Source: Erysipelotrichaceae bacterium
GTDB lineage: Bacteria; Bacillota_I; Bacilli_A; Erysipelotrichales; Erysipelotrichaceae
Assembly: GCA_963663995.1 (NCBI GenBank)
Contig: OY760660.1
Coordinates: 990,001-1,022,000 of the forward strand
Direction of reading: 5' to 3'
DNA length: 32,000 nucleotides
Below the pieces are notes generated by a model that was not told where the DNA came from, did no database searches, and worked only from the letters and a program-made list of their open reading frames with translations. Made by a program: the position numbers and the translations under genes. Positions within the stretch are counted from its first letter, which is position 1; every line of letters begins with the position of its first letter. This document shows, one piece after another, positions 1-32,000 of this stretch.

Positions 1-339
1 CATTTCAATAAATTGAATTTGTGACTCAATTTCATGACCTTCTCTTTCAAGTCTTTTTTCAAGAGAGGATGGATTGGTTAGAGATGAGAGAATTTGTGGT
101 CTCATCTTCACAAATGAACCCTTACCTTTAATACGTATAATAAGTCCATCTTCCATTAATTGATCATAAGCATGACGAATAATATAATGAGAGATTCCAA
201 AAACAATACAGACTTCTTCTTCAGTTGGAAGTTGTTGACCATCTCTTAAAAGACCACTCATAATGGCATCTTCAAAGCTATTTCTTAGTTGTTGGTACAC
301 AGGAACCTTTAAGGTTTTGTCTACATGGATATAATGCAT
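1..339 (-). CDS. GntR-family transcriptional regulator, N-terminal part (gene continues beyond window start)
   Basis: The ORF is open at the window edge, so it is absent from the ORF track. The minus-strand ATG at 339..337 reads MHYIHVDKTLKVPVYQQLRNSFEDAIMSGLLRDGQQLPTEEEVCIVFGISHYIIRHAYDQLMEDGLIIRIKGKGSFVKMRPQ..., which is the GntR winged-helix pattern. It begins 4 nt after the lplA stop and is probably co-transcribed with it. Confidence 0.8.
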   Translation of the reverse strand, partial: MHYIHVDKTLKVPVYQQLRNSFEDAIMSGLLRDGQQLPTEEEVCIVFGISHYIIRHAYDQLMEDGLIIRIKGKGSFVKMRPQILSSLTNPSSLEKRLEREGHEIESQIQFIEM

Positions 340-343
340 GCTT

Positions 344-1309
344 TTATTTTAGCATTTCTTTTAGTCGATTTGCGATTTGTGCACTTCGATCATCAATATC
401 GAAACTAAAAGTAGCGATACGCTCTATGAGTTCACTTTCATTTACGCCAATCACCCAATTCGCTAATGCTTCAACCCATTCGTTTTCTAAGGCATCAGAA
501 TAGAGGCGGGATTCATTGATGATTGAATTCTCACTTACAAATTCCCATTTCAAACAGCCAAAATCAAAACAATCTTCGAAAAAGAATTTGTCTAATCCTG
601 TTTGACCAAAAACATAGTCTTGGTCACTATAATGATTGATTGCTTGACTTGCATCTAACTCTTCAAAATTGATAAGTTCACCTTTAACACCAGCATATTT
701 TTCAACTTCATCAAAGAGATGACTCATTAATTCAGCAATCGTTAAACTTTTAAACACAGAAATATTTTCAATTCTTGCGGCGACAGATTTAACATTTTTA
801 CGTTGTAGTTTTTTGGGATTTGGACTCAAATATTTCCCAAGCAATTGTTTGTCAACATTGACGAGAAGTGTCCCATGATGTAAATGTGTTTTGTTTTGGT
901 GAGCAAAGGCATTCCCAGACACTTTAAAACCATCGACTTCAATATCGTTTCGTCCATTGACTTTCGCATCAACACCTAATACTTGTAAAGCATTGGCAAT
1001 CATTTTCATTTGATGATGAATTGAATAAACACCGTCTTGAGCTATAAAAGTAAAATTTAGATTCCCTAAGTCATGATAAACTGCTCCACCACCCGAACTA
1101 CGTCGAGCTACTGTTACATTATCTTCATGGGCTAAATCAAGTCTAACTTCACTTGCACAGTGTTGATGTTTACCAATAACGACGGTATGAGCATTTTGCC
1201 ACAAATAAAAAATTAATGTATCCTTCGGACATGTATCCATTAATACTTGTTCAACCGCTAAGTTTTCATAAGGATTATGTCGAGGTGATGTGATTAGTTG
1301 TAATTTCAT
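344..1309 (-). CDS. lplA: Lipoate-protein ligase
   Basis: ORF 344..1333. Hallmarks: NPYENLAVEQVLMD near the N-terminus, RRSSGGGAVYHDLGNLNF, and GNAFAHQNKTHLHHGTLLVNVD (the lipoyl-AMP binding lysine region). The track start at 1333 is GTG. I prefer the ATG at 1309 (MKLQLITSP...) because it aligns with the usual ligase N-terminus. The start remains uncertain because there is no clear SD. Confidence 0.9.
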   Translation of the reverse strand: MKLQLITSPRHNPYENLAVEQVLMDTCPKDTLIFYLWQNAHTVVIGKHQHCASEVRLDLAHEDNVTVARRSSGGGAVYHDLGNLNFTFIAQDGVYSIHHQMKMIANALQVLGVDAKVNGRNDIEVDGFKVSGNAFAHQNKTHLHHGTLLVNVDKQLLGKYLSPNPKKLQRKNVKSVAARIENISVFKSLTIAELMSHLFDEVEKYAGVKGELINFEELDASQAINHYSDQDYVFGQTGLDKFFFEDCFDFGCLKWEFVSENSIINESRLYSDALENEWVEALANWVIGVNESELIERIATFSFDIDDRSAQIANRLKEMLK

Positions 1310-1356
1310 GTGTTTATTATAAACAAAATTCACCCTTAAAGGTGAATATCGTAGGA

Positions 1357-2382
1357 CTAAATTTGTGTACTTAATATTTGCCGATGCAATTTTCGATCAT
1401 ACATTAAATCTTTTAAAGTTTGAACATCTGAGATTGTCAGGTCCAACTCATCAAAGTTCTTTTCAATTTTCTTCAAAAGTTTTAAATAGAAAGGCTCTGG
1501 ATGTTTTAAACTTTGATTTTTCAACTTTGCCTTTAAATAGACAAAGATAAGTGCCGGTAATACTTCACAGATTGAGTTCTCAATCCAGAAATCACATTGA
1601 TCAAAAGGTGGATTAAATTGTTCAAGTAGTTTCATTTCAATATCTAAACCATCGTCATTGGATTGATAGATATCGACGAAAACATAATCAAAGTTATTTA
1701 AATACATTTCATTAAAATAACCAAAAGCATCACCTTCAATAATATTAATATCTATCTTTGCCTTAAATTGAGGCAAAATATAATGTTTAAAAAGTTCAAT
1801 AACACGATGATTTCTCTCGATTACGGTAATAGATTTTACATCTTTATTAAGACTTGCCATATAAACAAAATAACCAATCCCTAAACCAAAACTTAAGACA
1901 TGACCTTTCGCTTTTAGAGCAGATGGATCGATGGTTGCACTTTCAGATGGAACATCTAACATCCAGATATCATCATTAATCGCTAAACTAAGCGTTTTAA
2001 TATTTTTATCTAGTGCTCTAAATATAATCCAGTCATTGAGCTCCTTTTTGGAATCTGCTTGAATACCTTTATAGTTAAAGAGTTGATCAGCCGCTAATTC
2101 AATCCACTTGAAAGAAACATCAGCTTCTTTGATATCTGTAAAATTAATTTTTTGATGAAACGGAGATTTCAAGAAATCATCACTACTAATATACAAAGAC
2201 GGCCACAATTCCTTCTTTCCCACAAATTCGGGATAGTTCAATTCCTCTAAAGCATTAATTACAACATCATAGCCTGTTTGTTTTAAATCAACATCTAATA
2301 ACAGATTATATTCACTGTGTGTAATGTTATATTCACATCTTTTCAAAAAAGCTTGGATATCAGAATTAAATTCTATGTTCAT
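1357..2382 (-). CDS. Uncharacterised protein with a C-terminal spermidine-synthase-like / class I SAM-methyltransferase fold
   Basis: ORF 1357..2415. The preferred start is the ATG at 2382 (MNIEFNS...), preceded by AAGGAG. The C-terminal half shows Rossmann-MTase motifs in order: VLSFGLGIGY (GxGxG), VIERN (acidic end of strand 2), IIEGDAF, DYVFVDIY. The N-terminal ~170 aa have no motif I recognise. Confidence 0.5.
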   Translation of the reverse strand: MNIEFNSDIQAFLKRCEYNITHSEYNLLLDVDLKQTGYDVVINALEELNYPEFVGKKELWPSLYISSDDFLKSPFHQKINFTDIKEADVSFKWIELAADQLFNYKGIQADSKKELNDWIIFRALDKNIKTLSLAINDDIWMLDVPSESATIDPSALKAKGHVLSFGLGIGYFVYMASLNKDVKSITVIERNHRVIELFKHYILPQFKAKIDINIIEGDAFGYFNEMYLNNFDYVFVDIYQSNDDGLDIEMKLLEQFNPPFDQCDFWIENSICEVLPALIFVYLKAKLKNQSLKHPEPFYLKLLKKIEKNFDELDLTISDVQTLKDLMYDRKLHRQILSTQI

Positions 2383-2602
2383 CGACAAGTCACTCCTTCG
2401 GCGTTTTTTATGCATATAAAGTTTTACATTGAATTAGGGCTTAAAACTATTATTACTTTACCATCGTTGATTAATATTATTGTAGAAATAAAATATTTAT
2501 TACAATAATTTTCAAAGAAATTTATTCTACAGTAATCACATATACAAGATAATGCTATTTAAAGTATTTCTATTTTTGGATTAATTAGTTTATAGTTGAA
2601 TT

Positions 2603-3472
2603 ATGATCATCGATATTTTAAGCAAAACAAAAGACCTAACTATTCAAGAAAGAGCCGTCGCCACGTATATTAAAGAAAATCCAAAAGATATTTTAAACGT
2701 TAGTATTCATGATTTAGCCATTTTAACTTACACAAGTGCAGGTACAATCTTGCGTTTATGTAAGAAGATGGGTTTTAAAGGATATTCAGATTTTAAATAC
2801 CAATTCGCAAGTGAGTATCAAACTCTACTTTATACTCAATCGCAAAATAACTTTGATTTGTTCTCTGATGAAACTTCATTAGATGAACTCATTGAACGTA
2901 TGCCACTCAGTTTCTTTAGATCTATTGAACAAACAATGACTACGCTTGAAAAACAACAAATGATTCGAATCGTTAAAAAAATTAATGAAGCAGATGAGTT
3001 AATTATCGATGGAACCAGTCTTTCTTATAAAATAGCTGATATGCTAGCGTATAAGTTTACTGATGTTGGTTTTTTCGCACGATCTTTCTCAGGCGTAAGT
3101 TGGTCACATTTAACCGCAATAAAAGAAAATAATAAAAAGGCTTTAGCTATCATTGTCTCTTTTTCAGGTGAAAATAAGCTAATGATTAATGATACAAAGA
3201 TTTTAAAAGATTTAGGCATCCCATATATCCTCGTATCATCAAACATTGAGTCTTCTATGGTTAAAGATGCTGACGAATTCATTCGTATCTTCTTCTCTCA
3301 AGTTGATTACTTGGCTTCTTCTCGATTTGGAACTGTTGTCCAAGCCATCTTTGATAATTTGATTGCGATTAACATCCACTTCAATAAGCTCTTCTTTAGG
3401 TCTCATCATGAACAGATTGATAAAACTTTCGAATTAACAGAAGCAATGAAATTACCTAAACAGGACTCCTAA
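2603..3472 (+). CDS. RpiR/MurR-family transcriptional regulator (HTH + SIS phosphosugar-binding domain), copy 1
   Basis: The N-terminus has the RpiR HTH pattern (LTIQERAVATYIKENPKDILNVSIHDLAILTYTSAGTILRLCKKMGFKGYSDFKYQF). The C-terminal part is SIS-like (LIIDGTSLSY..., IIVSFSGEN). Confidence 0.85.
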   Translation: MIIDILSKTKDLTIQERAVATYIKENPKDILNVSIHDLAILTYTSAGTILRLCKKMGFKGYSDFKYQFASEYQTLLYTQSQNNFDLFSDETSLDELIERMPLSFFRSIEQTMTTLEKQQMIRIVKKINEADELIIDGTSLSYKIADMLAYKFTDVGFFARSFSGVSWSHLTAIKENNKKALAIIVSFSGENKLMINDTKILKDLGIPYILVSSNIESSMVKDADEFIRIFFSQVDYLASSRFGTVVQAIFDNLIAINIHFNKLFFRSHHEQIDKTFELTEAMKLPKQDS

Positions 3473-3487
3473 GAGTTCTGTTTTTTT
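3460..3487 (+). terminator. Rho-independent terminator of rpiR copy 1
   Basis: ACAGGACTC (3460-3468) / loop CTAA / GAGTTCTGT (3473-3481), with one G.U pair, followed by T6. The hairpin overlaps the stop codon. Confidence 0.7.
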
Positions 3488-3504
3488 ATCTTTTATCATA
3501 AACC

Positions 3505-3533
3505 CACAAAAAAAGGAATCCGAAGATTCCTTT
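3505..3533 (-). terminator. Rho-independent terminator of EIIC copy 1
   Basis: Read on the minus strand: AAAGGAATC-TTCG-GATTCCTTT followed by TTTTGTGGGTTT. This is a 9-bp perfect stem with a tetraloop. Confidence 0.75.
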
Positions 3534-3559
3534 ATATGCCCAGATTCAATTGTCTGAAA

Positions 3560-4840
3560 TTATTCAGCTGCACCTTGTTCTTCAGCGTATTTAGCTTTAT
3601 CCCAAGCAGCGATGAATGGGAAGTAGATTAAACCAGTTGTTACGAATGTTACAACTTGGAGTAAAACAACACGAACATCACCATTACCGATATAGAAACC
3701 GGATAAGATAATTGGAGTTGTCCAAGGAGCTGCAAGACCTGGTAGACGACCTACAAGACCTGATGAGATAGCTAAGTAAGAAATAACAACTGAACTCATA
3801 GGAGCTAAGAAGAATGGAATCATCATCATTGGGTTCATGATAATAGGTAAACCGAATGTAACTGTTTCATTGATATTGAATAGACCTGGACCCATTGATA
3901 AACGACCGATATATTTGATTTGATCAGATTTAGCTAAGAAAGTCATGATGAATACAAGTGATAAAGTAGCACCTGAACCACCATTACGTACTAAGTTAGC
4001 CATGAATTCATTAGTAACGATATAAGGTAGAGCTTCACCAGCTTGAGAAGCAGCTAAGTTTGATAATGTAGCAGCTTGCCAGATTGGTGTAAATACAGAA
4101 CCAACAACGTTAGCACCGTGAATACCAACAAACCAGAATAATTGAACGAAGAATTCAGCCATTAATGTTCCGAATAAACCTGTACCTAAAGCAGTTAAAG
4201 GTTGTTGTAGAACGATCATAATGAAGTCTGAGTAAGTTACATAGCTTGTTTGCATGAAGATGAAACGAACTACTGTCCAGAATACGATAGCGATAGCAGC
4301 AGGTGTTAACGCCATGAATTGATTGGAGATTGCAGGTGGAACTTGTTCAGGAAGTTTGATTGTCCAACCTTTTTCTAATACAAAGTCATAAATTAAGCTA
4401 GTAACAATCGCAACTGTCATACCAGCAAATAGACCTTGAGCACCTAAGAATTGAGTAGCATAGCCACCAGCTTCTTGTTGGTGTAATAAAATGAAGAAAC
4501 CTGATAGAGCGATCATAGCTGCAGGTAAAGCAGGTTTACCTTTGTGTGTAGTGAATGCGTAAGCAACACCGATTGTAGCTACGATAGCAACCATACCCAT
4601 TGTTGAAGCGTAGATAACACCCCAGTTAAACCATTTCCAATTTTCACCGAAAACAGATAACATCATGTTTTGATATGCATCAACAGGTAATTCAGCAACA
4701 ACGATAACCATTGATCCAACGATCATAAGTGGTAATGAAGCAACTAACCCGTCACGGAGTGATCCGAGAAAAATATTTTGTTGAAGTTTAGCTGCAATAG
4801 GAAGAAATTTTTCTTCTAATAAACGTGTAAAACCATCCAT
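3560..4840 (-). CDS. PTS EIIC component, lactose/cellobiose (Lac) family, orphan copy 1
   Basis: 426 aa polytopic membrane protein. The N-terminus MDGFTRLLEEKFLPIAAKLQQNIFLGSLRDG is typical of CelB/LicC-type EIIC, and it carries the conserved LPEQVPP and FNINETVTFGLPIIMNP motifs. No EIIA or EIIB gene is adjacent. Confidence 0.9.
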   Translation of the reverse strand: MDGFTRLLEEKFLPIAAKLQQNIFLGSLRDGLVASLPLMIVGSMVIVVAELPVDAYQNMMLSVFGENWKWFNWGVIYASTMGMVAIVATIGVAYAFTTHKGKPALPAAMIALSGFFILLHQQEAGGYATQFLGAQGLFAGMTVAIVTSLIYDFVLEKGWTIKLPEQVPPAISNQFMALTPAAIAIVFWTVVRFIFMQTSYVTYSDFIMIVLQQPLTALGTGLFGTLMAEFFVQLFWFVGIHGANVVGSVFTPIWQAATLSNLAASQAGEALPYIVTNEFMANLVRNGGSGATLSLVFIMTFLAKSDQIKYIGRLSMGPGLFNINETVTFGLPIIMNPMMMIPFFLAPMSSVVISYLAISSGLVGRLPGLAAPWTTPIILSGFYIGNGDVRVVLLQVVTFVTTGLIYFPFIAAWDKAKYAEEQGAAE

Positions 4841-4994
4841 ATTTTTGAAATTCCCCTTTCGGAATATGCTTAAGGAAATAAAAGAAATGCGTATATGAAG
4901 TTTAGAGTGAAATCACACTGGGCAAGTGAGTTAAAAGTTGATTTTAGTATTCACGCTTTTCAAGAAGCATTTCCTAGTCCTTAAGACCACTGTC

Positions 4995-5023
4995 ATCATA
5001 AAATGTAAAACGCTTACATACAA
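4995..5023 (-). promoter_or_regulatory. Candidate sigma-A promoter of EIIC copy 1 with a cre-like palindrome in the spacer
   Basis: Minus strand: TTGTAT (5023-5018) - 17 nt - TATGAT (5000-4995). The spacer contains TGTAAGCGTTTTACA (5018-5004), which matches the cre consensus TGNAARCGNWWWCA except for one extra base near the 3' end. This implies a ~150-nt 5' UTR. Confidence 0.35.
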
Positions 5024-5093
5024 GTACGCAAGCGTTGATTGACACATAATTTCACACATTCTCACATAAAGTGGGAATTTTTGGAATTTTGTT

Positions 5094-5576
5094 CTATTTG
5101 AGTATTTTTGTTTGAATCCAGGTTTCAAGTTCTTTATCTTGATCTGTTTCATTTCGTAAATTCAAGCCTTCTAAAACTGTAGAATAAGGAAAATAGGGCT
5201 TAATATCAGTACTTTTTTTATGTGACCTTGCCCCTTCATGGGTACAAAAAGCAGCCACTTTCTTATCCATCAATCGTAATTGACCCACTAAATATTTGAG
5301 TGGTTCTGGAATTCCTTCCCACCAATTAGGATAACCAAACAAGACAATATCAAAACTTGACACATCAATCACACCATTTTTATTTATGTGATGAGGATTT
5401 TCTACACTTTCCTTTTCAATCACCTTTATCGGAGATTTTTGTGTATTTGGATAATCTTTACTAGGGTTGACTTCGAAAAGCACACCATGTGTGAGTTTCT
5501 TTAATTTCTCCGCCACTCCTTTTGTATTACCAGAGTGACATAAATAAAATATTGCAACCTTTTTCATATTATCCAT
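5094..5576 (-). CDS. Flavodoxin-family protein
   Basis: 160 aa. The N-terminal FMN phosphate loop is KKVAIFYLCHSGNTKGVAEKL, and later FGYPNWWEGIP resembles the short flavodoxin-like fold. The start may instead be the ATG at 5567 (MKKVAIF...). Confidence 0.7.
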   Translation of the reverse strand: MDNMKKVAIFYLCHSGNTKGVAEKLKKLTHGVLFEVNPSKDYPNTQKSPIKVIEKESVENPHHINKNGVIDVSSFDIVLFGYPNWWEGIPEPLKYLVGQLRLMDKKVAAFCTHEGARSHKKSTDIKPYFPYSTVLEGLNLRNETDQDKELETWIQTKILK

Positions 5577-5620
5577 GTTCTATTGTACGTGAAAAATCAA
5601 ATTATTTTCACTAAATTTAA

Positions 5621-6550
5621 TTATTCATATAATGCTGTTGATAAATAACGTTCTCCATTATCAGGTAATAAGACTAAAACCTTTTTGCCTTTATTCTCTG
5701 AACGTGATCCATATTCAATGGCAGCATGTAATGCAGCTCCTGATGAGATTCCAATTAAGAAACCTTCGTTTGTCGCATTTAAACGGGCTTTTTCAAAAGC
5801 ACTATCCAGTTCAACAGTAATAACTTCATCGTAGATTTGAGTATTTAATGTATTCGGAATAAACCCTGCACCGATACCAGCAATTTTATGTGGGCCTGCA
5901 GTTCCTTTCGTTAGTACAGGTGAATCAATCGGTTCAACCGCAATAACTTTAATTCCATTTACTTTTTCCTTTAAGTATTTACCAGTTCCACTAATAGTAC
6001 CACCAGTACCAACTCCAGCCACAAAGGCATCTAATGTCCCCTCAAACGCTTTCATGATTTCAGGACCCGTTGTTTTATAGTGCGTATTTGGGTTTGCTTC
6101 GTTTTCAAATTGTGAAGGCATAAAACTATTTGGAATTTCATTCAGTAGCTCTGCCGCTTTCGCATTTGCACCCTTCATTCCTTTAGCAGCTTCCGTTAAT
6201 ATCAGTTGTGCACCATAGGCTTTCATTAACTTGCGACGTTCAATTGGCATACTTTCTGGCATGGTAAGAATGACTTTATAACCTTTAACTGCCGCAACTG
6301 AACATAAACCAATACCAGTATTACCACTTGTTGATTCAACAATAGTTGCGCCTGGTTTTAATAATCCTTTACTTTCAGCATCTTCAATCATTGCTAAAGC
6401 GATACGATCTTTAACACTGCCAGCTGGATTAAAACTTTCTACTTTTGCATATAATTCAAAGTTTAAACCCAGTTTCTTTTCTAGTCTTTCTAAACGAATA
6501 ATCGGTGTGTTTCCCACAAGTTCTAAAGATGAATTGTATATATTTGACAT
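5621..6550 (-). CDS. cysK: Cysteine synthase A (O-acetylserine sulfhydrylase), PLP-dependent
   Basis: [25 protein letters not shown] (PLP lysine), [19 protein letters not shown] and ISSGAA are all in canonical CysK order. Length is 309 aa. Confidence 0.9.
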
Positions 6551-6574
6551 AGTGTACTCCTTTTACCTACTAAC

Positions 6575-6603
6575 ATTATAGGTAAGTATCTCTTCTTTAT
6601 CAA
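6575..6603 (-). promoter_or_regulatory. Sigma-A promoter of cysK
   Basis: Minus strand: TTGATA (6603-6598) - 17 nt - TATAAT (6580-6575). It lies ~25 nt upstream of the cysK ATG with AAAGGAG between. The leader is too short for a riboswitch or T-box. Confidence 0.6.
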
Positions 6604-6623
6604 GTAAAGCAATCATAACACAT

Positions 6624-6646
6624 AAAAACCATTGATTTCTCAATGG
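6624..6646 (-). terminator. Rho-independent terminator after the sulfatase gene
   Basis: Minus strand: CCATTGA-GAAA-TCAATGG followed by TTTTT, 9 nt after the sulfatase stop. Confidence 0.75.
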
Positions 6647-6654
6647 CTTAGATA

Positions 6655-8127
6655 TTATCTTTTATCGCGTTTATTTGGGACAAAGTCACCAGTTTCTATC
6701 ATCCGATAGAGTAGTTTAGAACGCATCAGTTCAATTTGTCCTTGATACTCTGGCGCATCAATCACGTTATTGAGTTCTAGTGGATCTTTATCTAGATCAT
6801 AGAATTCATGTTTTTCATATAATCGATACGTATATTTGAAGTTCTTCATCCGTACCATAATTGCTTTGGTATGTTCAGGTCCTTCTGATCCTTGTGTACT
6901 TAAACGAGGATAGTATGGCGATTCAGGTCCATGTCCTCTTTCCATCGCTTGTGTTTCACCATGAATACGTCCACCTTCACATAAAACTAATTCTTTATGT
7001 TCAGGATTCCCTGCAATCGCATCAACTAAGGATTTTCCAAATTGTGTATAAGGCAATTCGACCCCTGTCATTTCAGACACCGTCGCACTCAAGTCTGCAA
7101 GTTCCACTAAAGCTTTAGACACACCTGTCTTCACTTTAAAATCTTTGGATGGTTTTACGATAAGTGGAACCTTACAAACAGGGTCATCAAAGAGGTTTTG
7201 TGCTTTTTCAGCTACCCCATAATCCGTTGTGTAATCTCCATGATCACTAAATATAAAGACTGAACTATTATCATAGAAATCATGTTCTTTTAACTTATCC
7301 ATGAGTTGACCAAACTGTTCATCAAAACGCATGGTCATCGCAAGATAGGTTGCGCGAAGTTCAGAAAACCACGCTTCATCAAAGGCTTCTTCTAATCCTT
7401 GTTTCCCTACAATAGATGTCATCATCGATGGTTTATCCTTTAAGGTTCTCGCATCAGGACGACGAGCTAGTAATTTACTTCGATCAATGGCTGAATAATA
7501 AGGTTCTTCACATTGATAAGGAGGATGTGGATATATGAGTGTTATATAGATAAAGAAAGGTTTATCATTTCCACTTTTTGCTTTTCTATCAAGATAGTCC
7601 ATTGCGCTTTTTAAACAATTTTTATCCATCATGGAAAAGCTATCATCCCCTTCAACTTTTCCTACATAAAAGGAATAGAGTTCAGGTGATGGTTCAACTG
7701 GGTCGTGACCATGACCTTTAAACCCAGGATTTACTGGAGGTTCTACTTGACTTTCAAAACTTGCTCCACTGTAATATTCATGACAATAAGCTGCTTTAGA
7801 TTGATCCGCTGGAATAACATCATTACGACCAATCCAAATGACTTCATAACCAGCATCTTTCATCACTTTTAGAATGTTTGGATCATCTTGAGCAGTTAAA
7901 TAATGCATTGTACGATGCCCTCTTGTATGAGGATAGAGTCCCGATAAGAAACTGTGACGTGATGGAACACAAACTGGATTTTGGCAGTAGGCATTCTCAA
8001 ATGAAATCGCATCTGTTTCAACAATTTTGTCAAAACAAGGCGTTAAAGAAGCAGGATTCCCATGGTGCCCAAGGGAATCGCTGCGCATTTGATCAGCTAC
8101 GAAATAAACAATATTTGGTTGATTCAC
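6655..8127 (-). CDS. Cys-type (formylglycine-dependent) sulfatase, no signal peptide
   Basis: The N-terminus goes straight into the conserved first strand, PNIVYFVADQMRSD (metal-binding D/Q). The formylglycine signature C-V-P-S-R-HSFLSG has Cys53 at 7971..7969. The conserved FIFSDHGD metal/sulfate site is also present. GTG start at 8127 with AGGAG 8 nt upstream. No hydrophobic leader or lipobox is present. Confidence 0.9.
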   Translation of the reverse strand: MNQPNIVYFVADQMRSDSLGHHGNPASLTPCFDKIVETDAISFENAYCQNPVCVPSRHSFLSGLYPHTRGHRTMHYLTAQDDPNILKVMKDAGYEVIWIGRNDVIPADQSKAAYCHEYYSGASFESQVEPPVNPGFKGHGHDPVEPSPELYSFYVGKVEGDDSFSMMDKNCLKSAMDYLDRKAKSGNDKPFFIYITLIYPHPPYQCEEPYYSAIDRSKLLARRPDARTLKDKPSMMTSIVGKQGLEEAFDEAWFSELRATYLAMTMRFDEQFGQLMDKLKEHDFYDNSSVFIFSDHGDYTTDYGVAEKAQNLFDDPVCKVPLIVKPSKDFKVKTGVSKALVELADLSATVSEMTGVELPYTQFGKSLVDAIAGNPEHKELVLCEGGRIHGETQAMERGHGPESPYYPRLSTQGSEGPEHTKAIMVRMKNFKYTYRLYEKHEFYDLDKDPLELNNVIDAPEYQGQIELMRSKLLYRMIETGDFVPNKRDKR

Positions 8128-8162
8128 AATATATACTCCTAACTGAAACGATTAATAAATAA

Positions 8163-9467
8163 TTATTCTGCAACACTTTCTTCGTCTTTAATTGCTTGAT
8201 TATCCAACATTCTAGCAAATGGGAAGTAAATTAAGAAGCTCAATGCGACTAACCCTACTTGAACAATTGCTGTGATTGGGCCACCTGCAATAAATGCTGA
8301 GAAGATAAGTGGTGTCCCTGTTGGGATATTAACACCATTTAGATACGGTAGAATTCCTACTAATCTTAAAACATATGAGACTGTCCACAGAATAAGTGGT
8401 GTAAAGAAGAAAGGAATCATCATAATAGGATTCATAACGATTGGTGTACCAAATGTAATTGGTTCGTTAATTCCAACTAAGCTTGCGGGTAATGCGATAC
8501 GTCCTAAAGTTTTATAGCGTTCACTCTTCGCAAAGAAAGCATAGAATAATGCTAAACCAATCGTAGCACCACCTCCACCAATCATACCGAAGATAAACCA
8601 GTCAGATTGAACGATCATATTTGGTAATGCTGTACCCGCTTCAAGAGCAGCTAAGTTTTCTAAACTTAGAGGTGTGTAAAGTGCGCTTAAGAAAGGCATA
8701 ACAACTAAACCACCGTGAATTCCAAAGAACCAGAAAGTAGACACTAAGAATAAAGAAAGCATGAATGTGAATGGGCTAGCAGCCATTGATTGTAATGGTG
8801 CTTGCATTAGTGCATAAATCATTGCACTCATGTGTCCATATGAGGTTAAGCTGATTCCATAACGTAATGCTGCAAATACAATTGCAACAAGGAAGGCAGG
8901 AACTAAACTTGAGAAAGATGCACTAACCATAGGTGGAACACCATCAGGTAGTTTAAATGTCCAATTATTCTTAACAGCAATTAAATATACACGTGGAACA
9001 ATCAAGCCAAGTACGATCGCTGTAAATAAACCAGTTGCGCCTAACCATGATGTGGTTAAAGCATTACCGATAGAAACAACTTCACCACTAGTAGATGTGC
9101 CAGACACACCAAGTGGGATCATTAATATAAATACAAATAATGTAATAACACCAATAGCCGTAGCTTCTTTTTTGTAACCTAAGTTTTCAGCTAATGCTTT
9201 ACCAATACCAAATGAAACATACAAAGCTAACATATTAGTAGTAATACCAGGAATAAAACCAAAAATAGTTTTTAATCCAGTTGACGTTATTAAACTTTGG
9301 TACGGAGCCCAGTTTAATGCACCAAGTAATGTAAAGATTGCACCCATAATGGTAATTGGTAAAATTGTCATAAATCCAGACATTATTGCTTGCAAAGATT
9401 TATTTCCTTGAACCTTTAAAGCTACGGGTCCGAGTTTTTCTTCTAGAAAACCTGTAAATTTATCCAT
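8163..9467 (-). CDS. PTS EIIC component, Lac/cellobiose family, orphan copy 2
   Basis: 434 aa, paralogous to copies 1 and 3 (MDKFTGFLEEKLGPVALKVQGNKSLQAI..., LPDGVPP, GINEPITFGTPIVMNP). Strong RBS AAAGGAGAAATTT-ATG. A 35-nt gap separates it from the sulfatase start, so the two are probably one operon. Confidence 0.9.
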   Translation of the reverse strand: MDKFTGFLEEKLGPVALKVQGNKSLQAIMSGFMTILPITIMGAIFTLLGALNWAPYQSLITSTGLKTIFGFIPGITTNMLALYVSFGIGKALAENLGYKKEATAIGVITLFVFILMIPLGVSGTSTSGEVVSIGNALTTSWLGATGLFTAIVLGLIVPRVYLIAVKNNWTFKLPDGVPPMVSASFSSLVPAFLVAIVFAALRYGISLTSYGHMSAMIYALMQAPLQSMAASPFTFMLSLFLVSTFWFFGIHGGLVVMPFLSALYTPLSLENLAALEAGTALPNMIVQSDWFIFGMIGGGGATIGLALFYAFFAKSERYKTLGRIALPASLVGINEPITFGTPIVMNPIMMIPFFFTPLILWTVSYVLRLVGILPYLNGVNIPTGTPLIFSAFIAGGPITAIVQVGLVALSFLIYFPFARMLDNQAIKDEESVAE

Positions 9468-9522
9468 AAAATTTCTCCTTTTGTTTCAATGAATGTAATG
9501 GTACCGTTTACATCCTGTTTCT

Positions 9523-9551
9523 ATTAAACTGGATTATATTCCATTTGTCAA
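9523..9551 (-). promoter_or_regulatory. Candidate promoter of the EIIC2-sulfatase operon
   Basis: Minus strand: TTGACA (9551-9546) - 17 nt - TTTAAT (9528-9523). The palindrome ATGTAA-N9-TTACAT (9493-9513, with a GGTACC core) lies just downstream of the predicted start site. Confidence 0.4.
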
Positions 9552-9632
9552 TATTTTTTGAAATATTTTTTATTATGAAATTTATTTTAATACTTATTTA
9601 TAAGTACTGCTAAATCATGTTAAAATATTTAT

Positions 9633-10403
9633 ATGGTATTAAGTCCTCTAGAAGCCTTGGCAGCGAATATGCCAAACCTAACAAAAACCGAACAAAAAAT
9701 TGCTGAGTTTATTCTTAACGATCCAATTCTTGCGTATCAATCAGATACAGATTTTTTAGCCCAAGAAACTGGTGCTTCGAAAGCTGCCTTTATTAGACTA
9801 TGTCAAAAAATTGGTTTTAAAGGTTATTCAGAATTTAGGTTTGCTTTATCTCGATCAATGATTTCAAATTCGCCTGATTTCGTTTCTACTGATGAACCAA
9901 TTCAAAGAATTACAAATTCATACACTAAAGTCATCAATCAAATGAATGATGTGTTAGATATCAGTGAAGTAAATCAATTAGTCGATGCCATCATTAACGC
10001 TAAGCGGATTAAAATCTTAGGCTTTAATCGAACATTCTTAAGTGCTCAACAACTACGTATGCGTCTAGGAAAAATCGGTATCGATGCGGAAGCCATTGGT
10101 GATCAAACTTCAATGAGAGATATTGCCGAAATCCTACATGAAGATGATTTATGCATTATCCTATCCATCAAAGCATTAGATTATTATTTACCTGTAATAA
10201 ATTTATTAAATCTTAATAATTGTCCATCTACTTTGATCACAATGACACCTAATAATAAACTTGAAGAATCTGTTGATCATCAAATTATATTACCGATCGT
10301 ATCACGATTAACCACATATACTTTCCTTGATGATCAAGTAATCTACTTTATATTTATTGAAATCATCTTACACATCTTAGCTAAGAGACTACAAGAAGAT
10401 TAA
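9633..10403 (+). CDS. RpiR/MurR-family transcriptional regulator (HTH + SIS), copy 2
   Basis: LTKTEQKIAEFILNDPILAYQSDTDFLAQETGASKAAFIRLCQKIGFKGYSEFRFAL is the RpiR HTH, followed by a SIS-like domain (IKILGFNRTF..., CIILSIKA). It is divergent from EIIC copy 2. Confidence 0.85.
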   Translation: MVLSPLEALAANMPNLTKTEQKIAEFILNDPILAYQSDTDFLAQETGASKAAFIRLCQKIGFKGYSEFRFALSRSMISNSPDFVSTDEPIQRITNSYTKVINQMNDVLDISEVNQLVDAIINAKRIKILGFNRTFLSAQQLRMRLGKIGIDAEAIGDQTSMRDIAEILHEDDLCIILSIKALDYYLPVINLLNLNNCPSTLITMTPNNKLEESVDHQIILPIVSRLTTYTFLDDQVIYFIFIEIILHILAKRLQED

Positions 10404-10427
10404 AAAATACGGATATCCGTATTTTTT
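10403..10427. terminator. Bidirectional terminator shared by rpiR copy 2 and the anSME gene
   Basis: AAAAA-ATACGG-ATAT-CCGTAT-TTTTTT: a perfect hairpin flanked by an A-run and a T-run, sitting between convergent genes. Confidence 0.8.
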
Positions 10428-10430
10428 ACT

Positions 10431-11525
10431 TTATTTAAGATTATTCGCTATTTCCATCATGCTTTTATGAGCATGTTCTAAAAAGACTTGATAACCACAA
10501 TAGCCATTATCATCGAAGTAAACAATATTCATACGTTTACAGTTACCATGACAAATATTTTTAAATTTACATGTATTACATGCTGTACTCATTCGTTTGT
10601 CTTCCTTTAAGAATTCATGCAAAACACTACTTTTATGTAATTGCGATAATGAATCAGTTGTGATATTTCCGATTTTATACTCATCTAATACATAGAAATC
10701 ACAGGGAAATACATCCCCATTAGATTCAATCACCATTTGCGCAGAACAATACCCTAACATTCCACACATTTGTGGACGCACACCAATAAACATTGGAATG
10801 ATATTATCAAATAGTCCAACTGATAAATAGTTATCCTTTTGATATTCATCTTTCCATAAGTCGTAGAACACTTTATAAAAAGATGCGAATGATTGAGGCG
10901 TCAATGCTGCACTATTATCTTTTAAATCAAAATCAGGCAAACATGGAATCAATTGAACATGATCGAATCCTTCTTTTTGATAGAATTCAAATAAATCTTT
11001 AGGTGATTGTGCTAATCCTTCTGTTAATACTGTTAAAACATTAAAATCTATTTCAGCATCTTTCAAACATTGAATACCCTTCATAACTTTTTCAAATGTT
11101 TTGCCATCATGTGATATTCGATATTTATTATGATTTATCTCAAATCCATCTAAACTAATTCCCACTAAAAAATCATTCTCTTTAAATAGTTTTGTCCATT
11201 CTTCATTCAGTAATGTTCCATTAGTTTGAATAGCATAATGGATATTTTGATTATCTTTTTTTATTTGGTTTACCTTGTCGATAAAATAGTAGAAATAATC
11301 TATTCCAGCTAATGTTGGTTCGCCACCTTGAAAAGCAAAAGTAATATCGCTTCCATCCTCTACATCCAGTGTTTTATTGACTAAAATATCAACTGTTTCA
11401 TAAGTCATATTTCCAAACGAAAACTGCTGACGATGATCAGCAACATCATTATAAAAACAATAAGTACATTTTAAATTACATGCAGCAGATGCTGGCTTAA
11501 TTAAATAACTATAAGATTGAGGCAT
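10431..11525 (-). CDS. Anaerobic sulfatase-maturating enzyme (radical SAM, SPASM domain)
   Basis: The N-terminus YLIKPASAACNLKCTYCFY carries the CX3CX2C motif (C16/C20/C23). The GGEPTL glycine-rich SAM motif is present. C-terminal Cys clusters (CGMLGYC..., FPCDFY, CNTCKFKNICHGNCKR) are typical of the two auxiliary 4Fe-4S clusters of anSME. Confidence 0.9.
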   Translation of the reverse strand: MPQSYSYLIKPASAACNLKCTYCFYNDVADHRQQFSFGNMTYETVDILVNKTLDVEDGSDITFAFQGGEPTLAGIDYFYYFIDKVNQIKKDNQNIHYAIQTNGTLLNEEWTKLFKENDFLVGISLDGFEINHNKYRISHDGKTFEKVMKGIQCLKDAEIDFNVLTVLTEGLAQSPKDLFEFYQKEGFDHVQLIPCLPDFDLKDNSAALTPQSFASFYKVFYDLWKDEYQKDNYLSVGLFDNIIPMFIGVRPQMCGMLGYCSAQMVIESNGDVFPCDFYVLDEYKIGNITTDSLSQLHKSSVLHEFLKEDKRMSTACNTCKFKNICHGNCKRMNIVYFDDNGYCGYQVFLEHAHKSMMEIANNLK

Positions 11526-11643
11526 GTAACAATTTTAGCACATGTCTAAGAGTTATCAGACTTTAACAATTCGATATCAACTGCTTTGATGTATAACACA
11601 TACCCTTCAATTTTCATTTTAAGGTTAATGGCATAATCTTCAT

Positions 11644-12009
11644 TTAAGACAACACGGATTTGCGTCTTATTTTGACTTGTGTTGGTATGCAGATCGATAT
11701 ATTCATCTTGGTATTTAATGAAACGCACAAATTGACAAGATCGAAGCAATCACTTGTTTCATACCCATCATAATCTTTAAGTAATTTCTTTTCGTTTTCA
11801 ATGCCAGTAACCAAACTTTTTGCGAGTAAACTATCTACAGTAATACCAAACAGTTTAGCTAAATAACATATGTTTTGGATATCAGGCATTCCTAGCCCTG
11901 TTTCCCATTTAGTGATGGCTTGACGTGAAACACCAATTCTATATGCCAATTGTTCTTGCGAAAGATGATGTGTCTTCCTTAAATCTTTAATCGTATTCGA
12001 TATATTCAT
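11644..12009 (-). CDS. XRE-family helix-turn-helix regulator (reading frame appears disrupted near 11700-11750; see findings)
   Basis: The N-terminus IKDLRKTHHLSQEQLAYRIGVSRQAITKWETGLGMPDIQNICYLAKLFGITVDSLL is a Cro/C1-type HTH. RBS AGGGAGGA precedes the ATG at 12009. The overlapping ORF 11546..11749, in another frame, looks like the displaced C-terminus. Confidence 0.7.
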   Translation of the reverse strand: MNISNTIKDLRKTHHLSQEQLAYRIGVSRQAITKWETGLGMPDIQNICYLAKLFGITVDSLLAKSLVTGIENEKKLLKDYDGYETSDCFDLVNLCVSLNTKMNISICIPTQVKIRRKSVLS

Positions 12010-12269
12010 ATACTAATCCTCCCTAACTATATAAAAATCAGTAAGTTTCCCTACTTCTACCTTAATCGCATAATACTTATATTCTCAAGCAACGATTAGT
12101 TGCTGACTTAATATGATTAAATTACGCATATTTAGTCTAAATAATCTATAAATGACTAACATCAAAACGTACTGGGATATTATGTGAAATTTAAAAAAAT
12201 ATGAATATATAAACTAAAACTTAGCTATTTTCATATTTTTTTGATTATTTATGACAAGATATTTTTCTT

Positions 12270-13499
12270 TTAAATGAATGATTTTTTAACTTGTTTTAAC
12301 TTCAACAACACAAACATGATTGTTAATGTCATTAATTGCACAAGCATTAAACTAAAGAAGCCAAGCGCATAAGAATGGGTCACATCATAGATCATCCCCA
12401 TAATCACAACGCCACTTGCACTACCAATAGATATAAGTGATGTTAAGGATGCATAAACAAGATTTGATTCTTCTTTTGGATAAAAATATTTCGTTATTAA
12501 TGGAATTCCAACGGCTACTGCTGAATAGACTGATCCCATTAAAAATGACATTAATAATAAAATAAATTGAGAATTTTGTATCGGTAGAAAATTAAAACTG
12601 ATTTGCGAAATAAGATAAGTTGTCGCAATCACTAAACTTGCTTTGATTACCCCAAAACGATCACTTAACATGCCTAAAATAAACTTAAAGGATAAGTTAC
12701 CAAACATCGCTGCTGAAACCATTAGTGCACCGACAGAAGTTGTTTGATTAATGCTTAAACTAAAAGTTGGGAAATGTTGAATCATCGATGTTAAAGAAGA
12801 ACTCAACATTGTATAAATAGCTAATAGTATAAAAAAGAAATTAACATTCAGTTTGAGTTTTTGTGAACTTAGGTTTGTCTCATGGACTGTTTTAGCATTT
12901 GTGCCATACGCTAGTAAACCTCTATCTTGTGGATGAGGTTTTAACCATAATGTGCCAACAAACGTTAAAACAAACAATAGTATTCCCGTAAAAGCCATTC
13001 CATAACGCCAATTTGTAGAACTAATAATTAAATTAACAAGTGGATTAAATATAACACCAGTGATACCAGTAAAACTCATCACTAAACCGGTCACAAAACC
13101 ATGTTTTTCTTCAAACCAATTACCAATCAAATAAACAATCGGCGCAAGAGAGAAACTACTGGTTGCGATACCTCTGATGATAGATAAAGCATAGATTAAA
13201 ATTAGACTACTAGAAAAAGCAATTAAAACAGTTGATAAAGCAGCCACAATAACGCCTAATCTCATTATTTTATTAAAGTCTCTTTTAACCATAAACTGAA
13301 TCATAAAAGGACTTGAAAAGCCTGTCGCTAAGCTTGATAAAGTAAGCGTTAATGAGAGTGATGCAATTCCAGTATTTAGTTCTAAGCTCATTGGCAAAAA
13401 GAAAACGCCAGATACATTTTGGATAATTCCAATTGAGCTAGCAGCCATGGTGATTAATGAAATCAGTGTTAATTTGTAATAGATTGAACCTTTAAACAT
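12270..13499 (-). CDS. MFS transporter
   Basis: 409 aa with about 12 hydrophobic segments in a 6+6 arrangement around a central loop (HPQDRGLLAYGTNAKTVHETNLSSQKLK). The substrate cannot be identified from sequence. There is no clear SD at the annotated start. Confidence 0.75.
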   Translation of the reverse strand: MFKGSIYYKLTLISLITMAASSIGIIQNVSGVFFLPMSLELNTGIASLSLTLTLSSLATGFSSPFMIQFMVKRDFNKIMRLGVIVAALSTVLIAFSSSLILIYALSIIRGIATSSFSLAPIVYLIGNWFEEKHGFVTGLVMSFTGITGVIFNPLVNLIISSTNWRYGMAFTGILLFVLTFVGTLWLKPHPQDRGLLAYGTNAKTVHETNLSSQKLKLNVNFFFILLAIYTMLSSSLTSMIQHFPTFSLSINQTTSVGALMVSAAMFGNLSFKFILGMLSDRFGVIKASLVIATTYLISQISFNFLPIQNSQFILLLMSFLMGSVYSAVAVGIPLITKYFYPKEESNLVYASLTSLISIGSASGVVIMGMIYDVTHSYALGFFSLMLVQLMTLTIMFVLLKLKQVKKSFI

Positions 13500-13706
13500 T
13501 GTTGTAAGTGTAACATGTTTTTTTTGATAATTTTTTTCTATTTTAATGACTAAGTTGTTTTATTAAACAAGATACAAACATTAAGTTAAAAACAGCTGCT
13601 AGTAGCGTTAAAATTAATTGAAACATTATTGACCCTCTCACCCTATACTTATGCATCAACTTTAGCTATTCCAAATATAAATGGTAAAGAAACGCTTTGT
13701 AGCATT

Positions 13707-13731
13707 TAAAAAGTGAACAAATTGTCCACTT
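13707..13731 (-). terminator. Rho-independent terminator after fumC
   Basis: Minus strand: AGTGGAC-AATTT-GTTCACT (one G.U pair) followed by TTTTT, directly after the fumC stop. Confidence 0.65.
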
Positions 13732-13736
13732 CTTTC

Positions 13737-15104
13737 TTAAACCATTTTTTCAGCTTTAACCCATTCATCAAAATCTTCAGCACTAACAAGTTTTAAATCA
13801 ATCGCTGCTTGTTTAAGGGTGAGATTATTTTGATAGGCATATTTCGCAATCTTAGCCGCATTCTCATAACCAATATGTGGATTGAGCGCAGTCACCAACA
13901 TCAAAGATTGTTCAAGGTTTGTCTGAATTTTATCACAATTTGGTTGTATACCAACTGCACAATTATCATTGAAACTTTTCACCCCATCACTTAATAATTG
14001 AATCGATTGAAGCATATTATATGCAATCACCGGCATATAGACATTGAGTTCAAAATTACCTTGCGATGCCGCAAATCCAATCGTCGCATCATTTCCCATG
14101 ACTTGTGCACAAATCATAGTTAAGCTTTCTGCTTGAGTAGGGTTTACTTTGCCTGGCATAATCGATGATCCTGGTTCATTTTCAGGAAGACTGATTTCAC
14201 CTAAACCTGAGCGCGGACCACTTGCCAACCATCTGACATCATTCGCAATTTTTAATAGATTAGCTGCTAAAGCTTTTAGAGCACCATGTGTGTTTACCAT
14301 CGCATCTTTACTACTTAAGGCATGGAATTTATTCTTAGAAGAACTGAAATTTAACTCTGTTTCTTTTTTAAGAATCTCGGCGACTTTATCACCAAAATCA
14401 GCTGGTGTATTTAAACCTGTCCCAACCGCTGTTCCACCAATCGCAAGTGGAAAGAGATATTGTAGGGATGTTTCAATCATTTGAATATTCTGTTGAATCA
14501 TGTATGCCCAGCCACTGATTTCTTGACCAAGGGTTAAAGGGGTTGCATCTTGTAAATGCGTCCGTCCAATTTTAACAATCGTTTGATACTTAGCCGATAG
14601 TTCAAATAAGGTTCCATAGAAGATTTCTAAACTAGGAATTAAGTGATAAACAAGCGCTAAAGCTGTCGATATATGCATGGCTGAAGGGAAAGTATCATTC
14701 GAACTTTGACCTTTATTCACATCATCATTTGGATGGATGATATTAATACCTGCTTTTTCATTTGTGAGAAATGAGATCACTTCATTGATATTCATATTGG
14801 ATTGAGTTCCAGAACCTGTTTGCCAGACTGATAATGGAAATTGATCATCATATTTCCCAGTCAATATTTCTGTACAAGCAAAATCGATTAAATCAGCTTT
14901 TTCTTGACTGAGTAAATCCTTTGATAGATTTACCTTGGCGGCAGCCTTTTTAACTTGAACTAAGGCATAGATTAATGCTAAAGGCATTTTTTCTGAACCG
15001 ATTTTAAAATTCTCTAAACTACGTTGAGTTTGAGCTTTCCACTTCTTATCAGTCGAAACTTTAATTTCTCCCATGCTGTCTTTTTCAATTCTGAAATCAG
15101 ACAT
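13737..15104 (-). CDS. fumC: Class II fumarate hydratase
   Basis: The N-terminus (R)IEKDSMGEIKVSTDKKWKAQTQRSLENFKIGSEKMP matches the FumC pattern. The GSSIMPGKVNPTQ lyase signature and the TGSGTQSNMN and SSNDTFP motifs are present. Confidence 0.9.
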   Translation of the reverse strand: MSDFRIEKDSMGEIKVSTDKKWKAQTQRSLENFKIGSEKMPLALIYALVQVKKAAAKVNLSKDLLSQEKADLIDFACTEILTGKYDDQFPLSVWQTGSGTQSNMNINEVISFLTNEKAGINIIHPNDDVNKGQSSNDTFPSAMHISTALALVYHLIPSLEIFYGTLFELSAKYQTIVKIGRTHLQDATPLTLGQEISGWAYMIQQNIQMIETSLQYLFPLAIGGTAVGTGLNTPADFGDKVAEILKKETELNFSSSKNKFHALSSKDAMVNTHGALKALAANLLKIANDVRWLASGPRSGLGEISLPENEPGSSIMPGKVNPTQAESLTMICAQVMGNDATIGFAASQGNFELNVYMPVIAYNMLQSIQLLSDGVKSFNDNCAVGIQPNCDKIQTNLEQSLMLVTALNPHIGYENAAKIAKYAYQNNLTLKQAAIDLKLVSAEDFDEWVKAEKMV

Positions 15105-16249
15105 TAGTTATTTTCCTTCCATGCTTTCTCAACTGCATCAGCCACTTTATCTGCCACTGTCGGATTAAAGATACTTGGAATAACACATTCAGGATTTAAA
15201 TCTTTCGCATCCACTGAGTCAGCAATCGCATATACAGCAGCCATTTTCATTGCTTCAGTAATACGTTTTGCGCGAGCTCTAAGCGCACCTTTAAATAAAC
15301 CTGGGAAAGCTAAGACATTATTAATTTGATTATTAAAATCAGATCGACCGGTTCCAACCACATAAGCTCCTGCTTCAAGCGCAAGATGTGGAAGAATTTC
15401 TGGATTAGGGTTTGCCATCGCAAAGATAATCGCTTTATCATTCATCGATCTAACCATATCTTGAGAAAGCGTATCAGCAGCTGAAACGCCAATAAAGACA
15501 TCCGCATCAAGCACTGCGTCTGCTAACTTTCCAGATATATTATTTTTATTAGTATAAGCAGCTACTTCATAAGATGTATGGTCTTTAGTTAATATACCTT
15601 TTGAATTACATACAATAATATCTTGTGCACCTAAAGCAATTAACATGTTCGCAATCGCTGTACCTGCAGCACCTGCTCCATTAATGACGATTTTTATATC
15701 AGTCATTTTTTTATCAACAAGTTTTAATGCATTAATTGTTCCTGCACATACGACAATTGCTGTACCATGTTGATCATCATGGAAAACAGGAATATCAATT
15801 TGTTCTTGTAGTTTACGTTCAACTTCAAAACATCTTGGAGCTGAAATATCTTCTAAGTTAATTCCACCAAAAGTAGGAGCTAAGTTTTTCACAATGAAGA
15901 CAATTTCATCGACATTTTGTGTTTCTAAACAGATTGGTATCGCATCTACATCACCAAACTGTTTAAATAGGATAGCTTTACCTTCCATAACTGGAATCGC
16001 TGCTTTTGCGCCAATATTACCTAAACCAAGTACAGCTGATCCATCTGAAACAACCGCTACCATTTTAGATTTTGCAGTGTATTCATATACTTTTTCAGGA
16101 TCTTCATGTATTTCTAGACAAGGAATGGCTACACCTGGTGTATATGCCAAACTTAAATCTTCTCGTGTTTCAACGGAGACTTTCGATTTTATTTCTAATT
16201 TTCCTACATTTTTACGATGTAATTCTAAAGCTTGTTCTTTGATGTCCAT
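15104..16249 (-). CDS. NAD(P)-dependent malic enzyme (short, bacterial type)
   Basis: ALELHRKNVGKLEIKSKV...LSLAYTPGVA, FHDDQHGTA and the GAGAAG dinucleotide fold are present. Its stop TAA overlaps the fumC ATG by 1 nt (TAATG), indicating translational coupling. Confidence 0.9.
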   Translation of the reverse strand: MDIKEQALELHRKNVGKLEIKSKVSVETREDLSLAYTPGVAIPCLEIHEDPEKVYEYTAKSKMVAVVSDGSAVLGLGNIGAKAAIPVMEGKAILFKQFGDVDAIPICLETQNVDEIVFIVKNLAPTFGGINLEDISAPRCFEVERKLQEQIDIPVFHDDQHGTAIVVCAGTINALKLVDKKMTDIKIVINGAGAAGTAIANMLIALGAQDIIVCNSKGILTKDHTSYEVAAYTNKNNISGKLADAVLDADVFIGVSAADTLSQDMVRSMNDKAIIFAMANPNPEILPHLALEAGAYVVGTGRSDFNNQINNVLAFPGLFKGALRARAKRITEAMKMAAVYAIADSVDAKDLNPECVIPSIFNPTVADKVADAVEKAWKENN

Positions 16250-16310
16250 GACTTAACTCTCTTTCTTAAATCATGTATAGTTTATCATTAAAACACGCAT
16301 GTCCTACACT

Positions 16311-16341
16311 AAAAAAACAAGCAATTTTGTGTTTGCTTGTT
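16311..16341 (-). terminator. Rho-independent terminator after cadC-like gene
   Basis: Minus strand: AACAAGCA - 10-nt loop - TGCTTGTT followed by T7. Confidence 0.7.
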
Positions 16342-16347
16342 TCATTT

Positions 16348-16707
16348 TTATCTCTCTAAAATATGATCTAAACCCATTTCGATAATCTTTTGGACATGCT
16401 CATCATCCAAAGAATAATAAACATTTTTTCCTTCACGCCGACTTTTTACTAGTTTTGATTTCTTAAGGAGTGCTAATTGATGAGATATCGCAGACTTTGT
16501 CATATTCATGACAGCTGCAATATCACAAACACATAACTCTTCAGTGGCTAAAGATAATAGAATCTTCGCTCGTGTTTTATGGGCAAACATTTGAAAAACG
16601 GACGCAAGGGTATCAATCGTTTTCTCTTCCAGCATTTCTTCTTGGACATGTTTAATGGATTCAGGATGTGTTATATCACATTCACATAGTATTTCACTGT
16701 TTTTCAT
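16348..16707 (-). CDS. cadC: ArsR/SmtB-family metal-sensing repressor, CadC-like
   Basis: The ELCVCDIA metal-site motif lies in helix 3, with N-terminal Cys residues (LCEC). The HTH is MTKSAISHQLALLKKSKLV, followed by the REGKNVYYSL wing. Confidence 0.8.
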   Translation of the reverse strand: MKNSEILCECDITHPESIKHVQEEMLEEKTIDTLASVFQMFAHKTRAKILLSLATEELCVCDIAAVMNMTKSAISHQLALLKKSKLVKSRREGKNVYYSLDDEHVQKIIEMGLDHILER

Positions 16708-16745
16708 AACTTACCCATATCATACCAAATTAATTTGTTTTTTAC

Positions 16746-16795
16746 TTGATAGTTGAATACATTTTCAACTATAATACAATTGAACAATCGTTCAA
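16746..16795 (+). promoter_or_regulatory. Promoter of the HMA/ATPase unit with two ArsR-type inverted-repeat operators
   Basis: TTGATA (16746-16751) - 18 nt - TATAAT (16770-16775). IR1 AGTTGAA-N6-TTCAACT (16751-16770) fills the spacer. IR2 TTGAAC-AATC-GTTCAA (16780-16795) lies just downstream of the -10. Both share the TTGAA(C)/(G)TTCAA half-site. Confidence 0.6.
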
Positions 16796-16809
16796 CTGTT
16801 GGAGGACTT

Positions 16810-17028
16810 ATGAAAAAAACAATGTTACTAGATGGATTAGAATGTGCTAATTGTGCCAATAAAATGGAGCGTGCTATATCTAAACTTGAAGGAGTCAACT
16901 TCGCAAGTGTCAATTTCGCCACAACTAAAATGATTATTGAAGCAGATGAATCTAAAATGGCTGAGATCGTTTCAGAAGCTAAAAAGATTGTAAAGAGTTT
17001 TGAACCTGACACAGAAGTTATTGGTTAA
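16810..17028 (+). CDS. Stand-alone heavy-metal-associated (HMA) domain protein
   Basis: MKKTMLLDGLECANCANKMERAISKLEGVNFASVNFATTKMIIEADE... shows a ferredoxin-like HMA fold with a CxxC metal site. GGAGGA lies just upstream of the ATG at 16810 (the track start at 16753 is TTG). The stop overlaps the ATPase ATG (TAATG). Confidence 0.8.
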   Translation: MKKTMLLDGLECANCANKMERAISKLEGVNFASVNFATTKMIIEADESKMAEIVSEAKKIVKSFEPDTEVIG

Positions 17029-18866
17029 TGAAACTTACTCGTAAACAAAAAAGACAAGTTATGATTTTATCAGGTGCAAGTTTTTATTTAATTGCGCTCT
17101 TTTTAGAATCAACTTTAGGCATTGTATTATTTCTGCTTTCATATTTTATCTTAGGTCGAAGCATCATCAAAAAAGTCCTAAAAAACTTACATCCTTCAAC
17201 TTTATTTGATGAGAATTTCTTAATGTTAGTGGCTACTTTAGGCGCAATGGCATTAAACCAATCAGAAGAAGCTGTCGCTGTTTTACTTTTTTATCAAATT
17301 GGTGAATACTTCCAAGATTTAGCAGTAAACAACTCTCGTAAAGAAATCAATGCTTTATTAGATATCGTTCCTGACACAGCCCGATTATTAAAAGATCATC
17401 AAGAAATTATAGTAGATCCAAGTGATTTAAAAATCGGTGATATTATCTTAGTTAAACCCGGTGAGAAAATAGCGGTTGATGGTGTGGTTATTAAAGGGTG
17501 TTCATCGGTGGATAGTTCGATGTTAACAGGTGAATCGATCCCTCAAGATATTAATATTAATGATAAAGTTTTAAGCGCAAGTATTAACTTAAATTCTTTA
17601 TTAGAAATTAGAGTCACTGAAACAAGTCAAAACTCAACCGTCTCTAAGATATTAGATTTAGTTGAAAATGCTAGTACTCATAAATCAAAATCAGAAAACT
17701 TCATTACCATATTCGCTAGATATTACACGCCTATCGTTGTTTTATTTGCTTTAGCTTTGGCGATAATCCCACCTTTATTACTTCATGATTCATTTAATGT
17801 ATGGATATATCGTGCTTTAGTCTTCTTAGTGGTTTCATGTCCTTGTGCTCTCGTTTTATCTATTCCCCTTAGTTTCTTTGCTGGGATTGGTGGTGCTGCA
17901 CGTAAAGGAATCCTTGTTAAAGGCGGTAACTATCTTGAAGCATTGAGCCATAGTGAGATTGTTGTCTTTGATAAAACAGGTACTCTAACCAGTGGTCAGT
18001 TTGATATCGAAGAAATAGAAACTTTTGGATTAGAAAAAGAAAATGTTCTCGGTTTTGTAGCTCATGCTGAAGCACATCTTTCACATCCTATTGCGACATC
18101 ATTAATCAAAGCGAATGGTAAAGACCTAGATTTGAAGAGAATTAGTGATGTTAAAGATATTGGTGGTCAAGGCATAGAAGCCATCATCGATGATAAACAA
18201 GTCTTGATTGGAAATGCCAAATTATTTAAGACAAAAGAAATCAGTTTAAATAAAATCAGTGATTCATTAACTGAAATATATGTTGCCATTGATGGTATAC
18301 ATGTGGCTAATATTACTTTAAGTGATCAATTGAAAGATGATGCAAAATCAGGCATTCAAGCACTACAAAGAACAAATATAAAAAATATAGCGATATTAAG
18401 TGGTGATAAAAATGAAGCAGCTCAGTCCATTGCAACTTCATTAAATATCAAACAAGTCTATGCTCAACTATTGCCCCATGAAAAAGTAGATAAAGTTCAT
18501 GAACTCTTAAGTCAAAAATCTGCTAAAGGTAAACTTGTCTTTGTCGGTGATGGAATAAATGATGCCCCTGCTCTAGCTTTAAGTGATATCGGTGTTGCGA
18601 TGGGGGCACTTGGAAGTGATGCGGCTATCGAAGCAGCGGATGTTGTTCTATTAACAGATGAAGTTGAAAAAGTAGCCATTGCAATCAAACACTCCAAACA
18701 TGTCATGCGTATTGTTAAACAAAACATTGCTTTAGCGCTTGGGATAAAAATTGGAACTTTAATACTTGCCTCCTTTGGTTTAGCAAGTATGTGGCTAGCC
18801 ATCTTTGCGGATGTCGGTGTTGCCCTTCTTGCCGTCTTAAATGCATCACGAATTTTAAAGAAATAA
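17028..18866 (+). CDS. cadA: P1B-type heavy-metal (Cd/Zn/Co-type) translocating ATPase lacking its own N-terminal HMA domain
   Basis: Motifs present: TGES actuator, transmembrane CPC (VVSCPCALVLS), DKTGTLT phosphorylation site, HP dipeptide (LPHEK) and GDGINDAP hinge. 612 aa. Confidence 0.9.
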   Translation: MKLTRKQKRQVMILSGASFYLIALFLESTLGIVLFLLSYFILGRSIIKKVLKNLHPSTLFDENFLMLVATLGAMALNQSEEAVAVLLFYQIGEYFQDLAVNNSRKEINALLDIVPDTARLLKDHQEIIVDPSDLKIGDIILVKPGEKIAVDGVVIKGCSSVDSSMLTGESIPQDININDKVLSASINLNSLLEIRVTETSQNSTVSKILDLVENASTHKSKSENFITIFARYYTPIVVLFALALAIIPPLLLHDSFNVWIYRALVFLVVSCPCALVLSIPLSFFAGIGGAARKGILVKGGNYLEALSHSEIVVFDKTGTLTSGQFDIEEIETFGLEKENVLGFVAHAEAHLSHPIATSLIKANGKDLDLKRISDVKDIGGQGIEAIIDDKQVLIGNAKLFKTKEISLNKISDSLTEIYVAIDGIHVANITLSDQLKDDAKSGIQALQRTNIKNIAILSGDKNEAAQSIATSLNIKQVYAQLLPHEKVDKVHELLSQKSAKGKLVFVGDGINDAPALALSDIGVAMGALGSDAAIEAADVVLLTDEVEKVAIAIKHSKHVMRIVKQNIALALGIKIGTLILASFGLASMWLAIFADVGVALLAVLNASRILKK

Positions 18867-18889
18867 CAGTTCAAAAGAACTGTTTTTTT
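18866..18889 (+). terminator. Rho-independent terminator after the ATPase
   Basis: ACAGTTC-AAAA-GAACTGT followed by T6, overlapping the stop codon. Confidence 0.8.
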
Positions 18890-18931
18890 GTGATATAGCC
18901 TTATTTACTATCTAAATATATCAATTTTTAT

Positions 18932-18948
18932 ATACCCTATAAGGGTAT
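18932..18948. promoter_or_regulatory. ATACCC-N5-GGGTAT palindrome (CsoR-type operator candidate, or a second weak terminator)
   Basis: The perfect 6-bp arms ATACCC/GGGTAT resemble the TACCC...GGGTA core of CsoR copper-repressor operators. The palindrome is also followed by TTTTATTTTT, so a terminator reading is possible. Confidence 0.3.
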
Positions 18949-19028
18949 TTTATTTTTATCTTTAAAAAGACTATACAAGTGAATATTTTTTTCTTATACT
19001 GTCTTTGCCTAGTATGTAGGTAGGGAGT

Positions 19029-19595
19029 ATGATAATGCGTAAATATTTAATCGCAGGCTTTGTATTTATTGCCGTAGTGGCAGCTGTATTTAGTTTTCAA
19101 TTTCTAAATAGATCAAAAGTTCAAACTGTTTTAGAGAAATATGAACTTGATGGATTAACAGTCATCGAAATGGTCAATGCTTTAGACCAAAGAGTGGATG
19201 AACCAAGTAGTCTAGGTGCTAGTATTTCACCAAACACCTTAACTCTATATGACGATGGTGAAACTTATGATTTTGATTTACCTGTAGATCAGTTCTACGT
19301 TTCCTTTGCACCATACATAAACAATACCCATCCATGTAATCAACATAATTTAGTTTCATGCCGTGGTGAACTTAAAAACGAAACTTTCCATGTTGTCGTA
19401 ACTCATGTAGATGGAACTGTTCTTGTGGATGAAAATCTTACAAGTATGGATTCTGGATTTATTGGTTTGTGGTTACCAAAAGATATCGAAGCAAGACTAA
19501 GTGTTGAATATGATGGATTAAGTGTAGAAATACCTATCGCGACTTTAGATGCTAGTGATACCTGCATCACCACACCTTTACAATTAAAAGCCTAA
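19029..19595 (+). CDS. Membrane-anchored CueP-like metal-binding protein
   Basis: N-terminal signal-anchor helix (KYLIAGFVFIAVVAAVFSF). The central FYVSFAPYINNTHPCNQHNLVSCRGEL and the C-terminal DTC resemble, from memory, the conserved Cys/His region of CueP-family proteins. RBS AGGGAG. The family assignment was not verified by search. Confidence 0.55.
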   Translation: MIMRKYLIAGFVFIAVVAAVFSFQFLNRSKVQTVLEKYELDGLTVIEMVNALDQRVDEPSSLGASISPNTLTLYDDGETYDFDLPVDQFYVSFAPYINNTHPCNQHNLVSCRGELKNETFHVVVTHVDGTVLVDENLTSMDSGFIGLWLPKDIEARLSVEYDGLSVEIPIATLDASDTCITTPLQLKA

Positions 19596-19603
19596 AGAAA
19601 AGA

Positions 19604-19627
19604 GTTGGATCTAATCCAACCCTTTTT

Positions 19628-19629
<2 letters not shown>
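19604..19629. terminator. Bidirectional terminator between the CueP-like gene and GH1 copy 1
   Basis: GTTGGAT-CTA-ATCCAAC followed by CCTTTTTTT on the plus strand and by TCTTTTCTTT on the minus strand. Confidence 0.65.
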
Positions 19630-21145
<1,516 letters not shown>

Positions 21146-21231
21146 TCATTTACTTAATAACTGCAAAACAAAAAGAAAAGGATAAGTTTTTCAAGAATGA
21201 AAGCCTATCCTTTTCAGTATTTTCATTGCTG

Positions 21232-22128
21232 TTAATTTAAAGCAAATATAATCATATAAATTGGAATTGTTATAAACGATAATAAGGTTGATAGATAAGT
21301 TCCTTTAATCGCCAAGTCCTTATTGCCATCATAGATAATACATAACATTGTCACATTACTTGCGACCGGTAAACTAGATAGAACAACACTTACACCTAGA
21401 ATTAATGGGTCTTTAATAAAGAATTGTAAGATGAACCAAATGATGGCTGGAAAAAATACGAGTTTTAGAAATGAAAACAGATATAGCATCTTTTCTTTGA
21501 GGACATCTTTGATATGCACTGCTCTTAAAGTTGATCCAAGCGTAATCATCGCAAGTGGAGATGTAATGCCACCAACATTATTTAAAAACTTAGCAATGAC
21601 TTCTGGAACCGATAAATCTAAACCAAAAATAAGTAATGCAATTAGAGCTGATATAATTCCTGGATTAAGTAGTTTTTTAATATCAAACTTTGAATTTTTT
21701 TGAACCACAGATATCCCATACGAGAATACCATAAGGTTAAAAATAATCATAAATAAGGCAGCATAGAACATACCCGTGGATCCATACATTGTTGAAATAA
21801 TAGGTAATCCCATAAAACCTAAATTTGGAAAAGTTAACATTAGTTTATAAGTATCATCTAGTTTAAAAGATTTCACAAACACTTTAGCCATTAAAGGTAC
21901 CAGCATAAATATAAATGCAGCAATCAGAAGAACAATAAGTGCCGATAATCGGTTATCTGTTTCGATTCCAATTGAAGAGGCAATAATTGCGGCTGGTAAA
22001 GTAACTTTTAACAGAAAATTGGAGAAGTATTTATCAGATGCTGAATCTAGCAATTTTATTTTATTTAAACTATATCCAGTAATTATATAAGCTAGAATAA
22101 TCAACAATGATGTCAGAATATTATTCAT
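21232..22128 (-). CDS. AEC (auxin efflux carrier / MleP-like) family permease, copy 1
   Basis: 298 aa with about 10 TM segments in a 5+5 arrangement and a short central loop. N-terminal pattern ILAYIITGYSLNKIKLLD. RBS AAAGGAGAAACAT-ATG. Confidence 0.75.
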   Translation of the reverse strand: MNNILTSLLIILAYIITGYSLNKIKLLDSASDKYFSNFLLKVTLPAAIIASSIGIETDNRLSALIVLLIAAFIFMLVPLMAKVFVKSFKLDDTYKLMLTFPNLGFMGLPIISTMYGSTGMFYAALFMIIFNLMVFSYGISVVQKNSKFDIKKLLNPGIISALIALLIFGLDLSVPEVIAKFLNNVGGITSPLAMITLGSTLRAVHIKDVLKEKMLYLFSFLKLVFFPAIIWFILQFFIKDPLILGVSVVLSSLPVASNVTMLCIIYDGNKDLAIKGTYLSTLLSFITIPIYMIIFALN

Positions 22129-22221
22129 ATGTTTCTCCTTTGTTAAGTTTCACTGTATTAAATATTTCTTTGATATTTTAACAGTTAAAAAGATAAGTTT
22201 TAAAATAATCTGTATTTTCAT

Positions 22222-23145
22222 TCAAATATTGAATAAAAAGATCAAAATCGGCATTGTGATAATACTAATAGTTGTTGTAGCTAGGTTAATCGCAGCTGCA
22301 TAACTGGGTTGACGATTAAATAATCGACTTAATTGCGTAACCATTGTGGCAGTTGGAGAAATAGTTGCCAGTAAACTAATCAGCAAAATGGTTGGACCAT
22401 TATTTACTAAACTCGAAAGATTTGCATATTTTAGTAAGATTACTATACTTCCCGGAACAACTATCATTTTTAAGAATACGATTAAATATAATCTTTTTTT
22501 ACCCAATAACTCACTCCAATTTGAACCAGCAAAAATCATGCCCAATAAAATCATACTTGTAGGTCCAATCATAGCTGCTATACTACTAACCGTTCGTCCA
22601 AGAATGATAGGTAAACGAATTTGTAGTAAAAATAGAACTACACCTATGAAAATCGCAATGATATTAATATTTGATAATATTTTTCGAATATTAAAAACTT
22701 TTTCATTAGTCATGATTGATAAACAATGACTCCAAAAAAGAAACTGTTGAACTAACATAAAGGCACTCGCATAGATTACCCATTCTCTTCCAAACATTGA
22801 CAACACAAGAGGAATAATCAAGTTTCCAGCATTGGAGTATATTATTGATGATTTTTCAACTGAGTCAAAGTGTAAGAACTTTGATAGAACATTCGTCACA
22901 ACAAGCAAAACAATATGAATAATTATTGCAATAAACAATGCAAATAAAAAACCATCTCTTATAGTATTTGAATACTCAACCTGAAATGCATTTATTAACA
23001 CTAAAGGTGTAATAAGGTATATTGAAATAATTGATAAGATGTGACTATCTTCTGATTTAGCAAGTTTAGACTTAACTAATGCAAAGCCACAAAAAATCAT
23101 TAACATTAAAATAACTATTTCTTTAAATAACAACCAAGCTACCAT
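22222..23145 (-). CDS. AEC family permease, copy 2
   Basis: 307 aa with the same 5+5 TM architecture (MIFCGFALVKSKLAKSED...). RBS AAAGGAGAG. It is diverged from copy 1. Confidence 0.75.
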   Translation of the reverse strand: MVAWLLFKEIVILMLMIFCGFALVKSKLAKSEDSHILSIISIYLITPLVLINAFQVEYSNTIRDGFLFALFIAIIIHIVLLVVTNVLSKFLHFDSVEKSSIIYSNAGNLIIPLVLSMFGREWVIYASAFMLVQQFLFWSHCLSIMTNEKVFNIRKILSNINIIAIFIGVVLFLLQIRLPIILGRTVSSIAAMIGPTSMILLGMIFAGSNWSELLGKKRLYLIVFLKMIVVPGSIVILLKYANLSSLVNNGPTILLISLLATISPTATMVTQLSRLFNRQPSYAAAINLATTTISIITMPILIFLFNI

Positions 23146-23212
23146 AAAACTCTCCTTTAAATTTGTCGATATTATGAATATTTCTGACTTTTATTTGTAC
23201 TATTTAAAAATC

Positions 23213-23257
23213 AAAAAAAATGGAGAAGTTATATAGATTTATTTATGACTTCTCCAT
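23213..23257 (-). terminator. Rho-independent terminator after GH1 copy 2
   Basis: Minus strand: ATGGAGAAGT - 18-nt loop - ACTTCTCCAT (10-bp perfect stem) followed by T8. Confidence 0.8.
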
Positions 23258-23264
23258 CCTTAAT

Positions 23265-24722
23265 CTATTCGATGTTATCTCCAAGAGTTTTTGTTACTTC
23301 TTGAAACCAAGCAAATGAATCTTTCTTAATTCTCTTTAATGATCCATTGCCTCGATCATCCATATCAACATATACAAAACCATAACGTTTTTTCATTTCA
23401 CCAGTAGACAATGAAACTAAGTCAGTATTTCCCCACATGGTATATCCAAGCACAGGAACAGCATCTATGTTTTGAGCTTCTTGAATTGATTTCAAATGAT
23501 CATTTACATATTTAATACGGTAATCATCATGTACACTACCATCATTTTCTAATTTATCAGCAAAACCGAGACCATTTTCTACAACAAAAATCGGCAACTT
23601 ATAACGATCATATAATTCATTCAGAACATATCTAAGACCTGTTGGATCAACAGCCCATCCCCAAGGTGTTTTTTCAACATATGGGTTAGCTTTTCCACCA
23701 GAAATATCCATGATATCAAAAGTCGAATCTTTATCAGCAAGTGACGAACGATAATAACTAATTGTTACCATATCTAAAGTACCTTTACTTAGAAGTTCAA
23801 CATCCCCTGTTTCCATTTTTAGATTAATGTTTTTACGCTCAAAAATTTCTTTAGAGAAATTTGGATATGCTCCATTGGCCATTACCTCGATAAAAAAGTG
23901 TGACTCTCGACGTTTTGTATAAGCAGCAAATATATCCTTAGGATCTGTTGATCCAGGATAAACAGCACTCATCGCAAACATCGCTCCAAAAATTGCTTCA
24001 GGCATTTTCTTCTTACCATCAATAATTGCTTGAGAACTTCCCAAGAAAATATGATGTATTGCTTGATATTTTGTTTGCCAATCTGACTTTAAAGTACCAA
24101 GTTCAGCCCATCCATCTAACGCATTTAACTCATTGAAAGTTAACCAATATTTAACACGATCGCCATAACGATCATAAAGAGTATTTGCATATTTGACATA
24201 GAAATCTATTGTCTTACGTGATGACCAACCATCATATTCTGTACAGAGGTAATATGGTAATTCATCATGACAAATCGTTATCATTGGTTCAATATTATAT
24301 TTGAGTAATTCATTAATCATGTCATCATAAAATGCAAGTCCTGCTTCATTAGGTACTTCTTCAACACCTGTTGGATAAATACGTGACCAACATGTAGAAA
24401 ATCGATAGACAGTCATGCCTAGTTCAGCCATTAATTTAATATCTTCTTTGTAGTGGTGATAAAAATCAGTCGCTTGATGTGATGGATAGTAAACATCCTC
24501 ATGCAACACAACTTGTGCACCATCTGGTATTGATTTTTTCCAGTGACAAGAACCCTTTGTACCATCTGCCATTTTCAAAGTTAATTGACGTGGTGTATTA
24601 ACATCACCAGTTGTAACAAAATCATGTGATAGTAAACCACGGCCACCTTCATTAAATCCACCTTCATATTGGAAGTCAGCGGTAGCTCCTCCGAGCAAAA
24701 ATCCTTTAGTAAATTGTGACAT
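23265..24722 (-). CDS. GH1 6-phospho-beta-glucosidase/galactosidase, copy 2
   Basis: FLLGGATADFQYEGG, TFNELN, FVVENGLG and [37 protein letters not shown]. Confidence 0.9.
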   Translation of the reverse strand: MSQFTKGFLLGGATADFQYEGGFNEGGRGLLSHDFVTTGDVNTPRQLTLKMADGTKGSCHWKKSIPDGAQVVLHEDVYYPSHQATDFYHHYKEDIKLMAELGMTVYRFSTCWSRIYPTGVEEVPNEAGLAFYDDMINELLKYNIEPMITICHDELPYYLCTEYDGWSSRKTIDFYVKYANTLYDRYGDRVKYWLTFNELNALDGWAELGTLKSDWQTKYQAIHHIFLGSSQAIIDGKKKMPEAIFGAMFAMSAVYPGSTDPKDIFAAYTKRRESHFFIEVMANGAYPNFSKEIFERKNINLKMETGDVELLSKGTLDMVTISYYRSSLADKDSTFDIMDISGGKANPYVEKTPWGWAVDPTGLRYVLNELYDRYKLPIFVVENGLGFADKLENDGSVHDDYRIKYVNDHLKSIQEAQNIDAVPVLGYTMWGNTDLVSLSTGEMKKRYGFVYVDMDDRGNGSLKRIKKDSFAWFQEVTKTLGDNIE

Positions 24723-24790
24723 AAATTTCTCCTTTTTTGCCTAGATCCATCTTATAGAAAAACAATCTATTTCTCATTTTTCAATTCCTA

Positions 24791-24807
24791 ATGGAAAGTT
24801 TTTCCAT
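24791..24807. promoter_or_regulatory. Inverted repeat ATGGAAA-GTT-TTTCCAT upstream of GH1 copy 2 (candidate PRD-regulator operator)
   Basis: Perfect 7-3-7 palindrome, 69-85 nt upstream of the GH1-2 ATG. It shares the 11-mer TTTTTCCATAG (24799-24809) with the site upstream of EIIA (26953-26963). Confidence 0.35.
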
Positions 24808-24852
24808 AGTTTAAATCTTCTTTTTTTAATATTTTCGGATGATAATATTTTT

Positions 24853-24882
24853 AAAAAACGTTCTATTTTCACAGAACGTTTT
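24853..24882 (-). terminator. Rho-independent terminator after EIIC copy 3
   Basis: Minus strand: AACGTTCT-GTGAAAAT-AGAACGTT followed by T6. Confidence 0.8.
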
Positions 24883-24894
24883 AGATTAGATTTT

Positions 24895-26211
24895 TTATTT
24901 AGCTGCTTCGATAGCTGCTTCTTTTGCTAATTCTTCAGCATAAGTTTCATCATCTAATTTTTTAATCCATGGGTAGTAACCTACAATTGACCAAGCAATG
25001 ATAGCTGCTTGTAGTAGAGCTGCTCTCCAACCACCAGTAATTAAACCAGAGATAATTGGAGGTGTAGTCCATGGAACTGAAACTGCACCATAGTAAGGAA
25101 CTAAACCAAGATCAATGGCTAAATAAGCTGCAACTGCTGCAACAACTGGAACATAGATGAATGGTAGGAAAAGTTTTGGATTTAAAACAATTGGTGTACC
25201 AAACAAAATAGGTTCATTGATATTAAATAGTGCAGATGGTGCTGCAAGTTTACCCAATGTTTTGAATTGATTTGATTTTGCAAAGAATAAGAAAGCAATA
25301 ACTACACCGAACGTGATACCTGAACCTGTAATACGCCACATAGCATCTACTTGTGTTGTATAAACAGCTGCACCATTTTCAGCAGTAAGTGCTAAACCAG
25401 AGTCTAAGATAGCTTGGTTAGCTAACATGTTAGCTGTAACGATACCTGATGTAATACCACCAACAAGGGAAGCACCGTGAACACCAAACCACCAAAGTAA
25501 TGAAACCATAGTTGAGAAGACGATAACACCGACCAATGAGTCAGAGAAACCCATCAATGGAGTTTGAATGGCTTTGTAAATGAAGTCAACAGCTGTTGAT
25601 CCCATAAAGTTTACAAAGAACACGTTAACTGCAAAGGCAATTGTGAATAAAACTGTACCTGGAATTAAGGCAGCAAAGGAGTTCGCGATATTTGGTGGAA
25701 CACCTTCTGGCATTTTGATTGTGAATCCTTTTGTGAGGAAGTAATCATATTCCATACCTGTTAAAGCCCCGATAATTAAGGCAGAAATCAAACCTTTTGA
25801 TCCCGTATAACCCATTGGGAATACGTTAGCAATTGTTAATGTATCTGTTGCGCCAGATGCTGTTACAGTATGAGGAATTAAAATCATAAATGTAATAACA
25901 GCTAGGATACCAGCACCTAAGCCTTCTTTACCAGCATTTTTAGCATAGTTATAAGCAACTGCGAAAACTGCGATAACAGAAATTAAGTTGAATGTCGCAC
26001 GATACACTTGCATCATGTGATCCTTCACACCCATATCAATAAAGAATTGTTGAATTGGGAGATAAGGGAAGTTAGCTAATAATAAGAAAATCGATCCGAT
26101 GATGGTTAAAGAAATTGTCGCAATCATACCATCTTTGACTGCAGTCAGTGGTCGTGACGTAATTACGTTCATGATCGCTGGAAATACTTTGTCATTGAAA
26201 AATTCTTTCAT
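24895..26211 (-). CDS. PTS EIIC component, Lac/cellobiose family, copy 3 (with cognate EIIA/EIIB)
   Basis: 438 aa with MPEGVPP and FNINEPILFGTPIVLNP. RBS AAAAGGAGAACTT-ATG. Confidence 0.9.
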   Translation of the reverse strand: MKEFFNDKVFPAIMNVITSRPLTAVKDGMIATISLTIIGSIFLLLANFPYLPIQQFFIDMGVKDHMMQVYRATFNLISVIAVFAVAYNYAKNAGKEGLGAGILAVITFMILIPHTVTASGATDTLTIANVFPMGYTGSKGLISALIIGALTGMEYDYFLTKGFTIKMPEGVPPNIANSFAALIPGTVLFTIAFAVNVFFVNFMGSTAVDFIYKAIQTPLMGFSDSLVGVIVFSTMVSLLWWFGVHGASLVGGITSGIVTANMLANQAILDSGLALTAENGAAVYTTQVDAMWRITGSGITFGVVIAFLFFAKSNQFKTLGKLAAPSALFNINEPILFGTPIVLNPKLFLPFIYVPVVAAVAAYLAIDLGLVPYYGAVSVPWTTPPIISGLITGGWRAALLQAAIIAWSIVGYYPWIKKLDDETYAEELAKEAAIEAAK

Positions 26212-26248
26212 AAGTTCTCCTTTTCGCTTTTGAAAAATGACATAAACA

Positions 26249-26563
26249 CTACATTTTGTTATGCAATAACTCTAAAGCTGCATCTAAGACACCTTTACCG
26301 TTTAGTCGACCATAATCTTTGAGCGATATGACACCAACGGGTATACCTAAAGGGCTAGCGAGTTTTAAAGCATCTGCCTCTTTATACACAACTTGTGGTC
26401 CCAGTAAGACCACATCTGCATAGGGAAGCTCATTAATCAAAGAAGTCACTGGGTACGCTTTAATCGCAATATCCAAATTTCTTTCTTTGACACTTTCTTG
26501 CATTTTCATGACAAGAAGTGATGTCGACATTCCCGCATTACAGAAGAGTTTAATCACAATCAT
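26249..26563 (-). CDS. PTS EIIB component, Lac/cellobiose family
   Basis: IKLFCNAGMSTSLLVMKM carries the phospho-cysteine loop. The track start at 26572 is TTG; I prefer the ATG at 26563. Either start overlaps the EIIA 3' end. Confidence 0.85.
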   Translation of the reverse strand: MIVIKLFCNAGMSTSLLVMKMQESVKERNLDIAIKAYPVTSLINELPYADVVLLGPQVVYKEADALKLASPLGIPVGVISLKDYGRLNGKGVLDAALELLHNKM

Positions 26564-26885
26564 TTCGATCAACTCTTTGTGTGTTTTGATAAAGATAAAG
26601 AAGTTCTTGAGCTACATCACTTAGAACAGTTGCCATCGCAATATGATCTTGCGCATGGATGAGAATCAGATTCATGTCTGTTTTCTTTCCACATGCTTCA
26701 GCTTGAATAAGTTCAGTTTGAACTAAGTGTGCTGAATTTAAATCATTAACAGCTTCGTCTAAGATGTTTTGGGCTTTCTGATAGTCACCTTCACGTGCTG
26801 CCTTCATCGACAACATGGATTTAGACTTTGAGTTCCCCGCATGTAATATGAGTTGAAACGGTATTTCGTATTGTGTTTCATCCAT
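26550..26885 (-). CDS. PTS EIIA component, Lac/cellobiose family
   Basis: 111 aa of the helical-bundle type. IPFQLILHAGNSKS and LILIHAQDHIAMA (phospho-His region) are as in CelC/LacF-type EIIA. Confidence 0.85.
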   Translation of the reverse strand: MDETQYEIPFQLILHAGNSKSKSMLSMKAAREGDYQKAQNILDEAVNDLNSAHLVQTELIQAEACGKKTDMNLILIHAQDHIAMATVLSDVAQELLYLYQNTQRVDRNDCD

Positions 26886-26954
26886 AAAAATGCAGCCTAT
26901 CCTTCTCTAACAAAACCTATTCTATAAAAATCTAGTCCTTATGCTTTCATACTT

Positions 26955-26974
26955 TTTCCATAGCACTGTGGAAA
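26955..26974. promoter_or_regulatory. Inverted repeat TTTCCA-N8-TGGAAA upstream of the EIIA-EIIB-EIIC operon
   Basis: Perfect 6-bp arms, 70-89 nt upstream of the EIIA ATG. It contains the same TTTTTCCATAG 11-mer as the GH1-2 upstream site. Confidence 0.35.
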
Positions 26975-26977
26975 CAT

Positions 26978-27004
26978 AAAAAAAATACTAGATTTCTCCA
27001 GTAT
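26978..27004 (-). terminator. Probable terminator after the PRD regulator gene
   Basis: Minus strand: ATACTGG-AGAAAT-CTAGTAT (one G.U pair) followed by T8, immediately after the stop. Confidence 0.55.
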
Positions 27005-28906
27005 TTAGTTCCAATCAATAATACGAATAAATTCTTCATAATCCTTAACATTGATCGCTTTTTGAATTTCTTTCGCATCGGTTAAGAAGTGTGCACTCTT
27101 CGCAAAGAAAGTGTCTAAGTTATCAGTTTCTGTATCACCATAACTCAACATAAAGACAAGTTGAACCTCTCTTTCACGCCATTTAATTGCTTCTTTTAAA
27201 ACCGCAACAGATACTATAGTATGTGCGGTAAATGATTTATCTGGATGTGGTATCGCAATCAGATTACCAAATTCTGTACTAGCCAGCCCTTCTCTTGCTA
27301 AACAAGATTCATAGAAACCTTCTTTAACCCCATAAAGTTCTGTAATCTTATTAGACATGAAATATATGATTTCTTCTTTTGTTTTTCCTTCAAAATCTTT
27401 AAAGAATAAACGACGATCAAAAAACTCAGCAATAGACAAATGATCTTCACTGAAACGCAGTTTGATTGATTGAACATCTTTATCATCTAATAGTGAAGAT
27501 ATGTAAATAATAGGCTTTGTGGTTTTGACACGTAACGGAACTGTTGACACGATTAAATCAAATTTTTCTAAATTCATTTTTTGTATGGTTAAAGCATCAA
27601 TCGTTTGAACATCATCTAAATATGCCTCAAACTCTTTTTTAAAACGATAATTCAAAAGTTTTGCAGTCCCATGACCCGTCGCACAGACCAATAAGACTTT
27701 CTTCTTGTTGGTATTTTCTTTATGTCTTTCCAGTGCGACATAGAAATGTAGGGCAAAATATGCAACTTCATCTTCAGCTAAACGGGTATTATAAATACGC
27801 TCTATTTCTTCAGTCGCAACTTTAGCAATTAAAAAAGCTTGTTTATGTTTTTTTATATCAATAAGGAGTGGATTTTTTAGAAGTAAACGATATTGAATAC
27901 GTTTAATTAAGGGAACACAATGTAAACCCAAAGCAATTCTTAAATCGAGATCTTTACTGAAGTCAATCTCAAAAATATAATTAATGCGCTCGATCATTTT
28001 TTGAACCAATTGGTCTACTTCACTACTCACCACATTAGAGCTTTCACCCCCTGCAAAAACTCTTTTACCCGATAGATGCATGGTGATATAGCCTTGTTCA
28101 TCCTCTGGGAAAGCTATATTAAAACTGATTTTCATTCGTTCTATTATTTTTTTCGCTATCTTATACTCATCATTGAGTTTTAATTCTTCAAGCGATTCAC
28201 TATCCATTAATATAGGTTCACCAATTTTAATGCGTTCTAGGGCGATAAATAAATGTGTTATTAAGTTCTCAAAAATAATTTCACTGGTTTCATAATTGAA
28301 TTCATCAAAGACCACTAAAACGTTTTTACGAATTTGTTCCATGACCCATTGTGTTTCAAATTCGACATCAGCATCTGGTAAAGAATTTTCATTGTAGAGA
28401 ACATTAGCGATACATAAACGCAAATTCATCTCACTACCCACCAAACGAATACCATAATTTGGTCGAACTTCTAGTTGAACATGAAAAGGCTCAATTTTAT
28501 CTTTTAAATTATTTAAATCTAAACTAAGTTGGGAGCGTGATATTTGAAGTTCATCACATAGATCTACAGCTGAAAAATAGTTCTTTTTAAAAGCGAGCTT
28601 TTTTAATAGATAATGAACACGATTACCTTTATCACTCAAACTTGAATCATCAAAGGCAAATTCATGCCATTTTGTCGCTATAAAATTTCTGAATGGTTCA
28701 ACATCACTAATTTCGAAGCGAAAACCAAAACCTGCTTTTGAGATAATGCTTGCGCCATTTCTTTCAAATATATTATTTAAAACTTTGATCTCATTACGTA
28801 TCGTTTTTGAGCTAACAGAAAGAAGTGAAGATATTTCTTCACTGGTCATATAATGTTCTTGATTACTTAATAAATCAAAGATTTTCTTTATCCGAGTTTC
28901 TTTCAT
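27005..28906 (-). CDS. LicR/MtlR-type PRD-containing transcriptional regulator (HTH - PRD - PRD - EIIB-like - EIIA-like)
   Basis: N-terminal HTH (MTSEEISSLLSVSSKTIRNEIKVLN). Two PRD-like regions (ITHLFIALERIK, VAYFALHFYVALERHK). EIIB-like VLLVCATGHGTAKLL and EIIA(Mtl/Fru)-like GNLIAIPHP. There is no CAT RNA-binding domain and no sigma-54 AAA+ module. Confidence 0.85.
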   Translation of the reverse strand: MKETRIKKIFDLLSNQEHYMTSEEISSLLSVSSKTIRNEIKVLNNIFERNGASIISKAGFGFRFEISDVEPFRNFIATKWHEFAFDDSSLSDKGNRVHYLLKKLAFKKNYFSAVDLCDELQISRSQLSLDLNNLKDKIEPFHVQLEVRPNYGIRLVGSEMNLRLCIANVLYNENSLPDADVEFETQWVMEQIRKNVLVVFDEFNYETSEIIFENLITHLFIALERIKIGEPILMDSESLEELKLNDEYKIAKKIIERMKISFNIAFPEDEQGYITMHLSGKRVFAGGESSNVVSSEVDQLVQKMIERINYIFEIDFSKDLDLRIALGLHCVPLIKRIQYRLLLKNPLLIDIKKHKQAFLIAKVATEEIERIYNTRLAEDEVAYFALHFYVALERHKENTNKKKVLLVCATGHGTAKLLNYRFKKEFEAYLDDVQTIDALTIQKMNLEKFDLIVSTVPLRVKTTKPIIYISSLLDDKDVQSIKLRFSEDHLSIAEFFDRRLFFKDFEGKTKEEIIYFMSNKITELYGVKEGFYESCLAREGLASTEFGNLIAIPHPDKSFTAHTIVSVAVLKEAIKWREREVQLVFMLSYGDTETDNLDTFFAKSAHFLTDAKEIQKAINVKDYEEFIRIIDWN

Positions 28907-29013
28907 AATGTCGGCTAAAGTATATCTTTATTTATAAAGCGAAATGACAATCTGAATTTTTTTGGCAATGTTTTTCAAATAAAAACTAGCTAAATTTTCA
29001 ATATTTTCACAAT

Positions 29014-29040
29014 AAAAAAAGGACTAATTAGATTAGCCCA
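29014..29040 (-). terminator. Probable terminator after the DUF871 gene
   Basis: Minus strand: GGCTAAT-CTA-ATTAG(T)CC (one bulge) followed by T7. Confidence 0.55.
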
Positions 29041-29047
29041 GATTAGT

Positions 29048-30217
29048 TTAGTTTTCTAAGAATTGAACAATGTCCAAATCTTTAATCAATTTAAACATTT
29101 CCATTTCTTGATCAGAGATATGCCCAATTAAATTACGCATTCCATCATTTTTGATAGGACACAATACTACTTGTACTTCTGATGAATAATGTTCATATTC
29201 ATTGTTTACCATGACCACATCACCTCTGACAAATTCAGTTTGTGATACTTTACGTTGAGGAACTTTCCCATGGAAGAAGAAGCGCGGAATACGATTACGC
29301 CAGATCCATTCACTACTATCACCCATATCTATATGTGGAAAGAAATTAAGTAAAACTTCTTTTTCCACATCTGTTATTTCTTTAACCAAATCAACTTTAA
29401 CTTTCTTAACTGCTGGCATTTCTTTTTTCATAAAGAAGGATGCAAATGGCAATTTCTCAAGATAGGTCATATCTGGTTCAACCGCTTTAATCGCTTCATT
29501 GATCAAATCAAATTCCGCATCACTCGCAAAAGCATTTCCAATCATTATTTCATCAATAAGATCTGTCGCAAGCATTTCTCTTACTTGTAGATCAATTGGA
29601 AGATCTCTCATTTTTTCAACAGTTGGTAAACCATAAATCGAATCCCAGACGCCATGTGTATTTTCAGCATGCGAACTAACAAACGCACCTACGCGAATTT
29701 CTGCTTCTTTAAACTCTTTAGAAACATGTAGGAATTTATCCCACTTCATACCTGTATATGTTTGTGGATAAAAATTATGACTAACTAAAATATTTTCTTT
29801 TTTCGCACCTTTTTCAATTAGTTCTTTTATATAAGAAGCTTTTAAAGCGGATGCATTAAATTCAATTTGAATATTTTCTTTATTATTAATAACTTCTACA
29901 TCACCCTCTAAGCCATAAGACATATCCATGCGAAGAATATCGATTCCCATTTTCTTAAAAAGACTTAGATCACTCGATTTCACACTTAAACGTTCGAATA
30001 GTTCTGGATTAACATCCACACTCATCAACATCTGACATTCATGACATTTAGTTGTCATATCAGTAAACATCTTAATGACATTTTCTGGGTTGTCCTTAAC
30101 CGAAAACATGCTAGAGAACACTCTTTTAAAACCAGCATTTGATGCCTTTTCCATATAAGCATAGATATCTTCTACACTTGCGACATCTGGATAAATTGAT
30201 ATACCTAATGATTTCAT
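29048..30217 (-). CDS. DUF871 / MupG-family TIM-barrel protein (6-phospho-glycosidase-like, 'PTS-associated protein')
   Basis: The N-terminus MKSLGISIYPDVASVEDIYAYMEKASNAGFKRVFSSMF is typical of the DUF871 family, recognised from memory. RBS TAAGGAG. 389 aa. Confidence 0.7.
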   Translation of the reverse strand: MKSLGISIYPDVASVEDIYAYMEKASNAGFKRVFSSMFSVKDNPENVIKMFTDMTTKCHECQMLMSVDVNPELFERLSVKSSDLSLFKKMGIDILRMDMSYGLEGDVEVINNKENIQIEFNASALKASYIKELIEKGAKKENILVSHNFYPQTYTGMKWDKFLHVSKEFKEAEIRVGAFVSSHAENTHGVWDSIYGLPTVEKMRDLPIDLQVREMLATDLIDEIMIGNAFASDAEFDLINEAIKAVEPDMTYLEKLPFASFFMKKEMPAVKKVKVDLVKEITDVEKEVLLNFFPHIDMGDSSEWIWRNRIPRFFFHGKVPQRKVSQTEFVRGDVVMVNNEYEHYSSEVQVVLCPIKNDGMRNLIGHISDQEMEMFKLIKDLDIVQFLEN

Positions 30218-30370
30218 GTTTAAACTCCTTATTATTTAATGGTTCGTCTATTTAAATCATAGCACTTTGATGAATGTGAATTGATACTTAAAACAAAGTT
30301 TTATCTAAATAATGCTTTACTTTATCACTTTATTATAGTAAAGTAGTAAAGTATTTAAGGAGAGTCTGCG

Positions 30371-30442
30371 ATGAATACAAAACATTACACACATCACACA
30401 TCTTCTCACCACCATCATTTGATGGCTTTTTGCGTTATCTAA
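30371..30442 (+). CDS. his operon leader peptide (23 aa, 7 His codons)
   Basis: Not in the ORF track because it is too short. TAAGGAGAG lies 6 nt upstream of the ATG. The ORF reads atg aat aca aaa CAT tac aca CAT CAC aca tct tct CAC CAC CAT CAT ttg atg gct ttt tgc gtt atc taa = MNTKHYTHHTSSHHHHLMAFCVI. It lies 88 nt upstream of hisG and is followed by a terminator. Confidence 0.7.
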   Translation: MNTKHYTHHTSSHHHHLMAFCVI

Positions 30443-30482
30443 ACTGTAATAAACATTACAAACACTTAGGTATGCGCAAGAA
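30427..30482 (+). promoter_or_regulatory. Candidate antiterminator helix of the his attenuator
   Basis: By hand, TTTTTGCG (30427-34) pairs with CGCAAGAA (30475-82), and TATCTAA (30436-42, including the leader stop codon) pairs with TTAGGTA (30466-72). An inner hairpin TGTAAT-AAAC-ATTACA spans 30445-60. The 3' arm consumes the 5' arm of the terminator. Confidence 0.5.
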
Positions 30483-30499
30483 AATCTTGCGCTTTTTTT
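30474..30499 (+). terminator. Attenuator terminator upstream of hisG
   Basis: GCGCAAG-AAAAT-CTTGCGC followed by T7, 31 nt before the hisG ATG. It lies inside a 5' leader rather than at a gene's 3' end. Confidence 0.8.
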
Positions 30500-30529
30500 A
30501 TAAAATAACCCTATAGGAGAAAATAACTT

Positions 30530-31237
30530 ATGAATACCATTACCATTGCTTTACCAAAAGGAAAAAGACTTCTTGGATCAGCTTATGATATTTTCAAGAA
30601 TGCTGGGATTACATCTGCATTATTAGAATCGGAAATGAAAGATGCGAAAGGAAAACTTTTAGAGTTTAAATCAGATTGTGGAAACTATAACTTCATCTTA
30701 CTTAAAGTGGCCGATATTCCTCAATACATTGATCGAAACTGGGCAGAACTTGGTGTCGCAGCCTTTGATAACTATCGTGAGTATGAGTTAGAAAATGCTA
30801 CTTTAAAAAACAGTTTACGAGGTGATAACTTTGCTTCTGATTTACTCCCTGATTTAGAACTATGTCCACAATCTCGTTTCTGTGTAGCAGGCCGTCCTGA
30901 AGTATTAGACTTTTATGAAAGTTGTAAGAATAGTGAAGAAAAAATCTTAACGGTTGCGACTTCAAATCCAGCCATTGCCAATCACTATTTCACTACAAAA
31001 GGGATCATTGCCGATATTATCACGATTGGTGGATCATCTGAAGTTATGCCTAAGTTTGGGAATGTTGATTGTATTTTCGATATTGTTGAAAGTGGTAGAG
31101 CTTTAAAAGAAAATGGTTTAATTATCTTTGAAGAAGCAATGCAAATCAAAACAAAAGTATTATTTTCAAAAGCTGCTTTAAAATATAGTGAGAAAGCACA
31201 AAAAATTATGGAGGTGCTCAGTAATGCGCTTCAATAA
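30530..31237 (+). CDS. hisG: ATP phosphoribosyltransferase, short-form-like (no C-terminal regulatory domain)
   Basis: ITIALPKGKRL N-terminus, LLKVADIPQYIDRNWAELGVAAFD, ...VATSNPAIANHYF..., GGSSEVMPKFGNVDCIFDIVESGRALKENGL. RBS TAGGAGAAAA. 235 aa. Confidence 0.85.
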   Translation: MNTITIALPKGKRLLGSAYDIFKNAGITSALLESEMKDAKGKLLEFKSDCGNYNFILLKVADIPQYIDRNWAELGVAAFDNYREYELENATLKNSLRGDNFASDLLPDLELCPQSRFCVAGRPEVLDFYESCKNSEEKILTVATSNPAIANHYFTTKGIIADIITIGGSSEVMPKFGNVDCIFDIVESGRALKENGLIIFEEAMQIKTKVLFSKAALKYSEKAQKIMEVLSNALQ

Positions 31238-32000
31238 AGAAATAAAAGAAAGATCAATGGATTCAAACTTAGAAATCGAAACGATTGTAAGAGATATTAT
31301 CGTTGATGTTCGTCTCAATGGTGATGCAGCCCTTCGTAAATATAATGAGAAGTTTGATAAATATACTGGTGATTTTATCATTCAGCCAGAAGTCACAGAA
31401 GAAGAAAACTTCATGCGTATCTTAGAGCGTGCAAAAGCTCAAATTACAGATTTTCACATCAATCAACTTAATAAAGGTTTTGAACTAAAAAAAGAGAATG
31501 GTGTCATCATGGGTCAGTTTGCGAGACCTATTAAAAGAGTTGCCGTTTATGTGCCGGGCGGAAAAGCCTCCTACCCTTCTTCAGTTTTAATGAATGTACT
31601 TCCAGCTCAAATTGCCGGTGTCAAAGAGATTGCAGTTTTTACCCCAGATCCATCCAATGAAGTCTTAATGGCTTGTAAAGTATGTGGCATTCATTCGATC
31701 TATAAGATAGGTGGAGCTCAAGCGATTGCGGCGGCTGCTTATGGGACTGAAAGTATTAAAAAATTTGATAAGATTGTGGGCCCAGGTAATATTTTTGTGG
31801 CAACCGCTAAAAAACAAGTTTATGGAGATGTTGATATCGACATGATTGCTGGACCATCTGAAGTTCTTGTGATTGCAGATGAAAAGGCAAACCCTGCCTA
31901 TATTGCAGCAGATCTCATGTCACAAGCTGAACATGATGAAATGGCACGCGCCATCCTAATCACGACTTCTCAAACAATCATTGATGAAACTGAAAAAGAG
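31224..32000 (+). CDS. hisD: Histidinol dehydrogenase (5' part; continues past window end)
   Basis: Open at the window end, so absent from the track. GGAGGTG lies 7 nt before the ATG at 31224, and the gene overlaps the hisG 3' end by 14 nt. The translation contains VYVPGGKASYPSSVLMN, GGAQAIAAAAYGTE, KIVGPGNIFVATAKK, IDMIAGPSEVLVIAD and DLMSQAEHDE. Confidence 0.9.
   Translation, partial: MRFNKEIKERSMDSNLEIETIVRDIIVDVRLNGDAALRKYNEKFDKYTGDFIIQPEVTEEENFMRILERAKAQITDFHINQLNKGFELKKENGVIMGQFARPIKRVAVYVPGGKASYPSSVLMNVLPAQIAGVKEIAVFTPDPSNEVLMACKVCGIHSIYKIGGAQAIAAAAYGTESIKKFDKIVGPGNIFVATAKKQVYGDVDIDMIAGPSEVLVIADEKANPAYIAADLMSQAEHDEMARAILITTSQTIIDETEKE

Follow-up and report, generated by a model that had tools for sequence, protein, structure and literature searches.

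The window analyzed here, a 32,000-nucleotide stretch from a gut Erysipelotrichaceae bacterium, carries a four-gene accessory module. The module comprises a two-gene operon encoding a phosphotransferase system (PTS) permease, EIIC, and a sulfatase, together with a divergent RpiR regulator and a convergent anSME maturase. The module recurs across many Gram-positive bacteria. An ORF check of the window confirmed all the reading frames of a preliminary description of this DNA, and its genes, motifs, 35-nt gap and terminator were all found where it had placed them. The module and its control elements are as follows.

6626 to 6649, minus strand: intrinsic terminator closing the EIIC-sulfatase operon, a 10-bp stem followed by a T-run
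6655 to 8127, minus strand: Cys-type (formylglycine) S1 sulfatase, predicted to be cytoplasmic, 490 aa, PF00884 E 3e-41, second gene of the operon
8163 to 9467, minus strand: PTS EIIC permease of the Lac/cellobiose/chitobiose family (TC 4.A.3), 434 aa, first gene of the two-gene operon
9468 to 9632, no strand assigned: divergent control region between EIIC and RpiR, with putative promoters only
9633 to 10403, plus strand: RpiR/MurR-family regulator (HTH_6 and SIS), divergent from the operon, PF01418 E 1e-18
10401 to 10428, both strands: bidirectional terminator serving both RpiR and anSME, which converge on it; perfect 12-bp palindrome flanked by T-rich tails
10431 to 11525, minus strand: anSME (anaerobic sulfatase-maturating enzyme) with Radical_SAM and SPASM domains

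The sulfatase gene begins 35 nt after the EIIC stop codon with a GTG, and AGGAG lies 8 nt upstream as a ribosome-binding site. The CVPSR, DQ and SDHG motifs described earlier are confirmed as ADQMR from residue 11 (D12, Q13), CVPSR at 53-57 and SDHGD at 294-298. Residues D12, Q13, C53, R57, D295, H296 and K308 are invariant across a 67-sequence family alignment. The proposal that the enzyme is intracellular agrees with several observations. The reading frame opens at the first possible start past an in-frame stop, which rules out a longer N-terminus. The protein has no hydrophobic segment (hydropathy peak 0.84, Kyte-Doolittle, 19 residues) and shows no export signal. None of the 120 closest homologues has a leader; all carry CVPSR, and 104 place the catalytic Asp at position 11-13. 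Read from its sequence, the sulfatase is cytoplasmic. No biochemical or expression data on any member of this sulfatase family were found in the literature searched.

The AF2 model (pLDDT 91.7) has the S1 sulfatase fold. Its best PDB neighbors are choline sulfatase, SpAS1, PMH, BT1918 (S1_46) and an S1_7 enzyme. Since these include choline sulfatase and promiscuous phosphonate-monoester hydrolases, and are at most 22% identical, the substrate is not readable from homology. With PMHs and promiscuous SpAS enzymes as top structural neighbors, the protein could act in vivo as a formylglycine-dependent phosphoesterase or phosphonate-monoester hydrolase on the sugar phosphate made by the PTS. We consider this highly improbable. 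Its active site carries the usual motifs of an S1 sulfatase, sulfur-oxyanion transporters of the TauE/SafE and ChrA families recurrently adjoin the gene, and the cell would lose the energy invested in uptake if the PTS phosphate were stripped off.

The assignment of the permease to the Lac/cellobiose family is borne out by matches to PF02378 (E 6e-44) and to the Lac/cellobiose-family IIC model TIGR00410 (295.6 bits, cut-off 236), and by a full-length alignment to the B. cereus ChbC structure 3QNQ (E 1e-65). The protein retains the GIHG (His251) and INEP (Glu335) motifs. In the ChbC structure paper, this His and Glu reportedly flank the sugar C6-OH. The retained residues point to a capacity for phosphorylation. 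EIIC is an orphan with no adjoining EIIA or EIIB, and its own paralogues in the window are only 31-33% identical to it.

The maturase aligns over its full length with C. perfringens anSME (anSMEcpe, 4K37; E 1e-79), and its TIGR03942 score of 342.8 bits is just below the cut-off of 349.45. It has the CX3CX2C motif at C16/C20/C23 and further cysteines at 254, 260, 275, 316, 319, 325, 329 and 343, in keeping with its earlier identification as a radical-SAM anSME convergent on RpiR. This enzyme would turn Cys53 of the sulfatase into formylglycine. The regulator is confirmed as an HTH_6 and SIS protein divergent from the EIIC-sulfatase pair, its SIS domain scoring barely above threshold (PF01380, 26.6 bits, cut-off 25). 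It presumably senses a phospho-glycoside. The EIIC/RpiR gap contains minus-strand promoter-like sites at 9562-9533 (10/12 match) and 9613-9584, and a plus-strand site with a TG extension at 9597-9626. Because such sites are no commoner than in shuffles over the scanned region, they are candidates only. No operator was identified in this gap, and no palindrome is common to 31 RpiR-EIIC intergenic regions.

The single terminator reported after the EIIC-sulfatase pair is supported by its stem, its T-run and its folding energy (-15.3 kcal/mol, z -4.4, matched by none of 200 shuffles). Two genes lie beyond it.

5621 to 6550: cysK, TIGR01139 428 bits, cut-off 351
5094 to 5576: flavodoxin

The preliminary description had drawn its span (5094-11525) to take in both genes. 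They are better left out, as they lie past the terminator and relatives do not keep them with the module. They also have their own promoter, a strong promoter-like site ahead of cysK (TTGATA-17-TATAAT, 6603-6575) that follows the terminator. The presence of cysK and flavodoxin after the sulfatase would be explained if the module freed sulfate for cysteine synthesis, with the sugar not serving as a carbon source. In Coriobacteriaceae L055, cysK also adjoins anSME. However, just 2 of the 79 loci surveyed have cysK together with the sulfatase, the substrate of CysK is sulfide rather than sulfate, and sulfate-reduction genes are absent from the window. The anion exporters beside the sulfatase in relatives suggest that sulfate is disposed of rather than assimilated. 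Sulfur scavenging is therefore a reading to which we give very little credence.

Conservation of the module was surveyed in 79 genome loci with a sulfatase homologue, of which 74 were analysable for EIIC-sulfatase adjacency (EIIC end between -20 and +150 nt of the sulfatase start). The two genes are adjacent in 38 of the 74, in many families and amid otherwise unrelated flanking genes. Thirty-six of these 38 EIICs belong to one dedicated subfamily (EIIC2), 37-70% identical to the EIIC of the window. The pairing is not due to chance. In 33 loci with a Lac-type EIIC close by (31 Lac-only and 2 with both PTS types), the sulfatase has an RpiR homologue no more than three genes away; in 30 of these, RpiR lies directly upstream of EIIC and diverges from it. 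An anSME is found within six genes of the sulfatase in 33 loci. The EIIC-sulfatase pair, divergent RpiR and anSME are kept across Erysipelotrichales, Clostridia and even Coriobacteriaceae, which strengthens the earlier association of the sulfatase with a PTS permease.

Recurrent partners of the sulfatase are anSME, FGE, TauE or ChrA, EIIA/EIIB and GH1 6-phospho-beta-glucosidases. The aerobic maturase FGE is seen in Enterococcus loci. TauE/SafE or ChrA anion exporters occur in 23 loci, as expected if sulfate is freed in the cytoplasm; none is present within this window. EIIA/EIIB homologues directly follow the sulfatase in L019, L020, L034, L049 and L059 and flank it in L039. GH1 homologues adjoin it in L011, L016, L033-35, L039, L073 and L078, and the L011 protein scores as a 6-phospho-beta-glucosidase (925.8 bits, cut-off 639). 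In a nested Bacilli subclade (Enterococcus, Listeria, Pseudolactococcus), the antiterminator BglG and a BglF-type EIIBCA beta-glucoside PTS replace the Lac-type EIIC and RpiR. One such arrangement of BglG and EIIBCA is that of Amphibacillus L016, with the order BglG-EIIBCA-sulfatase-GH1-TauE. In basal relatives, at about 46% identity, the sulfatase gene instead neighbors glycoside importers of the GPH or ABC type. The family is thus consistently paired with glycoside uptake, whether by Lac-type PTS, Bgl-type PTS or GPH/ABC importers.

EIIA, EIIB, a glycosidase and a sulfate exporter are all missing from the module itself. The earlier statement that the locus lacks a glycosidase holds for the locus but not for the window, which contains the following candidate partners in trans.

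19628 to 21109 and 23265 to 24722, minus strand: two genes of the GH1 6-phospho-beta-glucosidase type, best NCBIfam matches 522 and 486 bits
26249 to 26885, minus strand: EIIB and EIIA of a Lac-family PTS, ORFs 26249-26572 and 26550-26885

The EIIB/EIIA pair could donate phosphoryl groups to the orphan EIIC, and the two GH1 proteins, whose scores are both under the curated cut-offs with 6-phospho-beta-glucosidases as the best-matching subfamilies, are candidate downstream hydrolases. That the module uses these distant genes is an assumption.

The module probably imports a sulfated beta-glycoside whose sulfate is removed inside the cell. We find it reasonably likely that the substrate, probably of beta-glucoside type, is imported and phosphorylated by the PTS, desulfated in the cytoplasm and then passed to the ordinary phospho-beta-glucosidase route. 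EIIC would import the glycoside with its sulfate on the aglycone, on the reducing residue or at O2-O4 of the sugar. Import would phosphorylate C6 of the non-reducing sugar, using EIIA/EIIB encoded elsewhere in the genome; the earlier argument that the sulfate cannot occupy the phosphorylated C6 is sound. The sulfatase, with Cys53 converted to formylglycine by anSME without oxygen, would strip the sulfate ester from the phospho-sulfo-glycoside. The resulting ordinary 6-phospho-beta-glycoside would be cut by housekeeping GH1 phospho-beta-glucosidases into hexose-6-phosphate and aglycone. RpiR would govern the operon by responding to a phosphorylated intermediate.

EIIC might instead be a mere facilitator, with the sulfatase acting on an unphosphorylated sulfated sugar as with the ABC/GPH relatives. 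The orphan status of EIIC and the non-phosphorylating importers of basal family members fit this reading. It is nevertheless improbable, given the conserved His251 and Glu335, the EIIA and EIIB genes directly after the sulfatase in several relatives, the complete EIIBCA of the Bgl-type clade, the phospho-specific types of the linked hydrolases and the Lac-family EIIA/EIIB pair in the window.

The preliminary description held that well-studied carbohydrate sulfatases of gut bacteria are exported. A known exception is B. breve UCC2003, in which, as summarized in PMC7326374 (citing Egan 2016), an intracellular sulfatase acts on imported GlcNAc-6-S. It provides a precedent for a sulfatase working after import, as proposed for this module. 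The nearest published case comes from genetic work on S. pneumoniae, which described an island of PTS, sulfatase, anSME and TauE genes (PMC3283741, PMC3302838). The island adds to pneumococcal fitness in mice (PMC3283741), which implies a host-derived substrate for the pneumococcal system. However, its sulfatase is from an unrelated subfamily (22% identity), so the island is an analogue whose biology does not transfer.

PTS-coupled cytoplasmic desulfation, the core of the earlier proposal, is supported, but its list of host-glycan substrates is disfavored. The GH1, EIIA/EIIB and BglG/BglF genes of relatives point away from GAG or mucin monosaccharides (GlcNAc-6S, GalNAc-4S, GlcNS), and the sulfatase-linked 6-phospho-beta-glucosidase-type GH1s together with the BglG/BglF-type subclade favor a beta-glucoside-type substrate. 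A related alternative is a host- or chitin-derived sulfated amino-sugar disaccharide (e.g., LacNAc, keratan or chitobiose-type), freed by other community members; it would receive its phosphate on the non-reducing residue and lose its sulfate from the other one inside the cell. In favor of this reading, chitobiose transporters are among the members of the Lac-family PTS, ChbC is the structure nearest to EIIC, many of the carriers live in the gut, and the pneumococcal analogue aids fitness in mice. YdjC/ChbG-type deacetylases flank the sulfatase in six loci (L014, L047, L051, L052, L054, L056), and a CE4-type deacetylase occurs in Paenibacillus L065. These deacetylases hint at N-acetylated sugars rather than glucosides, and the glycone may therefore differ between clades. 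On the other hand, the GH1 partners score as phospho-beta-glucosidases and not as LacG-type galactosidases, the BglG and BglF-type components of the Bacilli clade are typical of aryl-beta-glucosides, and the conserved core has no hexosaminidase, GH4 or nag genes. Together with the different subfamily of the pneumococcal enzyme, this makes an amino-sugar substrate unlikely.

Among beta-glucoside-type substrates, dietary glucosinolates are a speculative candidate. They are abundant natural sulfated beta-(thio)glucosides, and the GH1 partners of the sulfatase resemble phospho-beta-glucosidases. After PTS import and 6-phosphorylation, cytoplasmic desulfation would give a desulfo-glucosinolate-6-phosphate, which GH1 cleavage would turn into nitriles instead of toxic isothiocyanates. 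In C. farciminis, sinigrin, a sulfated beta-thioglucoside, is imported by a PTS and its 6-phosphate is cleaved by a GH1 enzyme (PMC8660893), a precedent for the broader beta-glucoside reading as well; that system, however, runs without a sulfatase. The support is purely circumstantial, and the YdjC and CE4 deacetylases that partner the sulfatase in certain clades are at odds with such a substrate. Nor is there an obvious supply of glucosinolates for some other carriers of the family, namely Halanaerobium, Amphibacillus sediminis, Youngiibacter and Listeria costaricensis. We consider this version rather doubtful. E. gallinarum (L029) has a BglG-EIIBCA-sulfatase-anSME-TauE operon, as does E. entomosocium (L037), a species of the casseliflavus group. 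Conversion of desulfo-glucosinolates to nitriles is known from gut bacteria, E. casseliflavus among them, and reviews state that the bacterial sulfatase behind glucosinolate desulfation is still to be identified (PMC6767122, PMC8492924). If the glucosinolate version were true, the enzyme would be a bacterial counterpart of the insect glucosinolate sulfatases.

The module is built around a two-gene operon in which a PTS permease gene (EIIC2) is followed by a sulfatase gene, with a divergent RpiR regulator and a convergent gene for the anaerobic sulfatase-maturating enzyme (anSME). All four genes were identified by Pfam and NCBIfam.

6655-8127, minus strand, sulfatase
8163-9467, minus strand, EIIC2
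9633-10403, plus strand, RpiR2
10431-11525, minus strand, anSME

The GTG start of the sulfatase is 35 nt from the EIIC2 stop and has an AGGAG sequence 8 nt upstream. The pair is closed by a stem-loop and T-run at 6649-6626 (-15.3 kcal/mol, z -4.4). The genes, motifs, 35-nt gap and terminator of the preliminary description agree with our analysis in every checkable detail. RpiR2 has an N-terminal HTH_6 domain (PF01418, 67.6 bits) and a C-terminal SIS domain (PF01380, 26.6 bits against a cut-off of 25). No conserved palindrome was present across 31 RpiR-EIIC intergenic regions that could represent an RpiR operator, and local imperfect repeats in the window were unconvincing in this role.

The sulfatase has the sequence features of an S1 sulfatase. 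PF00884 covers residues 4-356 over profile positions 1-301 of 301 (E 3e-41), and the formylglycine motif CVPSR is present at residues 53-57, together with D12/Q13 and S294-D295-H296-G297. CVPSR is kept in all 120 of the closest homologues, and D12, Q13, D295, H296 and K308 are invariant in an alignment of 67 members of the family. The absence of an export leader, as proposed earlier from the sequence, was borne out. The N-terminus of the 490-aa protein cannot be longer, since each ORF was called from the earliest start codon that follows a stop; the catalytic Asp is already residue 12, and the highest 19-residue hydropathy is 0.84, far under the level of a membrane segment. The closest homologues are all about 490 aa long, with the Asp at position 11-13 in 104 of 120, and the few with longer N-termini have short, non-hydrophobic extensions. 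The whole sulfatase family is predicted to be cytoplasmic.

The AF2 model of the sulfatase (pLDDT 91.7, pTM 0.93) aligns with S1 sulfatase structures at TM 0.65-0.77. The nearest structures found by Foldseek have at most 22% identity and are spread over several subfamilies, including choline sulfatase, SpAS1/2, phosphonate-monoester hydrolases, BT1918 (S1_46), an S1_7 ulvan sulfatase and an iota-carrageenan 2S sulfatase. The best PDB sequence match is 6HHM (S1_7, E 1e-26), and no NCBIfam equivalog scored at or above its cut-off. An S1 subfamily could not be assigned by PDB sequence search and Foldseek, the matches being distant (22% identity or less) and divided among several subfamilies. Sequence comparison of the PTS-linked clade with the non-PTS clade identified K111, R101, H399 and N84 as specific to the former. 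These residues could form a phosphate site in the PTS-linked sulfatases and are offered as a lead only. Arg101 presumably occupies, by sequence correspondence only, the place of the canonical sulfate-binding Lys of the GKxH motif, which is Lys in the non-PTS clade.

The anSME matches anSMEcpe of C. perfringens (4K37) over its full length (residues 5-364, E 1e-79). It has the radical-SAM CX3CX2C cysteines at C16/C20/C23 and eight further SPASM-type auxiliary cysteines (254, 260, 275, 316, 319, 325, 329, 343). It scores 342.8 bits against TIGR03942, 7 bits short of the cut-off of 349.45, and 330 bits against PRK13758 (cut-off 441). In the window the anSME gene is 2.3 kb from the sulfatase. In four Enterococcus loci (L017, L021, L029 and L037) the aerobic maturase FGE (PF03781; 11742-12602 in L021) adjoins the sulfatase. 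FGE is accompanied by an anSME in L017, L029 and L037, as expected because these are facultative anaerobes, whereas in the L021 locus no maturase other than FGE was detected. Because maturases of both kinds accompany the family, they argue that the sulfatase is really a formylglycine enzyme. The C. perfringens sulfatase of Berteau 2006 reportedly has the formylglycine motif CIPSR and probably belongs to a different family, since CVPSR is invariant in the family of the window.

EIIC2 belongs to the lacE subfamily (TIGR00410, 295.6 bits against a cut-off of 236) and scores under the cut-offs of the cellobiose- and chitobiose-specific NCBIfam equivalogs. Its residues 6-431 align with residues 3-432 of the ChbC crystal structure 3QNQ (E 1e-65), and it keeps the GIHG (His251) and INEP (Glu335) motifs. 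A conserved His and Glu are said, in the description of the ChbC structure, to lie near the C6-OH of the sugar. No EIIA or EIIB gene adjoins EIIC2 in the window. A single Lac-type EIIB/EIIA pair is found in another operon of the window, at 26249-26885, and two GH1 genes are located elsewhere in it (19628-21109 and 23265-24722). This pair and the two GH1 genes are candidates to serve the module. In relatives, EIIA and EIIB genes are found directly 3' of the sulfatase.

Genomes were scanned at one per species, and 79 loci (cited by L numbers) were found to have a sulfatase homologue of 38-89% identity. ORFs were called in all loci and matched to the proteins of the window, and neighboring genes were clustered and the cluster representatives annotated. 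The closest locus, in a complete Erysipelotrichaceae MAG (OY781039.1, 89% identity), has the gene order of the window. Four architectures are present among these loci. Architecture A, to which the window belongs, is a divergent RpiR gene followed by a Lac-type EIIC and the sulfatase; what comes next differs among loci and may be anSME, TauE/SafE, a ChrA pair, EIIA-EIIB-GH1 or a DUF3604-like protein. Carriers of architecture A are Erysipelotrichales, Clostridiaceae, Lachnospiraceae, Pygmaiobacter, Faecalibacterium, Halanaerobium and Coriobacteriaceae. Architecture B consists of BglG, a BglF-type EIIBCA, sulfatase, anSME and TauE in one direction (Enterococcus, Listeria costaricensis, Pseudolactococcus), with the order BglG-EIIBCA-sulfatase-GH1-TauE in Amphibacillus. 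Architecture C is LicR-EIIC-EIIC-YdjC-anSME-sulfatase or EIIC-EIIC-sulfatase-YdjC-YdjC. Architecture D comprises basal relatives of about 46% identity in Paenibacillus, Bacillus and Chloroflexia, whose sulfatases adjoin GPH (MFS_2) or CUT1-type ABC glycoside importers.

The adjacency of EIIC and sulfatase, whose lack of conservation would by the preliminary description have refuted its proposal, is conserved in 38 loci, where the EIIC gene ends -20 to +150 nt from the sulfatase start. A dedicated EIIC subfamily travels with the sulfatase, because EIIC2 is the nearest match of 36 of these 38 proteins (37-70% identity), as against 31-33% for the three EIIC paralogues of the window. A PTS permease is encoded within three genes of the sulfatase in 56 of 74 analysable loci. 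Within six genes there is an anSME in 33 loci and a TauE/ChrA transporter in 23, and genes outside the core are unrelated between lineages. In a neighbor-joining tree the non-PTS clade is basal and the Bgl-type subclade is nested inside the Lac-type clade. Thus, the sulfatase was handed between transporter families while it remained beside a glycoside importer. Together these observations are strong evidence that the sulfatase is functionally coupled to a glycoside importer.

Two variants of the neighborhood were also observed. In L040, L041, L045 and L078 (11472-12989 in L045) a protein of ~505 aa with only a faint DUF3604 match is encoded directly 3' of the sulfatase, and it may be an extra pathway enzyme. 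Beduini massiliensis and a related Clostridiaceae MGYG genome (L002 and L003, 8370-15782) have two tandem sulfatase copies followed by EIIC, a LacI-type regulator, a third sulfatase-like gene (584 aa) and anSME, an arrangement that resembles an enlarged form of the module.

The gene partners suggest how the pathway would proceed. The EIIA and EIIB genes after the sulfatase, the complete EIIBCA of architecture B and the conserved EIIC residues argue that the substrate would be phosphorylated on entry. Sulfate would be released in the cytoplasm and, in the relatives, exported by TauE/SafE or ChrA; the recurrence of sulfur-oxyanion transporters beside a leaderless sulfatase fits this step. The window itself yielded no homologue of TauE or ChrA. 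The GH1 enzymes of the operons have 6-phospho-beta-glucosidase subfamilies as best matches, and all of them score far lower with the LacG models; the GH1 of L011 reaches 925.8 bits (cut-off 639). BglG with BglF-type components is the classical aryl-beta-glucoside system. Taken together, the exporters, maturases, EIIA/EIIB/EIIBCA, GH1 and BglG/BglF partners indicate that the substrate is a sulfated beta-glycoside, most likely a beta-glucoside, whose non-reducing sugar has a C6-OH that can be phosphorylated. Its sulfate would be at a position other than the phosphorylated C6, and the module would in effect be an adapter, turning a sulfated compound into an ordinary 6-phospho-beta-glycoside. Not every signal favors a glucoside. 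N-acetylated sugars are suggested by YdjC (ChbG-like) in architecture C and by a CE4 deacetylase in one locus of Paenibacillus, and the glycone may therefore vary between clades. The central proposal of the preliminary description, a PTS-coupled pathway with cytoplasmic desulfation, is well supported as a prediction from comparative genomics. The sulfated host glycans that it listed as substrates are not the best fit, given partners of the GH1 6-phospho-beta-glucosidase and BglG/BglF types.

The nearest published arrangement to the module is a pneumococcal island. SPH1922-SPH1930 of S. pneumoniae encodes a ROK regulator, two Lac-family EIICs, EIIA, EIIB, a sulfatase, a sulfatase-modifying radical-SAM enzyme and TauE. 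Fitness in mice depends in part on this island, which was inactive on 4-MU-sulfate (PMC3283741; PMC3302838). Like the window, it has a Lac-family PTS beside a signal-less Cys-type sulfatase with an anSME-type maturase, and a divergent regulator; it shares the TauE/SafE exporter with many relatives of the window. In contrast to the window, its regulator is of the ROK/MarR type rather than RpiR, and EIIA/EIIB and a ComA/NanE-like gene are encoded within the island. The SPH1924-type sulfatase was located through a published qPCR primer (11413-12888 in L081, one of the four other PTS-sulfatase loci, L080-L083). It matches the E. faecium Mn-arylsulfatase EfAS (9KOQ) at E 3e-260, with BT1918 (S1_46) next-best, and is by sequence an orthologue of EfAS. 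The paper on the 9KOQ structure does not discuss genomic context. Orthology of the window's module with the pneumococcal island is ruled out by the 22% identity between their sulfatases, which belong to different families. Because the regulator also differs and extra genes are present, the island is an analogue of independent origin.

SPH1924/EfAS-family PTS operons are found in L080-L083 (6898-12888 in L081). A third type of PTS-linked sulfatase, with the motif CMPAR, is encoded behind BglG-EIIBCA and with TauE in L008 (13000-18500). It is about 19-22% identical to the window's and the pneumococcal families, and the same Clostridiaceae genome also carries a window-type module. At least three mutually distant S1 subfamilies (19-22% identity) are therefore found in PTS operons with TauE in Bacillota. 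Because three such distant subfamilies sit in PTS operons, PTS-linked cytoplasmic sulfatases have arisen at least three times. A literature search for characterised PTS-sulfatase systems returned pneumococcal genetics papers only, and a search for biochemical study of the window's sulfatase family found none.

Other known systems share single features with the module. Bifidobacterium breve UCC2003, a gut Gram-positive, carries out intracellular desulfation after import, with sulfatase clusters for GlcNAc-6-sulfate (Egan et al. 2016, summarised in PMC7326374). The order of import first and then cytoplasmic desulfation is common to B. breve and the window. In B. breve the substrate is a 6-sulfated monosaccharide, whereas a C6-phosphorylating PTS could not phosphorylate that position. 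According to Egan 2016, the B. breve sulfatase is reportedly encoded with an anSME, a dedicated transporter and a regulator, and the transporter is said to be non-PTS, so that no phosphorylated intermediate is formed. The best Foldseek match of the sulfatase is the choline-O-sulfatase BetC (PDB 6FNY and other entries, E 2e-29, TM about 0.74), a cytoplasmic S1 enzyme that acts after import of its substrate. BetC differs in having only about 20% identity and a bet-gene rather than a PTS context, and the window's sulfatase scores 131 bits against the NCBIfam choline-sulfatase model (cut-off 433). The S1 carbohydrate sulfatases of Bacteroides PULs are periplasmic or at the surface and depend on the anSME BT0238 (PMC9067506; PMC10154612). 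They share with the window S1 formylglycine chemistry, anSME dependence under anoxia and the use of sulfated glycans. However, the Bacteroides enzymes are exported and act before inner-membrane transport, whereas the window's sulfatase is without a leader, and Sus-type PULs with HTCS regulators take the place of a PTS operon.

A phosphorylated sulfated glycoside has a precedent in Companilactobacillus farciminis, where the PttS/PbgS glucosinolate system takes up a sulfated beta-(thio)glucoside by a beta-glucoside PTS that phosphorylates it at position 6, and a GH1 6-phospho-beta-glucosidase then processes the 6-phosphate (PMC8660893). That system is without a sulfatase, and the sulfate leaves spontaneously after thioglucoside cleavage to give an isothiocyanate. 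Its PTS is a fused EIIBCA, like that of the Enterococcus-type relatives and unlike the Lac-type EIIC of the window. Bacterial desulfation to desulfo-glucosinolates has been suspected and would explain the formation of nitriles, but according to reviews the enzyme has not been found (PMC6767122; PMC8492924). In one reading, a dedicated beta-glucoside PTS would bring glucosinolates into Bacillota of the gut and of plants, which would desulfate 6-phospho-glucosinolate in the cytoplasm and release nitriles by GH1 phospho-beta-glucosidases. Glucosinolates are abundant sulfated beta-(thio)glucosides, and the operon is carried by Enterococcus species that are near relatives of known glucosinolate degraders. 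On the other hand, carriage by Halanaerobium and Amphibacillus argues for a more general substrate. The case, though attractive, is circumstantial, and the family is unlikely to be the bacterial glucosinolate sulfatase. In a wider sense, removal of sulfate from a phospho-sulfo-glycoside would be a new, repeatedly evolved metabolic step, with at least three unrelated S1 subfamilies in PTS operons. If the substrate were a glucosinolate, the module would give the missing bacterial sulfatase. Such an enzyme would decide the fate of cruciferous compounds, between anticancer isothiocyanates and inert nitriles, by diverting dietary glucosinolates from the bioactive isothiocyanates.

The broader reading of a sulfated beta-glycoside combines known elements, namely a PTS sugar operon, an S1 sulfatase with its anSME and intracellular desulfation, and its precedent is analogous and non-orthologous. 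Work on sulfated sugars in gut bacteria has mostly followed the Bacteroides model, with exported sulfatases that do their work ahead of uptake. Widespread PTS import with intracellular desulfation in Gram-positive bacteria would be a second general strategy, bringing a new kind of intermediate, a phospho-sulfo-glycoside. The intermediate implied by the pathway is undescribed, and the system is widespread and compact. With four genes and cultured carriers (C. paraputrificum, Eggerthia, Sharpea, Enterococcus and Listeria costaricensis), the module is tractable, and it may help to explain the analogous pneumococcal virulence island.

The remainder of the window contains further genes. At lower coordinates than the module are four genes identified by Pfam and NCBIfam, the CysK being a true one by TIGR01139 (428 bits against 351).

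2603-3472, plus strand, RpiR1
3560-4840, minus strand, EIIC1
5094-5576, minus strand, flavodoxin (Flavodoxin_4)
5621-6550, minus strand, CysK

The locus bounds first proposed hold for the module genes and not for cysK and the flavodoxin gene, which form a separate transcription unit with a near-consensus promoter (6603-6575) and a terminator (5036-5009). These two genes were rejected as conserved parts of the module on this ground and because just 2 of the 79 loci have them together with the sulfatase. A sulfur-metabolism link of the pair, or a role of the flavodoxin as anSME reductant, is possible but unsupported. In the Coriobacteriaceae locus L055, cysK adjoins anSME. RpiR1 and EIIC1, beyond cysK-flavodoxin, are a second divergent pair of an RpiR regulator and an orphan Lac-family EIIC, and each of the two genes has a terminator of its own. 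Identity is 33% between EIIC1 and EIIC2 and 26% between RpiR1 and RpiR2; the RpiR1-EIIC1 pair is kept only in the closest relative (L001), and no enzyme gene lies alongside. On the other side of the module, an XRE-family regulator (11644-12009) and an MFS transporter (12270-13499) are located beside the anSME gene; an XRE gene adjoins anSME also in L001 and L009, and the best match of the MFS transporter is weak and of the lactate/oxalate-formate type. The metal-resistance cluster at 16348-19595 encodes an ArsR/CadC-type repressor, a CadA-like P-type ATPase and a CueP-like copper-binding protein and is unrelated to the sulfatase module. A large beta-glucoside/cellobiose-type PTS region occupies 19628-30217. 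Between its two GH1 genes are two Mem_trans (AEC-family) permeases (21232-23145), and these are followed by EIIC-EIIB-EIIA (24895-26885), a LicR/Mga-type PRD regulator (27005-28906) and a MupG-like 6-phospho-N-acetylmuramidase (29048-30217). Near the other end of the window, a 352-aa ORF beside lplA (1357-2415) is without a Pfam match and is conserved in L001, where its counterpart occupies the corresponding place (65% identity).

Follow-up and report, generated by a model that had tools for sequence, protein, structure and literature searches.

The short region in front of the histidine biosynthesis genes in the window, by which we mean the whole 32-kb stretch of DNA analysed, is likely to regulate the hisGDCBH operon through His-specific transcription attenuation mediated by the ribosome, as judged by computation. 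A His-codon-sensing switch between a terminator and an antiterminator had been proposed for hisG–hisD from a sequence-only reading, and it was supported computationally by folding of the nascent RNA, by masking of the nucleotides that a ribosome would cover and by comparison with five relatives. The genes concerned and the leader open reading frame (ORF) with its Shine–Dalgarno sequence (SD) are as follows.

30356–30364, + strand: SD of the leader ORF, TAAGGAGAG, read directly
30371–30442, + strand: leader ORF of 23 sense codons, 7 of them His, encoding the peptide MNTKHYTHHTSSHHHHLMAFCVI followed by a stop codon, read directly
30530–31237, + strand: hisG (235 aa; Pfam PF01634, TIGR00070), with which the regulated genes begin
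From 31224, + strand: hisD (PF00815, TIGR00069)

The exact coordinates of the leader ORF and its count of seven His codons agreed with what had been read earlier. The His residues occupy codons 5, 8, 9 and 13–16, the last four being CAC CAC CAT CAT (30407–30418). The SD, described before as near-consensus, was confirmed as a strong one with GGAG 8 nt 5′ of the ATG, and SD-like sequences stand at the equivalent site in the relatives L001, L002, L036 and L038. The ORF at 30371–30442 thus combines an SD and a start codon with enrichment for the end-product amino acid of the operon. The gene order hisG-D-C-B-H is found in L001 and L002. A consensus scan detected no sigma-70-type promoter on the + strand upstream of the leader. 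Hand-picked putative promoter candidates are TGcTTTACT at 30313–22 and TATTAT/TATAGT at 30331–39.

The leader RNA can be divided into the following structural elements.

30412–30425, + strand: hairpin P1, CCAUC-AUUU-GAUGG, a terminator-like match in the consensus scan
30427–30442, + strand: antiterminator 5′ strand, UUUUUGCGUUAUCUAA, coincident with the last 5 sense codons of the leader ORF and its stop codon
30445–30460, + strand: inner hairpin UGUAAU-AAAC-AUUACA, within the antiterminator domain and present in both states
30466–30482, + strand: antiterminator 3′ strand, of which 30474–82 overlap the terminator 5′ arm
30474–30499, + strand: intrinsic terminator with an 8-bp stem, the loop AAA and T7, a match in the consensus scan

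The terminator, which the sequence-only reading had recognized as a GC-rich hairpin with T7 upstream of hisG–hisD, was recovered independently by the consensus scan (2 terminator-like sites vs 0.3 expected). Its arms GCGCAAGA and TCTTGCGC pair 30474–81 with 30485–92 (5 G-C of 8 bp), T7 follows at 30493–99, and the terminator, which lies between the leader ORF and hisG, ends 30 nt 5′ of the hisG start. The distance from the leader stop codon to this hairpin, given before as 32 nt, is 31 nt. The alternative helix formerly drawn by hand between 30427–42 and 30466–82 was reproduced by folding: the antiterminator has 16 bp, interrupted by a single bulged U (30473), and surrounds the hairpin 30445–50/30455–60. 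The antiterminator and the terminator are mutually exclusive because 30474–82 overlap the terminator 5′ arm, and the native antiterminator sequesters 8/8 terminator-arm bases. The predicted energies of the terminator and antiterminator states are −23.7 and −22.8 kcal/mol, respectively, a gap of 0.9 kcal/mol, which answers in the affirmative the question whether the antiterminator can compete. In none of 1000 dinucleotide shuffles of 30405–30473 did an antiterminator come as close as 1 kcal/mol to the minimum free energy (MFE) of the full-length RNA. Furthermore, the antiterminator was the MFE structure at nascent RNA lengths up to 30490. A mutually exclusive and energetically competitive antiterminator was seen in all six leaders, that is, in the window and in every relative compared.

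The comparison set consisted of five distinct relatives (L001, L002, L036, L038 and L039) whose hisG is 67–89% identical to that of the window; the closest named genome among the relatives is an Erysipelotrichaceae metagenome-assembled genome. Their homologous His-rich leader peptides are MTVYSTHTHHHSTHHQMMVFCVI (L001), MFTSNTHQHHHSHHHHLMDFCVI (L002), METKYITDYSEFHHQHMLIFCVLR (L036), ...HHHHIHHHHMVFCVIH (L039) and MIKKGTQSFNSLHHHHGMVDFALPVMI (L038). In each of the five, the leader ORF is His-rich, its stop codon falls within the antiterminator 5′ strand, a hairpin of the P1 type is present, and the antiterminator and terminator folds exclude each other; the antiterminator is more stable than the terminator state by 7.4 kcal/mol in L036 and by 2.9 kcal/mol in L039. 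In L001 and L002 the 5′ strand of the antiterminator shows 100% identity, against 62–64% at the third codon positions of hisG. The terminator is 88–91% identical, whereas the N-terminal part of the leader ORF is 31–45% identical, and the C-terminus of the peptide is conserved as nucleotides, third positions included. This pattern of sequence conservation follows the RNA elements and fits selection for the RNA and its His codons rather than for the peptide.

The lower stem and the inner hairpin differ in sequence among the relatives with pairing retained; the inner hairpin reads AGUAAUU/GAUUACU in L002 and GGUUU/AAACC in L036 and is of a GUAU type in L039. The terminator is kept in all relatives, with a double change of its closing pair from G-C to A-U in L036 and L039. 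The expectation that the His run and both helices would be conserved upstream of related hisG genes was thus upheld in five diverged relatives, but the compensatory changes expected along with it did not reach significance in column-wise covariation, an underpowered analysis with 5 sequences and 3–4 double-change pairs, a number often reached by shuffles. In the MAFFT alignments used for covariation (A2 and A3), the core antiterminator helix was invariant, and L036 and L039 were misaligned in their middle helices. The covariance model R1 found only its five training leaders among 100 sources, with no match to L038 or to the termite-gut leaders, and the comparison thus has little depth. The termite-gut leaders form a separate family, in which a simple heuristic search for antiterminators gave no clear alternative helix.

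Intergenic DNA that is AT-rich often contains short ORFs and hairpins, and the formal covariation is weak, so the ORF might have arisen by chance beside a leaky terminator or a 5′ UTR structure without any function related to His, or it might encode a functional His-rich micropeptide. Such an account is scarcely credible to us. Four consecutive CAY codons occur once in the 32-kb window, exactly upstream of hisG, against 0.08 expected; 31 of the 100 distinct regions upstream of this type of hisG contain a His-rich ORF; and the shuffle test gave 0/1000. A micropeptide is further contradicted by an N-terminus that is not conserved and by a C-terminus whose conservation is at the nucleotide level.

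A His-responsive element of another kind would be one that senses uncharged tRNA-His as a degenerate T-box, or an RNA-binding protein, so that antitermination is independent of translation and the small ORF is incidental. T-boxes commonly control his genes in Bacillota, 7 Erysipelotrichaceae among them (PMC9413887), and a pair of antiterminator and terminator is by itself no proof of ribosome sensing. However, T-box families gave no match in the window at the gathering score, in 30200–30560 at E ≤ 10 or in 20 related loci, and the leader, about 140–145 nt long, has no specifier loop or T-box sequence. The His_leader family RF00514 likewise had no match at the gathering score in the window and was missing from the matches that 30200–30560 gave at E ≤ 10; both absences had been predicted. 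Other Rfam families yielded nothing relevant in the window, the leader or the 20 related loci. Weak Rfam matches (tsr26 and snoRNAs) were set aside as chance matches. HutP-like binding to UAG repeats, considered for the TAAAG repeats, was rejected on the grounds that the UAG is not conserved and that HutP controls catabolism. Furthermore, the His run, the SD, the start codon and a stop codon within the antiterminator strand are conserved while other parts of the ORF drift. Sensing without translation is thus very unlikely here, and ribosome-mediated attenuation remains the reading that we prefer.

For this attenuation, the position of the ribosome relative to the antiterminator would be decisive. 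The last His codon starts 11 nt 5′ of the antiterminator strand (7–13 nt in the relatives), and the stop codon lies within the antiterminator 5′ strand in 6/6 leaders. With a ribosome mask whose A site was moved from codon 17 to the stop codon, the probability of the antiterminator fell to 0.000–0.006 (0 from codon 18 on); in equilibrium folding it was 0.15 without a ribosome, and with a ribosome stalled in His13–16 it was about 0.03–0.16 in 11 of 12 cases. The full-length leader at equilibrium favoured the terminator (probability about 0.85–0.97) with or without a ribosome on the His run, so the switch would have to be kinetic. Of the two outcomes that the sequence-only reading had foreseen for masked folding, the loss of the antiterminator under a terminating ribosome was therefore obtained, whereas a stalled ribosome left the terminator favoured at equilibrium. 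A clean switch that appeared when a long sequence context was folded under the mask was discarded as an artefact of pairing between the SD and the 3′ U-run; the model hence rests on folding of the nascent RNA rather than on equilibrium. In a tighter folding context, the terminator was favoured in all states and the antiterminator was lost under a terminating ribosome. The geometry is that of an attenuator: a stall at the regulatory codons would leave the antiterminator free, and a ribosome that has reached the stop codon would block it; read-through in the stalled state is not produced by equilibrium folding, and we infer a kinetic step for it.

P1 bears on the timing of this step. The sequence-only reading had seen no obvious pause hairpin of the 1:2 type, a statement that has to be revised, as P1 was detected by the consensus scan and is kept in the relatives. 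Its arms CCATC and GATGG (30412–16/30421–25) are followed by the U-run CTTTTTG, and the His CAU codons in it pair with the downstream Leu and Met codons (Met AUG). The pairing probability of P1, 0.94 in the RNA alone, fell to 0 when a ribosome occupied His13–16. An equivalent hairpin lies just 5′ of the U-run in L001, L002, L036 and L039, a longer helix of the His codons is found in L038, and 2 pairs of P1 are changed on both sides among the relatives. P1 probably functions as a pause or synchronization hairpin that is melted by the translating ribosome.

On the basis of these predictions, we suggest that the leader operates in the following way. The antiterminator would form first on the emerging RNA, and the default would therefore be read-through. 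P1 and its U-run would probably pause RNA polymerase until a ribosome arrives and melts P1, and this pause would keep transcription and translation in step. When His-tRNA is plentiful, the ribosome would reach the stop codon and cover 30427–42 while the polymerase transcribes 30474–99; with 30427–42 covered, the terminator would be the only structure able to form, and transcription would stop. When His-tRNA is scarce, the ribosome would stall at His codons 13–16 (or 5, 8 and 9) with its leading edge short of 30427, the antiterminator would form, and hisG–hisD would be transcribed. Transcription and translation are largely uncoupled in Bacillus subtilis, and the same situation here would make the timing between ribosome and polymerase harder to achieve.

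Control at the level of transcription initiation has to be considered alongside attenuation, given one further feature upstream of the leader ORF.

30326–30345, no strand assigned: palindrome CACTTTA-N6-TAAAGTA (CACTTTAttatagTAAAGTA) in the presumed promoter/5′ end region, a candidate HisR-type operator

A repressor of the TrpR family, HisR, might bind this site, which would overlap the promoter and the transcription start, as the main control or as an added layer. The latter would pair repressor and attenuator as in the trp operon of Escherichia coli, so that HisR control is compatible with the attenuator and does not exclude it. The palindrome fits the published HisR consensus cacTTTAnnnnnnTAAAgtg at 13/14 specified positions (PMC9413887), which places at 30326–30345, in the promoter region, the 20-bp palindrome cacTTTA-N6-TAAAgtg expected of a member of the HisR regulon, and the mismatch-free 12-base core ACTTTA-N6-TAAAGT occurs only there within the window. 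CTTTA-N6-TAAAG stands at the homologous place in L001–4, L031 and L033–35, and in the relatives with 87–89% identity the box overlaps TGnTATACT, an extended −10-like sequence. Moreover, in L123, a relative with this type of hisG, a gene of the YerC/HisR family immediately precedes hisG. Against this, no hisR gene (an ORF of the TrpR family) was found in the 32-kb window, including when HisR of L123 served as a tblastn query for the window and the loci, and a database search of limited sensitivity placed 0 of 96 matches to HisR homologues on the 1.95 or 1.96 Mb chromosomes. All 20 Erysipelotrichales genomes analysed in the published survey lack HisR (PMC9413887). The motif is AT-rich, as is the genome, and the box is absent in L036, where the half-sites are 19 nt apart instead of 6; such variable spacing of the inverted repeat is easier to reconcile with a hairpin in RNA or DNA than with a fixed operator. 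The palindrome may alternatively be the core of a 5′ stem-loop, and its place in the system is uncertain. Control by HisR at this site is thus doubtful. Distinctly unlikely in our estimation is two-tier control in its full form, with a HisR-type operator over the promoter and a minimal default-ON attenuator in which the placement of the stop codon would be the sole ribosome sensor and P1 with its U-run would provide the pause.

Attenuation by a His leader is not new to Bacillota, contrary to what the sequence-only reading had implied. His-leader attenuators have been predicted in six species of Erysipelotrichales, the B. cereus group and Peptostreptococcaceae/Lutispora (Ashniev et al., 2022, BMC Genomics, PMC9413887), and a His leader in bacilli was predicted previously (PMC2965389). 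Likened by description, the element is a further member of the predicted Erysipelotrichales His attenuators, located on a hisG-first operon. The published Erysipelotrichales cases come from the same taxonomic order and follow the same logic, with a short ORF of 3–5 consecutive His codons directly before attenuator, terminator and antiterminator hairpins; they too have no match to RF00514 and are computational predictions only. They differ in preceding hisZGDCBHAF(IE), whereas here the leader stands directly before a 235-aa hisG without hisZ. Named HisG matches included none from the six published Erysipelotrichales species. The T-box and HisR control of his genes known from Bacillota concerns the same pathway; here a HisR-like palindrome is present, but there is no T-box match and no hisR in the window. 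The branched-chain amino acid attenuators of Bacillota, namely Staphylococcus aureus ilv-leu and the predicted leu attenuator of Lactococcus lactis, are likewise ribosome-mediated and from low-GC Gram-positive bacteria but serve another amino acid and another operon, and the Leu-leader attenuator of S. aureus is experimentally supported by suppressor mutations that map to its leader peptide and its terminator (PMC5794164).

The hisL attenuator of E. coli and Salmonella (RF00514) shares with the present element a His-rich leader peptide, alternative terminator and antiterminator structures, read-through favoured by a stall at His codons and a hairpin involving the regulatory codons before the antiterminator. 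It differs in its multi-hairpin A–F scheme, against three helices here, and RF00514 finds no match in this leader even at E ≤ 10. The leader peptide of hisL has seven His in a row, compared with four consecutive His (7/23 codons) here. A further difference is that an anti-antiterminator (super-attenuation) state is not obvious in the window, since P1 and the antiterminator 5′ strand share no nucleotides; the more distant L038 has such a state.

With about 140–145 nt and three helices, the element is a well-resolved and compact addition to the His-leader attenuators of Bacillota, which are so far predictions only and have no Rfam family. The five relatives, together with the termite-gut leader family, could seed a covariance model and improve the annotation of his genes in gut Erysipelotrichaceae and Clostridia. 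In the published survey, attenuators were found only in lineages lacking HisR (PMC9413887); if a HisR-like operator and an attenuator are both real here, their co-occurrence would revise this mutual exclusivity across lineages. Two-tier control, if true, would be a trp-operon-like combination unreported for his genes in Bacillota and direct evidence of functional transcription–translation coupling in this class. Ribosome-mediated attenuation needs a ribosome close behind RNA polymerase, and elements of this kind would therefore be natural reporters of coupling in Bacillota beyond B. subtilis.

The window carries a His-rich leader ORF and an intrinsic terminator immediately upstream of hisG and hisD, with the following features read from the sequence, from folds or from profile matches.

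30356-64, plus strand: leader SD TAAGGAGAG, read from sequence
30371 (ATG) to 30440-42 (stop), plus strand: leader ORF MNTKHYTHHTSSHHHHLMAFCVI, 23 codons, read from sequence
30436-42 with 30466-72, plus strand: lower stem, from fold
30445-50 with 30455-60, plus strand: inner hairpin, from fold
30474-81 (GCGCAAGA), loop AAA, 30485-92 (UCUUGCGC) and T7 at 30493-99, plus strand: intrinsic terminator, from sequence and consensus scan
30515-20, plus strand: hisG SD, read from sequence
30530-31237, plus strand: hisG, PF01634/TIGR00070 match
31224 (start), plus strand: hisD, PF00815/TIGR00069 match

The ORF with its SD, the terminator and the adjacent hisG-hisD pair, all described in an earlier sequence-only reading, were thus confirmed in the sequence and by the Pfam/TIGR matches. 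Codons 5, 8, 9 and 13-16 of the leader encode His, the last four being CAC CAC CAT CAT (30407-18), and a row of four CAY codons, for which the expectation in the 32-kb window is 0.08, appears there a single time. A consensus scan of 29800-30800 detected no promoter ahead of the leader and returned two terminator-like sites against 0.3 expected, one being the attenuator terminator and the other the hairpin P1, CCATC-ATTT-GATGG (30412-25), followed by CTTTTTG; a pause-type hairpin, which the sequence-only reading had not found obvious, is therefore present. In the window, mupG (29048-30217, minus strand) directly adjoins the leader region, and a GGDEF-domain gene found between mupG and the his leader in the related loci L001 (1108-2703) and L002 (1132-2726, split or truncated) is missing. 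The genes of 1-29000 are unremarkable for a gut Bacillota that ferments sugars. They include two GH1 glycosidases, three genes for PTS EIIC and a PRD/Mga-type regulator (27005-28906), a sulfatase (6655-8127) with a radical-SAM/SPASM maturase (10431-11525), as well as fumarase and malic enzyme; an ArsR-type regulator is present with a P-type ATPase and CueP.

Without constraints, 30405-30493 folded into P1, the lower stem, the inner hairpin and the terminator at -23.7 kcal/mol, and the antiterminator fold, at -22.8 kcal/mol, had 16 bp, consisting of the lower stem plus nine pairs (30427-35 with 30474-82) with U30473 bulged. The lower stem and inner hairpin are common to both states, the sole difference being whether 30474-82 pairs backwards or forwards. 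The antiterminator was the MFE structure at every nascent length up to 30490. When 30405-30473 was shuffled 1000 times, with dinucleotides preserved and the terminator retained, 165 of the shuffled sequences sequestered at least seven of the eight terminator-arm bases in the truncated RNA; not one of them came within 1 kcal/mol of the full-length optimum in doing so, as against 0.9 for the native sequence. Given the nascent-RNA folds and the shuffles, the antiterminator, previously drawn by hand, is real and competitive and is no chance product.

Folding was repeated with a ribosome mask extending from 18 nt 5' to 9-13 nt 3' of the A-site codon. For A-site positions from codon 17 to the stop codon, P(antiterminator) fell to 0.000-0.006, as proposed for a terminating ribosome. 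When the A site was placed on His13-16, P1 was melted and all or most of the antiterminator strand was free, its start at 30427 lying 11 nt beyond the point where the last His codon begins; however, in the complete leader at equilibrium the terminator was still preferred (P 0.84-0.97), so the read-through proposed for a stalled ribosome was not obtained and the switch must be kinetic. The antiterminator would fold first, unless a ribosome occupied its 5' strand while the polymerase transcribed the terminator. A clean equilibrium switch seen in a longer context was rejected, since it arose when the SD paired spuriously with the 3' U-run. P1 and the antiterminator strand share no bases, so the window leader shows no evident classical 1:2 "super-attenuation" state. 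The element is most likely a His-responsive leader-peptide attenuator, the specific default-ON and pause details being an even call; the earlier attenuator interpretation is thus supported, with two amendments: it overlooked a pause-type hairpin, and the switch has to be kinetic, not thermodynamic.

Close HisG relatives were confined to metagenomic or MAG sequence, the closest with a titled genome being OY781039.1 ("MAG: Erysipelotrichaceae bacterium", 89% identity). Their leader peptides were as follows.

Leader peptides of related hisG loci, with HisG identity to the window
L001/L031, 89%: MTVYSTHTHHHSTHHQMMVFCVI
L002-4 and L033-35, 87%: MFTSNTHQHHHSHHHHLMDFCVI
L039/L122, 87%: ...HHHHIHHHHMVFCVIH; 5' part of contig probably chimeric
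L036, 78%: METKYITDYSEFHHQHMLIFCVLR
L038, 67%: MIKKGTQSFNSLHHHHGMVDFALPVMI

When each leader was folded separately, antiterminator and terminator were mutually exclusive in every one. The terminator state was the more stable by 0.1-0.9 kcal/mol for the window, L001 and L002 and by 3.5 kcal/mol for L038, the antiterminator by 7.4 kcal/mol for L036 and 2.9 kcal/mol for L039. The stop codon lay within the antiterminator 5' strand in six of six leaders, and the hairpin of His codons and the following AUG codon ended 0-2 nt ahead of a U-run. In L038 the His codons also pair with the ORF end in a long helix that encloses the antiterminator strand, forming a classical 1:2 element; a second hairpin and T-run (AAAGACGCGAG...CUUGCGUCUUUUU, about 1427-1465) right after its attenuator terminator gives tandem terminators. 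The L039 contig, of coverage 1.2, was probably misjoined into a chimera at the His-codon repeat: 737-960, 5' of its leader, is GC-rich and codes in another frame for part of a membrane protein, with a junction at a duplicated CACCATCATCAC. L122 confirms the 3' part.

Between the window and L001 or L002, respectively, hisG third codon positions were 64% and 62% identical, whereas the antiterminator 5' strand, including third positions, was 100% identical, the terminator region 88-91% and the stretch from the leader SD to codon 12 31-45%. At the sequence level, these region-by-region identities are the signature of selection on an RNA element and a codon run, not on a functional peptide. The core UUUGCG/CGCAAG was invariant among leaders, as expected since both structures constrain it, and the lower stems (AUCUAA/UUAGGU, UCGA/UCGA, UUGAAG/CUUUAA) and inner hairpins (UGUAAU/AUUACA, AGUAAUU/GAUUACU, GGUUU/AAACC) were unrelated in sequence yet paired. 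In a MAFFT alignment of five leaders, paired cells amounted to 83% for the antiterminator and 81% for the terminator, against 30-50% for slid controls; double changes occurred in just 3-4 pairs, a value often reached by shuffles in this underpowered set. Both helices and the pairing of diverged stems recur in the relatives; column-wise covariation is not significant. A covariance model from the five leaders recovered only those five among 100 sources; the sequence-defined family is narrow and its statistics are underpowered.

Upstream of the leader SD, the palindrome CACTTTA-ttatag-TAAAGTA (30326-45) matches the operator consensus cacTTTAnnnnnnTAAAgtg (PMC9413887) of HisR, a YerC/TrpR-family repressor of his genes, and may be a HisR operator, giving dual control by repressor and attenuator. 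Its 12-base core occurs nowhere else in the window, and the 87-89% relatives keep CTTTA-N6-TAAAG at the homologous site, overlapping a TGnTATACT extended -10-like sequence. However, the palindrome is not conserved in L036, whose half-sites lie 19 nt apart, and the region consists of CTTTA/TAAAG repeats with variable inverted-repeat spacing; no hisR was found in the window or detectable on the parent chromosomes by a homologue search of limited sensitivity, and HisR is reported absent from 20 Erysipelotrichales genomes (PMC9413887). The palindrome may instead be a 5' stem-loop. Three CTTTA copies (30315-32) face TAAAG-nnn repeats of 8-nt period (30339-64), the last merging into the leader SD, and L001, L002 and L036 all keep TAAAGnnnTAAAG immediately before the SD. 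The 30315-30364 repeats may be a ribosome standby site, a 5' stem-loop or an operator.

Neither the enterobacterial His_leader model RF00514 nor the T-box models matched in the window, in agreement with the noted absence of a T-box core, and no Rfam element was found across it, nor any tRNA gene in 1-29000. For Firmicutes his operons that lack both HisR and T-boxes, Ashniev et al. (2022; PMC9413887) predicted His-leader attenuators in six Erysipelotrichales species, the B. cereus group and Peptostreptococcaceae, likewise without an RF00514 match; a His leader peptide has been described in bacilli (Naville and Gautheret, 2010; PMC2965389), and a Leu-leader attenuator in S. aureus has genetic support (Kaiser et al., 2018; PMC5794164). 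The novelty implied for a Bacillota his attenuator is therefore not supported, the kind being already predicted (PMC9413887, PMC2965389). Because the kind is published and the literature searched yielded no experimental work on his attenuators of Bacillota, the window element is counted with an already known, computationally predicted kind, and its novelty is low to moderate. Compared with the Erysipelotrichales attenuators of Ashniev et al., whose leaders were compared by description only, the window operon differs in being hisG-first, with a 235-aa HisG and no adjacent hisZ. HisG of this type is uniformly 235 aa long and has the PF01634 catalytic domain alone.

A His-rich small ORF, usually with a terminator next, was present in 31 of 100 distinct regions lying upstream of this hisG type; others had no leader. 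The regions came mostly from termite-gut metagenomes and from MAGs with labels such as Oscillospiraceae and Clostridiales. Most of the 31 belong to a different family unrelated to the window leader, with the motif VHxHxGVHHHxHH, ORFs of 25-37 aa, downstream terminators and long helices involving His codons (termite-gut metagenomes and MAGs; L005, L010/L093, L014/L099, L015/L104, L018, L021, L040-L045, L050, L054, L055, L062, L063, L078, L081, L094, L100, L101, L103, L106, L119, L120). A conserved hairpin GUGCAUCAUCAUGCGCAC presents their His triplet; a simple heuristic search resolved no antiterminator in these leaders. L043 (about 1040-1200) has a leader of a third type, MKFFNQFHHHKK, preceded by a canonical TTGACA-17-TATACT promoter, and its His codons CCAUCAUCAUAAA pair directly with downstream UUUAUGAUGG in a classical 1:2 arrangement. 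No T-box or other Rfam element was found in 20 sampled related loci. HisG proteins 57-66% identical occur in MAGs labelled Clostridiales, Oscillospiraceae, Defluviitaleaceae, Endomicrobia, Synergistaceae, Puniceicoccales and Treponema, and the sequences suggest that the his operon has spread horizontally among gut anaerobes. Immediately upstream of a 67%-identical hisG, the contig L123 (52-321) encodes an 89-aa Trp_repressor/YerC-family (HisR-type) protein, whose closest homologues are in MAGs labelled Rickettsiales, Holosporales or Alphaproteobacteria, and has no leader ORF; the same hisG type is thus wired to different regulators across hosts.
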